Assembly: GCA_963728565.1 (NCBI GenBank)
Contig: CAVSLC010000023.1
Coordinates: 128,001 to 192,000, forward strand
Origin: an uncultured delta proteobacterium
Lineage (GTDB): Bacteria; Desulfobacterota; Binatia; UBA9968
Direction: 5' to 3'
Length of the DNA stretch: 64,000 nucleotides
Under the pieces are notes generated by a model, which was not told where the DNA came from, ran no database searches, and saw nothing but the letters and a program-made list of their open reading frames with translations. Each line of letters begins with the position of its first letter. Within the stretch, counting starts at the first letter, position 1. Both the position numbers and the translations under genes were made by a program. Below, piece after piece: positions 1 through 64,000 of the stretch.

Positions 1-2
1 AT

Positions 3-194
3 GCCACTAAACAGCAGGTACAAATGATGATTGCGTCTTTGCTGCGGCTTCGCGGCAAGTTGCCGGCCGACGCCGCGGACGCGCTTGCCGCGGCTATTTG
101 CCATCTTCATATGCAGGTGTTGCGCGCGCGTCTCATCGAAGCCCTGCCAAGAACCATTGCGCCGTTGCGGCCGCGCAAGTCGATCCTTCCTTGA
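3..194 (+). CDS. ruvC: Holliday junction resolvase RuvC, C-terminal part (5' end outside window)
   Basis: Manual translation from nt 3: ATKQQVQMMIASLLRLRGKLPADAADALAAAICH..., the RuvC DAADALA..ICH motif; directly upstream of ruvA. Confidence 0.9.
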   Translation, partial: ATKQQVQMMIASLLRLRGKLPADAADALAAAICHLHMQVLRARLIEALPRTIAPLRPRKSILP

Positions 195-236
195 GATGCC
201 GAACGGCGTTGAAATTAACCGAAAGATTAAGCAGTC

Positions 237-830
237 GTGATCGCTCAAATCAGCGGCACTCTGGCGCACAAGGTTGCAGGAGAAATCGTCGTCGATGTCG
301 GCGGAGTCGGTTATCAGGTCTTCATCCCGCTCAATGTCTTTTATCATCTGCCGGAGATCGGCGCGCCGGTCCGGCTGCATATTCACACTCACTTGCGCGA
401 GGATGCCCTACAGCTTTTCGGCTTCCAGGAACCGGCGGAAAAACAAGTTTTCTTGCAACTCAACGGCGTTGCCGGCATCGGGCCTAAACTTGCGCTAAAC
501 ATTTTGTCGGGAATCCCCGCCGATGAACTCACCCGTGCAATCAAGGGAGGCGATCAGTTGCGCTTGGTATCGATCCCTGGCGTGGGCAAGAAACTTGCGG
601 AGCGCATGATCGTCGAGCTTCGTGATCGCTTTGCGCTTCTCGAAGCTCAGGGCACAGAAACTCCGGCGCAAGGGCGCGACCCGCAGCTGCTCCAAGACGC
701 TGTTTCGGCTCTTGTTAACCTGGGCTATCGTAAAGTGGAAGTTGAAAAGAACGTGCGTGACTGCGTTCAAGCGGGCAATCACAGTCTCGAGCAGGTGATT
801 AAAGAAGTACTTCGGCGCATGAGTCGCTGA
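237..830 (+). CDS. ruvA: Holliday junction branch migration protein RuvA
   Basis: MIAQISGTL...VGGVGY, HhH motifs GIGPKLA and [16 protein letters not shown]-terminal ALVNLGY. Confidence 0.97.
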
Positions 831-838
831 CACTGATT

Positions 839-1912
839 ATGGCCCACTCACCCATCATCGATTCGGACAAATCCTCGGAATCGCGGGAGATCTCGCCGGC
901 GCGAAGCGATGAGGATCTAAACTACGAGGTAAATCTGCGGCCCCGTGGATTCGAGGAATACGTCGGCCAAGATCGCGTCAAAGAAAACCTTAAAGTAGCC
1001 ATCGAGGCAGCCCGCGGTCGTGGCGAGGTTTTGGACCACCTTTTGTTTCATGGCCCGCCAGGATTAGGAAAAACATCCCTGGCCTACATCATCGCCCGTG
1101 AGATGGGCGTCAATATCAAAGGGACTTCAGGGCCGGTTATCGAACGTGCCGGTGATCTGGCGGCGATTCTCACTAATTTGGAGGAAGGCGATATCTTGTT
1201 CATCGATGAAATTCATCGCCTCAACCATATTGTCGAAGAGGTTCTATATCCCGCCATGGAAGACTTTCAAATCGATATCATGATTGGACAAGGTCCGGCG
1301 GCCCGATCCATCAAGCTCGAGTTGAAGCCATTTACTTTGATTGGTGCAACGACAAGATCAGGTCTGCTGACCTCGCCGCTGCGGGATCGCTTCGGCCTGA
1401 GCTTCCGGTTGGATTTTTATTCACCGGAAACCCTTGCTGATCTTCTCCAGCGCTCAGCTGTTATTCTCGGCGTGGCTGGCGAACAGGACGGAATCGCCGA
1501 GATCGCGCGGCGGTCGCGCGGCACCCCACGAATCGCCAACCGCCTGCTACGCCGTGTGCGCGACTATGCGCAGGTCAAAGCAGCCGGACGAATTACGCTC
1601 GCGGTGACGGTCGAAGCGTTACAGATGTTGGAGGTTGACTCCATTGGCCTCGATAAAATGGATACCATGTTGGTATTGACCCTGATCGAAAAGTTCTCCG
1701 GAGGACCGGTTGGAATCGAGACTCTGGCAGCGGCCATTGGCGAAGAAAAAGACACCATTGAAGATGTCTATGAGCCATTTTTGATTCAGGCGGGTTTCAT
1801 CCAACGAACGCCTAGAGGGCGTATGGCGACGCCCTTGGCTTACCATCACTTCGGCCAAAAACCTAAGGGACAGAAGGGCAGTGCTCCGAAGAACCAACCT
1901 AGTTTGTTTTGA
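839..1912 (+). CDS. ruvB: Holliday junction branch migration ATPase RuvB
   Basis: [12 protein letters not shown], Walker [38 protein letters not shown]. Confidence 0.98.
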
Positions 1913-1957
1913 AGTAGCAACGACCTGAAATCCTTCCCAACCAGCGGATCGAACCCT

Positions 1958-2170
1958 ATGCCTGAGTTCGGTAGAACTTTGATCATTCTGGGGGTCGCAA
2001 TCATTGCCGTCGGAGTACTGTTTACATTTGGTGGAAAAATCCCTTGGCTGGGGCATTTGCCGGGTGATATCTACATCCAGCGAGGTCGCTTCAGTTTTTA
2101 CTTTCCCATCACCACGTGCATTGTTATCAGCATTCTCATCAGCCTTGTTCTCTATCTCTTTAGGAGATAA
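1958..2170 (+). CDS. DUF2905-family small membrane protein
   Basis: LGHLPGDIYIQRGRFSFYFPITTCI motif between two hydrophobic segments; commonly found after ruvB. Confidence 0.85.
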   Translation: MPEFGRTLIILGVAIIAVGVLFTFGGKIPWLGHLPGDIYIQRGRFSFYFPITTCIVISILISLVLYLFRR

Positions 2171-2204
2171 AATTCCTCTTGCATTTTAATCTCTTAGCAA
2201 GGCC

Positions 2205-4439
2205 ATGGGCAAAACCTTCAAAACCGAACAGCAGATCAGCGACACGCCCACGTTGGATGAAACTAAACGGCGAAAGCGTGAAGGACTGGCGATTCTCATC
2301 ACTTCACTGGTGGTGCTGGCGTTCGCATTCTTCGAGGTGCAGCTTCCCGATGTTTCCTCGGAATATTCTCTCAGCAATAACATAGTTTTCTTTCTCTTAA
2401 TCAACATCAACATCATTCTTCTGATTCTCCTGGTTTTTCTGGTCGTCAGAAACCTGGTGAAGCTGGTATTCGAACGCAAACGGCGGATCCTCGGCTCGCG
2501 ACTTAGGGTTCGCCTGGTGATTGCATTTGTCGGCCTATCGCTGATTCCGACACTGTTGCTGTTCGTCATTGCCGGGGGATTCGTCACCCGCTCCTTTGAA
2601 AGGTGGTTCGATATACAGGTCGAGACCGCGCTTCAGGGATCTTTGGAAATCGGCCAGACCTATTATCAAAACTCGGCAAACAACGCGCTTTTCTATGCAC
2701 GGCAGCTGAGCCGGCGCGTCACTGAACAAGAGCTGTTCGAGATCGGCCGGCGGAGCGATCTTAAAGAATTTATCCAGATCAAGCAGCGTGAGTACAATCT
2801 CGGGACTGTGGAATTATTTTCACCAGATCACCTGCCGGTAGTAGTGGCTTTCAATGACCAGGTACCCACTGGAGTTAGCATCAAGGCTGAAGCCGATTTC
2901 CTTAACCGCGCGCTGCGCGGCCTGGAAGTCACTCGAACTCAGGCTTTTGGCGAGGGCGACGTTATTCGCGGCGGTGTTCCGATCTATGACAGCGGCAAGC
3001 GGATTCAGGGAGTCGTCGTAGTCGATTATTACGTGCCGAAGAGCATCACCAAACGCGCGCTTGAAATCTCCCGGTCCTATGAGCAGTACAAACACCTTGG
3101 TTTTCTGAAGAATCCGGTGAAAAACAGTTACATTCTGACGCTGCTATTAATTACCCTGGTGATTATCTTCGCCGCGACTTGGTTCGGCCTTTATCTTGCC
3201 AAAGGAATCACGATCCCGATTCAGCAGGTGGCAGCGGGGACTCACGAAGTCGCTCATGGCAACTGGGATTATCAAATTGAGGCGGCCGGCGACGACGAGT
3301 TAGGAACCTTGGTTGAGTCTTTCAACCAGATGACCCGAGACTTAAAGAAGAGCAACCTGGAATTGTTGCGCCGCGGCAAGTTCGTTGAAACACTTCTCGC
3401 TAATATTACCGCAGGAGTCATTGCTGTCGATCCGAATGGCAAGATCACTTCTTGGAACAAGGCGGCCGAACAAATGTTAGGTGTGGATGGTTCTGATGCT
3501 CTCGGAAAATCCTACAGGGAAGCGTTTGAAACCGAGCCGCTAATGGTCATGCGCGACTTGATCAACAACCTCAAAGATCGCGAAAGCAGCGAGACTGAAT
3601 TGCAGATACAGCTACCGGACCATCTCCTTACCGTATTCGCGACCGCCGCTACCCTCAGAGATGATGCTAATGACAGCTTAGGTATCATGATTTTTCTCGA
3701 AGACATTACCCAGATTCAAAAAGTACAGAGGATGGAAGCGTGGCGCGAAGTGGCGCGGCGAATCGCGCACGAAATCAAGAATCCGCTCACGCCGATACAG
3801 CTCTCGGCCGAGAGACTGCGCAAACGCTATGCTAAGCTGTTGCAAGGGGATGGCGCGGTACTGGACAAATGCACGACGACGATCATCCAGCAGGTGGTCG
3901 AGCTCAAGAATCTGGTGAATGAGTTTTCGCAATTCGCAAGACTACCTACGGCTCAGCCGGTGCCCAACGACCTAAACGTGATTGTTCAGGACGCGCTATT
4001 CCTGTTTAAGGAAGGACATAACCATATCGATTTTGAATTCCGGCAGGGAGAGTTGCCGGCGCTGGAGCTCGATCAGGAGCAAATCAAACGGGTAATGATC
4101 AACTTATTAGACAACGCCGTGGCCGCCGTTGGCGGCCACGGCCATGTGCAGATATCGACTGCTTATGATTGCACTCGGAACACGGTCTACCTTGAAGTTG
4201 CCGACGATGGTTGCGGCATGGCGGCGGAAGCTCGAGTTAGAATATTCGAGCCTGGATTTTCCACAAAAAAACAGGGTACCGGTCTGGGGCTCACCATCGT
4301 CAATCAAATTGTCGAAGATCATCGAGGTTATATTCGGGTGCGGAACAACGAACCACGCGGCACAAGGTTCGTGATAGAGTTTCCGGTGCGGGAGCAGGGC
4401 GCGCTACGCGAGTTTAAAAGGAAGGCTGCGCAGCTATGA
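2205..4439 (+). CDS. NtrY-like membrane sensor histidine kinase (TMs, periplasmic domain, HAMP, PAS, HisKA, HATPase)
   Basis: H-box AWREVARRIAHEIKNPLTPIQL (NtrY type), NLLDNA, DDGCG, GTGLGL; N-terminal TMs and GSRLRVRL as in NtrY. Confidence 0.92.
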   Translation: MGKTFKTEQQISDTPTLDETKRRKREGLAILITSLVVLAFAFFEVQLPDVSSEYSLSNNIVFFLLININIILLILLVFLVVRNLVKLVFERKRRILGSRLRVRLVIAFVGLSLIPTLLLFVIAGGFVTRSFERWFDIQVETALQGSLEIGQTYYQNSANNALFYARQLSRRVTEQELFEIGRRSDLKEFIQIKQREYNLGTVELFSPDHLPVVVAFNDQVPTGVSIKAEADFLNRALRGLEVTRTQAFGEGDVIRGGVPIYDSGKRIQGVVVVDYYVPKSITKRALEISRSYEQYKHLGFLKNPVKNSYILTLLLITLVIIFAATWFGLYLAKGITIPIQQVAAGTHEVAHGNWDYQIEAAGDDELGTLVESFNQMTRDLKKSNLELLRRGKFVETLLANITAGVIAVDPNGKITSWNKAAEQMLGVDGSDALGKSYREAFETEPLMVMRDLINNLKDRESSETELQIQLPDHLLTVFATAATLRDDANDSLGIMIFLEDITQIQKVQRMEAWREVARRIAHEIKNPLTPIQLSAERLRKRYAKLLQGDGAVLDKCTTTIIQQVVELKNLVNEFSQFARLPTAQPVPNDLNVIVQDALFLFKEGHNHIDFEFRQGELPALELDQEQIKRVMINLLDNAVAAVGGHGHVQISTAYDCTRNTVYLEVADDGCGMAAEARVRIFEPGFSTKKQGTGLGLTIVNQIVEDHRGYIRVRNNEPRGTRFVIEFPVREQGALREFKRKAAQL

Positions 4440-5754
4440 AAAATGGAGGGGCGGTGAAGGAGTTATCATCTCAGAAAACCATCCTTGTTGTCGATGACGA
4501 GGACAAGGTTCGGGAATCGGTTAAAGAAGTGCTGACGGACGAGGGATATCGGGTACTCGATACCGCTGATGCCACTTGCGTCCTGGAAATGATCGAAGCG
4601 GAGCAACCTGGGCTTGTGCTGCTCGACATCTGGATGCCGAAAATCGATGGTATTGGCTTGCTCAAAGAAATCAAGAGCAAGAACCTTCAACCAATGTAGT
4701 GATGATCTCCGGGCACGGAAATATCCACACGGCGGTGACCGCAACTAAATTTGGCGCTTTCGATTTTATCGAAAAGCCGGTCTCGCTCGACGGTCTGCTT
4801 CATACCGTGCAACGCGCCCTGGGCGAGCTCCCTGTACCTCAGAGCCTCTCCGAAATCGGCCAGCGCCATGGCGCCGAGGACGCAGACTCAGTGAGTACAG
4901 CTCCGCGGATAGTCACATCCGCCGAACCGATCCGACAAAAGACCTTGAGAAAAAGCGTGGTGAGTTCAGGTCAAGGATTGCATTCAGGTATTAAAACAGG
5001 ATTGATTCTGCATCCGCTCCCGCCAAATAGCGGCATCTTATTCGAGGGTATCTCAGGTGATGTCAGCGTACCTGCGCATTTAGATTATGTCGGATCAACG
5101 GGATTCGCGACATCATTGAGCCATCGCGGTTTTACGGTTGCGACCGTAGAGCATTTTTTGGCGGTCCTCCATAGTTACGGAATTACGAACTTGCTGGTGA
5201 AAGTTCAAGGCGAGGTTCCGATCTTGGATGGATCGGCGGCGGAGTTTTGCGAACTCATCGAGGAAGCTGGGCTGCACGAGCAAGACGAAAGCTGGTCAAG
5301 AATCGTCATCGATCGTCCTTATCGCATCGGTGACGACGGAGGAGAATGGATTAGTATTGAACCAGCGGAGACGTTTTCGGTCCACTACGTTCTGAAGTAT
5401 CCGAAACCGGTCGGCGTGCAGGAATACATATTCACACATCAAAGTCCGACTTCGTTCAAAGAAGAAATTGCGCCGGCAAGGACTTTCGGTTTTCTGCGCG
5501 ATATGGAGAAAATGCAAAAGCTCGGCTTGATCAACGGAGGCAAGCTTAGTAATTGTATCTTGATCGATGATGAGAAGATCGTAAACACCGACTTGCGCTT
5601 TCCGGAGGAATTGGCGCGTCATAAAATACTTGACATTATCGGGGATTTTTATCTGCTGGGAAGACCCATCCGCGGCAGAATCACCGCTCACATGACCGGC
5701 CATTCCGATAACATTGCATTACTTAAAGCTGTTCGCACCGGACTGGGGTTATAG
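4436..5754 (+). CDS. lpxC: Receiver (REC) domain fused to UDP-3-O-acyl-GlcNAc deacetylase LpxC; one-base frameshift near 4680
   Basis: ORF 4436-4699 gives ILVVDDE...LLDIWMP. ORF 4576-5754 continues VVMISGHG...FDFIEKP...ALG, a linker, then QKTL..GQGLHSG, TVEHFLA, EIAPARTFGF, HKILDIIGD, GHSDN. Adding one A at AGC AA(A) GAA CCT joins them into ~439 aa. Confidence 0.88.
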
Positions 5755-5793
5755 GTTCTCTCGTTAAAGTCCCGACGACCCAAGTGGATCGGT

Positions 5794-6243
5794 ATGGATT
5801 CATCTTCGCCTTATTCCAGATTGTTCACGATCAACGAAGCGAACGCCCTTTTGCCTATAGTGCGTCCGACCATCGAACGCATTCTGGAGATCATACGGCG
5901 CCTCCGGGCCAAGAGCGAAATAGTGATTCGCGCGGAGCAGATCGACCCGGAAACGCCCAACCTGATGCGCCGTTTACAGCGCAACGATGAGATCGCCGCC
6001 TTGATCAAGCAGATCAACGACGCTGTCAATGAGATTCAACAACATGGCTGCGTGTGCAAAGGCGTAGAACAAGGATTGCTCGATTTTCCCTGTTTATTGG
6101 GAGAAGAGATTGTCTTTCTTTGTTGGCAATACGGTGAACATGAGATTGCCTACTGGCACAGAATTGAGGACGGTTTTGCCGGCAGGCGCCCATTGTTGGA
6201 CTCGACTGTCAGCGGATCGAGCGGCGGCGGGCCGCTTCACTAA
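5794..6243 (+). CDS. DUF2203-family protein
   Basis: FTINEANALLP...GLLDFP...LCWQYGE..IAYWH..EDGFAGRRPL. Confidence 0.85.
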   Translation: MDSSSPYSRLFTINEANALLPIVRPTIERILEIIRRLRAKSEIVIRAEQIDPETPNLMRRLQRNDEIAALIKQINDAVNEIQQHGCVCKGVEQGLLDFPCLLGEEIVFLCWQYGEHEIAYWHRIEDGFAGRRPLLDSTVSGSSGGGPLH

Positions 6244-6336
6244 GCTTCGCCAAATTGGGTTTTCTCCAGTTGTAGTTCCGCGTCAATCTTATTCCGGAGT
6301 TTTCTGGCCTTGTGATTTCCACCGCTGAGCTCGAAT

Positions 6337-7483
6337 TTGGCCGAGCTGTCACAGCGCATCAAGAATGAAGCGCAAAGGCTCGGCTTTGAACTCGTTGGCA
6401 TCTCGCCAGTGCGGCTGCCGCCGCACGAGGAGTCGTTCGCTGATTGGCTGCGGAAAAAACTTCACGGTCATCTCGATTATATGGAGCGAACCGAGCTTTT
6501 GCGGCGCGATCCAAGGCTGCTTGTCCCCTGGGCAGTGTCAATCATTTCAGTGGGAATGAACTACTACACGCCGTTTAAACGGCCAACCCCGTCAGAACGC
6601 GGGCGCGGCTGGATCTCGCGCTATGCTTGGGGTGATGATTATCATGAGATTATCCGGGATAAATTGAAAACCCTGCTCGTATTTCTTCGTGAGATTGGCG
6701 GCGAGACGGTGGAAGGCAGAAGCTTCGTCGATTCCGCCCCGATTCTGGAGCGGGACTTTGCGGGTACTGCCGGCATAGGATGGATCGGGAAAAATACCCA
6801 GCTGATTTCGCCGAAAAAAGGGTCCTGGTTTTTCCTTGGTGAGTTGTTTACCAGTCTGCCCCTTGCTTATGATCAGGCCATTCGCGACCGCTGCGGTCAA
6901 TGTGACCTGTGCCTAAAAGCCTGCCCTACCGGCGCCTTCATCGGACCCTATCTGTTGGATGCGCGTCGCTGCATCTCCTACCTTACGATCGAGCTCAAGG
7001 GTTTTATTCCACGTCATCTGAGACCCCTTATCGGTAATCACATTTTCGGCTGCGACATCTGCCAGGAAGTCTGTCCTTATAATGTTAAAGCGAATTCCAC
7101 CGATGAACCGACTTACTTGCCGCGCCAAGGTCTTTATGCTCCCGATTTGGTTGCGCTGCTGTCGATCGACCAAGAGGAATTTCGCCGGCGGTTTCGCGGC
7201 AGTCCCATTGTCCGGGCAAAACGACGTGGATTCTTGCGCAATGTAGCCGTGGCGCTTGGCAATAATCGGCGGGCCTGAAGCCGTGCCGGCGCTGACCAAG
7301 GCACTGAATGACGAAGAGCCACTAGTTCGCGGTCATGTCGCATGGGCGCTGGGCCGGATCGGCACATCTGAGGCGCTCGCGACATTGCGGCAGAAATTGG
7401 CTTCAGAAGGTAACTCGGAGGTTAAAAGCGAGATTGAGGAGGCTCTTCGCGAGGCCAGTGAACCTGTCCCTGATCACTTGTAG
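6337..7483 (+). CDS. queG: Epoxyqueuosine reductase QueG with C-terminal HEAT-like repeat; frameshift near 7264
   Basis: ISRYAWGDDYH, GIGWIGKN, CGQCDLCLKACP, GCDICQEVCP, RNVAVALGN; HEAT tail (DEEPLVRGHVAWALG) is in ORF 7256-7483. Confidence 0.92.
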
Positions 7484-7528
7484 CATGCGTCATCGATAAA
7501 AGGCTGGCATCGATAAGCAGCATCATTT

Positions 7529-7981
7529 TCAAGCAGTTTCTTCGGGTGGGCAAAGCATGATCTCGAGCGCCTTCATCAGCTCCTCCTCAATTCTCATGAT
7601 CCTGCCCTGACCATCGACACAGGCGTGCTTGGTCGAGCCGGAGGCCAGCAGCGCAGCTTCAGCCTCGCGCATGATTCGGTAGGTGAATGTCAATGATGCG
7701 CGGGTGACCGAAGCTATTCGTGTCTCGATGACGATCAGATCATCGTAACGCGCTGGTCTGAAGTATCGGCATGACAGCTCCGCAACTGGAAAATGCATGC
7801 CCCGTCGCTCGATGGTTGCGTACGGAATTCCGCTGGCACGCAGAAACTCACCGCGGCCGCTCTCGAACCAGCGTAGGTAGTTGGCGTAGTAGACCACACC
7901 CATTTGATCGGTATCACCATAGATGACTCGATAGGTTGTCACATTTAGATTGTTTAAATTGTTCGGTTTGCTCGAACTCAT
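7529..7981 (-). CDS. YbgC/FadM-family acyl-CoA thioesterase
   Basis: YRVIYGDTDQMGVVYYANYLRWFE hot-dog-fold motif; PARYDD. Confidence 0.9.
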   Translation of the reverse strand: MSSSKPNNLNNLNVTTYRVIYGDTDQMGVVYYANYLRWFESGRGEFLRASGIPYATIERRGMHFPVAELSCRYFRPARYDDLIVIETRIASVTRASLTFTYRIMREAEAALLASGSTKHACVDGQGRIMRIEEELMKALEIMLCPPEETA

Positions 7982-8132
7982 GCGCTCTCACTCGTATGTT
8001 GTTTTGGAGCTTTTCTCAACGCCAGAGTTCCCGACGCGCCTTGACAATTTGAAATGAAGTATGCTTTAAGTTCTACAAATTTTCCGGCGATCATAGTCGT
8101 GAATTGCGGGTAAAAAGGTTCGGAGGAATGAA

Positions 8133-8600
8133 ATGAAGCGAACAACTGATCTCTTGACGTTATCAACCGGCTCGCTCCTGCTCGCTGCGGGCTTAATGGC
8201 GTGTTCATCTGGTCAGGAACAAATCGCCGCACCCGCGCAAAAACCGCCACCGAGCCAGGCCCAACCTGTCGCCGAAGCAAAGCCGCCCGCAGAGGCAAAA
8301 GCCACAAAGAGCGAAACAAAACAAACCAAATCCAAAGCTGTCGAAGTTGAGGGTGTCATCAGCAGCGTCGGCCAGCGAACGATTACCTTCCAAGTGGAGC
8401 GCAAGGGAAAGGTTCGCGAGGAGGTGGTTGGAGTCGATGACAAAACAAATATCGAAAAAGCCGGCAGCAGAGTCAAATTAAAAGATTTGCAGCAGAGCGA
8501 TAAAGCCTTGATCAACTATGAACCCGAAGCCTATACTCCGGCAACCGCCATCAAGGTGACTGGACAAGGTCAATTACAGAAGGTCGGTGGCGACGACTAG
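8133..8600 (+). CDS. Lipoprotein with Pro/Ala/Lys linker and a small beta-rich (DUF5666-like) domain
   Basis: Lipobox LMAC; SD GGAGG upstream; VEGVISSV...TITF...LKDL pattern. Confidence 0.7.
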   Translation: MKRTTDLLTLSTGSLLLAAGLMACSSGQEQIAAPAQKPPPSQAQPVAEAKPPAEAKATKSETKQTKSKAVEVEGVISSVGQRTITFQVERKGKVREEVVGVDDKTNIEKAGSRVKLKDLQQSDKALINYEPEAYTPATAIKVTGQGQLQKVGGDD

Positions 8601-9487
8601 CTGCCATAGCGATTGCGGCGGTCGGCGCCGATTAAGTTTAGCTCGATACTGGTTTCGTTTCTTAAGACACGCAGACAGATGCGTTCTCCCGGTCGCTTCT
8701 TCCAAAGCTCCTGATAGAGTTGCCGCCGCGAGCGGATTTGCGTTTTCTCAACATCCAGAATGATGTCGCCCTCTTTAAGTCCCTGACGATCAGCCGGGCT
8801 CCCTTGCGTCACTCCGGCGACAACCACATGTCCGGCAAGCAAGTGGGGATAAAAACCTAACCAAGGCTTTTGACTGATCAGGGAACGTTGTTTGAACGCC
8901 TGCTCCTGATCAAGGTAATAGCGGATCGGAATGGCCAATGAGAATTTTCCAACATCCGCAAGATTCAGGGAAACCACGCCCAACAGCTCCGCTTTGAAAT
9001 TTGCCAATGTGCCGCCGCCGAAGCCCGGATTGACGGCTGTCACTCTCACCGTTTGATCGAGCATGTATTCCCAATGGCCGTCGTACGGTTCCAGTGAAGT
9101 AACATAGCCTCCACTCACTTTTCTTTCGTTGTTTCCGCTGCTGGCGACGATCAGGCTAGCCTGGCCAAGTGCGGCCGGTTCAGTCGCCGGTTTGAGAAAA
9201 GGCAGCCCGCGCACAGGGATTTTTAAAAGCGCGAGTCCGCTATCGAGATCCTGTGTGACGATTTCACCCGGATACTCTTCTCCTTCTGCCACGGTGACGG
9301 TAATGGACGAAGCTCCGGTCACCACGTAATTAACCGTTAGAATGTAGCCTTCCGGATCGACTATGGTTCCGGATCCGGTGCGCTCCGACCCTAGGTTCCT
9401 GGTGGACGGATGATCTTCTGGGATCGATGCTCGGATCTCTACTGTTGCCGGAATGATGGCATGGATCAAGCCGAGATGGCCGTTCAA
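8597..9487 (-). CDS. Trypsin-like (S1C/HtrA-like) protease-fold protein with PDZ domain
   Basis: GSGTIVDPEGYILTVNYVV, LALLKI, VNPGFGGG, C-terminal PDZ (GSPADRQGLKEGDII). Catalytic His and Ser positions look altered (NY for NH; GFGGG for GNSGG). Confidence 0.75.
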   Translation of the reverse strand: MNGHLGLIHAIIPATVEIRASIPEDHPSTRNLGSERTGSGTIVDPEGYILTVNYVVTGASSITVTVAEGEEYPGEIVTQDLDSGLALLKIPVRGLPFLKPATEPAALGQASLIVASSGNNERKVSGGYVTSLEPYDGHWEYMLDQTVRVTAVNPGFGGGTLANFKAELLGVVSLNLADVGKFSLAIPIRYYLDQEQAFKQRSLISQKPWLGFYPHLLAGHVVVAGVTQGSPADRQGLKEGDIILDVEKTQIRSRRQLYQELWKKRPGERICLRVLRNETSIELNLIGADRRNRYGS

Positions 9488-9928
9488 AGTCCTGCTCCTT
9501 ATGCGAGTTTACTCGCTGCTGTTACCGCGAGCACGTCGCTAGTACTATTCTGCGCGGCTTCAGCCGGTTTAAAGGTCTCCCGTGGATTCTATTGATGATT
9601 GCGAGCTTGTCAACGGTCAATGGGCGATTGCTAATTTGCTCGTTAGGCATGCGTGGATCGCGTTCAAATCTTTCATCAGCGCGATTCGCGCCTCTCTTAA
9701 GAAGGGTCAAGAGGAGCATATAAAATCGTAAATCACGGCGGCGGGTTCGAACAATCGATGGCGCAAGCGGAGCGCGGCATCAATACCGTTTGGCGCCGAA
9801 CAATCCCACTAACGGCAAATAGCAGGGCGCTGCCTTTAGCACCGCGGGTTTATTTACTGATGAAGAGGCCCAGCGTCGGAAGTTACGGATAAATCACAGA
9901 CTTTTGCATGTTTGTAATACCGGCCAAC

Positions 9929-9956
9929 TTGACAACAGAGCAGAATCCAATATATT
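9929..9956 (+). promoter_or_regulatory. Putative sigma70 promoter of the yceD-rpmF-plsX-fab operon
   Basis: TTGACA (9929-9934), 16 nt, TATATT (9951-9956). Confidence 0.55.
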
Positions 9957-9986
9957 CAAATGGTCCGGCCAACCAGTTCTTTCGCT

Positions 9987-10526
9987 ATGAAAATTCCCGT
10001 CGACCAGATAACTCAGTCTCCCAAAGAAATTATGTTTTCAGAGAAGATTGAGGATTTAAATTCGTTTTTCGCGAATGAAAAGTATCGTGATTTTCACTTT
10101 CCACCGGTGCTGGATGGAAGTCTGGTTTACTACAGATCGGGGCAGGAGCTTTTTTTCCAGGGATCTTTTGGCGGCAGATTCGAAGGCTGCTGCGGCCGAT
10201 GTTTAGCTAATTATTCGTTTGACGTCGAAAAGTCGTTTGACATAGTGTTAGTTCCGGACCCGGCGCGCCCCGAGCGCAAAGTTGAGGAGTTGAGGCGAGA
10301 GGAGCTAGGTTTGAGTTACTACTCAAGCGATATTATCGAGCTAGCGCCTTTAATCGAAGAGCAGGTTCTACTGGCCTTGCCGACCCGCCCGCTGTGTCGT
10401 GAAGATTGTCGAGGATTGTGTGGTGGTTGTGGAGTTAATCTCAATATTGAAGAGTGCGCCTGCGATCCCGCTGCGCCGTCCGACTCGCGTCTTGCGATTT
10501 TTCGGACGCTCAAAATCAATCGTTAG
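9987..10526 (+). CDS. yceD: DUF177/YceD-family protein
   Basis: CGRCL, EQVLLALPTRPLCREDCRGLC..CG.NLN; directly before rpmF. Confidence 0.9.
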   Translation: MKIPVDQITQSPKEIMFSEKIEDLNSFFANEKYRDFHFPPVLDGSLVYYRSGQELFFQGSFGGRFEGCCGRCLANYSFDVEKSFDIVLVPDPARPERKVEELRREELGLSYYSSDIIELAPLIEEQVLLALPTRPLCREDCRGLCGGCGVNLNIEECACDPAAPSDSRLAIFRTLKINR

Positions 10527-10587
10527 TTTACTGCCAGTTTTCTGAACATTGGTTCTGCCGTTTGCCGGCAGGAAGGATAGGGTTAAA

Positions 10588-10770
10588 ATGCCTGTACCAA
10601 AGAGACGAACTTCGAAACGAGTAAAAAACCAGCGGCGATCGCATGATGGCCTTACTCCGCCGCAATGGAGCACGTGTTCGCAGTGCGGCGAAACCGTCCT
10701 GCCTCATCGCGCTTGCCGTGCCTGCGGATTCTACCGCGGCCGGGCCGTTCTTAAAGTTGACGAGAGTTAG
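10588..10770 (+). CDS. rpmF: 50S ribosomal protein L32
   Basis: [11 protein letters not shown]...CSQCG...[14 protein letters not shown]. Confidence 0.97.
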
Positions 10771-10784
10771 TACTTCATTCCTCT

Positions 10785-11819
10785 ATGCCGAAAATCGCAG
10801 TCGACGCGATGGGGGGAGATCATGCCCCGGCGGTTATTGTTGAAGGCGCGCTGCTTGCGGCCCAAGACGTCGATGCGGAATTGATTCTTGTCGGGGACAA
10901 ACTCGCCGTTGAACAAGAATGTTTGCGCATCGGCGGCAAGCTCCCCCGTTTTTCGATTATTAACGCCACACAAACCGTATCTATGGACGAGTCCCCCAGC
11001 GTCGCGCTGAGGAAGAGAGATTCGTCGATGAAGGTCGCGTTCGAGATGATCAAGCGCGGCGAGGCGCAAGCCGTGGTCAGCGCCGGAAACTCGGGGGCCA
11101 TGATGGCCATCGGGATGCTGGTCATCGGCACGTTACCTCAAGTCACTCGACCCGCGATTCTAGCCATTGTCCCCGGAACATCTAAGGGAACCATCATCAT
11201 CGATGCCGGAGCCAATGTCGACTGCAAGCCGCGCCAGTTACTACAGTTTGGGATCATCGGCTCGGTGTACGCAGAGCGCGGGTTGGGTATCGTCAATCCC
11301 CGAGTCGGGGTGCTAAGCAACGGCGAAGAAGACAGCAAAGGGAACGAGTTGACCCGAGCGGCCAGCGAGCTTCTTGAGAGCGCGCCGGTAAACTATGTCG
11401 GATACGTCGAAGGCCGAGACTTTTTCAACGGTAAGGTCGATGTCATCGTATGCGATGGCTTTACAGGAAACGTGGCACTGAAGACCATGGAAGGGGTAGC
11501 GAGCTTTGCCGGCGAAATTTTAAAAAGCGGCTTTGAGAAAAGCTGGTTGAGTCGTTTGGGCTATTTGCTGACCCGACAGTCGCTGCGGCATGCCTATCGA
11601 AAGCTTGATTACGCCGAATACGGCGGAGCACGATTGCTGGGATTGGATGGAGTCGCCATTGTCGCCCATGGAGGGTCAACTGCGCTGGCAATAAAAAACG
11701 CCATTCGCGTTGCCAGTGAATCAGTTTCACAGAACGTAAACGGCCACATTAGCGCGGCTTTGGAATCGGCTCAGGCCGCAACTGAAAACAAAACTTTGTT
11801 GACTAAGATGCGGCCTTGA
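10785..11819 (+). CDS. plsX: Phosphate acyltransferase PlsX
   Basis: IAVDAMGGDHAP, VSAGNSGA, DAGANVD, VCDGFTGNVALK. Confidence 0.97.
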   Translation: MPKIAVDAMGGDHAPAVIVEGALLAAQDVDAELILVGDKLAVEQECLRIGGKLPRFSIINATQTVSMDESPSVALRKRDSSMKVAFEMIKRGEAQAVVSAGNSGAMMAIGMLVIGTLPQVTRPAILAIVPGTSKGTIIIDAGANVDCKPRQLLQFGIIGSVYAERGLGIVNPRVGVLSNGEEDSKGNELTRAASELLESAPVNYVGYVEGRDFFNGKVDVIVCDGFTGNVALKTMEGVASFAGEILKSGFEKSWLSRLGYLLTRQSLRHAYRKLDYAEYGGARLLGLDGVAIVAHGGSTALAIKNAIRVASESVSQNVNGHISAALESAQAATENKTLLTKMRP

Positions 11820-11863
11820 TCGAATCATGCATCGGGCCAAGGCCAGAGCGAAAGGGAACTGAA

Positions 11864-12809
11864 GTGGCGATTGCGGACAATGTGGCATTTCTTTTTCCCG
11901 GCCAAGGTTCCCAGTACGTCGGTATGGGCAAAGATTTGTGCGAGCACTATCCAGTTGCCGCGCAAGCTTTTGAAGAGGCCGAACAGACCCTCGGATTCTC
12001 ACTCAGCCAGCTATGTTTTCACGGCCCGGAAGCCGATCTTCAACTCACTGAGAATCACACAGCCGGCCGTTCTATCTGTCTCGGTAGCCGCGCTCCGCGT
12101 TTTGCAATCCGAAACCGCGGTTAAACCGGCTTATGTGGCGGGTCATAGCCTCGGCGAATACAGTGCACTGGTGTGCGTCGGCGCGCTCTCGTTCAGCGAC
12201 GCCCTAAGAGTCGTGCGCGAGCGTGGTCGTTTGATGCAGGCGGCTGTGCCCCTGGGAACGGGCGCCATGGCGGTCATCATAGGTCTCGATGCGGCAGCGG
12301 TCAGCTCTATCTGCAAACAGGCAGAGGACGGGGAAGTGGTCGCGCCTGCAAATTATAACGGCGGCGGTCAAATCGTGATCGCCGGTTCCAAGGCTGCCGT
12401 AGCCCGCGCAATGCTTCTTGCGAAGTCCGACGGCGCAAAGCGTGTTCTCGAGCTGCCGGTCAGCGCGCCATTTCACTGTCCATTGATGAAGCCGGCGGCA
12501 GAAGGATTGAAACGTATTCTGAACGATGTGGCGATTCATCCATTCACGGTCGGGGTTATCAGCAACGTAAACGCCGAGGTGAATCTCGATGCTGCCCGGA
12601 TCAAGTTATTGCTAACAGAGCAAGCGATGAGACCGGTACGTTGGGAAGAGTCCGTCAAGAGATTGGAGAGTCTCGGCATCTCTAGAATGCTTGAAGTCGG
12701 TCCTGGAAGAGTTCTAAAAGGATTGGTGAAGCGGATCAGCCCGAACATACGGGTCGATACGTTCGAAGCACCGAAAGACCTTGCCCGCTTAAGGGATGAC
12801 ATCAAATGA
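11864..12809 (+). CDS. fabD: Malonyl-CoA:ACP transacylase FabD; frameshift near 12056
   Basis: AFLFPGQGSQ in one frame; TQPA, GHSLGEY and VSAPFHC in the next; one extra base at GAG AAT (C) ACA CAG. Confidence 0.93.
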
Positions 12810-13549
12810 AATTGAGCGGGCAAGTAGCTCTGGTGACAGGCGCAAGTCGCGGCATCGGTCGGGCTATCGCCGTGGCTCTCGGTCAAGCGGGAGCATACGT
12901 GATAATTAATTACCGTGGCAATCAAGAGGCTGCTGAGTCGGCGCTCGAAGAGCTTCACGGCGCCGGTGGCCAAGGGGAACTTTGCCGATTCGATGTCGCA
13001 GTGGAAACTGATGTTGAGGCGGCTGTCAAGAAAATCGTTGACGGACAAGGGAAAGTTGATATTCTGGTCAATAATGCCGGGGTGACCTCTGATACTCTTC
13101 TAATTCGCTCAAAGGCCCAAGATTGGGATCAGGTCATAGGGACTAATCTCAGGGGAACGGTTCTCTGTACCAAATCGGTTTGCCGTGCCATGATCCGCCA
13201 GCGTTATGGTAGGATCGTTAATCTTTCTTCGGTGGTTGGACAGACCGGCAACGTCGGACAATCAATCTACGCGGCAACAAAGGCGGGCATCCTCGGGTTT
13301 ACCAAATCAATCGCGCGGGAACTCGCGTCGCGCGGGATCACTGTGAACGCCGTGGCTCCGGGTTTTATTGAAACCGAAATGACCGCGAATTTATCGCCGC
13401 AACTTCAGGAGGAGTTTCTTCGCTCGATTCCCTTGGGCAGGTTTGGCAGGAGCGAGGAAGTGGCGCAAATGGTGGTGTTTCTCACGGGACCGGGAGCAGC
13501 CTATATTACCGGTCAAGTGATGAATGTTAATGGCGGACTTTACATGTAG
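12806..13549 (+). CDS. fabG: 3-oxoacyl-ACP reductase FabG
   Basis: [27 protein letters not shown]. Confidence 0.96.
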
Positions 13550-13581
13550 CAAGAATGGCGAATAAGCAGGAGGAAAACAAA

Positions 13582-13818
13582 ATGGCGGCATCTGTGCAGG
13601 CTAGGGTAAAAGAGATCGTGTGTGAACAGTTGGGGGTAAGCGAGGATGAGGTGGTTCCTGAAGCATCTTTCATCGAGGATCTAGGGGCGGATTCGTTGGA
13701 TATTGTCGAATTAGTGATGGCTCTGGAAGAAGAGTACGAGATGGAGATTTCCGACGAGGATGCCGAGAAAATTAAGACTGTGCAGGACGTCATCTCGTAT
13801 ATCGATAATCATCGTTAA
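13582..13818 (+). CDS. acpP: Acyl carrier protein
   Basis: [19 protein letters not shown]; SD AGGAGG upstream. Confidence 0.97.
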
Positions 13819-13962
13819 CTGTTGGTCCATTCAGAATTTCGGCGGCGAGATAATGCATCCCGAGCTGGAGCTTTGACCCATTAGGACTCGGGCTCGCACG
13901 AGGGGTACAACGATTCCTGCAACCTCGCTTTCGCCGGGAGAAGATTCCATCTCGATAATTTC

Positions 13963-14427
13963 ATGATTGCTATGGGTAGTGACCACGGCGGAGTAGAACT
14001 CAAAGATTTCTTAGCCGGCGTGCTCCGTTCAAAAAATATCGAGGTGCAGGACCTCGGCACACATAGCAGTGAATCGGTCGACTATCCCGACTTTGGCCGG
14101 CTGGTGTCGCAGCAAGTCTCAGAAGGAGAGGCGGATCGAGGAATATTAATCTGTACCACCGGGATTGGGATGTCCATCCTAGCCAACAAGTATCCCAATG
14201 TTCGGGCCGCTTTGGTGCAGGATCGTGAAACAGCGCGCACCAGTCGCGAGCACAACGACGCAAATGTTTTAGTTCTCGCCGGAGCTACCACCGAACCTGC
14301 CGTAGCCCGCGAGATTTTGGAGATCTGGATTAACACGCCTTTTGCCGGCGGGCGCCATCAACGACGTCTCGATAAGATAACTGAAATTGAGCGAGATTTA
14401 GTAACACTGAGAAAACACCGGCGGTAG
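13963..14427 (+). CDS. rpiB: Ribose-5-phosphate isomerase B
   Basis: GSDHGG, SVDYPD, ICTTGIGMSI.ANK, REHNDANVL, GGRHQRR. Confidence 0.95.
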   Translation: MIAMGSDHGGVELKDFLAGVLRSKNIEVQDLGTHSSESVDYPDFGRLVSQQVSEGEADRGILICTTGIGMSILANKYPNVRAALVQDRETARTSREHNDANVLVLAGATTEPAVAREILEIWINTPFAGGRHQRRLDKITEIERDLVTLRKHRR

Positions 14428-14446
14428 CAAGCGCGAAGGATCTTGA

Positions 14447-15703
14447 TTGATGTCTTTTCTGCAGCAAACCGACAGCGAAGTTTTTGCCTCGATCCAAAAG
14501 GAAACGAACAGGCTCGAACAGAATTTGGAGCTGATCGCGTCTGAGAACGTCGTCAGCGAAGCGGTGTTGGAAGCTCAGGGCTGCGTGATGACTAACAAGT
14601 ATGCAGAAGGCTATCCAGGCAAGCGCTATTACGGCGGCTGTGAATTTGTCGATGAGGTCGAATCTCTGGCCATAGCCAGGGCCCGAGAGCTCTTCGGCGC
14701 CGATCATGCAAACGTGCAGCCTCATTCCGGCAGCCAAGCTAACATGACCGTCTATCTGTCCGTGCTTAAGCCGGGCGATTGTTATCTCGGGATGAATCTT
14801 GCGCATGGTGGCCATTTATCGATGGGCAGCCCAGTCAATTTTTCCGGCATCCTGTACCGCGTCATCCCCTACGGGGTCTCAGAAAAAACTGAAACCATCG
14901 ACTATGATGAAGTGGCCAAACTCGCGCGCGAACACCGGCCGAAACTGATCATTGCCGGTGCCAGCGCCTATCCGCGAATCATAGACTTTGCTGAATTTCG
15001 TCAAATTGCAGATGAGGCGGGAGCGCTTTTGATGGTAGACATGGCGCATATTGCCGGTTTGGTTGCAGCGGGTGCCCATCCTAGCCCAGTCCCTTATGCC
15101 GATTTTGTTACCACCACGACCCACAAAACTCTAAGAGGCCCTCGCGGAGGAATGGTCTTGTGCCGCGCCGCTCATGCTAAAACAATCGACAGCAAAGTCT
15201 TCCCCGGCATGCAAGGCGGTCCGTTGATGCACGTAATCGCTGCCAAGGCCGTGGCCCTGAAAGAGGCGCTCGATCCAGGGTTCAGGATCTATCAACAGCA
15301 AATTGTAAAGAACGCTCAAGCCCTGGCGAAATCTCTCAGCTCGAACGGCTACCGCCTTACCTCAGGGGGTACCGACAATCATTTGATGCTGGTGGATCTG
15401 CGGAAATCTGAACTGACAGGCAAAGCGGCACAGGAGACTCTCGATCGGGCGCACATTACGGTTAACCGCAACGCGGTGCCATTCGATACGCGGTCCCCGT
15501 TTATCACCAGCGGAATTCGCATCGGTACGCCCGCCGTTACGAGCCGTGGCATGAAGGAGGAGGAAATGGGCCTGATCGGCGATTTGATCGCCAGGGCGCT
15601 CGGCCATGTGGATGATGAAAACATTTTAAGCGAGGTTGCTAAGCAGGTGGCCGCGCTGTGCAGAAAATTTCCAGTTTATCCGCACCGGCTTCCGTCAAAT
15701 TGA
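14447..15703 (+). CDS. glyA: Serine hydroxymethyltransferase
   Basis: [37 protein letters not shown]. Confidence 0.98.
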
Positions 15704-15827
15704 CCTGATCGGTATAGTCAACCTACATTAATCCCGCCAACCCCACAGGATTTACTCTGCGGTCCTGCGATAATCTATTGCCTGGTTTACATAAGAACTA
15801 GCTGGCTGTGCTCGAAGGAACAATCGG

Positions 15828-16331
15828 ATGAAATGCCCCTTTTGTCATGAGACCGAGAACCGCGTCATCGATTCACGCTTGAGCAAGGATAGCAATATGA
15901 TCCGGCGCCGGCGCGAGTGCTCCAAGTGCTCGCGCCGATTCACCACCTATGAACGGGTCGAAGAGATGATGCCATTGGTGGTCAAAAAAGATGGACGTCG
16001 GGAAGCTTACGAGAGGATCAAGATAATCAATGGGCTTAAACGGGCCTGTGAGAAGCGACCCGTCAGCATCAATACCATCGAAGCCATTGCCGACCGGATC
16101 GAGCGCAATCTTCAGGAACGCGGGGAAAAAGAAATATTGAGCTCAGTTATCGGCGAGGCGACGATGCGAGAACTTCACGATACCGATGAGGTGGCTTACG
16201 TTCGGTTCGCTTCAGTGTACCGCTCATTCAAAGATATCAACGAGTTCATGGTGGAGTTGGAGGAGCTTCTCAAGGAACGAAAAGAAATATCCGCGGCTCG
16301 AGTAAGCGCTTCGCGACAGAAAAGGAGTTAG
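15828..16331 (+). CDS. nrdR: Transcriptional repressor NrdR
   Basis: MKCPFC...[20 protein letters not shown] cone, [10 protein letters not shown]. Confidence 0.97.
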
Positions 16332-16334
16332 CCG

Positions 16335-17437
16335 GTGCGGCTGCGACGCCAACAGCAACTTGATCGCCTCTATATGCGGATGGCCTGCCGCCTTGCTGCG
16401 AAAGCCGCCGGAAGGACCAGCCCCAACCCTATGGTCGGCGCGGTGCTGCTGCGCGATGGGAAAATGATCGCATCCGGTTTTCACCAATTTGCCGGCGGCG
16501 ACCATGCCGAGATCGTTGCGCTTAAAAAGGCCGGCAATAAGGCTAAGGGAGCCACACTCTATATCAATCTTGAACCATGCAATCATTACGGTAGAACACC
16601 GCCATGCACCCGCGCTTTGATCGCTGCAGGTGTCAAGGAAATAGTTGTCGGCATGAAAGACCCTAATCCGTTGGTATCCGGCAAAGGACTGCGGGCGCTC
16701 ATCCGGGTGGGCATCAAAGTTCGCACCGGTGTTCTCGAAGAAGAATGTCGAGCACTGAACGAGGCATTTACCAAGTTCATCACTCGCGGAGTGCCGTTTG
16801 TTGCGCTCAAGCTGGCGGCGTCACTCGACGGAAAGATTGCGACGGCAAGCGGAGATGCCCGTTGGATTAGCTGCGAAGAATCTCGCGCCACCGTGCATCG
16901 CTTGCGCAATAGCTATGATGCGGTGCTGGTGGGAGCGGGCACGGTGATTACCGACAATCCGCAATTGACTTGCCGTATGCCGGGAGGACGAGATCCGTGG
17001 AGGATCATCCTTGATGCGCGTTTACGAATTCCTCTTGACGCCAAGTTTTTGCGCCAGCGCAGCAGCGATAAAAACATCATTGTGACAAGCGATACCGCTC
17101 CCGCGGGTAAGATTCGCGCGCTGGAAAATTTAGGCGCAACGGTTTGGCGGATGCCTGCGCGCGAAGGCGCGGTGCGGTGGCTTCCGCTGCTGAGAAAACT
17201 GGCCAAAACCGGCATTGCCAGCGTGCTTATTGAAGGTGGGGCAACCACCGCTGCCGGCGCTTTGAAGGAGAAGATGGTAGACAAAATGCTGCTTTTCTAC
17301 GCCCCAAAACTTCTGGGTGGCGACGGGCATTATATGATCGACAGCTTGGGAGTCGAACATATCAAGCAATCTGTCATGCTTCAAAATCTGACAATTCAGA
17401 AATCAGGCGCCGACTTGCTGGTTTCAGGATATCTTGA
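16335..17437 (+). CDS. ribD: RibD deaminase/reductase (reads in frame into riboflavin synthase in this sequence)
   Basis: TSPNPMVGAV, HAE, LEPCNHYGRTPPC, KLAASLDG, IEGG; RibD-like end at ...SGYL ~17435. Confidence 0.93.
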
Positions 17438-17486
17438 GACGAGCGGCGCTGATCCGATTGCGCTAAGCTATAGGTTCGCCTGCATC

Positions 17487-18092
17487 ATGTTTACCGGTCT
17501 AATCGAAGATGTCGGACGCGTCGCGAGCTTAGTGCTGAGTAAGCAGTCAGCGGTTTTGACTGTGGAATCAAGTTTGGCGCTTCGGGGGATCCCATTGGGC
17601 GCCAGTATCGCCGTCAACGGCGCATGCTTAACGGTCGTTCAAAAAGACAAAAGGACAGTGGCATTTGACGTTTCGCCGGAGACATTGGAGCGTACCAGTT
17701 TAGGTACCGTCCAACCTGGCACACTGCTCAATCTCGAACGTTCGATGCGGCTCGAGGATCGGCTGGGCGGGCATTTGGTTACCGGCCACATAGACGGCGT
17801 CGGGATTGTGCATTCGGTCGAAAAAAAAGGAGACTTCACGTTTTTTTCCTTCCGGCTTGGGCAACGTTTGGGATCACTGCTGGTTTCCAAGGGGTCGGTT
17901 GCCGTTGATGGCATCAGCTTGACTGTGAACCAATGCAGCGCCCGGAGGTTCAGCGTCGCGATCATCCCATTTACTTTGCAAAACACTAATTTGCGCGCCC
18001 GTAGGGTTGGTGATAAAGTCAATGTCGAAACTGATCTAATCGGCAAGTACGTTCGTCACTTCGTTAACCAACGAACTAAGAATCAGCTTTAA
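17487..18092 (+). CDS. ribE: Riboflavin synthase (alpha chain)
   Basis: MFTGLIE, SIAVNGACLTV, LGGHLVTGHID, KGSVAVDGISLTVN. Confidence 0.95.
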   Translation: MFTGLIEDVGRVASLVLSKQSAVLTVESSLALRGIPLGASIAVNGACLTVVQKDKRTVAFDVSPETLERTSLGTVQPGTLLNLERSMRLEDRLGGHLVTGHIDGVGIVHSVEKKGDFTFFSFRLGQRLGSLLVSKGSVAVDGISLTVNQCSARRFSVAIIPFTLQNTNLRARRVGDKVNVETDLIGKYVRHFVNQRTKNQL

Positions 18093-18117
18093 CGCTCGAC
18101 GCCATTTAGGTACCACC

Positions 18118-19344
18118 ATGCCCATCTCCAGTATCGATGAAGCCCTCGAAGATCTTCGCCAGGGGCGGATGATTATTCTCGTCAATGAGGAGGCTGCCGA
18201 CAGCGACGGGTTTTTTTGCATTCCGGCGGAGAAAGTCAACGCCGAGATCATCAATCAGATGCTGCACCACGGCAGAGGGGTCATTTATCTGGCACTCACC
18301 GAAGAACGAATTCGCCAACTGGGCATTCTGCTGATTCCGCATGAAAGCAGCAACTTCTCCGGGCATCTATTCGGAGCGGCTTTTTCCGCGCGTCTTGAAG
18401 GTGTGCCTGCGGTCTCCGCCAAGGGGCGCGCGCATACGATTCAAGTCGCCGTTGCGGATCAAGCAAAACATGCGGACTTAATCGTTCCGGGACATATCCA
18501 GCCGATCCAAGCGCGCTCCGGGGGAGTACTGGCACGCTCGGGGCGAGCGGAAGCTTCGATCGATTTAGCGCGCTTGTGCGGATTTACCCCTGCAGGGGTG
18601 ATCTGCCACATACTCAACGATGACGGTGCTGTGGCATTGTTGCCGGATCTGGAACAGCTCGCGGAGCGAATGGGAATAAAAGTCGTGGCCGTGACCCGGC
18701 TGATCGCTTATCGCTTGCGCAATGAAAGCTTGGTAAAACGAGCCGCCGAGGAGATCTTTCCGACAATCCATGGCGGCATGTACAAGGCTATCGTTTATCG
18801 AAACGAAGTGGATGCTTCCGAGCATATGGCGCTGGTTAAGGGGGATATCAGCAATCCTGATAGCGTCCTGGTGCGTTTGCATTCGGAATGCTTGACCGGA
18901 GATGTTTTCGGCTCAGAGCGCTGCGACTGTGGCGACCAGATCCGCCAATCGCTCAGGCTCATTGATCAGGCTGGCAAAGGCGTACTCGTTTATATGCATC
19001 AAGAGGGTCGTGGCATAGGTCTCACCAACAAGATTAAAGCATATGCGTTGCAGGATCGGGGCTTTGATACCGTGGAGGCCAATCTGGAACTAGGGTTCAA
19101 AGAAGATCTCCGGGACTATGGGATCGCCGCTCAGATGCTGCGGGATCTGGGGGTGAAAAGCGTTCGCCTGTTGACCAACAACCCGCGAAAAATTTCTGGT
19201 ATCGAAGAGTACGGGGTGAGGGTCAAAGAAAGAGTTCCTCTCGAAGTATCGCCTCGTGACACCAATATTCATTACCTGCGCACTAAGCAAAAAAAACTCG
19301 GCCACTTGCTAACCAATCTGGAAGCGAAACCGGCTAAATCTTGA
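18118..19344 (+). CDS. ribBA: GTP cyclohydrolase II with N-terminal degenerate DHBP-synthase domain (RibBA-like)
   Basis: Intact RibA motifs RLHSECLTGD..GS.RCDCG.Q, QEGRGIGL.NK, LLTNNP; RibB catalytic motifs altered. Confidence 0.9.
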   Translation: MPISSIDEALEDLRQGRMIILVNEEAADSDGFFCIPAEKVNAEIINQMLHHGRGVIYLALTEERIRQLGILLIPHESSNFSGHLFGAAFSARLEGVPAVSAKGRAHTIQVAVADQAKHADLIVPGHIQPIQARSGGVLARSGRAEASIDLARLCGFTPAGVICHILNDDGAVALLPDLEQLAERMGIKVVAVTRLIAYRLRNESLVKRAAEEIFPTIHGGMYKAIVYRNEVDASEHMALVKGDISNPDSVLVRLHSECLTGDVFGSERCDCGDQIRQSLRLIDQAGKGVLVYMHQEGRGIGLTNKIKAYALQDRGFDTVEANLELGFKEDLRDYGIAAQMLRDLGVKSVRLLTNNPRKISGIEEYGVRVKERVPLEVSPRDTNIHYLRTKQKKLGHLLTNLEAKPAKS

Positions 19345-19354
19345 CCTTCCGTTT

Positions 19355-19825
19355 ATGGCCAAAGTCATCGAAGGCACTGTTAGTGCGCGCGGCATGAAAA
19401 TCGGCGTCATTGTCAGCCGATTCAATAATTTTATTACCGTCAAGCTTCTCGAAGGCGCATTGGAAGGTCTGAAGACTCATGGCGGCGCGGATGACGATCT
19501 GACGCTGGTTCATGTGCCGGGAGCGTTTGAAATTCCCATCGTCGCGGCAAGGATGTCAGCCAGCGGAAAATTTGATGCGCTCGTGTGTCTGGGTGCCGTG
19601 ATTCGAGGAGATACGCCGCATTTCGAGTATGTCTGCGATGCTGTAACTCATGGAATTAGCAAGGCCGTTTGGGAATACCACATCCCGATCGGTTTCGGCG
19701 TCCTGACAACCGACAACGTGCAACAGGCAATGGAACGCTCCGGAGTGAAGGATGCGAACAAAGGATATGAAGCCGCTTTAACTGCCATCGAGATGGTAAA
19801 CGTGCTGCGCCAGCTTGCTCGATAA
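19355..19825 (+). CDS. ribH: 6,7-dimethyl-8-ribityllumazine synthase
   Basis: VSRFN, VPGAFEIP, GAVIRGDTPHFEYV. Confidence 0.97.
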   Translation: MAKVIEGTVSARGMKIGVIVSRFNNFITVKLLEGALEGLKTHGGADDDLTLVHVPGAFEIPIVAARMSASGKFDALVCLGAVIRGDTPHFEYVCDAVTHGISKAVWEYHIPIGFGVLTTDNVQQAMERSGVKDANKGYEAALTAIEMVNVLRQLAR

Positions 19826-19897
19826 CCGTATGGATTTGTCGTGGATCGAGGGGACTGGCGTCCGATCGTTCAGAATATCCACAAGATTCTTTTAGTC

Positions 19898-20314
19898 ATG
19901 GGAACTAGGCGCAAAGGCAGGGAGTTGGCCCTCCAGGCTCTCTATCAGATTGAAATTACCGGGGATGCTTCAGCGGCAGCGGTTGATCTCTTCCTCAGTC
20001 ATTTCGAAGGCAGTGCGCCGGCCAAAGAATTCGCGCGCCGTTTAGTATCCGGCGTCGTCAGCCAGCGTCCCGATATCGATCGATTGATCGAGCAGTGCAC
20101 GGAAAACTGGAGGCTCGTGCGCATGGCCAAAGTGGATCTGCTAATTCTCCGGATGGCCGCATACGAATTGATATTCTGTCCGGACATTCCCCTCAATGTC
20201 AGTCTGGATGAAGCTATCGAGATGGGCAAAAGGTTCGGCACCGGCGATTCGGGCTCGTTTATCAACGGCGTGTTGGATCAGCTGGCGCATGCAGAGATTG
20301 CCAAAGCTCACTGA
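19898..20314 (+). CDS. nusB: Transcription antitermination factor NusB
   Basis: [39 protein letters not shown]. Confidence 0.96.
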
Positions 20315-20318
20315 CAGC

Positions 20319-22913
20319 ATGGAATCGCGTTACCAACCCAGAGAAATCGAAGAGAAGTGGCAGAAATTCTGGGAGGAAAATAAATCCTTTCAAGCTGCCG
20401 AAGAGCAGGGAAAACCTAAGTATTACGTGCTTGAGATGTTTCCTTATCCTTCGGGCCGTATTCACATGGGCCATGTGCGCAATTATTCCATCGGTGATGT
20501 GGTTGCTCGTTACAAGCGCATGCGCGGATACAACGTGCTTCATCCCATGGGGTGGGATGCCTTCGGCCTTCCCGCGGAGAATGCTGCCATCGAACGGGGA
20601 ATTCATCCCGAAAAGTGGACTCAAGAGAACATCTTGTACATGAAAGCGCAGCTCAAGCGTATGGGCCTGTCCTACGATTGGTCGCGTGAGATTGCCACTT
20701 GCCATCCCGAATATTACCGCTGGAACCAATGGATATTTCTACAGTTCTATAAACGCGGGCTGGCATACAAGAAGAGTTCTTTAGTTAATTGGTGTCCTTC
20801 CTGCGAAACGGTCCTCGCTAATGAACAGGTGATTGAAGGCGTTTGTTGGCGCTGTGAATCGACAGTGACTCAGAAAGAATTGGATCAATGGTTTTTTCGC
20901 ATTACCGAGTACGCCGAGGAGCTGTTACAAGATCTCGAACGACTACCTGGTTGGCCCGAGAAAGTTCTGCTCATGCAGCGCAATTGGATCGGCAAATCCG
21001 TCGGCGCAGAAATCATCTTTCCGCTCGTCGGGCGTGCAGAAACGCTGAAAGTTTTCACCACTCGTCCTGACACCGTATTTGGCGCCACGTTTATCTCGCT
21101 TGCGGTTGAGCATCCTTTGGCTTTGAAGCTTTCTCAAGGGCTACCACAAGAAGATGCTGTTCGAGAATTTACCGACAGAATAAAACAGCAGAAGTCGACG
21201 GGGCGCGGCAGTGAAGAAGGTGAAAAGGAAGGAATCTTCACCGGAGCGTACTGCACGAATCCCTTCACCGGTGAAAATATTCCGATTTATCTTGCGAACT
21301 TTGTGTTGATGGAGTACGGCACAGGCGCCGTCATGGCGGTGCCTGCCCACGATCAAAGGGATTTCGAATTCGCCCGCAAATATGGATTGCCGATCCGCGT
21401 TGTGATTCAACCCGCGGGCAGCGTTCTGCGCGCCGAAGATTTGACCGAAGCGTATGTTGATGAAGGCATGATGGTCAATAGCGGGCCGTTTAGCGGTTTA
21501 AGCAACATCGACGGAAAAGAAAAAATTGCCGAACATCTCGAGAAAGAGGGATGGGGTAAAAAGGCCATTCGCTACCGCCTGCGCGATTGGGGTGTGTCGC
21601 GGCAACGTTATTGGGGAACGCCGATTCCGATTATCTACTGTGAGCGTTGTGGCGTCATGCCCGTGCCTGAAGATCAGCTGCCTGTTACCCTTCCCATCGA
21701 TGTGCCGTTTACCGGCAAGGGCCGCTCTCCGCTTGCTGCCAGTAAAAATTTTACTGATGTTCAGTGCCCCCAATGCGGTGTCGCCGCTCGTCGCGAAACC
21801 GACACCATGGATACTTTTGTTGATTCGTCCTGGTATTACTTGCGTTACGCTTCTCCGAGAACGATTACTGCTCCCTTTGATGCTAAACAGGCCGAGTACT
21901 GGATGGCGGTGGATCAATATATCGGCGGTGTCGAGCATGCCGTGCTGCACCTGCTCTATGCTCGGTTCTTTACCAAAGCTCTGAGGGATGTTGGGCTTGC
22001 CAAAATGGACGAGCCTTTTACCAATCTTCTTACCCAAGGAATGGTTTGTAAAGAAACCTATCGCTGCCTGGAGCATAATTGGCTCCTGCCCACCGAACTT
22101 GCCGGTTCGGAAAAGGATGGATGGCGCTGCCCTCATTGCACACGGCCGGTCGAAAAGGGCCGCGTTGAAAAAATGTCCAAGTCGAAGAAAAACATCGTCG
22201 ATCCGGAAGAACTTGTCGCAGCCTACGGCGCCGACACGGCTCGGCTATTCACCTTGTTTGCGGCTCCTCCCGAAAAGGATCTTGAATGGAGCGATCAAGG
22301 AGTAGAGGGGGCGTCTCGGTTTCTAAGTCGGCTGTGGCGCTTTGTTTCACAGCATCGAGAAATGCTGCTTGTTGACGATGCCGATTTGGGACAGGTCAAC
22401 GGAGCCGCTGAGCTCCGTGACCTCCGTCGCATGATCCACCGGACGATCAAGAAGGTCACGGATGATATCGATGGAAGATTTCACTTCAATACCGCGATTG
22501 CGGCTATCATGGAGCTCTTTAACGCGCTCAGTATTGCCGCGAGCCCGGACGGAGGACGCTTGGCTGCGCCGGTGATCCGGACCGGCATGGAAACGATCAT
22601 CCTGCTTCTCTATCCATTCGTACCGCACTTGATGAGCGAACTCTGGCAAAACATCAACAAAAGCCAGCCACTGGATCACAAACCCTGGCCGGAGTATTCA
22701 CCGGAGGCGCTCGAAGAAGAGCAACTTCTTATCGTCTTGCAAGTCAACGGCAAAGTGCGCGGTAAAATGACCGTTCCTGCCGATATCCAAAGAGATCAAG
22801 TTGAGAGTGACGCTCTGGCAGAGCCAAGGGTTAAAGCTTTTATCGGCGGGAAAAAGGTCCAGCGGATCGTTTACGTACCGCGGAGGCTGGTCAACATTGT
22901 CTTGGAGGGATGA
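20319..22913 (+). CDS. leuS: Leucine-tRNA ligase
   Basis: [40 protein letters not shown]. Confidence 0.98.
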
Positions 22914-22940
22914 GGCTTGAGAAATACTCTGCGGCAAACT

Positions 22941-23540
22941 ATGAAACGGGCAAGTGCGTTAACCACCCTCGGTTACCTTTGTGCCGTTCTGTTAATGGCT
23001 GGCTGCGGCTATTCATTTGCCGGACGAAGCGAGGCGTTTCCGAACGACATCCGGACGGTTTACATTGAACCGTTCATCAATCAAACGCGCAATGTCGGTC
23101 TGGAGAAAGAACTAACCTCGGCACTGCGTAGCGAATTTTACCGGCGCGGGCAACTCCGTGTGGTTGATACGCTTGATCAAGCCGACGGGATTGTTGCGGG
23201 AGTCGTGCGCTCGTTTGACAGCCATGTTGCTTCAGTTAACCGCTATGACGAGGTGCTGCAGTATGAAACGGCCATGGTTGTCGATGCATCGCTGCGTCGT
23301 CGAGAGCCAAATGAAATTATCTGGCGAACTCAGGGCACGCGCCTGACGGATATCTCTGGCGGCTCCCGGGCCGCGGTAGTGACCAGCTCCTCGGAATTCA
23401 AAACCAGGACGTTGAACGCGTCGGACGTTCGTCGGCTGACTGATATCCAATTGACCGAGACAGAAAACCGCGCGGTGCGGGGACAGCTAGTCGAGCGTTT
23501 TGCGCGAGAGCTGCATCAAAGATTGATGGAGATGTTCTGA
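22941..23540 (+). CDS. lptE: LPS assembly lipoprotein LptE-like
   Basis: Lipobox LMAGCGY, 'IRTVYIEPFINQT' pattern, conserved position after leuS. Confidence 0.8.
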   Translation: MKRASALTTLGYLCAVLLMAGCGYSFAGRSEAFPNDIRTVYIEPFINQTRNVGLEKELTSALRSEFYRRGQLRVVDTLDQADGIVAGVVRSFDSHVASVNRYDEVLQYETAMVVDASLRRREPNEIIWRTQGTRLTDISGGSRAAVVTSSSEFKTRTLNASDVRRLTDIQLTETENRAVRGQLVERFARELHQRLMEMF

Positions 23541-23588
23541 CGCCGACAGTCCCGTGGCCGCATTCGACGGCTAGCCAGGGTACGCTGG

Positions 23589-23861
23589 CTATGCAGACGG
23601 GGAAGTACGAGCGGCCGCCCGTGCCAACCGGGAAAGCCAGCGTGATGCGGTATTTCGATTGATGATTCCCTTGCTCACCGCCTTACCGAGTGCCTTATTG
23701 ACGGCTTTAATATCAGCACCTTGGGAATCAGGTGTTTGAGTTGAGACTGCTTGGCGCGCTTTTTTGATCAAGGTTCTCACCTTGGATCTCGTCTCCTGGT
23801 TTCTTGCCTTTCGTTTCAGACTTTGCCTGTGTCTTTTAATTACCGACGGATGAACTGCCAA
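23589..23861 (-). CDS. rpsT: 30S ribosomal protein S20
   Basis: TTG start with SD AGGAGG; HPSVIKRHRQSLKRKARN..RSKVRTLIKK...KGIINRNTASR. Confidence 0.93.
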   Translation of the reverse strand: MAVHPSVIKRHRQSLKRKARNQETRSKVRTLIKKARQAVSTQTPDSQGADIKAVNKALGKAVSKGIINRNTASRWLSRLARAAARTSPSA

Positions 23862-23919
23862 AGCTAGCCTCCTAAATAATGTTTCCATTTACCTATCATC
23901 TTGGGTTATCGGAGTCAAT

Positions 23920-25587
23920 TTGAACGAGGAAGCCGGGAAATTAACGCGGGCCGCCGGAGTGGTAGGCTTTTTCACCTTGCTCAGCCGAATCTCGGGTTTG
24001 TTGCGCGATGTTGTTATCGGCTTTCTCTTCGGCGCGCAGGGTGCCGCGGATGCCTACTTCGTCGCCTTCAGAATTCCCAATCTTTTGCGGCGGCTTACAG
24101 CGGAAGGCGCTTTGACCGTAGCCTTTATACCGGTCTTTACCAACTACCTGGCCAAAGAAGGAAAGACCGAGGCGATTAAAGTTACGCAAATTGTATTTAC
24201 TTTTTTAGCTATATTTCTTGCTTTGATTACATTGTTGGGGGTCGTTTTTGCCCGCCCTCTCACTCAATTCTTCGCGCCCGGTTTTGTCCAGGAGCCTGAG
24301 AAATTTGAAATGGCGGTATCGCTGACCCGTTGGATGTTTCCCTATATCTTTTTCGTCAGTCTGGTTGCTTTGGCCATGGGAGTACTCAACGCGCTGCGCC
24401 ATTTCATGGCGCCAGCGATGTCGCCCGTTCTATTCAACCTCTGCAATATCGTCTGCGCAATTCTGTTTTACCCGTTGCTGGATGAACCGATCCTTGGACT
24501 GGCGTTCGGAGTTCTGATCGGTGGAGCGGCGCAGCTTTTATTTCAGATACCTTATTTGCTGAAACAAGGTATTCATTTGCGGTTTAATTTCAATTTAAAA
24601 CACCCGGGATTGGGTCGCCTGTTGTATCTGATGGGACCCGCGGCGTTCGGCGCGGCGGTGTATCAAATCAACGTTCTGGTTAGCACTATGCTGGCTTCCT
24701 TTTTGCCAAGCGGAAGCGTTTCGTATCTGTATTATGCAGACCGATTTTTAGAGTTTCCGGTGGGAATTTTTGCTATAGCCCTGGGCACGGCAGCCCTCCC
24801 CAGCTTTTCCACATTGGTGGTTACGGGTAACGTCAAAGAGCTTCGCGCGACGCTGGCGTACGCGCTCAGAATCGTTAATTTCATTTGTTTACCCGCGACA
24901 GCCGGGTTAGCTGTCCTGGCGGTTCCGCTATTCGCGATCTTTTTTCAACGAGGCGCGTTCGATTCGACCGCCACGCTGAACTCGGCTCAAGCCCTTGTTT
25001 TTTTTTCATTCGGCCTCTGGAGTATCTCAGGAACGAAGTTAGTCGCGCCAATGTTCTATGCAATGGAGGACACTAAAACCCCGGTATTTGTTGGAATCAT
25101 AGCGTTTGTCATAAACCTCGTTGCCAGTCTTGCGCTGATGGGTGAGATCAATGTCGACGGCAATTCCGCCGGCGTGATAACCCAAATGATCGCTTCGGCA
25201 TCAGTTTACATCGGTTTAGTTTCGTTGGGTCACGGCGGCCTTGCGTTAGCGACGACAATTTCCTCCTTATGCAACTTCTTTATCTTGCTGCTTATCCTGC
25301 ATAGGCGGCTAGAAGGAATTCCTCTACGAGAGGTCGCCCACTCCTTTCTGCGGAATCTCGTCAGTACCTTGCTTATGGCGACACCGCTTTTTTGGCTTGC
25401 TGGTAAAGTTGACTGGACAGGCAGCGGAATCGCCGTTTATTCGAAAGCGTTGATTCTGGCTTGCCTGATTGGTCTCGGAATATCATTGTATCTCGGGCTC
25501 AGCTATCTGCTTAGGAGTACTGAATGGCAGATTTTGGATCAATTCCGGCGCGCGGCGCAGTCGCGCCTGCGCGAGGCTGACTCGTAA
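23920..25587 (+). CDS. murJ: Lipid II flippase MurJ
   Basis: LSRISGLLRD, DAYFVAFRIPNLLRRL.AEGA, YLYYADRFLEFP; divergent from rpsT as is typical. Confidence 0.96.
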   Translation: MNEEAGKLTRAAGVVGFFTLLSRISGLLRDVVIGFLFGAQGAADAYFVAFRIPNLLRRLTAEGALTVAFIPVFTNYLAKEGKTEAIKVTQIVFTFLAIFLALITLLGVVFARPLTQFFAPGFVQEPEKFEMAVSLTRWMFPYIFFVSLVALAMGVLNALRHFMAPAMSPVLFNLCNIVCAILFYPLLDEPILGLAFGVLIGGAAQLLFQIPYLLKQGIHLRFNFNLKHPGLGRLLYLMGPAAFGAAVYQINVLVSTMLASFLPSGSVSYLYYADRFLEFPVGIFAIALGTAALPSFSTLVVTGNVKELRATLAYALRIVNFICLPATAGLAVLAVPLFAIFFQRGAFDSTATLNSAQALVFFSFGLWSISGTKLVAPMFYAMEDTKTPVFVGIIAFVINLVASLALMGEINVDGNSAGVITQMIASASVYIGLVSLGHGGLALATTISSLCNFFILLLILHRRLEGIPLREVAHSFLRNLVSTLLMATPLFWLAGKVDWTGSGIAVYSKALILACLIGLGISLYLGLSYLLRSTEWQILDQFRRAAQSRLREADS

Positions 25588-26040
25588 ACATGGACCGAAC
25601 TAGGGGAAAGACTGCTGTCAAACCGGGCATTCTGCTAGGATCCCCAATCTTTCGCCGGTACACGCTGGTTCTCGATCGGTTATCAACAGCTTATGCACAC
25701 GAACTGTGATCAACATCATTCCTGGGATCCAAATTCGCGGGCCATTGGCTGGCTCGTATGGGGACTCGCTACTGCCTACACAAAGATAGCTTTTGGTTTG
25801 ACTGATCTCCGGCACAATATCTCTGCTGCTTTGAACGGAGAGCTGGCCAACGTATGAAGAGCGAGTGAAATGTTGTGCGCAGCAATTCTTGATGCAAGTC
25901 GCTCTCTTCTGTAATCGTTTACCATAGCGGCGCGCCCTCTCGAAGAGTTCAAAAGCCTTGCATCCACGACTGAGTTATGTAATAAAATTTACTTAGTTAA
26001 ACGTTTTTTGTAGATGTGTGACGGGAAAGGAGGTGAACTA

Positions 26041-26289
26041 ATGATCGGTAAGAAAATTGTTCTAATGTCAGGGATATCCCTCTTTACTTTGACTCTCGCA
26101 ATTGCAGGGTGCGGCAAGAAAGAAGAGCCGGCTCCACCGCCGCCTCCGCCTCCACCAGCTGCAGAGCCAGCACCGGCGCCAGCTCCGGCGGAACCGGCAC
26201 CAGCGACGCCGACACCGGGTGGCGATGCAGGGGCTCCAGCCACTAGTGAAAAAGCTCCTGTAACGAAGGACGAGGCGAAAACCAAGTAA
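26041..26289 (+). CDS. Small Pro/Ala-rich lipoprotein
   Basis: Strong SD AAAGGAGGTGA, lipobox IAGC, then GKKEEPAPPPPPPPPAAEPAPAPAP; followed by a terminator. Confidence 0.8.
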   Translation: MIGKKIVLMSGISLFTLTLAIAGCGKKEEPAPPPPPPPPAAEPAPAPAPAEPAPATPTPGGDAGAPATSEKAPVTKDEAKTK

Positions 26290-26318
26290 GGTTCTAACCC
26301 TCAGGTTATTTGCCAACC

Positions 26319-26352
26319 AAAAAGGGGAAGGGTAATTATCCTTCCCCTTTTT
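26319..26352 (+). terminator. Intrinsic terminator (bidirectional-type)
   Basis: AAAAAGGGGAAGG-loop-CCTTCCCCTTTTT. Confidence 0.85.
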
Positions 26353-26375
26353 GCAATTTGCGCCGTGGAAGGCCC

Positions 26376-27104
26376 GTGGTATCGGATAGTTATTTAACTT
26401 TTACGGAGCATCTTGAAGAGCTTCGTTGGTGCTTGCTAAGGGCGTTGGCTGCGGTTGTTGTCGCTTCACTGGCCTGCTATTTTTTCGCCGATGCGATCTT
26501 TGCGGTTATGGTGGATCCGCTCAAGCAAATTCTGCCTCCCGGCCAAAATCTAATTGGTACTACCGTCACCGAAGCCTTTTTCACTGAAATAAAAGTCTCG
26601 TTTTTAGCGGGCGTGCTTTTTTCCTCTCCTTTCGTTTTTTACGAAGTCTGGCGTTTCATCAGACCGGGCCTAATCGGCAACGAGAGCAGATTAGTCATCC
26701 CGTTTGTTCTGTGTGCGACTTTATTCTTTCTCGGCGGCGCGTATTTCTGTTACCGAATTGTCCTTCCAGTGGCGTTTTCGTATTTTATCGAACAGTACGG
26801 CACTTTGGGAGTTACGCCGGCAATCCGCCTAGGCGAGTACTTCACTTTTTTTTTTCGTATGGTGCTGGCCTTCGGAATCACCTTCGAGTTGCCAATTATC
26901 ACATTTGTTCTCGTCCGGTTGGGAGTCTGGGATCACCGCTTCATGCGACGGTCCTTTCGTTATGCGGTTATTGTGATATTCATACTGGCTGCGTTTTTAA
27001 CACCGACGCCGGATATCATTAATCAATTGTTGTTAGCCGTACCAATGCTGCTGCTATACATTCTCAGTATAGGTGTCGCGTATATCTGGCGTAAATCTGA
27101 GTGA
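26376..27104 (+). CDS. tatC: Twin-arginine translocase subunit TatC
   Basis: EHLEELR, YEVWRFIRPGL, FGITFELP, AAFLTPTPD..Q.LLA.PM..LY. Confidence 0.95.
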   Translation: MVSDSYLTFTEHLEELRWCLLRALAAVVVASLACYFFADAIFAVMVDPLKQILPPGQNLIGTTVTEAFFTEIKVSFLAGVLFSSPFVFYEVWRFIRPGLIGNESRLVIPFVLCATLFFLGGAYFCYRIVLPVAFSYFIEQYGTLGVTPAIRLGEYFTFFFRMVLAFGITFELPIITFVLVRLGVWDHRFMRRSFRYAVIVIFILAAFLTPTPDIINQLLLAVPMLLLYILSIGVAYIWRKSE

Positions 27105-27138
27105 GCTTGTTTATCAGTCAAAAGGACGAGGAGGATTG

Positions 27139-29262
27139 ATGGTTGCATTTGTTATCGCCGTAAGCTTTTTGTCGCTGGTATTCGCTATCTATCTGGCGCG
27201 TTGGGTGCTGGCGCGCGACACCGGTACCCCGAAGATGCGGGAGATATCCGATGCCATCAAGGAAGGCGCTGAAGCTTTTCTCTCGCGGCAGAATCGGACG
27301 ATTATATTGATGTCCGCTGTTTTGGCCGCGGTGATCTTTTTTCTGTACGCATATGTTCGCGCGCCCAGTCCGGCAGATCCGGTCGCGCCCGTACAAATGG
27401 CCTTTTGGACGACTTTTTCTTTCGTTCTCGGGGCTCTTTGTTCGGTGATTGCCGGTTACATCGGCATGTGGGTGTCAATTCGCGCGAATATCCGAACCGC
27501 TTCGGCTGTCCGCACTAGTCTCAACGAAGGCCTGCGCATCGCAATGCGCGGCGGCGCTGTGTCAGGCTTATTTGTCGTTGCTATGAGTCTGCTCGGTGTC
27601 GGCGGCCTCTACGCGCTGCTCGAGTTCCTTGGGCACGACCCGCAGAAGATTCCATTCACGATTGTCGGATACGGCTTTGGCGCATCGTTTGTCGCGCTTT
27701 TTGCTCAACTCGGCGGCGGCATTTACACCAAGGCAGCGGATGTCGGCGCGGATTTGGTCGGCAAAGTAGAAGCCGGCATCCCTGAGGACGATCCGCGTAA
27801 CCCAGCCGTTATCGCAGACCTGGTTGGCGACAATGTCGGGGACTGCGCCGGCCGTGGTGCTGATTTGTTCGAATCCACCGCGGCGGAGAATATCGGCGCG
27901 ATGATTCTCGGCGTGGGGCTCTATCCCTACTTCGGCATCAAAGGAATCGTTTTTCCGTTGGTGGCGCGCGCCCTTGGTCTCCTCGCCTCGATCGTCGGTA
28001 TCATGATCGTTAAAACAGATGAGAACGGCGACCCGATGCACGCTTTGAACCGGGGATATTACGTAACCAGCGGGTTAGCGATGGTTGGCTTTTTCGTTTG
28101 CGCTCAATGGCTTCTAGCTGTCGATCCAGCGAAGTATCCAGAAGCCCAGTCCGCGTGGTTTTACTTTTTTCTCTGCGGCGTCATCGGCATTCTGATGGCG
28201 CAAGCTTTCGTCTATATAACGCAGTACTATACTGAATATAAATATCGTCCGGTGAGAGAAATCGCCGAGGCCTCTCAAACCGGACCGGCAACAAACATTA
28301 TCGCGGGAATCGCGGTTGGCTTTGAGTGTGTAGCGGCGCCGGTAGTCGTCATTTCGGTAGCGATTATTGCTTCCTATTATTTGGGGCTGAATAGCGGAGT
28401 TAAAAATGCGGGCCTTTTCGGCACCGCGGTTGCCACTATGGGAATGCTTGGAACGGCGGCATATATTCTTGCAATGGACACCTTCGGTCCGATCACCGAC
28501 AACGCCGGCGGTATCGTGGAAATGAGCGGCCAGGCCGAGGATGTTCGCCGTAAAACCGACAGGCTCGACGCGGTGGGAAATACCACTAAGGCGTTGACTA
28601 AGGGTTATGCTATAGGATCAGCGGCTCTTGCGGCGTTCCTGCTATTTTCCGCTTATCTCGACGAAGTGGCTCACTATGGTCATCCGCTCGAAGCGGTCAA
28701 CATAGCCAAGCCGGAAGTATTTGTCGGCGCACTGCTCGGGGCAATGCTGGTTTTTCTTTTTTCCGCGTACGCGATCCGGGCAGTCGGCAAAGCCGCGTAT
28801 TACGTTATCAACGAGGTTCGGCGCCAGTTCAAAGAAAATCCAGGCATACTTCAGGGCACGGTAAAACCTGATTATCGTCGCTGTGTCGATATCGTTACGG
28901 TGGGTGCGCTGAAACAGATGATCCTTCCCGGCGTGGTCGCGGTGACGATGCCAATTGGCGTCGGCTTACTGTTCCGCTCTTTCGGCGTCGGTGCCGAGGC
29001 GGTCGCGGCATTTCTAATGGTAGGCACCATCGCCGGTATTCTCGTCGCTACCTTTCTCAACAATAGTGGCGGAGCCTGGGACAATGCCAAGAAATATATC
29101 GAAACCGGTGCCTACGGCGGCAAGGGATCGGAACCACATAAAGCCGCGGTGGTTGGAGACACGTTAGGTGATCCTTTTAAAGATACTGCGGGTCCCAGTT
29201 TGCACGTGCTGATCAAATTATTGGCGACAATTACGCTCGTGTTGGCGCCGCTTTTCGTGTAA
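27139..29262 (+). CDS. hppA: Membrane-bound H+-translocating pyrophosphatase, probably K+-independent
   Basis: GGGIYTKAADVGADLVGKVE, IPEDDPRNP, DNVGDC; GNTTKA has Lys at the K+-dependence determinant. Confidence 0.93.
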   Translation: MVAFVIAVSFLSLVFAIYLARWVLARDTGTPKMREISDAIKEGAEAFLSRQNRTIILMSAVLAAVIFFLYAYVRAPSPADPVAPVQMAFWTTFSFVLGALCSVIAGYIGMWVSIRANIRTASAVRTSLNEGLRIAMRGGAVSGLFVVAMSLLGVGGLYALLEFLGHDPQKIPFTIVGYGFGASFVALFAQLGGGIYTKAADVGADLVGKVEAGIPEDDPRNPAVIADLVGDNVGDCAGRGADLFESTAAENIGAMILGVGLYPYFGIKGIVFPLVARALGLLASIVGIMIVKTDENGDPMHALNRGYYVTSGLAMVGFFVCAQWLLAVDPAKYPEAQSAWFYFFLCGVIGILMAQAFVYITQYYTEYKYRPVREIAEASQTGPATNIIAGIAVGFECVAAPVVVISVAIIASYYLGLNSGVKNAGLFGTAVATMGMLGTAAYILAMDTFGPITDNAGGIVEMSGQAEDVRRKTDRLDAVGNTTKALTKGYAIGSAALAAFLLFSAYLDEVAHYGHPLEAVNIAKPEVFVGALLGAMLVFLFSAYAIRAVGKAAYYVINEVRRQFKENPGILQGTVKPDYRRCVDIVTVGALKQMILPGVVAVTMPIGVGLLFRSFGVGAEAVAAFLMVGTIAGILVATFLNNSGGAWDNAKKYIETGAYGGKGSEPHKAAVVGDTLGDPFKDTAGPSLHVLIKLLATITLVLAPLFV

Positions 29263-29338
29263 GCGGCTGGTTTGAAACTTTCTCGTTAGACGTTGTTGAT
29301 CGAGATGGCAGAATATTTTGAGCGATGGTTTTTTTACC

Positions 29339-29428
29339 GCCCGGATGGTGGAATTTGGTAGACACACGGGACTTAAAATCCCGAGGACCGAAAGGTCCGT
29401 GCCGGTTCGAGTCCGGCTCCGGGCACCA
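29339..29428 (+). tRNA. tRNA-Leu (anticodon TAA)
   Basis: Acceptor GCCCGGA/TCCGGGC, anticodon arm CGGGA-CTTAAAA-TCCCG, long variable arm GGACC-GAAA-GGTCC, T-loop GGTTCGAGT, encoded CCA. Confidence 0.97.
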
Positions 29429-29599
29429 CGCGAGCCTGGCTAGAGCATCCGCGGTTCAGCCCAGTCGAGGTTTTGTGTGGTGAAACCTGTGGCCGGTGCA
29501 TCTAGCACCGGGCTACCAGCCACCGGGAACTAGAAGTAAGTTAGTGCTGATGATGCGTGCTTTGAACTTGTAGAGTGGTGAAAAGGAGGTAGTTTCATC

Positions 29600-29836
29600 A
29601 TGCCTCAGTATGAAATCCACGTACTGTGCAGTGAATGTGGTGCCGAACATCCAATGCGTGTTCGCCTGCACCTCGATGACGGTCCAGCCGATAAGCGCAG
29701 TATCAGTGAAACTTACAAGGGAAGAAACCAGCCTCCTCAGCTTCTCGCCGTTGGCGGCCATAAAACTTTGTGCCTAAAGACGGGTAGGATGTTTGTACAG
29801 GAAAATGAGGACCAAATCTTCCTCATACCTCGATAA
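29600..29836 (+). CDS. Small hypothetical protein with CxxC...H and a distal Cys (possible metal binding)
   Basis: SD AAGGAGG; MPQYEIHVLCSECGAEHP...HKTLCLKTG. Confidence 0.65.
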   Translation: MPQYEIHVLCSECGAEHPMRVRLHLDDGPADKRSISETYKGRNQPPQLLAVGGHKTLCLKTGRMFVQENEDQIFLIPR

Positions 29837-30040
29837 GTTGCAGTCTCTAACAAAAGGCTGTACGATTTTCCCGCTCATGGGACAAATAGCGCCCTCCCGT
29901 TGCAGTCTGTATACAATAAACTTAGGACTTGCTCTATTTCCCACGCTTTTTAAGCCGCGGGCGTGGCATATGATTTGCCCCTCGATTCTTGGATTCTGAC
30001 ATGTAAAGATCGTCGCGATCAAATCACTAGGAGGTTTTCT

Positions 30041-30511
30041 ATGAACGAAGATGTTTTCTCAGGAAAATGGCGAGAAATGCGCGGCACGTTACGATCTTGG
30101 TGGGGCCGGCTCAGCGACGATGATCTAGAGAGAATCGGCGGAGAAAAAGATAAGCTGATAGGCTTGGTACAAGAAAAGTACGGCCAAACTCGTGAGCAGG
30201 CGGAAAGAGAAGTCGATCGTCGCCTTTCCGAGTACGGAACCGGCGCCGGTGGTATAGGTTCCAATGTGAGAGCTCGAGTTGACGAATTGGGAGCCGCCGT
30301 GTCCAACAAAGCCGGTGAGGCGGCGGGGGCGATGGCTAGCCGAGTGCAATCTGCTCGGTCTTATTTGCAGGAGCGAGATTTTGATGAATTGACCGGTGAG
30401 ATAGCCGCATGGGTTCGTCGCTATCCAATTCAATCCTGTTTGATCGGCATCGGTTTGGGCTACTTGATAGCGCGTAGTATTGGCGGCGGTGGTCGATCCT
30501 ATGACGAATAA
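30041..30511 (+). CDS. CsbD-family stress protein with ElaB/YqjD-like C-terminal membrane anchor
   Basis: MNEDVFSGKWREMRG...WGRLSDDDL..I.G..DKLIG.VQEKYG (CsbD/YjbJ); tail VRRYPIQSCLIGIGLGYLIAR. Confidence 0.8.
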   Translation: MNEDVFSGKWREMRGTLRSWWGRLSDDDLERIGGEKDKLIGLVQEKYGQTREQAEREVDRRLSEYGTGAGGIGSNVRARVDELGAAVSNKAGEAAGAMASRVQSARSYLQERDFDELTGEIAAWVRRYPIQSCLIGIGLGYLIARSIGGGGRSYDE

Positions 30512-30576
30512 AGTTGATTGTGCATTCGAGATTAGGGCGGACTGATCATCCGCTCCGGAACGTTGTCATCCACTGT

Positions 30577-30612
30577 AAAATGCCCCGATCGCCCCTGCGC
30601 CGGGGCATTTTT
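30577..30612 (+). terminator. Intrinsic terminator after the csbD-like gene
   Basis: AAAATGCCCCG...CGGGGCATTTTT. Confidence 0.75.
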
Positions 30613-30990
30613 GTGAGTTGTATGGCTTTGGGCGGATCAATAAATCGAAAACCAACCCGTCGCGAACAAAAACTTGGAACCGACGCGCTAAAATCCTTCG
30701 ATAATACGAAAATCGTAAGCTGTCATAAAAGAACTGGTTGAGCCAAGTTCAATCTACAATGGCTCGAACGATCGACCTCTAAGTAATCCCCTACAATCTT
30801 TCAAAATTACAGGCGATGTGTCATTAGACAGGAACAACATGATGCATCGCATAGTGCCAAAGCAAGAAGTGCCGAGTAGAGGAGCCGGGTCCCATGTGAA
30901 CGGTTTAGCCTTCCCATACCAAAGTACGTAGAAAAATAAACCGAAGAATGAGCGCTAGACTCAAAGATTTGCACATGACGGGAGGTATCT

Positions 30991-31905
30991 GTGGCTTTCG
31001 CGAAGATTGGAATCATGAGCATTGGCGAGATGGGGTATCACTGGGCAAAGCTCTTGAAGGCTCGGGGTGCCGAGGTGCTGACTTATGATCGAGATCGTAG
31101 CCCGGTGACACAAAGGCGCGGTGAAAACGCAGGAGTCAAGTCCACTGCTTCCCTGACAGAATTGTGCTCGAGCGCGGATCTGATTGTCTCGATCGTGGTG
31201 CCATCGGCGGCACTCAAGGTCGCAGCAGAAATCGCCAAGGCCGCGGGCGAGGCTAATCGCAAGAACTTGATCTATTTCGACGCCAACGCGATTTCGCCCA
31301 TGACCGCGGAGTCGATTAGCAGAGTGGTCAATGAAAGCGGTGTGAACTTTGTTGATGGCTGCATAATCGGTTCAGCTTCTAAAATGGATAAAGGAGCGGT
31401 GATATACGCCTCCGGTCCCGACGCATCCCGCATTCTCGAGCTTGGCGGTTATGGTCTAAGCGTGCAAGTTCTTGGAGGTGGAACATCGCAGGCATCCGCT
31501 TTCAAAGTAGTCTATGCCGGGTTGACGAAAGGATTGCAGGGACTGTTCGTTGAACTGCTGATCGCCGCCAAGCGTTTCGGTCTGCTCGATGAGATCATCA
31601 AACGATATGATGAGAGCTTCCCCGGTTTGCTCGAAAAAGTCAGTTCTAGCATCGTCGGCCTGCGCATCCATGCGGGACGTCGCGCTGAGGAAATGGATGA
31701 GCTCCAGCGCACGTATGCGCATTACGGTATGCAAGCTTTGATGGCCCCGGCGATCCAAAAAATTCTGGGCAGCATTGCCGATTTGGAAATCCGCGAAAGC
31801 TCGGCCAAAGGCGCGCGTGAGGGAGATCTCATGGAGACGCTGGAGTTGTTTTATCAACAGGGACTTTTGAGCAATACGCGTCTTGCGTCAAATGCGAGCA
31901 AGTGA
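30991..31905 (+). CDS. NAD(P)-dependent oxidoreductase, beta-hydroxyacid dehydrogenase-like (DUF1932-type C-terminus)
   Basis: IGIMSIGEMG, DANAISP, ASAFKVVYAGLTKG, HAGRRAEEMDE. Confidence 0.8.
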   Translation: MAFAKIGIMSIGEMGYHWAKLLKARGAEVLTYDRDRSPVTQRRGENAGVKSTASLTELCSSADLIVSIVVPSAALKVAAEIAKAAGEANRKNLIYFDANAISPMTAESISRVVNESGVNFVDGCIIGSASKMDKGAVIYASGPDASRILELGGYGLSVQVLGGGTSQASAFKVVYAGLTKGLQGLFVELLIAAKRFGLLDEIIKRYDESFPGLLEKVSSSIVGLRIHAGRRAEEMDELQRTYAHYGMQALMAPAIQKILGSIADLEIRESSAKGAREGDLMETLELFYQQGLLSNTRLASNASK

Positions 31906-31961
31906 TAGGCGCATGTTGATTGAATTGACCTAGGCTGTTCCTAAACACGAGGAGACACACA

Positions 31962-33743
31962 GTGGCGAAATCGCAAAGCAGGGTAGAAAAGAAGCAACCA
32001 CAATACGGGTCGGATGTCGTTGTCGATCTAATGAAAGCCCATGACATCGAATATGCGGCGTTCAATCCGGGAGCGACCTTTCGTGGCATTCATGACTCCA
32101 TCGTAAACTACGGTGGGAACTACAAGCCGGAAGTGATTTTTTGTTGCCATGAGGAATTTTCCGTGGCGATCGCTCATGGCTACGCCAAGGCGAAAGGTAA
32201 GCCGATGATCGCCATTGTTCACAACATGGTTGGCTTGCAACACGCGAGTATGGCAATCTTCAACGCCTGGATAGACCGGGTGCCAATCATTGTCTTGGGC
32301 GGCACCGGCCCGATGAACACCAAGCGACGCCGGCCTCGCATCGATTGGATTCACACCGCCCTAGTGCAGGGAAACCAGGTTCGGGACTATGTGAAATGGG
32401 ACGATCAACCCTATACGCTTGCGGATGTTCCAGATTCATTCATTCGCGGGTACCGGATCGCCACGACCGAACCGATGGCGCCGGTTTATATTAATTACGA
32501 CGCCGACATCCAGGAAGAGTCTGTTTCCACCCCTGTCGAGTTGCCGGATATCAGCCGTTATGCGCCGCCAGCTCCGGTACAGGCCAACCCTGTGGAGCTG
32601 AAGCGGGCCGCCGAGCTATTAGTCAATGCTCAAATGCCTTTGATCATTGCAGATAGCTTGGGACGCAACCCACAAACAGTGCCGGCATTGGTTGATCTCG
32701 CCGAGCTGTTGGCGATTCCAGTGATCGATAAAGGGGCGCGTTTCAATTTCCCAACCACCCACCCATTGGATGTTACCGATGGGGCAAAAGAGATCTTGCC
32801 CAAAGCCGATGTGATTTTGGCTCTGGACGTCGCCGATTTGTATGGATCTCTAACGACCGTTAGCAAGCAAACCCGCGACTGCGTCTATGTGACCTCACCG
32901 TCAGTGAAGATTATCACTATTTCGATGCACGACATGCTGGTGCGCTCGTGGGCCGGAGATTACCAGGCCTTACAGCCCACCGATATTCCACTCACGGCCG
33001 ATACTTCGGTGGCGGTGCCGGAACTGACTCGCCTTTGCCGCGAACTTTTAGGCAAGGATTCGAAGAGGAAATCGGCAATGGAGGCAAGACAGAAAGAACT
33101 GGCCGACAAAAGTAAGAGTCGGCGGGCTAAGTGGTTGGCCGATGCGCAAGCCAAGGCTTCGCTGCAAAACATCTCGACCGCTTTTCTCGCGTATGATCTA
33201 GGTGAGGTAATCAAAAGAGAGGATTGGGTGCTGGTGAACGGAACGTCAAACGGCTGGGCTCGCCGTTTATGGGACTTTACCAAACCGAACCAATATCTTG
33301 GCGCTAGCGGGGGCGCCGGAGTTGGTTACGGCGCCAGCGCAGCCATCGGCGCAGCCTTGGCTTTGAAAGGGAGCGGCAAAGTCGCAATCGATATCCAGTC
33401 GGATGGCGACTTGCTTATGACCTCGAGTTGTCTCTGGACCGCGGCCAAACACAGGATTCCTCTACTGATGGTGCTGCACAATAACCAGTCTTTTTACAAC
33501 TCAGAAGAGCATGGGATCGAAGTGGCTAAGTTTCGCAACCGACCGGTGGAGAACGCGGGTATAGGAACTCACGTGGACGATCCGGAGGTCGATTATGCGA
33601 AGATGGCGCAGTCTTTTGGCGTGCATGCCGAAGGAACGATCCGCCGAACCTCGGAATTGCGTCCAGCGATCGAGCGGGCGTTGAAATACGTAAAGGAGAA
33701 GCAATTGCCGGCTCTGGTGGACGTGGTTTCAGAGCCGCGATAG
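31962..33743 (+). CDS. Thiamine diphosphate-dependent enzyme (acetolactate synthase/benzoylformate decarboxylase superfamily)
   Basis: NPGATFRG.HDS, CHEE..VAIAHGYAK, SDGDLLM...NN ThDP motif. Confidence 0.88.
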   Translation: MAKSQSRVEKKQPQYGSDVVVDLMKAHDIEYAAFNPGATFRGIHDSIVNYGGNYKPEVIFCCHEEFSVAIAHGYAKAKGKPMIAIVHNMVGLQHASMAIFNAWIDRVPIIVLGGTGPMNTKRRRPRIDWIHTALVQGNQVRDYVKWDDQPYTLADVPDSFIRGYRIATTEPMAPVYINYDADIQEESVSTPVELPDISRYAPPAPVQANPVELKRAAELLVNAQMPLIIADSLGRNPQTVPALVDLAELLAIPVIDKGARFNFPTTHPLDVTDGAKEILPKADVILALDVADLYGSLTTVSKQTRDCVYVTSPSVKIITISMHDMLVRSWAGDYQALQPTDIPLTADTSVAVPELTRLCRELLGKDSKRKSAMEARQKELADKSKSRRAKWLADAQAKASLQNISTAFLAYDLGEVIKREDWVLVNGTSNGWARRLWDFTKPNQYLGASGGAGVGYGASAAIGAALALKGSGKVAIDIQSDGDLLMTSSCLWTAAKHRIPLLMVLHNNQSFYNSEEHGIEVAKFRNRPVENAGIGTHVDDPEVDYAKMAQSFGVHAEGTIRRTSELRPAIERALKYVKEKQLPALVDVVSEPR

Positions 33744-33754
33744 GAGCTTTCGTT

Positions 33755-34588
33755 GTGAGCAACGATCTCTACGTTGCATTTCGCCAGGCCATCGATGGTC
33801 CGGAAGATCAGATCGATATCGGCCGCGCGGCTCTAGCAATTGCCACGCAGGAGTATCCGGATCTTAAAATTGACGACTGCCTGTCCCAGCTCGATGCGCT
33901 GGGACAGGCAGTCGAGCTTAGAATCGGTGACGAGAAAAATCCCTACCGCATTATCGCCGCCCTCAACACGGTCCTCTTCAAAGAGCTAGGTTTCCAAGGG
34001 AACCGTTCTGAATACTACGATCCTAAGAATAGTTTCCTAAACGATGTCATCAGTCGCAAGAAAGGAATTCCTATTAGTCTTTCGGTGGTTTACATGGAAG
34101 TGGCTCGGCGAGTGGGATTATCGCTTGAGGGAATAGGTTTCCCAGGTCATTTTCTGGTCAAGTATGACGATGGCAAATTGGAAATTTTCATCGATGTTTT
34201 CAACGGGGGAGAGATCCGTTCACGGGAAGATCTGGATCGAATGCTGCAGCAGCTTTATCGAGGTCAGCTGTCGTATCAACCCGGTTTTGTCGTCCCTTTA
34301 GGCAAACGAGACATTTTGCGGCGGATGCTCAATAACCTGAAATGGATTTACCTGGAGAGAGGCGAACCGCTGAAAACCTTGTCGGTGCTCGATCAGTTGG
34401 CGATACTGGATCCGAGCGCGGCCAGTGAAATTCGCGACCGCGGGCTCTTGTATATCACCCTTGAATGTTATGCGCAGGCACTCGATGATCTGGAAAGCTA
34501 CTTATCACTAGCTCCTGGCGCCGAAGATGCGGCGATGATAAAAGCGCAGATCGAATCGATAAGACACCGATACCTCCAGATTCACTGA
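33755..34588 (+). CDS. SirB1/YchA-like transglutaminase-like protein with TPR
   Basis: GFQGNRSEYYDPKNSFLNDV..RKKGIPISL, GIGFPGHFLV, RMLNNLK, RDRGL. Confidence 0.88.
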   Translation: MSNDLYVAFRQAIDGPEDQIDIGRAALAIATQEYPDLKIDDCLSQLDALGQAVELRIGDEKNPYRIIAALNTVLFKELGFQGNRSEYYDPKNSFLNDVISRKKGIPISLSVVYMEVARRVGLSLEGIGFPGHFLVKYDDGKLEIFIDVFNGGEIRSREDLDRMLQQLYRGQLSYQPGFVVPLGKRDILRRMLNNLKWIYLERGEPLKTLSVLDQLAILDPSAASEIRDRGLLYITLECYAQALDDLESYLSLAPGAEDAAMIKAQIESIRHRYLQIH

Positions 34589-34612
34589 CACGCAATTCTA
34601 TGGCACCGGTTC

Positions 34613-36829
34613 TTATCGTCTGGCGAATTCCTTAAAGTTTGCGGCGAAGGAAGTGGTTAACGAGAAATCCTGGATCATCGCCCGCGTAAGGCGCCATGGC
34701 CGGATGTGCCATAATTTCATCTGGCGCGCGTTGTGAATCGTATGGCTCCAAATCCGCTGCAGTTCCTGTCTGGAATAGACCACCCGATTGTTAATCGCGT
34801 CGAACTTAATCAGCCGTAAGCTAGCACGCGATGGCAATGAACCCCGTAACTTTGTGTAAGCTTCCTGCCACTCGTTCACGCGGTCGCTGAGACGTACGTT
34901 CGCCTGTAGGCTGTGCATCTCATCAAGGCAACTTCGTGCCGCTTCGGTTTCCACCCAACGGATCTCTTGTATCCTATTTCTCAGGTGTTCCCATTGCTTT
35001 AGAAAGCGGTTCAGATCGCTGCGGTTGTAAAGAATTCTCGACGAGAGCTCTTCCAGAGGATCTAGCAGGGCTCTGGCCCGTCCCGAAAGCGTTTCCCTAG
35101 CGCTACTGTAAACTTTTTGTAACTCAGCAATTCGTAAAGCTTGCCAAATATCGGTTTGAATTTTCTGGATCTGCTCGACCCAGCGCTCCTCGGTGTCGCT
35201 TTTTTTTCTGGTTTGCAGCCAAACTTCTTCAATCTCCTTCAGAAACTTTGCCCAGTTGACAAGTAGGTGCGTGATTTCTTTACTGCGTTTCCAGGCATGA
35301 ACCGGTACCGAGTCGATAGCATAGCCTGGCCGGCGGGTTTTACGATCCTTGAGCCGGAAAAAACCGGCGACCATCGGGTGCTGTTTCTCAATTAAAGCCG
35401 CGTTCTTGTACCACAAGAAAATCGACATAAGGTTCCAGTAATTTCTCGGATTATCGGTCCACCTGGAAAGGACCCTGATCATATTTTCTTTGCTGTAAAA
35501 TGTTCTCCATGCGTTTTCATAACAATCGGTCCACTCTTGTTCGCTCATCAGCGGGTGCTTGATGGTGGCATGAAACGAGTCGCGCTTATTGAAATCCGGG
35601 TCCATCCAATCGCCCCGTTTTTTCATCTCTCGATGATCGTGCGACCCCGGCAGGGGAGTTAGCATAAAAAATGAAGCCTGATCGGGGCCAACCTCGTCGA
35701 TGAGAAAGCGGATGTCGTTCGGAACCTGCTCTTTTGAATCCCAGGGTAGGCCGATGATATAGCCGGTATGAACCACTACTCCGACTTGATGCCATTCTTG
35801 GATGATCTCGCGATACTCTTCAACTTTGTTTTGCTTTTTGCCTTCAGACTCCAAGTTCTGCGGATTGACGCTTTCCATGCCGATAAAGACTTGCGTGCAG
35901 CCCGCTTTCGCCGCCAGCGAAACGAAGTCTTTCGGCTTCCTTGCGAGGTCAACCTGCATCATGAAGGTCACATCGAGACCTTCTTCTCGAAGTTTGATAA
36001 TCTCTTCAAAGGTTTCGCGCCAGAGCTTTTTGCGAGCAAAGTTGTCGTCGGTGAAAAAATAAAACGACACGCCATGATCGCGATAGTTCCGGCGCATCAT
36101 CGCCGCGATGCTTTGCGGGCTTCGTTCACGCATCTTACGCCCTTGAACATTGATGATCGTGCAGAAGCTGCAGGCAAATGGGCACCCGCGTGATGTGTCT
36201 GCCGTGCCAAAGCTCGGGTAGGCAAAATGCTCCATGGTTTTGGAGCTGGTTTTCGGCAATGGCGAATCTTCGATGTCGACCAAACTTTGTAAGTCTTGCG
36301 CGAAGCTATAAAGAGGTTTGAGTTTCCCTTCGAGAAAGTCCGCTAGAATCATGTCCCACTTGCCTTCGACTTCGCCGGATACCGCGCAGATGCCTTCCCG
36401 AAAAAGTTCTTGCATGTCGGGTTCCTGCTCACCCAACATGTTGACCGTTCCGCTCGTGTGAAAGCCGCCGATGATCACCGTGATCCCCTCGGCGCGCAGG
36501 GTCCTTGCCATATCAACAGCGCGGGGAAATTGATTGGTTTGCACGCCAACCATACAGACCAGCAGCTGCGTATTCGGTTCGCTGTTCCAGCGAATGATTT
36601 TGTGCAGAGGAACTTTTTCTGCGGTTTCGTCAAATGTGGTAATCTCTATCGGAAGATCTCCAAACACACGGCGTTGTATAACATCTTCAGTCAAGCCATG
36701 GAGAACGTTCAAGGTGTTACTCGGTAGGACGCCTTTCCAAAAGCGAATGACGTAACCGTCATCGTCATACTTGGAGGGCTTGATCAAAACTATCCGCAGT
36801 TTTTCAATTAACTTTTGCTGATACGTCAC
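34613..36829 (-). CDS. Radical SAM protein with N-terminal B12-binding-like domain and long helical C-terminal extension
   Basis: GTG start 36829 with SD GGAGG; IKPSKYDDDGY, IIGGFH, SRGCPFACSFC (CxxxCxxC), FTDDNF, FIGMES, YIIGLP. Confidence 0.88.
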   Translation of the reverse strand: MTYQQKLIEKLRIVLIKPSKYDDDGYVIRFWKGVLPSNTLNVLHGLTEDVIQRRVFGDLPIEITTFDETAEKVPLHKIIRWNSEPNTQLLVCMVGVQTNQFPRAVDMARTLRAEGITVIIGGFHTSGTVNMLGEQEPDMQELFREGICAVSGEVEGKWDMILADFLEGKLKPLYSFAQDLQSLVDIEDSPLPKTSSKTMEHFAYPSFGTADTSRGCPFACSFCTIINVQGRKMRERSPQSIAAMMRRNYRDHGVSFYFFTDDNFARKKLWRETFEEIIKLREEGLDVTFMMQVDLARKPKDFVSLAAKAGCTQVFIGMESVNPQNLESEGKKQNKVEEYREIIQEWHQVGVVVHTGYIIGLPWDSKEQVPNDIRFLIDEVGPDQASFFMLTPLPGSHDHREMKKRGDWMDPDFNKRDSFHATIKHPLMSEQEWTDCYENAWRTFYSKENMIRVLSRWTDNPRNYWNLMSIFLWYKNAALIEKQHPMVAGFFRLKDRKTRRPGYAIDSVPVHAWKRSKEITHLLVNWAKFLKEIEEVWLQTRKKSDTEERWVEQIQKIQTDIWQALRIAELQKVYSSARETLSGRARALLDPLEELSSRILYNRSDLNRFLKQWEHLRNRIQEIRWVETEAARSCLDEMHSLQANVRLSDRVNEWQEAYTKLRGSLPSRASLRLIKFDAINNRVVYSRQELQRIWSHTIHNARQMKLWHIRPWRLTRAMIQDFSLTTSFAANFKEFARR

Positions 36830-36981
36830 GCCGCCCTCCGTCAGCTTGTAAGTGTAGCCGACATCTTTTATAGATAAATTAATAAATTCAAGCCTTTGGC
36901 GAACTGTAACAACCGCCCTATACCAAGTCAAGCTTTTTGCACAGTTGGCAGACTTGTAACTGTTTGCCGGCGTTACCCTCG

Positions 36982-37666
36982 ATGATCCAACTGCTTCACG
37001 TCAGCAAAACTTATCCGCCCAGTTCCCCGGCTCTGATCGACATTACGCTGAGTATCGAGGATGGGCATTTCGTTTTCCTGACCGGCCCTAGCGGCGCGGG
37101 AAAAACCACATTACTTAAGCTGCTGTTCCGGGAGGAGGAACCGAGTGAAGGACAGATTCTAATTGATCATCAGAATGTCACGCGCTTGCGCAGCCGCGGA
37201 GTCGCCCGCCTACGGAGGCGCATTGGGCTGGTCTTTCAAGAATTCAGATTGCTGCCGCGGCTCACTGTAATGGAAAATGTCGCGCTAGCGGCTCAAGTGG
37301 TGGGCGTTTCGCGACGAGAAGCTCAGATCAAAGCTGTTCGCATACTGAGGGAACTCGGGCTGGAAAAACCACAAGCCAAACCGCTGATGCTCTCGGCCGG
37401 GGAGCAGCAACGCGTCGCCATTGCACGAGCTTTGATCAATGAACCCAGATTGATCTTGGCTGACGAGCCGACTGGAAATCTCGATCCGGGCCTTGCCGAA
37501 GAAATTATGCGAATATTTCTTAAATTGCGCGAAGCTGGAACGACTCTCATCGTCGCCAGTCACAATCTGGATCTGATCAAGCGGTATGGCAGTCGAATTC
37601 TGTCACTGCGTCAAGGTCGCCTCGTTGATGATCTCGAAAGAGTGACGGAGGCGCACGCGTCTGTGA
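36982..37666 (+). CDS. ftsE: Cell division ATP-binding protein FtsE (in frame with ftsX in this sequence)
   Basis: FLTGPSGAGKTT, RRRIGLVFQ, LSAGEQQRVAIARA, ADEPTGNLD. Confidence 0.9.
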
Positions 37667-38571
37667 GCTGGTCGCATGTCGCGTTTGTCGCTCGTCGTGT
37701 GCGCCAAAGCTTATGGGAGTTGCTGTGGAGTCACGTCCTTACTTCGGGAACTATGGCGACCTCGCTATTCGTTTTCGGTGTTTTCATCCTCCTTCAGGAG
37801 AATCTTCAGCACATGCTAAACGGCTGGGGAGATCAGATTCAGATAAACACCTATCTCGCTAACGATGTCGGCACTGATCAAGTGGAAGCGATGATGGATC
37901 GCATTCGTGCAATGCCGGAAGTTGAGGGTTTGCGGCATATTTCCAAGGAGCAAGCCTGGAACGATTTCCAAACCGCTTTAGGCGCTCAGTCCGCTGTTTT
38001 AGAAGGCTTGCCCAGCGATGTTTTGCCGGCGTCGTTTGAAATCACCGTTAAGCCTGTCTTTCGGGACCCGGCGCGAGTTCAGGATCTCGCGGGTCGCCTC
38101 GGTAAGATCAACGGAATCGCGGCTGTGGAGTATCCGCAACAATGGGTTGACCGGCTCAACCTGTTCGTGTTAGCGGTCCGGTGGGCCAAGTGGGCGCTAG
38201 GCGGTATTCTTTTCATCGCGACCTTTTTCATTGTCGGCAGTACCGTTCGGTTGGCTTTGTTGGCGCGTAAAGACGAGATCGAAATCATGCAGTTCGTCGG
38301 TGCTTCGGAAGAACTGATTCGCGCGCCCTTTGTGGTTGAAGGCATGCTTCAAGGCACAATCGGCGCGGGCGTTTCTTTATTCTGTTTATGGCTATGTTAT
38401 GTGTTGTTGCAGCAATACCTGGTCGGCCATTTGGCTCTGTTCGGGCCCAAGATGCAATTGCGTTTTCTTGATCCCGCCAGCATCACGATGATCGTCGCGA
38501 TCGGCTTGCTGCTCGGCGGCCTTGGCAGTCTCTTTTCTCTTAGGAGGTTCCTTAGAAAGTGGCGCGGCTAG
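37663..38571 (+). CDS. ftsX: Cell division permease FtsX
   Basis: ISKEQAW..F, LPASFEI, TVRLALLARKDEIEIMQFVGA...IRAPF..EG. Confidence 0.9.
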   Translation: MSWSHVAFVARRVRQSLWELLWSHVLTSGTMATSLFVFGVFILLQENLQHMLNGWGDQIQINTYLANDVGTDQVEAMMDRIRAMPEVEGLRHISKEQAWNDFQTALGAQSAVLEGLPSDVLPASFEITVKPVFRDPARVQDLAGRLGKINGIAAVEYPQQWVDRLNLFVLAVRWAKWALGGILFIATFFIVGSTVRLALLARKDEIEIMQFVGASEELIRAPFVVEGMLQGTIGAGVSLFCLWLCYVLLQQYLVGHLALFGPKMQLRFLDPASITMIVAIGLLLGGLGSLFSLRRFLRKWRG

Positions 38572-39708
38572 CGGTTGTGGCTGTCTGCCTCCTTGCAGGT
38601 TTGCTAGGGGCGCTAGCTCATTCGGCGAGTGTCAATCGAGATCTGGAAGGCATCAAGAAAAAGATCGAATCGGAAAAACGTGTCCTTTCTCAGGTGAACA
38701 AAAAGGAAGGTTCGGTGATTCAATCCCTGAGTCAGGTGGAGAGCGAACTTGAACGAAAAAACAAACTACTCAAACAGTCGACCGCCAGACTAGAAGTAGT
38801 CGTCTCGGAAATGCAGAAGAAAGAAGCGGAGGCGCTGCGAATGCGTGAGTCGCTGGAGCAGCGCAAAAGCTATTTGGCGCGACGCGCTGAAGCGCTTTAT
38901 CGTTGGCAGCGCAGCGGCAGTCCACTGATGATTTTCAATGGCGACCTATCCTTAAACTCTTTAATCAAGCGAAAATATTACTTGCAACGCACCGTGGCCT
39001 TTGACCGAGCGATGGTGCAATCGTTGAACGAGCAGGCGGCGCATCAGGAAATGCTTGCGCAAGAACTGGCCCGTAAAAGGCAAGACGTTGACGATCAGAG
39101 ACGCGACTTGGCCCAGGTCAAGGAAGCAGTTCAAAAAGAGGCGCAAAAAAAACGTGAGTTGCTCGCCAGCATCAGAGAGGAAAAAGAATCGCGCCAGCGC
39201 GCGTTGAAAGATTTAGAGCAGGCTGCCGTACGCTTGCAGAGAATGATCGAGGAACTTTCCAGGCGCTCATGCGGCCAAATCGAAGGAAGCTTCGGCCGAT
39301 GGCGGTTTAGAAAGCATGCGTGGGAAGCTCGATTGGCCGGTTAAAGGCCAAGTGATCGGCGGCTTTGGTAAAACCAAACACCATGAGTTTTCCACCGAGG
39401 TCTTCCGTAAGGGTTTGGAGATCGAAGCTCCCGTCGGGGAGGAGATTCGGGCTGTTGAGAAGGGGAAAGTTGTCTTCGCCGACCGATTCTCCGGGTATGG
39501 TAAAATGTTGATTATCGATCACGGCGACCGTTATTATACGGTTTATGCTCATTTGTCGGATTTTCTAAGGAAAAATGGAGATTTCGTACGACGCGGAGAA
39601 GCCGTTGCCCTGGTCGGTGATAGCGATTCACTGGCGGGCTCAAAGCTTTATTTCGAGATGCGCAAGGACGGCAAATCGATCGATCCGGCGCCCTGGTTTC
39701 GAAGATAA
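38559..39708 (+). CDS. envC: Murein hydrolase activator EnvC (coiled coil + M23); frameshift near 39270
   Basis: Signal peptide, long coiled coil, then RGKLDWPVKG...GYGKMLIIDHG...LYFEMR in a shifted frame; follows ftsEX. Confidence 0.88.
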
Positions 39709-39780
39709 TAGCTATTTCCAAACCGTTGATATAGTATTGTTTTACTACAAACGTGGCCAGAACTGGCGAGGTGAGATCCT

Positions 39781-41139
39781 ATGCGTTCGATGACTAAGCA
39801 TGGTGTGAGTCTTTCAATTCTACTTGTTGGAATTGCCCTGGGATTCGTTTTAGCCGGACAGTGGGTTCCCAATGTGTCGGCGGTGCCCCGGCAGGACTAT
39901 GAAACTTTAGAAACCTTTACCAACATACTTTCCATCGTCAAGAAGAATTATGTCGAGGATGTAGAAACCAAGAATCTCGTCAACGGGGCGATTAATGGCA
40001 TGCTAACTTCACTCGATCCTCATAGCGCTTACCTGACCCCCGACCTCTATAAAGAACTGCAAATGGACACCCAGGGGAGATTCGGCGGCCTTGGAATTGA
40101 GATCACCGTTAAAAACGGTGTGCTGACGGTGGTTTCACCGATTGAAGATACGCCGGCGTTTAAAGCCGGGGTGAAGCCGGGCGATATGATTTTCAAAATT
40201 GAAGATGATTTTACCAAGGACATGACACTGGTTGATGCCGTCAAAAGAATGCGTGGCCCGAAAGGCAGCAAAATCAACCTTTCGATCAAACGAGAAGGGA
40301 ATCCGGAACTGATCAATCTAAGCTTGACCCGCGATACCATCAGGGTTCAAAGCGTTCGCAATCGAACCTTGGAGCCGGGGTATGGGTATATCCGTCTGGC
40401 ACAGTTCCAGGAGCGCAGTGACCGTGATTTACAGAGGGCGCTGGAGAAAATGGCGGCGGAAAAAGGCGGTTTGAAAGGGCTCGTTCTTGACCTGCGGAAC
40501 AATCCGGGCGGTTTACTGACGCAAGCGGTCAGGATTTCCGACATCTTTTTGGATTCGGGCTTGATCGTTTATACCGACGGGCGCATCGAATCTCAAAAGC
40601 AGAAGTTTTTTGCCCAGAAAGATGCCTCCTCGATGGAGTTCCCGCTGGTGGTGCTCGTGAATGGCGGCAGCGCCAGCGCCTCCGAAATCGTTGCCGGCGC
40701 TTTGCAGGATCACAAGCGCGCCGTGGTCCTGGGCACCAAAACCTTCGGCAAGGGTTCAGTGCAGACCATTCTGCCTCTGGACGACAACTCTGCGCTGCGA
40801 CTTACCACCGCGCGTTACTTCACCCCCAAGGGGCGATCTATTCAAGCCACTGGAATCGTTCCCGATATCACCGTTGAGAGCACGCCGCAGCAGGACGGCA
40901 AGCTCGACGATCGCAAGAGGCAGAGCCTGCGCGAGGAAAATTTGCCCGGCCACCTGCAAAATCAGCAGCAGAATCCGTCGTCACAAGAGCAACTGGATAG
41001 GGAGCGGGAAAAGCAGATTCCATCTTCGGCTCCGACTGGAGACGAAACGATTGACAATGACGCTCAATTAAAGCGTGCTTTGGATCTATTAAAGAGCTGG
41101 GATGTGTTCAAGCAAGTCGTGCAGAAGAAGGCCGCGTAA
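39781..41139 (+). CDS. S41 carboxy-terminal processing protease (CtpA-like)
   Basis: LDPHSAY, GLGIEI PDZ, DLRNNPGG, SASASEIVAGALQD, TFGKGSVQ. Confidence 0.95.
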   Translation: MRSMTKHGVSLSILLVGIALGFVLAGQWVPNVSAVPRQDYETLETFTNILSIVKKNYVEDVETKNLVNGAINGMLTSLDPHSAYLTPDLYKELQMDTQGRFGGLGIEITVKNGVLTVVSPIEDTPAFKAGVKPGDMIFKIEDDFTKDMTLVDAVKRMRGPKGSKINLSIKREGNPELINLSLTRDTIRVQSVRNRTLEPGYGYIRLAQFQERSDRDLQRALEKMAAEKGGLKGLVLDLRNNPGGLLTQAVRISDIFLDSGLIVYTDGRIESQKQKFFAQKDASSMEFPLVVLVNGGSASASEIVAGALQDHKRAVVLGTKTFGKGSVQTILPLDDNSALRLTTARYFTPKGRSIQATGIVPDITVESTPQQDGKLDDRKRQSLREENLPGHLQNQQQNPSSQEQLDREREKQIPSSAPTGDETIDNDAQLKRALDLLKSWDVFKQVVQKKAA

Positions 41140-41162
41140 TCTTGTTGGTTGCTATCACTGTG

Positions 41163-41194
41163 AATTAGCCCTCCCACGGAGGGCTAATTTTTTT
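41163..41194 (+). terminator. Intrinsic terminator after the ctpA-like gene
   Basis: AATTAGCCCTCC-CAC-GGAGGGCTAATT-TTTTT. Confidence 0.9.
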
Positions 41195-41207
41195 GTGAAA
41201 CTAGATC

Positions 41208-42432
41208 GTGATTAGGAAAGAAGCGGGTTTACCGCTATTCACCCAAACTCCTAAGTATCTCACCGTTAGTCAGCTCAATCAGCTCGTTCGGGTGACCTTG
41301 GAAACACGCTTGGATGCGGTTTGGGTGCTTGGGGAGATTTCTAACTTTCGAATCCCTCCCTCGGGCCATTGTTACTTCACCCTCAAGGACGAAAAGAGCC
41401 AGATTTCAGCGGTGCTGTTTCGACGACAGGGTCAGTACGTTGGCATTCGTGCCGGAGAACGGCATGCAGGTTTTATGCTTTGCCCGGGTCAGTCTTTACA
41501 CGGCGCGCGGGGATTTGCAGATCTATGTCGAATCGCTGGAGCCCCGAGGTCAAGGCGCGCTCTACCTGGCGTTCGAGCAACTCAAAAAAAGGCTGGCTCA
41601 GGAAGGCTTGTTTGCTGCCGAACGAAAACGGCCCTTGCCTTTCTTACCGAAGACGATCGGAATCGTGACCTCCGACAGCGGCGCGGCGTTACACGACATG
41701 CTGAGAATTATCCGGGATCGTTACCCTGATCGGCGTGTGGTCGTGCGTCCCGTTAAAGTTCAAGGCCTCGGATCTGCAAATGAGATCGCCGCCGCCATTG
41801 CGGATCTATGTACGACCGGCGTGGACGTCATGATCGTCGGGCGGGGTGGCGGCTCATTGGAAGACCTCTGGGCTTTCAACGAAGAAGTCGTCGCGCGGGC
41901 GATTTTTGCCTGTTCGGTGCCGGTGATTTCCGCCGTCGGTCATGAAGTTGATTTTACCATCGCGGATTTTGTCGCCGACCAGCGCGCGCCGACGCCGACC
42001 GCCGCCGCGGAAATGGTTGTGCCGTGCAAAAAGGATTTGCTGGCGGAATTGCAACTGATCGAGAACCAGTTGCTTCGCTGTATGCAAAGTAAAATAGACG
42101 ACGCCCAGGAAATTTGCCGCGGGCTGGTCAAAAGATTATCCGACCCCGGGCGCAAGTTGCGCGAAAAGCAACAACATCTGGATGACCTTTCGGTGGATCT
42201 ACAGCGCCGTTTTTCAGATCGGCTGAACCACTTTAAAGAACGTTTGGGCCACGAGAGTAGCCGCTTGAGCGCCTTGAGCCCACTGGCTGTTCTCGATCGT
42301 GGCTACAGTATCACCCACAAAGTCCCGGATGGCGCAATCGTCAAGGCCGCCGAGGGCCTAATCGTCGGTGATCTCGTGCGGATTACCCTGGCTCAGGGCA
42401 AAGCGACTTGTCGGGTCGAAGGCAAAGAGTGA
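41208..42432 (+). CDS. xseA: Exodeoxyribonuclease VII large subunit; frameshift near 41430
   Basis: TVSQLN..VWV.GEISN..SGH.YFTLKD, then in the next frame GRGGGSLEDLWAFNEE, SAVGHEVD, RAPTPTAAAE. Confidence 0.93.
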
Positions 42433-42433
42433 C

Positions 42434-43333
42434 ATGATCACTGTGGGCGCAGTTGTTCTCCTACTCTGTTTCTCAGGTTCGGCTGTCCATGCGACAGAGT
42501 CTTTTCCTCTGAGCTGGCCGGCGCGCCTCAAAATTCCGCGAGGTGAAATCGCCGAGTTAAAAATTTACGGCGAAGGCCTATCTTCGGTTGAAGCACGATG
42601 GGCCGAACAGAATCTGCCGTTCTATGCGCTTGCGCCAGGATTGTTTGCAGCAATCATAGGTGTCGATTTGGAAGCTAAACCGGGAGTATCTAAAATCACG
42701 ATCACCGCCACGAACGATGCCGGTAGGCAGCGACGCGCGGAAACGATCGTACAGACGCTGTCGAAAGCCTTTCGTCAGGAGTCGTTTACTGTGGCTTCAT
42801 CATTCGATCAGTTAAGTCCGGAGGCGCTCGAGCTAATTCGTAGCGAACGGGCAGATTTTGCGCTAGCGTTCTCGACGCCGGCGGCCGAACGTTTCTGGGA
42901 AGCTCCTTTCATCCGGCCAGTGCCGCAGGAATCCTCCTCTTCCTTTGGCTATCGTCGCATCATCAACGGAAAGCCGCGAGCGCCTCATAGCGGCGCGGAT
43001 CTGCGCGCTCCCATCGGTACCGAAGTGCTGGCGGCCAATCACGGCCGAGTCGTATTGACCGGAGACTATTTTTTCGCCGGTAAAAGCGTCGTTCTCGATC
43101 ATGGCCGCGGACTGTACACGATGTATTTCCATCTGTCCGAGCTCAAAGTTGATGCCGGCGCTATGGTGCGTCGTGGCGATGTGCTTGCTTTGTCGGGGAT
43201 GAGCGGACGCGTGACCGGGCCGCACTTACATTGGGCTGCGCGCTTGGGGAATGCTCGGGTTGACCCCATGGAATTGATTCAGAAAATTTCAGTCGGCCAA
43301 TCTCAACAAACCGAAAGCGCTATCGGCAACTAA
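42434..43333 (+). CDS. M23-family metallopeptidase
   Basis: Signal peptide; HSGAD, Y.HL, GR.TGPHLHW. Confidence 0.9.
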   Translation: MITVGAVVLLLCFSGSAVHATESFPLSWPARLKIPRGEIAELKIYGEGLSSVEARWAEQNLPFYALAPGLFAAIIGVDLEAKPGVSKITITATNDAGRQRRAETIVQTLSKAFRQESFTVASSFDQLSPEALELIRSERADFALAFSTPAAERFWEAPFIRPVPQESSSSFGYRRIINGKPRAPHSGADLRAPIGTEVLAANHGRVVLTGDYFFAGKSVVLDHGRGLYTMYFHLSELKVDAGAMVRRGDVLALSGMSGRVTGPHLHWAARLGNARVDPMELIQKISVGQSQQTESAIGN

Positions 43334-43348
43334 TCAGACGGAGCAGGT

Positions 43349-43612
43349 ATGGCAAAGAAGGATCCGCAAGATTTGAAATTCGAAGATGCCATCGCAGACT
43401 TAGAGCAGGTGGTCGAGCAGTTAGAGTCGGGAGATCTTTCGCTGGAGGATTCACTGGCGGCTTTCGAAAAAGGTGTGGGATTGGTGCGCTACTGCAATCA
43501 AAAGTTGAGCGAAGTCGAAAAAAAAGTGGAATTGCTGGTAAAGGATAAGCAGGGCCACTTGCAGTTACAAGCATTTGGCAACGGCCCGGCGGACCCCGAG
43601 TCGGGCCAGTGA
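43349..43612 (+). CDS. xseB: Exodeoxyribonuclease VII small subunit
   Basis: FEDAIADLEQVVEQLESGDLSLEDSLAAFEKG. Confidence 0.95.
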   Translation: MAKKDPQDLKFEDAIADLEQVVEQLESGDLSLEDSLAAFEKGVGLVRYCNQKLSEVEKKVELLVKDKQGHLQLQAFGNGPADPESGQ

Positions 43613-43665
43613 GTTGGAACACGGCTGCAGACCCCAATTTCGAGTTACGCTAGAATTTGGCAAAT

Positions 43666-44406
43666 CTAAAACGACAACCGCCTTACTTTCTCCTCACAGT
43701 AGCGGATCAAGTCATTCTCGGACGCATAGCTGTCACGATTGATCGGCTCGCCAAAGCGCACATGTGCGTGCCAAGTTTTCCCCGAGCTGTACTGTAGACC
43801 TGTCGGGATAATCGGCAGTGATGCGCCCAGGCGGCGCTCAGCGGCACGGGCGATTGCGACGAATCCTCGCTTGAACGGTAAGAAGCCGTGGTTGTCGATC
43901 TTTGGCGTATAAGCCGGATCTATGTTCGGGTAGCCTTCAGGAAAAACTACGAGCAAGCGATTTTCTACGAGCAACTGCACCGAGTTCTTGAACGCCCTGC
44001 GCCGGTATCGCTCCACATCCGCGAGTGAGAATCCATTGTGAGAATGTCCGCCCCCGTCATTTTTGTGTAATAAGGCATCGGCTCGCAGGACCACAGGCCA
44101 TCGCGCCAGGCGCGTTAGCTGTGTCATCAGCGATTGCATGGCCGCATTTCGAACCCAGTCCAGCGTAACAAGAATATGAAATTGGCGCGGCATGGCAGCA
44201 AACAGCGCCAGACCATCGTACAGATGATGATAATGCCGGACGACAATAAGCGCAGGTCCATTCGCAGGGATGTGCCCGACGCCTGAAGAGATCGTCTGCA
44301 AGCGGCCGAACGCGACAGCACGGGCGATCAGTCGCATCGACTTTGCTGTTGCGGATTGAGCTACGGATCGCTGTGACACCATGCTTTGTTGTCTTGGAGT
44401 AGGCAC
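43666..44406 (-). CDS. PlsC-family acyltransferase (candidate carotenoid-glycoside acyltransferase)
   Basis: HYHHLYD (HxxxxD), VFPEG, FKRG motifs; inside the crt cluster. Confidence 0.78.
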   Translation of the reverse strand: MPTPRQQSMVSQRSVAQSATAKSMRLIARAVAFGRLQTISSGVGHIPANGPALIVVRHYHHLYDGLALFAAMPRQFHILVTLDWVRNAAMQSLMTQLTRLARWPVVLRADALLHKNDGGGHSHNGFSLADVERYRRRAFKNSVQLLVENRLLVVFPEGYPNIDPAYTPKIDNHGFLPFKRGFVAIARAAERRLGASLPIIPTGLQYSSGKTWHAHVRFGEPINRDSYASENDLIRYCEEKVRRLSF

Positions 44407-44409
44407 TGT

Positions 44410-45564
44410 TTAGCAAGTTTCTTTTGGCTCAAACATCCCAGCGCTTCTGCGAACATAGGAACGGCCGCGCCAGCTGTGTTTCCGTGATCGAGCGCTCTGG
44501 ATGAGCCGAACAGCCGCGGCGAAATCACAGAGCGGCGACAACCAGTAAGTCCAGGGCCGCTGATCATAGGCTCTGGCGGTGCCGAACAAAACTCCCACGC
44601 GTAGGGCTAAAAGAAGCGCATTGAGGGCGAAAATCAATCTCGGAGCGCCTATATTCCAAGCGAAAATCAGCATCGGCACGGGCACACCTTGGACAAAAAA
44701 CACTTCGAGCAGGCCCAGTGCCTGCCGCCAAGCGAAGTACTGATCGCGCATTGGCAGCGACCTTGGCCAGTTGCTCCAGGTTTCACGCCAATTGAGATAC
44801 ATGGATACTTCCGCCAGACCGTCGGTTTCATAAAAGCCGACCGCTTCGCCCCGTTCGACCAATCGACGCGCGATCGTGATATCCTCGCAGAGAGATGAGC
44901 GAGCGGCGGCAAAAGCTTGTGCGCCGAGTAGAGTCTCCCTAGGGCTAAAGAAACACTGTCCATTGGCTTGTACTTGATGAACCTTTTGATAAGCGCGGCC
45001 GGGTTGCCCGAAACGGTAAACCAAAGTCGTTAATAGAGGAGGGTGGATCAATGCTTCCAATGTCCCCGATAGATGCTGACGGGTGGCTACCGAAAATGTC
45101 GATACTCCAGAGCGCGCCGCATGGCTTATCAAGGAGCGAGCTAGTTTCGGGGAGACTCGCACATCGGCATCGATACAAAGAATCCACTGGTTCGCCGGAT
45201 TGGAGCGAGCGAGACCGAAGTTGAGATTCCAGGCCTTGCCTATCCAGCCCGCCTCGGCGGGGCTGGCATCAATCCATTGCACGCGACCATCGTGCAGGTG
45301 ATAAAATTCAGTGATGGCTCGGGTCGCATCAGTGGATCCGCCATCAATTACCAAAATCTCGGCCACTTCATCGGGTTGAGCGATGAGGGATTCCAGGCAA
45401 TTTGCGATGCGCGTTGCTTCGTTGAGGACTGGTAGGAGTATAGTGATGCGCGCCGATGAGGGCTGATGGGATGTTTCAACAAGCCTGCATTGCGAAGTTT
45501 TCGACATGCGAAAAAATACTCGCGCTGCAAGTATCGTCTGCAATAAGCCCAGCAACAAAAACAA
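44410..45564 (-). CDS. GT2 glycosyltransferase (candidate carotenoid glycosyltransferase, CruC/CruG-like)
   Basis: PVLNE, IDGGSTD, GWIGK, IDAD, ANGQC, CED, MY..W; SD AGGAG. Confidence 0.82.
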   Translation of the reverse strand: MFLLLGLLQTILAARVFFRMSKTSQCRLVETSHQPSSARITILLPVLNEATRIANCLESLIAQPDEVAEILVIDGGSTDATRAITEFYHLHDGRVQWIDASPAEAGWIGKAWNLNFGLARSNPANQWILCIDADVRVSPKLARSLISHAARSGVSTFSVATRQHLSGTLEALIHPPLLTTLVYRFGQPGRAYQKVHQVQANGQCFFSPRETLLGAQAFAAARSSLCEDITIARRLVERGEAVGFYETDGLAEVSMYLNWRETWSNWPRSLPMRDQYFAWRQALGLLEVFFVQGVPVPMLIFAWNIGAPRLIFALNALLLALRVGVLFGTARAYDQRPWTYWLSPLCDFAAAVRLIQSARSRKHSWRGRSYVRRSAGMFEPKETC

Positions 45565-45576
45565 TTTGAGCTCCTA

Positions 45577-46404
45577 CTAATCTTTCTGCGTCGACTTGCG
45601 CGGCGAGCCCCGCAAGGTTTCGCAAATACTGTCCTGTGGGATAGCGATGATCGTGAACCGGCTTGCGCCGGGATCGGGGACGATTTCCGGAGAGCGATTC
45701 AAGAACCCCGGCCAAGCGCCAAGGACCCGGTGTTCGAAGCTGCGCACCTCGATGCTGCCCTCGACTCTTCCTGGTCCAGTGATACGGCCGTTGAGAATCG
45801 AGTGACCTCGCTGGACTACATACAATTCTCCGTCTGGCAGTAGCGGCACGGAAATTTTCAGGGTCGCGGCCGGATGCCCGTCACCATCCCAATCATAAAC
45901 TGAAGGGTCATTTAACTTCGTCGGCAAATTCGGTTCGCTCGAACTCGGCTTGTAGCCGATTCGTTCAACTCCTAGATCCGCTCGATAGCGCCATCCTTGA
46001 CCGTCTTTCTCAACTTGGATGGGATAGGAGTGTTTGGCCAATGCGGCAACGAACTTGTCGGGGAATATCATCTTGATCATCGCCGAGTCTTGGAGCACAT
46101 GAAAGTCGCATACTTCGTGGCGCTGCAGTAACCCGGTTTGATCGCTTTTAACCTCGATTAATGAAACCGACCTGGAAGCGGATTTGGACACGCCAAAAAT
46201 CGGCACGCGTGCCACCGATGCCAAAATCATTTCGAGACGATACACGCCGGGCGGCAGGGGATTGTCGTCTTGTGCCGCGGAAACGCCGCTCAAAAACATC
46301 AAGCTGCTTAGTAATACCAAGCATCGGCCAATGCACCGTCGGGCGGTTTCCATCCTGCCTTTTGGCTCCGTGTTCGTAACGCTGTCCTGCCCCAGGGGAA
46401 TCAT
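45577..46404 (-). CDS. Hypothetical exported beta-rich protein
   Basis: Signal-peptide-like LVLLSSLMFLSGVSAA; DWDGDG motif; overlaps or abuts same-strand neighbours. Confidence 0.65.
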   Translation of the reverse strand: MIPLGQDSVTNTEPKGRMETARRCIGRCLVLLSSLMFLSGVSAAQDDNPLPPGVYRLEMILASVARVPIFGVSKSASRSVSLIEVKSDQTGLLQRHEVCDFHVLQDSAMIKMIFPDKFVAALAKHSYPIQVEKDGQGWRYRADLGVERIGYKPSSSEPNLPTKLNDPSVYDWDGDGHPAATLKISVPLLPDGELYVVQRGHSILNGRITGPGRVEGSIEVRSFEHRVLGAWPGFLNRSPEIVPDPGASRFTIIAIPQDSICETLRGSPRKSTQKD

Positions 46405-46566
46405 TTCGACTTGTACCCGATCGAAATTCGATGCGCTAAGCTGTCGATTCGTTCAGGTGGACGTTCTTCATAGACAGATGAGTCAGATTGAAGCTCCCGA
46501 CCGAACGACAGCCCAATTGCACGCACATGGCTTCTTGAGGAGCATTGCCCGCTTAAAATTAGAAAA

Positions 46567-47043
46567 TTACAAACCGTTGCCGAGTCTTTTTTCATCCCGC
46601 GGATTAAAGATGGTTTTTAAAGCCGTATGACGGTACTTAAAGATTCGATCCAGATCCGGTGCGACGAAAAATCTATTCACCAGAGCACCGCCGAAAACCG
46701 AGTAACGGACGTGATCGTTAACTAAAGTGCCGCCCTGCTGCTCAAAGAAGGTATGTTCATGCTCCCAAAACTGATAGGGGCCTTTAGTCTGCCGGTCGAC
46801 AAATCGGTGCGGCGGATTCCAAACGCTAATCTCACTTTGCCATTTAATCGGTACGCCGTGAATGCGCAAGCGGTAGTTCAGCCGTGCTCCTGCTCGCATT
46901 ATTGGCGGGGCTTCGCTGATGATCTCGAACCGGAGCCAGCCGGGCGTGAGCCGTTCAAGATTTCTCGGGTCGGCGAAGAACTGAAAAATCTCAGAGCGCG
47001 ATTGAGGCAGCCATAGCTCGGTTCTTAGGTGATGGATTTTCAT
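46567..47043 (-). CDS. SRPBCC/START-fold protein
   Basis: IFQFFADPRNLERLTP, W.SEI..WNPPHRFVD.Q.KGPY.FWEHEHTF, IFKYRH. Confidence 0.88.
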   Translation of the reverse strand: MKIHHLRTELWLPQSRSEIFQFFADPRNLERLTPGWLRFEIISEAPPIMRAGARLNYRLRIHGVPIKWQSEISVWNPPHRFVDRQTKGPYQFWEHEHTFFEQQGGTLVNDHVRYSVFGGALVNRFFVAPDLDRIFKYRHTALKTIFNPRDEKRLGNGL

Positions 47044-47210
47044 GCCCTTCGCCAGGCAGGTCGATCAAAGTTGCCGGAGCATCAGCCTTTGAATCTCACT
47101 TACCAAATCATGCCGCGACCTTTCCTTTTCCTCCCGGTTTAGGTCTAATTATCTCCGAATGTTTCTTAATGCTGAATTTCTATGTTGACTATTCAATACA
47201 TTCATCGATC

Positions 47211-47234
47211 TAAAGTCAACTATACTTGACTTTA
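47211..47234. promoter_or_regulatory. Palindromic candidate operator in the divergent crt-cluster promoter
   Basis: TAAAGTCAA-CTATAC-TTGACTTTA (perfect 9-bp arms); additional GTTGACT at 47184-47190. Confidence 0.65.
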
Positions 47235-47261
47235 CAAGAGGAAATGATGAGAGTAGTTCAG

Positions 47262-48168
47262 ATGAAAATTGTGATAACTGGCGCCAGCGGCTTCATCGGA
47301 TCTCTTCTCGCCGATCATCTCTGGAGGCAGCGTCATCATCTCATTTTAATAAGCCGTAAACCTCCTCGAGAATCCAATGTCACTCAACAGGAGTGGGTTT
47401 TTTGGGTGCCCGGCGAATCCGGTGAATGGGAAGAGGCCATTGATGGTGCGGATGGCATAGTTAATCTCGCAGGCGAGCCAATCGCGGCCAAGAGATGGAG
47501 CGATGTGCAGAAGGAGAAAATTAGGGTTAGCCGGGTTGAGACCACTAGGGCTTTGGTCAACGCCATTGCTAGGACCAAACAGAAACCAAGATTTTTCATC
47601 AGCTCCTCTGCGGTAGGTTATTACGGCGGTCGCGGTGATGAAATCGTTACCGAAGAAACTGCCCCGGGGAGTGATTACTTGGCGCGAGTCTGTGTTGATT
47701 GGGAAAGAGAGGCGAGAAAGGCCGAATCGTATGGTATACGCGTCGCCCTAGTAAGAACAGGGATCGTGCTCGATAAAGGACAGGGCGCGCTAGCAAAAAT
47801 GGTCGTGCCGTTTAAGTTGTTTGTCGGCGGTCCTTTGGGGTCGGGGAATCAGTGGATGCCTTGGATTCATATTGAAGACCAAATCCGCTTACTGTTGTTT
47901 CTAATCGAAAACCAAAATGCTCGGGGTCCTTTCAATGCCACGGCTCCGAATCCGGTAACCATGACCGAATTTTGCAAAACGATGGGCGCGGTTCTTAACC
48001 GGCCCTTCGTGGGCGACTGTCCCGGGCGGTGTATTGACTCTGCTGCTCGGCGAGATGGCCGAGATGCTGCTAAACGGTCAACGTGCTGTGCCGCAGGCCG
48101 CCACGAACCTCGGTTATGAATTTAAGTATAACAATCTGCTGCCGGCTCTGGAGTCCTTGCATCTTTGA
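47262..48168 (+). CDS. TIGR01777-family NAD-dependent epimerase-like protein; frameshift near 48007
   Basis: VITGASGFIG, VNLAGE, SAVGYYG, LGSGNQW.PWIH, GPFNATAP.PV; C-terminus (LLLGEMA..LLNGQR..P..LGYEF) in the shifted frame. Confidence 0.9.
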
Positions 48169-48175
48169 AACGCTG

Positions 48176-49076
48176 ATGAGCGCAGTAAACGAATATCAGA
48201 CTGGTCAACGACAGCAGCTTTATGTTCGAGCCCTGTTGAACGGTGACGATGAGGCTGCGTTTCAGATCATCAATCAGTTGCTGCTGGCGCGGCGGCCGCC
48301 CGTCGATGTTTACTTAAATCTGATCACCCCCGCATTGATCGAGATAGGTCAGCTTTGGTGTGACGGAGAGATCGGTGTGGGCCTGGAAAAACTTGCCTCT
48401 CATCTTGTGCTGAAGCATATGGACCGACTGCGAGGACATGCACAGCAGCGAGAGGCCACGGTTGCCGCAACGTATCCTGGTTGCATGTGTGGAAGGGGAA
48501 CTGCATTGCATCGGCGCCCGGATGGTGGCTGACTTGTTGGATATTGAAGGATGGTCGGTGGACTTTCTCGGAGCCGACGTTCCCACGCCGTCATTGATCG
48601 AGACAATCAAAATTCGACGACCGCACTTAGTGGCACTCTCTGTCAGGACGTCGAGCGGTCTCGCTCACGCACGCCGTGTGGTAGGAGAATTCAGGACGAT
48701 GGCGGATGCGCCAAAGATTCTTTTGGGTGGGCAGGCAATGATACGAAATGAGTGGCCGTCAGACGCAACATGCGCAGTTGCTCGTAACGCCCTCGAAGGA
48801 GTGCAGCTTGCCGGCAAGCTGCTGAAAGCCGGGCGGCCTAAAGCTGTATTGAAGGAATACCTGATCGGATTGGGTCGCGGAGTGCGCGACTTGCGCAACA
48901 AAAAGGGTTGGACCCAAGAGCAATTAGCCGAATCGGCGCGCCTTACGCGTGTTTCCATCGTCGCCATCGAAGGCGGAAAACAGAACATTTCAATGGATGT
49001 GGTACTGCGTCTGGCGAATTCATTGGGGACTTCGCCGGAAGATCTACTATCGAGCCACAACATCTTCCGGTCTTAA
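48176..49076 (+). CDS. Cobalamin-binding regulator: B12 cap + Rossmann B12-binding domain + C-terminal XRE HTH; frameshift near 48437
   Basis: ITPALIEIGQLWCDGEIGVGLEK, ILVACVEGELHCIG, GWSVDFLGADVP, VALS, LLGG, then LGRGVRDLRNKKGWTQEQLA...IEGGKQNISMDVVLRLANSLG. Confidence 0.82.
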
Positions 49077-49086
49077 GGGAGGATTC

Positions 49087-50205
49087 TTGAAAAACTTAAG
49101 CCTCAATTTGTCGAACGAGGTGTCGGCTGAGCGGATTTTCTCGGACCAGGCGAAAAATCAGGAGCAGCGGAATATAGGTCGAGAAGGACTGCGCAGCATG
49201 TTGCCCAAGACTGAACGCATGGCGGAACTGCTCGGTTTGGATGACCCCTCGATTGTCCAGGATATTCTTCGTGGCGCTTTAATTGACCCACTCGCCGAAG
49301 CGACTTCGACCCGTGGTAAACGCATACGCGGACAGTTGGTGACGTTGGGCTACCGTCTCGTTAGCGACACTCCAGCCTGCGTTCTTGCCACCAAACAGTG
49401 CGGCTGGTGCGCCGCTATAGTCGAATTGATTCATACAGGATCCCTGGTTATCGACGATATCGAGGATGGCAGCAGTGTGCGCCGGGGCCGTCCGGCACTG
49501 CATCTTCAATTTGGTGTCCCGATCGCGGTGAACGCAGGCAACTGGCTCTACTTTTGGCCATTCGAATTGCTTCGTGAAACCGAACTGCCGGTCGATAAAA
49601 TTTTTTACCTCTATGAGCATTGTCATCGAACTCTGCTGCGCGCCCACTTTGGGCAGGCGGTTGATTTGGGCGCCCCGGTTAGATCCCTGCCCCAGCACCG
49701 GGTTGCACCAGTTTGCCTGGCATCGATGAAACTCAAGACCGGCGCATTGATGGGCTTTGCCACCATTCTGGGCGGCGCCATTGCACGAGCATCGGAAGGT
49801 GCCTTGTCGATTCTGGATCAGTTCGGGCAGGACCTCGGCGTCTCGCTGCAGATGTTCGACGATTTGGGTAATCTCATCGGTAAATGCGAACCGGCCAAGC
49901 GGTATGAAGATCTTAGATTGTCTCGACCCTCATGGGTCTGGGCATGCGCCGCAGACAGCAGCACTCGAGAGCATACGCAGAGTTCTGTACCGCAGTCGGT
50001 AGTTTACCGGATGCGCATAAACTGGAGTCATGGTCTGAGGCGCATAACCTTACAGAACGGGTCCGTCTCTATGCCCGAGGTTATTTGGACAGCCGCGTTT
50101 CGACAGTTAAAAGAGCGCCTTGACAGCGCCAACGTACATTGGTCGAAACGTGCTTTTGAAGATCTACGAGAACTCGGCGAGGAGATCGCAGTTGCCTATG
50201 GATAG
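49087..50205 (+). CDS. crtE: Polyprenyl (probably geranylgeranyl) diphosphate synthase; apparent compensating frameshifts ~49970-50090
   Basis: GKRIR, IHTGSLVIDDIED..RRG.P, GQAVD, KTG, QMFDD; directly upstream of crtI/crtB. Confidence 0.8.
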   Translation: MKNLSLNLSNEVSAERIFSDQAKNQEQRNIGREGLRSMLPKTERMAELLGLDDPSIVQDILRGALIDPLAEATSTRGKRIRGQLVTLGYRLVSDTPACVLATKQCGWCAAIVELIHTGSLVIDDIEDGSSVRRGRPALHLQFGVPIAVNAGNWLYFWPFELLRETELPVDKIFYLYEHCHRTLLRAHFGQAVDLGAPVRSLPQHRVAPVCLASMKLKTGALMGFATILGGAIARASEGALSILDQFGQDLGVSLQMFDDLGNLIGKCEPAKRYEDLRLSRPSWVWACAADSSTREHTQSSVPQSVVYRMRINWSHGLRRITLQNGSVSMPEVIWTAAFRQLKERLDSANVHWSKRAFEDLRELGEEIAVAYG

Positions 50206-51733
50206 AGTCTCTGCCGCTGTCATCGGCAGCGGTTTCGGCGGGCTCGCCCTAGCCATCCGTTTGCAAGCAGCCGGTTGTCGCACGGTAATCTTTGAAAAAC
50301 GCGATCAGCCAGGAGGCCGGGCGTATGTTTATCGCGACCAGGGGTTTACGTTCGATGCCGGACCAACGGTGATTACAGCTCCCGATTGTTTAACAGAGCT
50401 TTTTACCTTGGCAGCAAGATCAATGGCTGATTATGTCACGCTGCTGCCGGTTAAACCTTTTTATCGTCTATTCTGGCAGGACGGTTTTAGCTTCGATTAT
50501 TCGGCCGATCTGGCCGATGTCGAGCGACAGATCGCCAGCAAAGCACCGGGGGATCTGCACGGTTACAGGAGCTTTCTGAGATATTCCGAGAGAGTTTTCG
50601 AAGAAGGATATGTGAAGCTGGCGCATGTGCCATTTCTGGATTGGTCGAGTATGGCGAAGGTAGCGCCGCAACTGCTCCGGCTCAAAGCTTATCGATCGGT
50701 GCATAGTATTGTCGCCAAGTTTATTCAAGATCCGCATCTTCGACAGCTTTTTAGCTTTCACCCTCTGCTCGTCGGCGGCAATCCGTTTACCACCACGTCG
50801 ATCTATACGTTAATTCATTGTTTGGAACGGAAATGGGGCGTGTTTTTCCCCAGAGGCGGCACCGGCGCACTCGTGCAGGGAATGCTGAAGCTGTTTCAGG
50901 AATTGGGCGGGAGAATTCGATTGGAGTCGGAGGTATCCGAGATTCTAACCCGCGGCAATCGTGTTGTCGGGATCGCGACCAAAACCGGCGAGAAACACGA
51001 GTGTGATTTAGTGGCCAGTAACGCCGATGTGGTTCATACCTACGATCGCCTTCTGCGTCGCGAGCCGAAAATCCAGCGCACGCGCAAAAGATTGGCCGCC
51101 ATGTCTTACAGCATGTCGTTGTTTTTGATCTACTTCGGTACGCGTCGCCAGTATTCAAACCTGCAACACCACAACATCATCTTTGGACCGCGTTACCGGG
51201 AGCTTCTGAAGGACATATTCCGCCGCGGTCGGTTGGCAGATGACTTCTCGCTTTACCTGCATGCGCCGACACGATCCGATCCGTCGCTGGCGCCGCCGGG
51301 TTGCGAAGCCTTCTATGTGCTATCTCCCGTGCCTCATTTGGGCAAGCTGTCGGTGGACTGGAGCGTGGAAGGGCCGCGTTATGCCGAGCGAATCCTAGAG
51401 TATCTTGAGCGGCATTACATTCCAAACCTGCGCAATGAGATTGTCACGCAACGGATTTTTACTCCGCAGGATTTTCACTCAGAGCTGAATGCCCATTTTG
51501 GATCGGCGTTTTCACTGGAACCTCGTTTGATGCAGAGTGCGTATTTTCGGGTTCAGAATCGTGACGCAAATCTCATCGGCTTGTATCTTGTCGGCGCCGG
51601 GACCCATCCCGGGGCAGGAATTCCCGGCGTCGTAAACTCTGCCAAGGCCACCGCCGGGCTTATTCTGGATGACATCAGAAAAGCTGTGTTAGTGCGCAGT
51701 TCCAACCAGGTGCAGAGATTATCCTATGCCTGA
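50198..51733 (+). CDS. crtI: Phytoene desaturase
   Basis: VIGSGFGGLALAIRLQAAG, GGRA..FTFDAGPTVIT, LLVGGNPF, YLVGAGTHPGAGIPGV. Confidence 0.96.
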   Translation: MDRVSAAVIGSGFGGLALAIRLQAAGCRTVIFEKRDQPGGRAYVYRDQGFTFDAGPTVITAPDCLTELFTLAARSMADYVTLLPVKPFYRLFWQDGFSFDYSADLADVERQIASKAPGDLHGYRSFLRYSERVFEEGYVKLAHVPFLDWSSMAKVAPQLLRLKAYRSVHSIVAKFIQDPHLRQLFSFHPLLVGGNPFTTTSIYTLIHCLERKWGVFFPRGGTGALVQGMLKLFQELGGRIRLESEVSEILTRGNRVVGIATKTGEKHECDLVASNADVVHTYDRLLRREPKIQRTRKRLAAMSYSMSLFLIYFGTRRQYSNLQHHNIIFGPRYRELLKDIFRRGRLADDFSLYLHAPTRSDPSLAPPGCEAFYVLSPVPHLGKLSVDWSVEGPRYAERILEYLERHYIPNLRNEIVTQRIFTPQDFHSELNAHFGSAFSLEPRLMQSAYFRVQNRDANLIGLYLVGAGTHPGAGIPGVVNSAKATAGLILDDIRKAVLVRSSNQVQRLSYA

Positions 51734-52679
51734 AGCAATGTCGCCGAGAGTCAAAGCGGCGTTGGACGAATGCCGCTGGATGATCACCAAAGGTTCGAAA
51801 AGTTTTTCGCTCGCAGCTCGGCTTTTTGATTCGGGCACCAGGGATGCGGCGTTTTTTCTTTATGGCTGGTGCCGTTACTGTGATGATCAGGTGGATCGGG
51901 CGGGAATGGAGGAGAGCCGCGAACAACTTGAACAGCGCCTAGCCAAGCTCTCTGAGGCCACTCGGTCGGTCTTTTCTGGCGCCGCTCAGGATCAAGCGGT
52001 ATTTATCGCGATGCAGTACATCGTCCAACGCTATTCGATTCCAGCTCATTATGCGTTGGAACTAATCGAAGGAATGGCGATGGATGCTCGTGGTACCCGG
52101 TACCAGACATTTAATGATCTTGCACTTTATTGTTACCGCGTGGCCGGAACCGTCGGATTAATGATGTCTCACGTGATGGGGCTGCGCGATGAGCAGGCGC
52201 TTAAGCACGCAGCAGACCTTGGAATTGCAATGCAGCTTACCAACATTGCCCGGGATATTACCGAAGACGCATCAATGAGGAGAATATATCTGCCTTTGAA
52301 ATGGTTAGAAGAAGCAGGTGTAGAGCCGGAAGAGATCGCCGCGGTAAAAAATCGCCCAAAACTGGCGCTAATAACGAAGCGGCTCCTTCAGGAAGCGGAA
52401 CGGTATTATCTTTCAGGAGATGCCGGCTTGTGGCACTTGTCGTTTCGTTCCGCTTGCGCCGTTGCGGCGGCGCGGCATGTTTATGCCGAAATCGGTTCAC
52501 TTCTTCTGCATAAAGGGCCGTCGGCTTGGGACCAGCGGAGCTATGTTACGGGCGCGCGTAAACTTTGGGTCATACTCTTCGGGGTGCTTCACGTAATCAC
52601 TTCTATCCCGGCTCGATTGATGCGGCCATGGTCTGCCGCGCCAATTCATCGGGTCTGGCGGCATTCAGAACTCAGGTGA
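51726..52679 (+). CDS. crtB: Phytoene synthase
   Basis: GSKSFSLAARL, LYGWCRYCDD, YCYRVAGTVG, LGIAMQLTNIARD. Confidence 0.96.
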   Translation: MPEAMSPRVKAALDECRWMITKGSKSFSLAARLFDSGTRDAAFFLYGWCRYCDDQVDRAGMEESREQLEQRLAKLSEATRSVFSGAAQDQAVFIAMQYIVQRYSIPAHYALELIEGMAMDARGTRYQTFNDLALYCYRVAGTVGLMMSHVMGLRDEQALKHAADLGIAMQLTNIARDITEDASMRRIYLPLKWLEEAGVEPEEIAAVKNRPKLALITKRLLQEAERYYLSGDAGLWHLSFRSACAVAAARHVYAEIGSLLLHKGPSAWDQRSYVTGARKLWVILFGVLHVITSIPARLMRPWSAAPIHRVWRHSELR

Positions 52680-52717
52680 TCTGGGAGAAATATTAATCGT
52701 AGCAGGGAGATTGCCCG

Positions 52718-53563
52718 ATGCACTATATCCCATGGCTGTGTTTAATCGTCCAGGGCGCCATCGTCGCTGCTAGTTTGCTGGGCTACGGTATCTTCACTTC
52801 TCGTCCCGAGCTTCTGATGCAACTCGACCCAGGCGCGCGTTTTTTTACTTGGGCTTTTTATGGATTTGCCGTCGGCAATATGCTGTTCGGCGGTTTTGCT
52901 GTCATGGCAGAAGCGTTTTTGCGTGATCGGACGAGCGGTCTATGGGCCTTTGCCTTGATCTATTCGGTCAGTCTTGTCAGCGAACTACTTGGCACTACGT
53001 ACGGAATCCCATTTGGCGCGTATTCCTATACCGCGCTGCTCGGTTTTAAATGGTTCGATCGCGTGCCGCTCTTGATTCCATTGAGCTGGTTCACGATGAG
53101 TTGGGCCTGCTGGGTAATTGCGCGGCAGCGCAGGGACGGGCGTTCGGCCGTAATTCTCGCCACGGCTCTCTTGGTCGCGTGGGATCTTTTGCTCGACCCG
53201 GCGATGAGCAAAGTCACCAGTTACTGGATCTGGGGGCAAAGCGGCACCTACTACGGGATGCCCTGGATGAACTTGCTCGGCTGGGGCGTTACCGGGTTAG
53301 TGCTATTCGTCATACTCTCCAAAATTGCGCCAGCGCCGCATAGCGAGCTGAGATTTGCAATTTCGGTATACATCATCAATTTCGCTTTGCCGCTCGGATT
53401 CTGTGTGTTGAATCAGTATTGGTTGGCGGTTTGGGCGGGTTTGGGCGCTATCGCAATTGCTTTTCTCGTGTTCGGCAGGAACGGAAGCACATTAGCGGCG
53501 CGCGAGCTGCGAGACCTGGGTCCGTCTGGCAGAGCGAGGGCATTGTCTTCACAAGGAGAATGA
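52718..53563 (+). CDS. cruF: CruF-type carotenoid 1,2-hydratase (DUF422 family)
   Basis: SELLGT.YG.PFGAYSY..LG...VP..IPLSW, AWDL.LDPAM, YW.W...YYGMP..N..GW; multi-TM. Confidence 0.85.
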   Translation: MHYIPWLCLIVQGAIVAASLLGYGIFTSRPELLMQLDPGARFFTWAFYGFAVGNMLFGGFAVMAEAFLRDRTSGLWAFALIYSVSLVSELLGTTYGIPFGAYSYTALLGFKWFDRVPLLIPLSWFTMSWACWVIARQRRDGRSAVILATALLVAWDLLLDPAMSKVTSYWIWGQSGTYYGMPWMNLLGWGVTGLVLFVILSKIAPAPHSELRFAISVYIINFALPLGFCVLNQYWLAVWAGLGAIAIAFLVFGRNGSTLAARELRDLGPSGRARALSSQGE

Positions 53564-53686
53564 CGGCAAATTGCAATTGAAGAACCAACGTTGTCAGGGT
53601 AAATTGCAGGATAATTTGGTTTTTATACATTCACGCAGTTTAACGAGCCTGCTCACCGCCATTACGTCGCATGAGGATCCAACCCG

Positions 53687-54621
53687 GTGACTCAGTCTGA
53701 ACTGGCCGACTATCTTCAAAAGCAGCGGACGGCCATCGATCGCGCTCTCGAGCAGTTTCTGAAGAGTCTATGGCGGACAGACGCAAGCAATTCTTAAGGC
53801 CATGCGATATGGGCTGTTTCCCGGCGGCAAACGAATTCGCCCGATCCTCACATTAACGGCGGGTGAAATGTTCGGCGCTAAACAGAAAGAGCTTATGCCG
53901 TTTGCATGCGCCGTGGAGTTGATCCACGCTTATTCGATTATTCACGACGATCTGCCGGCGATGGATAATGATGATTTGCGCCGCGGCGAACCCACCGCAC
54001 ATAAAGTGTTTGGCGAAGGAATGGCTTTGCTGGCGGGAGATGGTCTGCTCACCGAGGCTTTTCATTTGATCTCCGGTCCAGAAGTCAGGCGGCTGCCTGC
54101 CGAGTTGGTGCTCCGTCTAATTCACGAATTATCCCATGCAGCCGGTGTGGCGGGCTTGGTTGGCGGCCAGGCAGTCGATTTAGAATCGGAAAACAAAGAC
54201 GTCGATCTTGCTACGGTCGAGTATATCCATGTCCGAAAGACCGGCGCTCTGATTCTTGCCGCGCTTCGCATCGGCGCCGAGATTGCGGGTGCAAAGACTG
54301 GTGAGTTGCGAAGGCTTTCCAAATTCGGCGAGTATTTAGGATTGGCCTTTCAAATCGCTGACGACGTTCTCGATAATATCGGAGAAACCAATGCTGGCGA
54401 GGGCGCCGAGTCGGGTCGCAATGAGCTCAAGAAGGCGACCTATCCATCAGTGGTCGGAATCGTTCAAGCGAACCGAACGCTTGCAGGAATTGTTGAAATT
54501 GTGCGATCGGGAGCTGTTATCCTTCGGCGAGAGCGCGGCACCGCTCCGGGCGATCGCAAAAAATGTCATTGCACGGGCCGTCCAGGATAGAGGCAGAGCG
54601 GCAGAGGAGAGTATTTCATAA
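53687..54621 (+). CDS. ispA: Farnesyl diphosphate synthase IspA; frameshifts near 53768 and 54470
   Basis: AMRY...GGKRIRP, IHDDLPAMDNDDLRRG, GGQAVD, KTG, FQIADD, KATYP; directly before dxs. Confidence 0.92.
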
Positions 54622-56538
54622 ATGGCTAACTTGCTTGACGGCGTCGAGTACCCCAAAGACATTCGCGGTTTGACGCTTGATGAACTCAATCAACTCGCAG
54701 CCGAAATACGTCAGGAAGTGATCTCGGTTGTTTCAGAAGTGGGCGGACACTTCGCTTCCACCCTCGGCGCCGTGGAGCTTACTCTTGCGCTTCACTATGT
54801 GTTCAACACGCCCGAAGATCGGATCGTTTGGGATACGGGACACCAGGCCTATGCGCACAAGCTCATCTGCGGGCGCCGCAGCCGACTTGCGACCATCCGC
54901 CAATTTGGCGGTCTCAGTGGTTTTTTGAGTCGGGATGAGAGCGAGTACGACGTTTTTGGCGCGGGCCATGCGGGCACTTCCATCTCAGCCGCGCTCGGTA
55001 TGGTCGAGGCGAAAACGCTCGAGTCATCTTCCCGCAAGGTGGTTGCGGTGATCAGCGATGGCGGCTTGAGCGCGGGATTGACTTACGAAGGTTTAAACCA
55101 GGCCGGGCATTTGGAGAAGGATCTGATTGTGGTTCTCAATGACAACGCCATCTTCATCGATCCGCGGGTCGGTGCGGTGTCGTCTTTTTTGAGCAAGCAA
55201 TTTACTACCGATGCTGGCCTGCGATTGCAAAAAAATCTCTCCACGCTTTTACGAACTCTGCCCAAGGGCGAAAACCTGTTTCATCTGGCGCGAAAAGTCA
55301 AGGAATCTTTTCTCGGCTTGGTGACGCCTGGATTTCTCTTTGAAAGCCTTGGTTTCCAGTATGTCGGTCCCATCGACGGTCATAATATCGAAGAAATGAT
55401 CACGACTCTGGAGAACGTTAAGAAAATAGAGAAGCCAACTCTAGTCCATGTCCTGACGACCAAGGGAAAAGGTTATCCGCCTGCTGAAAAAGAGCCGGTA
55501 AAATTTCATGGCGTGACTCCTTTTCACGTTCTTACGGGGAAACCGAAAAAAGGCAAAGGTGCGATCCCAACGTACACGGATATTTTCGGCGAATCGTTGG
55601 TTCGGCTGGCGAAGGAAAATCCCAAAGTCATCGGTATTACCGCAGCGATGGGAAGCGGGACAGGAATCGATAAATTTTCGCGCGAGATTCCGAACAGATC
55701 TTACGATGTCGGCATTGCCGAACAGCATGCGGTTACCTTTGCGGCGGGCATGGCGACCGAGGGATTCGTACCGGTCGTGGCGATCTACTCGACTTTTCTG
55801 CAAAGAGGATATGACGAGATCTTGCACGACGTCTGCTTACAAAATTTGCATGTTGTCTTTGCTCTCGATCGCGGCGGTCTGGTGGGCGCGGATGGCCCGA
55901 CGCATCACGGCGTTTTCGATTTCGCCTATATGCGTTCGATTCCAAATATCGTCATCATGGCGCCAAAGGATGAGAATGAGCTGCAACATATGTTGAAAAC
56001 TGCGGTTGAGTATTCGGGGCCTATTTCAATTCGTTATCCAAGAGGCGAGGGCTGCGGTGTCGAAATGGATGCGCAGATGAAAAATTTAGAAATAGGCAGG
56101 GCTGAACTGCTCAGGGACGGACGCGATGTGGTGATCGCGGCCGTGGGCCAGACCGTCATGCCGGCGTTGAGAGCAGCCCAGGACCTGGTTTCTTTGGGAA
56201 TCGATGCGGCCGTGGTGAACGCTCGGTTCGTCAAGCCGCTGGACCGAGTTCTGTTCCGAGATTTGTTGCTGCGCGTGCCTCGTTTGATCACGGTGGAAGA
56301 TCACACGGTGGTCGGCGGCTTCGGCAGCGCGCTGTTGGAATTGATGGCTGAAGAAGGGATCACCGGAGTAGAGGTTAGGCGTCTGGGCGTGCCCGACCGC
56401 TTCGTTACGCATGGGACTCAGGACGAATTGAGAAAACTATGCGGCTTCGACAAGGAGGGCATTGCTCAATCGGCATTACAGATCGTGCGGCGCGCAAAAA
56501 GGAAAAGTAGAGAGGGATGGGAAAGAGGGAGCGCCTAG
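54622..56538 (+). CDS. dxs: 1-deoxy-D-xylulose-5-phosphate synthase
   Basis: GGHFASTLG, WDTGHQAY.HK, GPIDGH, GIAEQHAV, GADGPTH. Confidence 0.98.
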   Translation: MANLLDGVEYPKDIRGLTLDELNQLAAEIRQEVISVVSEVGGHFASTLGAVELTLALHYVFNTPEDRIVWDTGHQAYAHKLICGRRSRLATIRQFGGLSGFLSRDESEYDVFGAGHAGTSISAALGMVEAKTLESSSRKVVAVISDGGLSAGLTYEGLNQAGHLEKDLIVVLNDNAIFIDPRVGAVSSFLSKQFTTDAGLRLQKNLSTLLRTLPKGENLFHLARKVKESFLGLVTPGFLFESLGFQYVGPIDGHNIEEMITTLENVKKIEKPTLVHVLTTKGKGYPPAEKEPVKFHGVTPFHVLTGKPKKGKGAIPTYTDIFGESLVRLAKENPKVIGITAAMGSGTGIDKFSREIPNRSYDVGIAEQHAVTFAAGMATEGFVPVVAIYSTFLQRGYDEILHDVCLQNLHVVFALDRGGLVGADGPTHHGVFDFAYMRSIPNIVIMAPKDENELQHMLKTAVEYSGPISIRYPRGEGCGVEMDAQMKNLEIGRAELLRDGRDVVIAAVGQTVMPALRAAQDLVSLGIDAAVVNARFVKPLDRVLFRDLLLRVPRLITVEDHTVVGGFGSALLELMAEEGITGVEVRRLGVPDRFVTHGTQDELRKLCGFDKEGIAQSALQIVRRAKRKSREGWERGSA

Positions 56539-57263
56539 ATCTTTTGCTGGTACAGCGCGAATTAGTCTCCAGCCGTGAAGAGGGACGGCGCAGGATCCTC
56601 GCAGCTGAAGTGCTGGTAAACGAGCAACCGTTGACAAAAGCAGGCGCGTTGGTCGATCAAGCCGCCGAAGTCCGGCTTAAAGCAGGTTCGCCTTATGTGA
56701 GTCGTGGCGGCTTGAAACTGGAAAAGGCGCTTCGCCAATTTCAGATTGACGTAAAAGATAAAGTGGCTTTGGATGTTGGCGCCTCAACCGGCGGGTTTAC
56801 GCATTGCCTGTTATCTCATGGCGCGCGTCGGGTATACGCGGTCGACTGTGGCTATGGTCAGCTCGATTGGACGCTCAGAAACGATCCACGTGTGGTAGTT
56901 CTGGAACGGAGAAACATTCGTTACCTTGAAGCTTTTGATTTGCCGAGCCTAGCGGCCTTCGCGACGATCGATGTCTCGTTCATTTCATTACGCTTGGTTC
57001 TTCCTAAAGTTAAGACTCTACTATCGCGCGGAGGCGAGATAATCGCGCTGATCAAACCTCAGTTTGAGGTTGGCAAAGGCAAGGTCGGCAAGGGTGGCGT
57101 GGTCCGATCTAGCGCAGAACACCTGCGTGTGATCGAAGAAATCAAGCAGTCGGCAACAAGCTTGGGCTTCACGGCTCAAGATGTAACCGAATCACCACTG
57201 CTCGGCCCCAAAGGCAATAAGGAGTTCCTAATTCATTTGACTGATCCGGATTCCCGAACCTAA
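56517..57263 (+). CDS. tlyA: TlyA-family RNA methyltransferase
   Basis: RLD S4-like start, YVSRGGLKL, LDVGASTGGFT, IDVSFISL, LIKPQFE, GPKGNKEF. Confidence 0.95.
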   Translation: MGKRERLDLLLVQRELVSSREEGRRRILAAEVLVNEQPLTKAGALVDQAAEVRLKAGSPYVSRGGLKLEKALRQFQIDVKDKVALDVGASTGGFTHCLLSHGARRVYAVDCGYGQLDWTLRNDPRVVVLERRNIRYLEAFDLPSLAAFATIDVSFISLRLVLPKVKTLLSRGGEIIALIKPQFEVGKGKVGKGGVVRSSAEHLRVIEEIKQSATSLGFTAQDVTESPLLGPKGNKEFLIHLTDPDSRT

Positions 57264-57317
57264 CTACAGCCATCGCGCGGTTTCAATTCACGCATCGTCT
57301 GCTAACCTGTCCTATGT

Positions 57318-58046
57318 ATGGCAAAGTTTCTGCGCATCGCCCATCGCGGCGCGTCTGGGAGCTTCCCGGAAAACACCTGCCTAGCTGTTGAAAAAGCCAT
57401 TGAAGCCCGTGCCGATATGATCGAGTTGGACTGCCAATTGTCCAGCGACGGTCATGTGGTCATTTTTCACGATGAGCGGCTTGTTCGCATCACCGGCGCG
57501 GGAGGTGTCGTTAACCGCACGCCTTTAGAGCAGCTCAAGAGATTGGATGCCGGGGGGTGGCGAAAAGCCGCATTCAAAGGGGAACGGATCCCGACTTTGG
57601 AGGAGGTTGTCGCGCTGGTCGGCGGCGAGGCTGAGCTCTGCCTCGATATCAAACAATACCCGGGTTCTCCGCCCGGCATTGAACTAAAGCTGCTTTTCAT
57701 TCTTAGCCACTACGATTATCTCGATCGAACAATCATTTCCTCCTTCGACTATGATTGCCTTCGCAGGGTGCGTGAACTGGGTCCAGAAGCGCGGTTGGGC
57801 GTGATTTACGGTACCGGAATCGAAGAGAACCCATTTGTGATAGCTGCAGAAATCGAAGCTGCGTCTTTGCACGTGCAGAAAGAACTTGCGAGCCGCGAGT
57901 TCTTACAAACGGGTTGGGAGTTGGGGCTGGATGCTTTCGTGTGGACAGTGAACGAGCTGCGAGAGATGGAAGATTTCGCCTCATTGGGTGTTCAGGGAAT
58001 CATGACCGATTTCCCGGAGCGGTTTTGGCGCCTGGAGAAGCGATGA
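57318..58046 (+). CDS. Glycerophosphodiester phosphodiesterase
   Basis: IAHRGAS..PENT, IELD, HD, IPTLEE, WTVN, GIMTD.P. Confidence 0.93.
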   Translation: MAKFLRIAHRGASGSFPENTCLAVEKAIEARADMIELDCQLSSDGHVVIFHDERLVRITGAGGVVNRTPLEQLKRLDAGGWRKAAFKGERIPTLEEVVALVGGEAELCLDIKQYPGSPPGIELKLLFILSHYDYLDRTIISSFDYDCLRRVRELGPEARLGVIYGTGIEENPFVIAAEIEAASLHVQKELASREFLQTGWELGLDAFVWTVNELREMEDFASLGVQGIMTDFPERFWRLEKR

Positions 58047-58146
58047 AAGCTCATCGCTCTTAGCGCGTAATTCGGCGCTACGAGACTGTCTGTCGATAGT
58101 ACTTGTTTTATGCTCGAAAAATAGCGGAGTTAGGTCGGTGAATTGC

Positions 58147-58174
58147 TTGACTTGAGGCGTATTTAGGATAAAAT
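58147..58174 (+). promoter_or_regulatory. Putative sigma70 promoter of the rpsU operon
   Basis: TTGACT (58147-58152), 16 nt, TAAAAT (58169-58174). Confidence 0.55.
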
Positions 58175-58216
58175 TGCAGTCCCATACGTGGTCAGAGATC
58201 GGGGGTGATTCAATCC

Positions 58217-58411
58217 ATGACCGGTGTTCGAGTTAGAGAAAATGAATCCATCGAAAGTGCCATCAGGCGTTTCAAAAAGCTTTGTGAGAAAGCGGGCATT
58301 TTGGCGGAGTTGCGAAAGCGGGAACATTACGAAAAACCCAGTGTTAAAAGAAAGAAGAAAGCCATAGCGGCTAAGAAACGTGCGTTACGGCGAGTGCGTC
58401 ATTCTTTTTAA
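58217..58411 (+). CDS. rpsU: 30S ribosomal protein S21
   Basis: [35 protein letters not shown]. Confidence 0.97.
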
Positions 58412-58458
58412 TCGTCTGGAGCTTTCGTGTCTACTTACCCTATAAAAAGAAATTCGTC

Positions 58459-58908
58459 ATGCAGTTAAAGGCCGAAATTCAGGACTCTATAAGGTCGGCC
58501 ATGAAAAGCGGTGATAAGATCACGCTGGAAAGTTTAAGGCTCGTACTGGCGGCTATAAAGAACGAGGAGATCAAATCTCGGAGAGAGCTCACAACCGATG
58601 AGATCCAACGGACGATTTCGACGCTCTGCAAACAGCGTTCGGAGTCCATTGAGATGTTTCAAAAAGGCGGTCGCAGCGATCTCGTGGAAAAAGAGCAAGC
58701 CGAGTTGAAAGTTCTTCACCGTTTCCTACCTGAGCCTCTGAGCGAGGACGAGATAATCTCGGCGATTCGGATCACAATCCGGGAGTCGGGCGCGCAAGGT
58801 TTGCAAGATCTTGGCAAAGTCATGAAAGAAGTGATGCCAAAGGTGAGCGGCCGAAGCGATGGCAAAAGAGTCAATGAGCTGGCCCGAGAAATACTTCGTG
58901 GCGCCTGA
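58459..58908 (+). CDS. GatB/YqeY-domain protein
   Basis: AMKSGDK..LR, KQRSESIE.F.KGGR.DL, DLGKVMK, GRSDG. Confidence 0.92.
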   Translation: MQLKAEIQDSIRSAMKSGDKITLESLRLVLAAIKNEEIKSRRELTTDEIQRTISTLCKQRSESIEMFQKGGRSDLVEKEQAELKVLHRFLPEPLSEDEIISAIRITIRESGAQGLQDLGKVMKEVMPKVSGRSDGKRVNELAREILRGA

Positions 58909-58966
58909 ATGCTTATAGGGCACGTTCTCTTTACCTTCACATCGAACAATCAATGGCCGCTCCTTT

Positions 58967-58994
58967 GCTGCTCAGCGGCGTTGAGCAGCTTTTT
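58967..58994 (+). terminator. Intrinsic terminator between yqeY and cvpA-dnaG
   Basis: GCTGCTCAGC-GGC-GTTGAGCAGC followed by TTTTT; position analogous to the rpsU/dnaG terminator of the macromolecular-synthesis operon. Confidence 0.7.
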
Positions 58995-59098
58995 GCCAGA
59001 AGAATGTCACCCCTGCTCTTAATGCCTCGAAGGAACCGATGCTTCGAATGGTGGCGTTTACGATTAGCGAGAGTTAACAAGACGGATGGCTGTCACCG

Positions 59099-59632
59099 GT
59101 GAACATCGTCGATATTATCCTGCTGTCCCTTCTTTTTCTTTTTGGGTTGCGAGGTTTTGTCAAAGGTTTTTTCCGAGAGATATTTTCGCTCGCGGGGCTG
59201 ATAGTTGGCTTCATGGCAGCTGCGCGGTATAACCACACTGTAGCAACGCTCAGCCAAGAGTATTGGAAAATTTCTCCATTTATCCTCAAGGGAGCTTCTT
59301 TTGTCGGGATCTTTTTTGCCGTCTATCTCTGTTTTAACTTTTTGGGCTGGTTTTTTCATAATTCTGAGAAGTTTCTCTTTCTGCAGACATTGAATCGAGC
59401 GGGCGGTATTGTTATTGGAATCGTTAAGGGTGCGGCAGTCATGGCGTTAATCGTTTTTTTTATGAGCTCCGCGTCTTGGATTCCACCTTCTGTTAGTGAA
59501 AAAATCAAGGCTTCTGTTTTGGTCCCATCCTTATCCCGATTAGCCGAACTTATTATTCGTGTCGGAAAAGAAAGGATCTTGACGACAGAGGACAATCGGG
59601 TGCGACTGTTAAGTCAAACCCGGGTCTTATAA
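59099..59632 (+). CDS. CvpA-family membrane protein
   Basis: N.VDII.....GLRGFVKGFFREI.SL.G, LNR.GG..IG..KG. Confidence 0.88.
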   Translation: MNIVDIILLSLLFLFGLRGFVKGFFREIFSLAGLIVGFMAAARYNHTVATLSQEYWKISPFILKGASFVGIFFAVYLCFNFLGWFFHNSEKFLFLQTLNRAGGIVIGIVKGAAVMALIVFFMSSASWIPPSVSEKIKASVLVPSLSRLAELIIRVGKERILTTEDNRVRLLSQTRVL

Positions 59633-59640
59633 GTTGCCGC

Positions 59641-61443
59641 ATGATCACTCAGGAGAAGATCGCTGAGATTCGTGCTCGGGCCTCCGTCGTTGAGGTCGTT
59701 TCCGATTACGTGACGCTAAAAAAGATCGGCCGTAATCATGTCGGGCTGTGTCCCTTTCACGGGGAAAAAACTCCCTCTTTCACGGTGAACGATGAGAAGG
59801 GGATTTTTCACTGCTTCAGCTGCAAGGCCGGCGGCAGCGTCTTCAACTTCTTGATGCAGTATGATCATCTTTCTTTTCCTGAAGCGGTTGAGTGTGTGGG
59901 TAAGCGCTACGGCATTATCGTGGAACGCTCAGGAAAGAACCGAGACTCGGGGGGAGACGATGACCGCGATGCTCTCTTTCGTCTCAATGAATGTGCCGCG
60001 GCGAATTATCATCGCGTTTTGTTCAATGACGTCTTGGGAAGAAGAGCTCTCGAGTATATCAAGAAACGTGGTATCGAGGAGTCGGTTGCGCGGCGTTTCA
60101 TGCTAGGGTTCGCGCCACGCCATGGTTCAGGGCTTCTGGAGGTTGCCAAAAAGGAAAAGCTTTCGCTGAAAGATGCCCTTCGGTTGGGGCTGATTGGCCA
60201 AAGGGAAGGCAACCGGTTCCACGAAAAATTTTTTGACCGGCTAATTTTTCCCATCGTCAACGCCGGGGGCAAAGTCATCGGCTTCGGCGGGCGGGTGCTA
60301 GAACAAGGAATCCCGAAATACCTCAACTCAAGTGATACCCCGCTTTTTCGGAAAGGGTCTACCCTGTATGGTCTGTTCCAAGCCAAAGAAGCGATTCGCA
60401 AAAGGGACCGAGCCGTCGTCGTAGAAGGTTACCTCGATGTTATAGCTTTGCACCAATATGGTGTTGATTATGCCGTCGCCACCCTCGGGACAGCGCTCAC
60501 GGTGGAGCATGTACGCGCTTTGTCGCGTTACACAAAGAACGTTGTGGCGTTTTTCGATGGAGATGATGCCGGTAGCCGAGCCGCAGAGCGAAGCTTCCCA
60601 ATCTTTGTTGAAGCCGGACTGCTTGGGCGAGCCGCTTTTTTGCCCAACGGTGAAGATCCGGATACTTTTATCCGCGCGCGGGGCAAAGCGGCCGTGGAAG
60701 AACTGCTTGATAGATCAGTGCCGTTGGCGGACTACTACTTCTCATCTCTAGAGCATCGTTACGGCAAAACTTTGGAAGGCAAAAGCGAAATCGCCGGGGA
60801 GATCTCACGCGTGCTGCAAAAGGTGCGTAACCCTTTCGAAGTCGATCTTCTGATTGCTCGGGCGGTAGATTCGCTAGGTATCCGGGAGGAGTTCTTTCGC
60901 AAGCCTCTGCAGAGTTCGGTCCCTCCCAAGCCGCCGTTGTTGGCAAACCGACGACTCTCTCCCAGTGATCTCGGCAATCGCGCAAATGCCGCGGAAAGAT
61001 CCCTCATATCTCTGATTTTACGTTATCCCCGAATCGCCGGATATGTATTCGAGGAAGCAGACGTGCGACAATGGGTCGGATCGGCTTGGCGCGAGATTAT
61101 TGATCTGATCAGGACCGAGTGGCAAGAGCATGAAAACGTCGATGTCGGGAGGATCGTGCAGGCCTTCGATTCAGAGGTGGCTGCTCAGATAGCCGCTTTG
61201 GCAATCGAAGGAGAAAACGTTCCTGAAACTGAGTCCCAAAAGATGGCTGATGACTGCATAGCCCATCTGCGACGAAAGTATTTGCGAGAGCAAGAAAGAA
61301 ATTTGCGAATCGCGATCCGAACTGCCGAAGAACAAAAGGACGAGAACGCAACCAGGGAGAGGATACTAGAATGGCAAGAAATCGTACGAAAAGAACGCCA
61401 GCTAGAACGCCGAAAGCTCGCGCCGAAGATAACCGCTCGATAG
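59641..61443 (+). CDS. dnaG: DNA primase
   Basis: [48 protein letters not shown]. Confidence 0.98.
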
Positions 61444-63245
61444 CCAACGATAAAGCTTCCTCGCGTCATGCCGCCGGGCAACCGGCGGAGAAAAAGAACA
61501 TGAAGGAGGTGAAGAAGCTCATCGATCTCGGCAAAGAGAAGGGTTACCTGACGTATGATGATGTCAACGATATGCTTCCTGCGGAAGTCGTTTCTCCGGA
61601 TCAGATCGATGACGTGATGTCCATTTTTGGCGAAATGGATATCGAGGTTGTTGATTCCAATCAACGAGTCACTCTTGGAGGAGCGGGTGAGGATCTTGCC
61701 GACGACGAAGAGGATGAGAAGGAAATCGAAGGCGAAACCGATGGGGATACGGTTGGCAAGACCGGCGATCCAGTGCGTATGTACTTACGGGAGATGGGAA
61801 CTGTTTCACTGCTGAGCCGGGAAGGCGAAGTAGAGATCGCAAAGAAAATTGAGGTAGGCGAAAAGAAAGTCATTGAGGAAGTATTATCCAGCCCGCTCGC
61901 ATTGCGTTACGTTTTGGAACTCGGTGAAAAATTGGCGCAACATGAGATCCGAGTGCGTGAAATAATTAAAGATGGTGATGAGGATGCCGAATACCTCGAA
62001 GATGAAGAGGTGCACGAACGACGCTTGCTCGATCAAATCGCTAAAATCCGCAGGGCCGCTAATGAGCGAGACAAGATTAAAAACGAACTCGAGGGCAAGC
62101 GCCTGTCGGCGCAACGTCGTCAGGCGCTGCAACAAACTTTAGAAAAGTATCACGACCGAATCGTCGGCGGCCTGAAAAATCTTCAGCTGAATCGAAAGCA
62201 AACCGAAGCGATTGTTGATGGTCTCAAGAGAGCCATGGATCGAATGCAAACGCTTGAGCGCCGGGTGAAGGAATTCGAGCAAAGGACCGGGAAGAGCGCT
62301 TCCGAACTCCTGAAGCTTGTTGCAAACCTGAACGGACGTAAGAAGGATTGGCAACGCCTCACCAGTTCGCTGCGCATGGGGCATGATGCGGTTCTGCATA
62401 TGTCAGACGAGATCAGGAGCGCGCGGCGCGATATACGGCATATCGAAAAAGACCTTGACATCCCGGCGGAAGAGATCAAGCGGCGCGTTTGGTCGATTGT
62501 TGATGGTGAGACCAAAGCTAATCTGGCGAAGAAAGAACTGATCGAAGCGAATCTGCGGCTGGTTGTGAGTATTGCCAAGAAGTACACCAACCGTGGATTG
62601 CAGTTTCTCGATCTCATCCAGGAGGGAAATATCGGCTTAATGAAAGCCGTCGATAAGTTTGAATATCAGCGAGGATACAAGTTTTCGACCTATGCCACCT
62701 GGTGGATCCGTCAAGCAATCACTAGAGCGATCGCCGATCAGGCTCGGACAATCCGCATACCGGTTCACATGATTGAGACCATCAATAAACTTATCCGGAC
62801 CTCTCGGTATCTAGTGCAAGAAATTGGCCGCGAGCCAACGCCCGAGGAAATTGCCACGAAAATGGAAATTCCCTTGGATAAAGTAAGGAAGGTCCTTAAA
62901 ATCGCCAAGGAGCCCATATCCCTGGAGACTCCGGTGGGTGAGGAAGAAGACAGTCATCTTGGGGACTTTATCGAGGACAAAAGGATTATCACTCCTTCCG
63001 ATGCGGTGGTGAATATCAATCTGCAAGAACAAACAAAGAAGGTACTCGCCACTTTAACTCCACGTGAAGAGCAGGTTCTGCGCATGCGGTTCGGAATCGG
63101 TGAGAAATCCGATCACACTCTTGAAGAAGTCGGTCAAAAGTTTACCGTCACACGCGAGCGCATTCGGCAAATCGAAGCCAAGGCGCTCCGGAAGCTCAGA
63201 CATCCCAGTCGCAGCAAAAGGCTGAAGAGCTTCATGGAGACCTAA
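61371..63245 (+). CDS. rpoD: RNA polymerase primary sigma factor RpoD (start at 61371 or 61500)
   Basis: GKEKGYLTY region 1.1, [50 protein letters not shown]. Confidence 0.97.
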
Positions 63246-63285
63246 GCATCAGCTTTCTATCATCTCACGCGCATTTCCTTGTTAC

Positions 63286-63362
63286 GGGCCCATAGCTCAG
63301 TTGGTTAGAGCCACCGGCTCATAACCGGTTGGTCCCTGGTTCGAGTCCAGGTGGGCCCACCA
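63286..63362 (+). tRNA. tRNA with CAT anticodon, probably tRNA-Ile2 (lysidine-modified)
   Basis: GGGCCCA/TGGGCCC acceptor, ACCGG-CTCATAA-CCGGT anticodon arm, GGTTCGAGT, encoded CCA; follows rpoD like ileX. Ile2 versus Met is inferred. Confidence 0.93.
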
Positions 63363-64000
63363 ATTCTTTTCCCTGTAACTTTAACCCCTTGACCTACGAC
63401 AACACGCTGGATGTTGTCGGGGGTCACGGTTGGGGTCACGGTTCCAGCCAGTCTTTCAAGCTGTTCGGCTGCATCGCTCTTGATGTATTTCCCGTAATGC
63501 CGCTCGATCGTGGTAACCGAAGTACCGCAGTATTCCGCAAGCCATTTGATGTTGACTCCATTGCTCAAGCCCACGCTGATAAACGTGTGGCGCGTGCAGT
63601 AGGGACGCCGCGGCCTGATCTCCACGCCTCTTAGGATTCGATACCAAACACCGGCGCGCCAGGTGTGGAAGTTAAGCGGGTTAGATTCCTGGTTGAGAAA
63701 CACATAATCGGTCTCGGTGGTTCGAAGAGGCTTTAACCGCTTCAGTATCTAGGTCACTGATCCAATGAGTTTGATCGACCGATCACTGCCGGCCGTTTTG
63801 GGTGCGCCTTCCTCGTCGATGTATTGGCTTTTGCTGATCGTGATGAATCCTGTTCTCAAATCAACGTCGCCCCAGTTCAACGCGAGTAATTCAGAAGGCC
63901 GGGCGCCGGTCCAGAAGAGGGTATGGACAAAGGGAACATAGAAGGGGCTTTTCCTGGCGAAGGCCGCAATGATGCTATCTCGTTCGAGTTCGGTGAATGG
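63305..64000 (-). mobile_element. Tyrosine recombinase/integrase, C-terminal catalytic part (5' end outside window), with in-frame TAG at 63749-63751; edge of an element integrated at the tRNA
   Basis: Manual translation: LFWTGARPSELLALNWGDVD (box I Arg), PKT, RPYCTRHTF, IERHYGKY (catalytic Tyr). Confidence 0.9.
63420..63443. repeat. 12-bp tandem direct repeat, candidate integrase arm-type sites
   Basis: GGGGTCACGGTT twice, ~60 bp from the tRNA 3' end. Confidence 0.6.

Follow-up and report, generated by a model that had tools for sequence, protein, structure and literature searches.

A stretch of 64,000 nucleotides, here called the window, encodes an NtrY-type sensor histidine kinase and, directly after it, an NtrX-like receiver fused to LpxC, the committing enzyme and control point of lipid A synthesis in Gram-negative bacteria and a much-studied antibiotic target. 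Domain architecture, conservation, gene order and intact residues mark the locus as a probable two-component pair made of this kinase and the receiver-LpxC fusion. An earlier account of the window prepared without database searches (the sequence-only reading) had drawn attention to the kinase, the overlap of the two genes, the receiver motifs, a change of frame and the LpxC motifs, and all of these features are present. From the sequences we infer phosphotransfer between kinase and receiver and an effect, in one direction or the other, on catalysis by LpxC, which would probably act as the response-regulator output and change in activity upon phosphorylation. The arrangement suggests that outer-membrane lipid synthesis in these uncultured soil bacteria may be under direct phospho-control.

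Kinase, receiver and LpxC in the window

The kinase gene, the fusion and the two flanking genes all lie on the + strand. The kinase gene (2205–4439; 744 aa) is preceded by a gene for a small DUF2905 membrane protein (1958–2170; PF11146, E = 1e-24), which stands between ruvB and the kinase gene and is a kept upstream neighbour, found by tblastn in the same position in most loci of the order. The REC-linker-LpxC region (4436–5754) begins directly after the kinase gene, the kinase stop codon and the ATG at 4436 overlapping in an ATGA (4436–4439), and its frame is interrupted by a missing base. Downstream lies a DUF2203 gene (5794–6243; PF09969, E = 3.2e-36), which follows the fusion in 22 of 29 loci and is kept in two of the order's three families.

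The N-terminus of the kinase is a membrane region with an extracytoplasmic loop, followed by HAMP, PAS, HisKA (with AHEIKNPL as H-box) and HATPase_c domains. Each of its Pfam domains, NtrY_N included (36.1 bits against a cut-off of 23.2), scores above the respective cut-off, and the full NtrY-type architecture is thus present; no NtrY model appears among the 25 NCBIfam matches listed. Synteny of the fusion with NtrY-like kinases, to which the sequence-only reading had looked as a check on the pairing, is borne out by two sets of loci: such a kinase is directly upstream at 28 of 29 loci in one set, and at 69 of the 75 loci with upstream sequence in a second, larger set. The other six (L078–L082 and L088) encode REC-LpxC with no NtrY-like kinase in the ~2.3–4 kb of upstream sequence fetched; at L080, the sole kinase-less locus inspected, nusA lies upstream in divergent orientation.

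The first 87 codons from the ATG at 4436 encode the first two thirds of the receiver (PF00072, E = 4.7e-18). Residues 1–82 and two bases of codon 83 occupy 4436–4683 and include the acidic pocket (D20, D21, E22) and the phospho-acceptor Asp64 (codon 4625–4627, in LLDIWMP). The rest of the receiver (4684–4833; PF00072 profile positions 65–110, E = 1.1e-7) is read in the -1 frame and carries the switch residue Ser92 (in ISGHG), Phe111 and Lys114 (in FIEKP) and helix alpha5; the window therefore has the conserved quintet (D20/D21, D64, S92 and K114) complete, on the two sides of the frameshift. Among 54 short forms of the fused protein the same residues are nearly invariant (D20 in 51/54, D64 in 53/54, and D21, S92 and K114 in 54/54), one short form, P0140, having Asn at the acceptor position. 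The best response-regulator model for the receiver is the NtrX model NF051870, which gives the intact orthologue P0001 a score of 132 bits over the receiver part only, in agreement with the earlier description of the receiver as NtrX-like.

Receiver and LpxC are joined by a variable linker of ~29 residues (4834–4920), which is predicted to be disordered (pLDDT below 50 at residues 134–162 in the AlphaFold2 model of the intact orthologue). The linker is not conserved in the alignment of relatives and ranges there from about 14 to 58 residues, a spread that argues against one rigid interdomain geometry. It contains a GTG at 4891, in the LpxC frame and with GAGGA at 4876–4880, which had been put forward as a possible separate lpxC start; relatives lend this no support, and the start was rejected because the linker around the GTG is unconserved and relatives read through it.

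The LpxC domain (UDP-3-O-acyl-GlcNAc deacetylase; 4921–5754 including the stop codon) matches PF03331 on the window frame at 4936–5733 with 279 bits against a cut-off of 27 (E = 4.5e-83, profile positions 1–266 of 268), and P0001 matches TIGR00325 with 254 bits against 187. The zinc and catalytic residues are intact in the window (in P0001 numbering E239/H240, T350, H396/K397/D400/D404 and H423, which we take to be E78, H79, T191, H238, K239, D242, D246 and H265 of E. coli LpxC); T350 is found in 53/54 short forms and each of the others in 54/54. The AlphaFold2 model (pLDDT 86.5) superimposes on Aquifex aeolicus LpxC with a TM-score of 0.95 and an rmsd of 1.5–1.6 Å. By profile scores, catalytic residues and predicted fold the domain belongs to LpxC, and deacetylase activity is predicted for it. 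The pTM of the whole model is 0.84 despite the disordered linker, LpxC making up 63% of the chain; this value is above expectation for two freely placed domains, and is only a hint that the receiver may dock on LpxC. A two-chain docking prediction (receiver 12–133 against LpxC 163–439), run with no controls, gave a score of 0.00 and is not counted for or against binding. As to another lpxC elsewhere in the genome, which the sequence-only reading had proposed to look for, none was found in the window's own assembly (G000; 80% complete), where this fusion is the one LpxC match; a second LpxC-like match occurs in only 1 of 40 relatives.

The interrupted frame of the window copy

Between 4683 and 4684 the window lacks one base, which is G in most relatives, so that the receiver frame is not continuous: the original frame ends at TAG 4697–4699, and the -1 frame carries the rest of the receiver, the linker and LpxC. 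Three aligned relatives have AAG AAG CCT against AAGAA-CCT in the window; the base is also present in the G001 and G004 contigs and in 5/5 bridging metagenome contigs (4 runs, 4 studies), and the deletion is confined to this assembly. The queG gene, 2.6 kb away, is likewise split at 7267 by a private one-base insertion, and because of this second indel the deletion after 4683 is most likely an assembly error, as had been suspected of a frameshift at ~4680. A sequencing run holding the exact window sequence was sought and none was found, the best sharing 0.54 of its words. Programmed -1 frameshifting was also considered, and rejected because the relatives simply carry the extra base.

It is very unlikely that the frameshift is real in this strain and splits the fusion into a receiver stub of 87 aa and a stand-alone LpxC whose translation begins at an internal start, as a natural de-fusion or a pseudogene. 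The stop codon does stand in the assembly, the in-frame GTG 4891 with GAGGA nine bases upstream would offer such a start, and four LpxC representatives of stand-alone length nest within the fused clade. However, besides the wide presence of the base among relatives and metagenomes and the broken queG, which fits consensus errors, the interrupted gene is the only LpxC found in G000, and the receiver stub (residues 1–82) is 100% identical in protein to both G001 and G004 and so displays no sign of decay.

A fusion family descended from NtrX-like regulators

A single open frame, 434 aa or longer and comprising receiver, linker and LpxC, is present in 36 of 40 related genomes (all genomes compared being uncultured MAGs), and the fusion is therefore not a product of chance; in the other four the locus is cut by contig ends (three) or broken into three frames (one), and 18 of 19 translated loci are intact. 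With key residues that are nearly invariant, these relatives uphold the earlier proposal that a receiver and a catalytically intact LpxC share one frame. Two longer frames, in G150 (1378 aa) and G116 (1007 aa), were examined as kinase-REC-LpxC triple fusions and rejected as such, since Pfam finds REC and LpxC at the end of each and the kinase lies in another frame.

As judged from domain composition and alignment, the short REC-LpxC protein descends from an NtrX::LpxC fusion and is a pared-down member of a broader and as yet unstudied fusion family, whose MAG labels are Deltaproteobacteria/Thermodesulfobacteriota, Binatia, Nitrospinota and Entotheonellia and most of whose members have an NtrY-like kinase directly upstream. 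Long forms of 650–750 aa are full NtrX::LpxC proteins (REC, degenerate AAA+, HTH, LpxC), and REC-HTH-LpxC forms also occur; a Fis-type HTH before LpxC is visible in P0122–P0124, and HTH_8 is detected in P0125 and P0131. Relatives that still have REC-AAA+-HTH-LpxC accord with the sequence-only reading, in which LpxC stands in place of the AAA+/HTH output of NtrX. Public records call the fused proteins just 'LpxC' or 'NtrX', so that the architecture is hidden in databases. A literature search for a REC-LpxC fusion found no description of one, and the words 'fusion' and 'receiver' are absent from a 2025 review of LpxC control.

Residues 5–444 of the long form P0122 align to residues 5–452 of 454 of NtrX (PDB 5m7n; E = 1.3e-74), and P0122 matches NF051870 with 335 bits over profile positions 3–450 of 452. 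Neither this score nor that of P0001 reaches the equivalog cut-off of 600 bits; these comparisons indicate that the fused protein descends from NtrX-like regulators and is not itself a member of the equivalog. The GAFTGA motif and the Walker B Glu are lost in 15/15 long fused forms and the window protein has no AAA+ domain, so that neither has the features of a sigma-54 enhancer-binding protein. In the tree (107 rows) the fused LpxCs are all on one side of a well-supported branch, and an AU test, performed on a 45-row set with a simpler model, rejects a single clade of AAA-less forms (p = 3.9e-9). On this phylogenetic evidence REC and LpxC were retained through more than one loss of the AAA+ part. 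Unfused relatives in the same phylum have lpxC-DUF4390-ntrY-ntrX clusters: in G042 and G122 the genes after lpxC encode DUF4390, an NtrY-like kinase and a regulator of REC-AAA+-HTH type, and the two unfused regulators beside plain lpxC have both GAFTGA and Walker B.

Proposed control of LpxC and comparison with known systems

In the mechanism that we propose, the membrane-bound NtrY-type kinase would sense an envelope or redox cue by means of its extracytoplasmic loop, HAMP and PAS domains and would phosphorylate Asp64 of the receiver, which a flexible linker connects to the only LpxC of the cell. The phosphorylation state would then alter LpxC activity, either through docking of the receiver on the enzyme and its release, as in CheB, or through receiver-driven dimerization, and lipid A flux would thus be set after translation. 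That Asp phosphorylation by an envelope-sensing kinase directly switches catalysis by the sole LpxC is a tentative but serious possibility. With a single copy of LpxC, switching the enzyme simply on or off would be risky, and any effect might run in either direction and be large or small.

Two other explanations, both unlikely, place the effect of the receiver elsewhere. The receiver might set the amount of LpxC and not its activity, phosphorylation exposing or hiding a degron or recruiting FtsH, Lon or ClpXP in place of the FtsH/LapB/YejM route of E. coli. In that species LpxC is under proteolytic control through an FtsH degron in its C-terminal tail; the fused protein ends right after the LpxC fold and, as read from the alignment, has no such tail, which would leave room for another route. 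A search of G000 and four relatives with PF18073 (the LapB zinc-ribbon) yielded nothing but RadA-like genes in G000 and, elsewhere, one match in G037, and it shows little because scoring covered only 150 of the 186–276 candidates in each genome and the control matched Gram-positives too. Possible control by Lon is also reported for some alphaproteobacteria (PMC12444477). Against such control of amount, the genes conserved around the fusion include no protease or adaptor.

Improbable to a similar degree is that the fusion does not regulate catalysis at all, and serves only co-expression or stoichiometry, or passes a signal in reverse, with occupancy of LpxC by substrate or product acting on the receiver and, in the long forms, on the NtrX HTH, in a transcriptional feedback like that of PutA-type enzyme-regulators. 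The Fis-type HTH retained before LpxC in long forms, the alignment of P0122 to full-length NtrX and the six loci with no nearby kinase would all fit this. The short forms, however, have no DNA-binding part and yet keep the phosphorylation residues (54/54 or 53/54) and the adjacent kinase, and the repeated loss of HTH and AAA+ with REC and LpxC kept together points to LpxC as the output.

If LpxC is indeed that output, the receiver covalently attached to it would add direct phospho-control to the known modes of LpxC control; its pairing with the kinase has persisted in several phyla, through the decay and repeated loss of the transcription-factor parts of NtrX. Independently of the transcriptional work, the family also ties NtrY/NtrX systems to LpxC on genomic grounds, a link seen in model alphaproteobacteria only as an indirect transcriptional effect. 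If phosphorylation does switch LpxC directly, the family would act as a 'Rosetta stone': LPS homeostasis would be an old, primary task of NtrYX, which would explain the indirect link in alphaproteobacteria.

Known routes of LpxC control comprise FtsH/LapB/YejM proteolysis in E. coli, activation by MurA in Pseudomonas aeruginosa, possibly Lon in some alphaproteobacteria, and transcription. The protein-level routes act via partner proteins or proteases, and none is known to involve Asp phosphorylation or a receiver joined covalently to LpxC. Of catalogued LpxC fusions just one was met here, the bifunctional LpxC-FabZ protein (NF009667; 205 bits on the LpxC part against a cut-off of 465), which joins two lipid-synthesis enzymes at the LpxC C-terminus and has no signalling domain. 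N-terminal receivers linked to catalytic domains are familiar from CheB (REC-methylesterase), PleD (REC-GGDEF) and RpfG (REC-HD-GYP), where phosphorylation relieves or imposes inhibition of the enzyme; their output domains are not homologous to LpxC, which is an essential biosynthetic and not a signalling enzyme, and the likeness would be one of working by analogy.

The closest likeness is to NtrY/NtrX itself (Brucella abortus, PDB 5m7n; Rhodobacter sphaeroides; Caulobacter crescentus), which has the same kinase architecture, the receiver being closest to NtrX and the long forms aligning to the whole of it. NtrX is not known to have GAFTGA, which the long fused forms lack as well. Unlike NtrX, the fusion has as its output the LpxC enzyme in place of transcription, and the window form is without AAA+ and HTH. 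In Rhodobacter and Caulobacter NtrYX reportedly influences the expression of lpxC and the level of LPS (PMC12444477, PMC7240162), and a Desulfovibrio sigma-54 regulator is described that binds only upstream of lpxC, its single target (PMC3333781). The D. vulgaris DVU2931–DVU2934 genes and the lpxC-DUF4390-ntrY-ntrX clusters share phylum, kinase type and target gene with the fusion; in these unfused Desulfobacterota systems, in contrast, lpxC comes first in gene order, and control is exerted on transcription by a separate regulator, an intact sigma-54 activator.

Gene order and conservation of a receiver-LpxC gene

The kinase and its partner lie on the forward strand of the window in a run of genes comprising ruvA (237-830), ruvB (839-1912), a small DUF2905 gene encoding a 70-aa membrane protein (1958-2170), the 744-aa histidine kinase (2205-4439), the receiver-LpxC gene (4436-5754), a DUF2203 gene (5794-6243) and a queG-like gene (from 6337). 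The kinase carries NtrY_N (36.1 bits against the Pfam cut-off of 23.2), HAMP, PAS, HisKA and HATPase_c domains, and its stop codon overlaps the ATG of the receiver-LpxC gene as ATGA (4436-4439). The first frame after the kinase encodes 87 receiver residues (PF00072, E 4.7e-18), among them D20, D21, E22 and Asp64 (codon 4625-4627; residue numbers follow P0001, an intact orthologue of 439 aa), and ends at a TAG (4697-4699); the -1 frame continues with the ISGHG and FIEKP motifs (receiver profile positions 65-110, E 1.1e-7), from which a linker leads into a complete LpxC domain (PF03331, 279 bits, 4936-5733). The description of this gene in the sequence-only reading, from the ATGA overlap, DDE pocket and Asp through ISGHG and FIEKP to LpxC, proved correct in every detail checked.

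The fused protein (REC-LpxC, where REC is the receiver domain) is present in all 40 related genomes searched, which represent three families of one order. In 36 of them the second receiver half runs to the end of LpxC in a single open frame of at least 434 aa, the remaining four being cut at contig ends (G009, G020, G031) or lying in three frames (G005); among 19 translated loci, 18 hold intact REC-linker-LpxC frames and one is cut by a contig end. An NtrY-like kinase lies immediately 5' in 28 of 29 loci, the lone exception being at a contig edge. These counts include the unpublished genomes G012 and G018; without them they become 34/38, 16/17 and 26/27, and the conclusions are unaffected. The Response_reg plus LpxC architecture, for which the sequence-only reading suggested a search, was recovered: PF03331 and PF00072 occur together in all 120 matches listed, the proteins being called only 'UDP-3-O-acyl-GlcNAc deacetylase'. 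Where the related genomes are named in public records, they appear as MAGs of Deltaproteobacteria, Candidatus Binatia, Syntrophobacter(aceae) or Thermodesulfobacteriota. A second, partial LpxC-like match occurs in one related genome only (G036). DUF2905 lies between ruvB and the kinase in most related loci, and DUF2203 downstream of the fusion gene in 22 of 29, being absent from all six loci of family f3; either product could be an accessory part of the kinase/REC-LpxC system. Elsewhere in the window's own genome a LapB candidate was dismissed because the only match to PF18073, the LapB zinc ribbon, among 150 candidates scored belongs to a RadA-like protein with a KaiC-type ATPase and a ChlI/Lon-like domain (ORF 2224-3501 of locus L112, G000:C4:45000-48500).

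The frameshift in the window

One base is missing in the window after 4683, where three aligned relatives read AAG AAG CCT. The extra base is present in all five metagenome contigs that bridge the site (G in four, C in one; contigs from four soil and root runs of four studies), and no exact window sequence was found in public sequencing runs, the best share of sampled words being 0.54. When the window was aligned by blastn to the matching contigs of the relatives G001 (25 kb aligned) and G004 (28 kb aligned), indels were mostly grouped in intergenic stretches. Two isolated one-base intragenic indels are private to the window against both: the one after 4683, and one at 7267, where an extra C that three relatives lack divides the queG-like gene into 6337-7278 and 7256-7483 (313 and 75 aa, the latter with HEAT-like repeats). 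The receiver stub is 100% identical to G001 and G004 at the protein level, and its gene supplies the only lpxC found in the window's genome (assembly 80.6% complete), where a second copy had been proposed as a check. Since the two lesions lie 2.6 kb apart in genes otherwise well kept, one of them the genome's only lpxC, consensus errors fit better than biology; the earlier suspicion of an assembly error is thus favored, and a true split of the fusion in the window's strain is improbable.

Broken copies were also observed elsewhere, namely a REC-LpxC gene in three frames in the window's own genus (G005:C24:114892-116067, locus L091) and broken long forms at loci L101, L104 and L105. Copies with frameshifts thus turn up repeatedly even where assemblies are highly contiguous, and gene callers would often report truncated 'LpxC' proteins there.

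The wider family and its descent

When P0001 was run as a full HMMER query against 1.84 billion cluster representatives and the best 150 matches were domain-mapped with custom segments and Pfam, three architectures emerged. Long forms (650-736 aa; 15 complete representatives) contain REC, a sigma-54-type AAA+ domain, AAA_lid_14, a Fis-type helix-turn-helix and LpxC; mid forms (P0125 and P0131, ~490-505 aa) contain REC, HTH_8 and LpxC; and short forms (412-461 aa) are of the window's type. Long and mid forms come from Deltaproteobacteria, Nitrospinota and Entotheonellia MAGs and are named NtrX or LpxC in their source records. Residues 5-444 of the long form P0122 align with the whole Brucella NtrX structure 5m7n (E 1.3e-74), and this protein scores 335 bits over positions 3-450 of the 452 in the NCBIfam NtrX model, under its 600-bit cut-off; for the P0001 receiver the same model is the best among response regulators (132 bits).

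The kinase synteny that the sequence-only reading proposed to examine extends to this wider set, with an NtrY-like kinase directly upstream in 69 of 75 loci, 15 intact long forms among them (80 loci from species-representative genomes, five being cut by contig ends). At the other six (L078-L082, L088) no such kinase was found within the ~2.3-4 kb of upstream sequence fetched. These loci, from 'uncultured bacterium' MAGs, encode REC-LpxC proteins of 474-482 aa (e.g. L080:3920-5356, with a divergent nusA upstream and a DUF6178 gene nearby), which may be orphan regulators with a kinase encoded elsewhere. LpxC occurs in 136 of 140 other genomes of the phylum, evenly sampled; in 30 of these it lies in an open frame of at least 417 aa and has the reduced Pfam score that characterizes fused forms. 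Seven of the 30 match a long form end to end, and Pfam, applied to two of the others (G150, G116), confirms a receiver in both.

Of 151 sequences, the 107 representatives in which one LpxC stretch spanned 255 or more residues of the query segment went into an unrooted LpxC-domain tree (quick IQ-TREE, LG+C20), and the other 44 were excluded. This tree has a branch (SH-aLRT 97) with 58 stand-alone LpxCs on one side and 49 rows on the other; the 49 comprise all 45 fused or N-truncated fused forms and four sequences of stand-alone length (P0161, P0167, P0195 and P0216, 283-292 aa), which may be gene-call fragments, as the window would yield, or real secondary splits. Within the fused group the three architectures are intermixed: the long forms P0128 and P0151 share a group with short P0140, and the long form P0142 pairs with mid P0131, each with support 100. 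If all AAA-less forms, a group defined by architecture but named after the first tree was seen, are constrained to be monophyletic, the log-likelihood falls by 316.8 units (p-AU 3.9e-9; 45 rows comprising 22 short, 2 mid, 15 long and 6 plain, LG+G4). None of the 15 long forms retains GAFTGA or the Walker B Asp-Glu, and 13 have a Walker A-like motif; judged by these motifs, their AAA+ domain is degenerate. The simplest history would be a single fusion of an NtrX-type regulator to LpxC, after which the ATPase decayed and the AAA+ and HTH parts were lost repeatedly, with REC and LpxC kept together throughout; loss rather than gain is read, the tree being unrooted, from the degenerate AAA+ and the alignment to complete NtrX.

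Possible control of LpxC and comparison with known systems

Across 54 aligned short forms the receiver keeps D21, S92 and K114 without exception, position 20 is Asp in 51 and Glu in three, and D64 is Asp in all but P0140 (LLNIWLP, 454 aa), whose Asn suggests a variant that may be independent of phosphorylation. The LpxC residues E239, H240, H396, K397, D400, D404 and H423 show no variation, and 53 of the 54 sequences have Thr at position 350; on sequence grounds the fusion protein is a bona fide LpxC. In the AlphaFold2 model of P0001 (mean pLDDT 86.5, pTM 0.84; residues 134-162 disordered) the LpxC part can be overlaid on the LpxC structures of A. aeolicus and P. aeruginosa with TM up to 0.95; structure comparison found no solved chain spanning both REC and LpxC. 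Given that LpxC makes up only 63% of the chain, the pTM of 0.84 hints, but no more, at a confident placement of the receiver against LpxC in the model.

We consider it fairly probable that the upstream kinase phosphorylates Asp64 and that LpxC activity changes as a result: the phosphorylated receiver would dock on or leave LpxC, as in CheB, or would dimerize, and enzyme activity might be either raised or lowered. What the analysis established is the architecture with its conservation and gene order, the integrity of the key residues and the descent; phosphotransfer, an effect on LpxC and the sign of that effect are inferred. That LpxC stability rather than activity is the controlled property seems unlikely. 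It is equally unlikely that catalysis is not controlled at all, the fusion serving for co-expression or for feedback from LpxC to the regulator; against this, short forms that lack the DNA-binding part keep a full receiver. A search of the full-text literature, with most subscription journals outside its scope, found no description of a receiver-LpxC or NtrX-LpxC fusion.

Unfused genes show a related arrangement. Among genomes of the phylum sample that have a stand-alone lpxC, comparison of coordinates shows at least 24 in which the top-scoring NtrX-like regulator follows lpxC on its own strand, 2-6 kb downstream. Two such loci, L119 (G042:C3:170500-176800) and L121 (G122:C23:5600-12300), contain, in this order, lpxC, DUF4390, an NtrY-type kinase and a sigma-54 REC-AAA+-HTH_8 regulator whose Walker A, Walker B and GAFTGA or GSFTGA motifs are all intact. 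DUF4390 adjoining ntrYX presumably resembles the Bordetella plrSR locus. These clusters agree with published work (PMC3333781) on the sigma-54 regulator DVU2934 of Desulfovibrio vulgaris, whose single target is lpxC, and on Syntrophobacter, in which lpxC adjoins an operon orthologous to that of DVU2934. When Rhodobacter sphaeroides loses NtrYX, its lpxC mRNA rises 8.8-fold and its LPS increases, and lpxC carries no NtrX site (PMC7240162); a 2025 review describes lpxC transcription as inhibited by NtrYX in Rhodobacter and Caulobacter (PMC12444477). Judging by the unfused clusters and this published work, the association of NtrYX with LpxC thus predates the fusion and reaches beyond it. By function REC-LpxC belongs among the response regulators with enzyme outputs; by descent it derives from NtrX, yet it fails the NtrX equivalog test.

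Follow-up and report, generated by a model that had tools for sequence, protein, structure and literature searches.

A putative CarH-like, cobalamin-dependent repressor with a C-terminal XRE helix–turn–helix domain in a carotenoid operon of an uncultured Binatia bacterium

In this study, we analysed a 64,000-nucleotide stretch of DNA (the window) from an uncultured Binatia bacterium and describe a regulator encoded among carotenoid (crt) genes, which we propose to be a putative adenosylcobalamin (AdoCbl)-dependent, light-released repressor of its own operon, similar to CarH in its mode of action but different in construction. We put the probability of this reading at roughly 0.6. The domain composition, the predicted fold, the ranking of matches in the PDB, three of the four elements of a light-response signature, a predicted dimer, the crt context and a conserved palindrome all speak for it, whereas the replacement of EH by EK, a Cys at the position of His132 of TtCarH, an empty promoter scan, the degeneration of the palindrome in one related locus and the lack of independence among the related loci count against it. 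The cobalamin module and the regulatory logic are CarH-like; the differences from CarH concern the type of DNA-binding domain, the order of the domains, the symmetry of the candidate operator and two residues of the cofactor pocket.

The regulator gene is located on the + strand and is split in the window between two overlapping reading frames. Frame A, which begins with the ATG at 48176 and contributes residues 1–87 up to position 48436, includes WCDGEIGVGLEK and encodes a four-helix cap with G58-x-x-W61, Cys62, Glu71 and Lys72. Frame B (48438–49076, stop codon included) contributes the 212 residues 88–299 and comprises a Rossmann B12-binding domain with the motifs G107-E-L-H110 (within ELHCIG) and G132-x-x-x-P136, a flexible linker near residues 216–223 and an XRE/Cro-C1 helix–turn–helix (HTH) domain at residues 236–290. 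A protein search with frame B retrieved an intact relative of 299 amino acids (P0001), to whose residues 1–87 frame A is identical at 83 of 87 positions and to whose residues 88–299 frame B is identical at 211 of 212. The two frames meet on P0001 without gap or overlap, and therefore there is exactly one surplus base at this point (GGA-C-ATG), either the A at 48436 or the C at 48437. As the base is also missing from three related loci (L001, L002 and L003), the one-base correction made in the initial annotation, which had yielded a protein of 299 amino acids, is confirmed.

The domain composition was established with Pfam. Frame A matches B12-binding_2 (PF02607; E 5.3e-12, 46.2 bits with a cut-off of 23), and frame B matches both B12-binding (PF02310; E 4.1e-19) and HTH_3 (PF01381; E 9.1e-13, 48.5 bits with a cut-off of 23), the latter over the full profile (1–55). 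No Pfam match to a MerR-type HTH was found in the regulator, whose sole DNA-binding domain is the HTH_3/XRE domain at 236–290; a sequence search of the PDB also matched the HTH domains of C.AhdI, ClgR and HigA. It had been suggested in the initial annotation that a CarH-like cobalamin module is combined here with a C-terminal XRE HTH in place of the N-terminal MerR HTH, and that the cap contains W-x9-E-K and the Rossmann domain ELHCIG; the Pfam matches and the sequences of the two frames agree with this description.

The further suggestion that this architecture was independently assembled here does not hold, and a search for it, which had been proposed at the same time, found such chains in numbers. 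With frame B as query, 327 proteins at E≤1e-3 were obtained among 880 candidates, and 113 of the 120 homologues listed carry PF02607, PF02310 and PF01381 in one chain of approximately 295–330 amino acids; the seven that do not have the full set are 124–229 amino acids long and come from contigs of 607–4845 nt. A family profile was then made from 86 members, hand-picked among 111 full-length matches with near-identical rows removed, and searched against 1.84 billion representatives, which gave 51,534 matches at E≤1e-3, 10,136 at E≤1e-10 and 1,144 at E≤1e-30. Among the best 150 of these matches, 136 are 270–340 amino acids in length, and the best stretches of the listed matches in this size range run from about position 10 to 305 of 315, which covers the cap, the Rossmann domain and the HTH. 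In the ESM Atlas, seven of 30 matches have the same three-domain Pfam set (about 295–299 amino acids; the listed clusters have 54–118 members), and the commonest known phyla of clusters with this architecture are Chloroflexota, Myxococcota and Bacillota, a taxonomic range that is drawn from a few source names and the ESM Atlas cluster labels. Judged from these matches, proteins with B12-binding_2, B12-binding and HTH_3 form a large family that extends over several phyla, and the window protein is one of its members. NCBIfam has no model for this combination; the best match there is the CarH equivalog NF052513, for which the regulator scores far below the cut-off (59.6 bits versus 400) and which it matches over model positions 88–254, that is in the cobalamin part only. 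A tblastn search of plasmids for distant members gave 18 records, none of which covers 80% or more of the query or reaches the HTH. Automatic database labels given to members of the family include ‘cobalamin-dependent protein’, ‘helix-turn-helix domain-containing protein’ and ‘MerR family light-induced transcriptional regulator’.

In an AF2 model built on P0001 with an 86-row alignment (pLDDT 87.6, pTM 0.69), the cap consists of four helices, the Rossmann domain has five strands and the HTH domain five helices, and the pLDDT is below 50 in the linker at 220–223. When this model was compared with the PDB using Foldseek, B12 photoreceptor modules ranked first (photocobilin 8j2w, E 3.1e-13; CtMerR CBD 8jbs, TM 0.84 by target; TtCarH CBD, TM 0.77–0.80 by target), and the sequence search of the PDB gave E values of 1.5e-19 for photocobilin, 1.1e-16 for CtMerR, 2e-11 to 6e-11 for TtCarH and 2e-7 or weaker for methionine synthase. 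A prediction with two copies of the chain reached an ipSAE of 0.55, compared with 0.01 for the best of three controls; of proteins solved as one-chain pairs, 20 of 30 reach the mark applied to this score, as does one of 23 proteins solved as single chains. The runs agree in 90% or more of the contacts, with a partner pLDDT of 81 or higher. The predicted interface places cap residues 67–87, including Lys72, against residues 127–147 of the partner, including the GxxxP loop, and leaves the HTH domains outside its confident part. A head-to-tail arrangement is known for CarH and CtMerR. Because the predicted interface has this same geometry, the result may reflect memory of solved structures, and the prediction indicates a likeness to CarH-type dimers rather than binding.

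Residues 45–140 of the regulator were aligned directly with TtCarH (5C8A) and its H132A variant (8C35). The two sides of the local alignment, WHRGEIGVAEEHLAS in the regulator and WCDGEIGVGLEKLAS in TtCarH (WA... in the H132A variant), pair W61 with W131, C62 with H132, E71 with E141, K72 with H142 and H110 with H177, and the lower-ligand stretch GELHCIG is found opposite GERHEIG. In the available parts of the papers cited here, the Wx9EH motif is reported to contact the adenosyl group and to be crucial for the specific binding of AdoCbl by CarH, and in the bis-His light state the cobalt has the His immediately following the Trp as its upper ligand (PMC9304148); ligation by this residue, His132, is required for disassembly of the TtCarH tetramer (PMC10442372), and its position is occupied by Arg in CtMerR and by Gln or Tyr in photocobilins (PMC11796333). 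In the initial annotation, it had been assumed that the His of Wx9EH ligates cobalt after photolysis and that a Lys replaces this upper-ligand His in the regulator. The first assumption is at odds with all three papers, which name His132 as the ligand, and the second was rejected both on the basis of these papers and by the alignment to TtCarH and the H132A variant, in which Lys72 corresponds to His142 and Cys62 to His132. The photoproduct chemistry may differ from that of CarH; if it does, the difference would rest on Cys62 and not on Lys72.

Among 111 full-length close relatives, G58, W61, H110, G113, G132 and P136 are invariant (111/111) and E71 and G107 nearly so (109 each), and the conserved Trp61, His110 and Glu71 argue for selection on cobalamin binding. 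Position 62 is Cys in 105 of these proteins, Ser in three, Arg in two and Tyr in one. At position 72, His is found in 62 and Lys in 49, so that the Lys is not the defining oddity it had been taken for; on a quick maximum-likelihood tree its K/H state changes at least four times, and the window protein falls in a 44-member clade in which all members have Lys. In a wider set of 136 representatives, the Trp is kept in 126, the Glu in 129 and the lower His in 133, position 72 is His in 126 and Lys in three, and the residue following the Trp is His in 52, Glu in 18, Ala in 15, Ser in eight and Cys in seven. From these counts, many distant family members are fully CarH-like (WH...EH), and the Binatia-type clade is a Cys variant with either His or Lys at position 72. 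An invariant Cys104 was considered as a second ligand and dropped, as small residues occupy this position in the wide family (Thr 38, Ala 33, Cys 24 and Ser 22 of 136).

A light-response signature consisting of GxxW, EH, GxxH and GxxxP has been derived with SignatureFinder (PMC11796333, in the portion available). Three of its four elements are present in the regulator, namely GxxW (G58-Q-L-W61), GxxH (G107-E-L-H110) and GxxxP (G132-A-D-V-P136), and the lower axial His motif D/ExHxxG is found as E108-L-H110-C-I-G113. The fourth element, EH, occurs in 62 of the 111 close relatives and 126 of the 136 wide representatives and is absent here, where E71-K72 turns the Wx9EH motif into W-x9-E-K. Because the mining in PMC11796333, as described in that portion, required EH, EK members such as the window protein would fail its signature.

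The regulator is the second gene of an operon on the + strand. The first encodes a TIGR01777/YfcH-type SDR (47262–48168; Epimerase, E 1.7e-23 on the window ORF), which has an extra base near 48003; the intact SDR of L003 carries the Pfam domains Epimerase and DUF1731 and scores 352.9 bits with TIGR01777 (cut-off 207). Gaps of 7 nt from the SDR gene and 11 nt to crtE separate the regulator from its neighbours. The crtE-like gene for a polyprenyl (GGPP) synthase (49087–50205; polyprenyl_synt, E 2.2e-39) probably starts with the TTG at 49087, 11 nt past the regulator stop, and the loss of a base at 49963 and the gain of one at 50093 have garbled an internal stretch of it. It is followed by genes for a crtI-type phytoene desaturase (50198–51733; Amino_oxidase, E 6.3e-45 on the L003 orthologue), the crtB phytoene synthase (51726–52679; SQS_PSY, E 5.3e-67 on the L003 orthologue) and a CruF-like carotenoid hydratase, a membrane protein (52718–53563; Caroten_synth, E 6.6e-45; its NCBIfam CruF matches are below the cut-offs), and further 3′ on the same strand by a second polyprenyl synthase gene and dxs. 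The window ORFs and the Pfam matches of the L003 orthologues thus bear out the position just upstream of crtE-crtI-crtB that was noted initially. A divergent set on the − strand encodes an SRPBCC protein (46567–47043; Polyketide_cyc), a 275-amino-acid protein of no known family (45577–46404; no Pfam family), a glycosyltransferase (44410–45564; Glyco_transf_21/GT2) and an acyltransferase (43666–44406; Acyltransferase), in each case as judged on the L003 orthologue. This set and the SDR operon flank one 200-bp intergenic region, and the divergent genes (43666–47043) plausibly serve in carotenoid tailoring and may be co-regulated.

Five related loci were found on genome contigs labelled as Candidatus Binatia, ‘uncultured delta proteobacterium’ or Syntrophobacteraceae MAGs. 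L003, L001 and L002 are collinear with the window from 38.2 to 59.1 kb (DNA identity 95.9, 95.0 and 86.5%, respectively). The regulators of the other two, L004 (64% identical, WC...EK) and L005 (50% identical, WC...EH), likewise precede crtE-crtI-crtB, and the order SDR-regulator-crtE-crtI-crtB is kept in all five. The linkage to crt genes, which the initial annotation had put forward for checking, is therefore found in every one of these Binatia-type loci; however, as they all belong to one lineage and are collinear with the window, this has to be counted as one observation and not as five.

The intergenic region shared by the two divergent gene sets contains a candidate operator, which lies 28 bp upstream of the conserved ATG of the SDR gene. 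It is a 24-bp palindrome (47211–47234) composed of the 12-nt arms TAAAGTCAACTA and TACTTGACTTTA, which are complementary at 11 of 12 positions and have no spacer, and it lies within the interval 47184–47234 that had been pointed out before. Over 22 consecutive columns, it shows no variation in the alignment of the window with L001–L003, in a region where mean column identity is 80%; one copy is present in each of these three loci, and in L004 it is degenerate. The core has a single match in the 64-kb window with no mismatches and no second copy of the palindrome was found there; when up to two mismatches are allowed in the same search, 15 of 100 shuffled sequences also produce one match or more. 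An extra half-site, GTTGACT (47184–47190, + strand), is an inverted copy of AGTCAAC at 47214–47220, with complementarity at seven of seven positions and a separation of 23 nt. The half-site, which can also be read as a −35-like TTGACT, is largely conserved in L001–L003 and may represent a binding site or a −35 element. A scan of 46900–49300 for the sigma-70 consensus found no promoter, and the presumed relation between operator and promoter is based on the position 28 bp upstream of the ATG of the first gene. An inverted repeat would suit the regulator, because a two-fold symmetric dimer would carry two XRE HTH domains, and we infer that the palindrome is probably bound by it.

According to the mechanism that we propose, the N-terminal module, formed by the four-helix cap and the Rossmann domain, would bind AdoCbl in the dark with His110 as the lower ligand, and Trp61, Glu71 and Lys72 would line the pocket that holds the adenosyl group. 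Two protomers would associate in a head-to-tail fashion, with the cap helix of one predicted to lie against the GxxxP loop of the other, and the dimer would set its two C-terminal XRE HTH domains in two-fold symmetry for binding to the palindrome at 47211–47234 and possibly also to the half-site at 47184–47190. The bound regulator would block the promoter of SDR-regulator-crtE-crtI-crtB-cruF and perhaps that of the divergent tailoring genes. Light would cleave the Co–C bond, the loss of the adenosyl group would loosen the dimer, cooperative binding by the HTH domains would be lost and the carotenoid genes would be turned on. The switch to the light state cannot be equal to that of TtCarH, because His132, which drives tetramer disassembly there, is a Cys here. 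It is conceivable, though rather doubtful, that the light state of this Cys-bearing clade is not bis-His and that, following photolysis, the Cys62 thiolate ligates the cobalt from above or reacts with the Co(I)/Co(II) intermediate to give a Co–S photoproduct. Should this be the case, formation and decay of the photoproduct would depend on thiol redox chemistry, the switch would integrate light and oxidative stress and might be chemically resettable, and the alternation of Lys and His at position 72 would serve to adjust either the binding of the adenosyl group or the photochemistry.

The same Cys could be read in another way. The regulator might be a cobalamin-binding repressor that uses Cys62 and cobalamin in an AerR-like manner to sense the level of the cofactor, the redox state of cobalt or thiols and oxygen instead of light. 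A Cys at the TtCarH upper-ligand position in 105 of the 111 close relatives and EK where EH is expected would be in agreement with such a sensor, and the ligand switch of TtCarH is itself driven by the redox state of cobalt and by oxygen (PMC10442372, as far as its available text goes). However, the Trp and Glu of the adenosyl pocket and the GxxxP loop are kept as in light-responsive modules, the products of the operon are carotenoids, a classic output of light sensing, and the EH-type relative in L005, which retains the Cys, is found in the same crt context, and we therefore consider chemical sensing unlikely. Somewhat less probable still is a CarA-like, B12-independent repressor in which the cobalamin domain functions as a dimerization module only and derepression needs another factor. 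The His of Wx9EH has been lost in the clade of the window protein, and myxobacterial CarA provides a precedent for a B12-independent CarH paralogue; CarA, however, has according to the same partly available source lost the Trp and flanking residues (PMC9304148), whereas Trp61 and His110 are each kept in 111 and Glu71 in 109 of the 111 relatives here. In addition, no antirepressor-like gene was recognized among the neighbours, one of which, the 275-amino-acid protein, is without a family.

The proposed light-released repressor shares with CarH/LitR (TtCarH, PDB 5C8A/5C8D) the two-part cobalamin module of the same fold, the W...E motif, the lower-ligand His in GExH, the GxxxP loop, the predicted head-to-tail dimer and a position among the crt genes that it presumably controls. 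It differs in having a C-terminal XRE/Cro-C1 HTH where CarH has an N-terminal MerR winged helix, in the substitutions of His142 by Lys and of His132 by Cys, and in its candidate operator, which is an inverted repeat, whereas CarH binds tandem direct repeats (PMC9304148, available text). The CBD of CtMerR (8JBS/8JBT) and the photocobilins (8J2W/8J2X) are the PDB entries that match it best in both sequence and structure and, like the regulator, have no His at the His132 position of TtCarH; they keep EH, whereas the regulator has EK, a Cys following the Trp and an XRE output. The outputs are a MerR HTH in CtMerR and a biliverdin-binding domain in photocobilins, joined in one photocobilin to a diguanylate cyclase. 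Uncharacterized proteins of the wider family have the same domains in the same order in about 290–320 amino acids, and it is the Binatia-type clade that departs from them, a Cys following the Trp being found in seven and a Lys following the Glu in three of the 136 wide representatives. The corrinoid proteins MtbC, MttC, MtaC and MtgC have cap and Rossmann domains of the same superfamily fold; however, they have no HTH, and the regulator scores 41–54 bits with their models as against cut-offs of 215–420. No gene for a methyltransferase partner was found near the regulator, whose neighbours are carotenoid and isoprenoid genes. One automatic source gives relatives of the regulator the name ‘methanogenic corrinoid protein MtbC1’.

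To our knowledge, experimental evidence for light sensing by B12 comes almost exclusively from CarH/LitR proteins of the MerR type, AerR-type co-regulators and the recent photocobilins. If the members of this large family are indeed light switches, they would constitute a second, architecturally independent B12 light switch of transcription, whose XRE HTH should read a simple palindrome; the regulator would account for the control of carotenoid synthesis in the uncultured and globally distributed Binatia, and it would offer optogenetics a compact repressor that is released by green light and has a symmetric operator. The natural substitutions of Cys for His132 and Lys for His142 are ready tests of the residues that the CarH photocycle needs. 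The size of the family and its visibility in databases lessen the surprise. Our literature search turned up no publication in which a cobalamin-binding XRE HTH protein is described or tested, though subscription journals were thinly covered and an earlier description is possible. Light-responsive CBDs fused to HTH domains at either the N- or the C-terminus do occur in a published sequence similarity network (PMC11796333, in the part available), and a survey of Binatota genomes describes carotenoid genes (PMC8262859); the words ‘regulator’, ‘CarH’ and ‘cobalamin’ do not occur in the available text of that survey.

Single-base differences from the related genomes extend well beyond the regulator. 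Relative to all of L001–L003, the window has 11 single-base indels of its own in 21 kb, ten insertions and one deletion (39270, 41439, 44393, 45565, 48003, 48436, 49963, 50093, 53669, 53765 and 54471), the majority of which are outside long homopolymers. Among the genes affected are crtE, which is hit twice, and those for the SDR, the second polyprenyl synthase and the regulator; indels are also found between genes. A genome with one frameshift per 2 kb would not be viable. For this reason, we regard these indels as assembly errors and take the regulator to be intact in the organism. Although the window copy is frameshifted at 48436/48437, it is highly improbable that misassembly has joined two separate genes or that the gene is a pseudogene in decay, and this reading was rejected, as the domains are fused in one chain in 113 of the 120 homologues listed, the pieces abut exactly on P0001 without loss, the ORF is uninterrupted in three related genomes and the 11 indels are spread over several neighbouring genes and intergenic DNA; the frameshift in the regulator gene is an assembly-type error, and the gene is neither a pseudogene nor a chimera. 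An Rfam scan of the window found two tRNAs only and no cobalamin riboswitch. The remainder of the window is ordinary chromosome, with ruvAB, fab genes, a rib operon, leuS, murJ, tatC, a gene for an H+-PPase, dnaG and rpoD.

The crt operon shares its intergenic region with a divergently oriented set of genes on the minus strand (43666-47043), which encodes an SRPBCC protein, a glycosyltransferase and an acyltransferase, together with a 275-aa protein that matches no family in Pfam or NCBIfam. Taken together with the CruF-like hydratase (52718-53563), this divergent set suggests that the product is a glycosylated and acylated hydroxy-carotenoid.

Within the B12-binding regulator of the operon, Cys104 (numbered according to its intact 299-aa relative P0001; approximately 48486-48488 in the window) is located six residues before the lower-ligand histidine and is invariant in the close relatives (111 of 111). 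Across the wide family, represented by sequences from a profile search, this position is occupied by T, A, C or S, and it is probably a small-residue site beneath the corrin and not a ligand. Elsewhere in the window, a QueG-type epoxyqueuosine reductase with DUF1730 and 4Fe-4S domains is encoded at 6337-7278. QueG is a cobalamin-dependent enzyme, and the presence of this gene is consistent with an organism that has access to B12.

Between 38172 and 59073 the window contains 11 single-base indels (10 insertions and one deletion), or about one per 2 kb, all of which are absent from each of three close relatives. The reading frames of the SDR gene (indel at 48003), crtE (49963 and 50093) and the second polyprenyl synthase gene (53765 and 54471) are broken or garbled. 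The DNA has the appearance of an unpolished assembly, and caution is advisable with ORF calls across the entire window. Three ORFs combine domains that are ordinarily encoded by separate genes, namely Response_reg with LpxC (4576-5754), RibD with riboflavin synthase (Lum_binding; 16335-18092) and the FtsE ABC ATPase with the FtsX permease (36937-38571); these may be neighbouring genes fused by further single-base indels or genuine fusions. In the 772-aa radical SAM protein encoded on the minus strand (34613-36931), Pfam recognises only the core domain, which is bordered by long flanks with no domain assignment.
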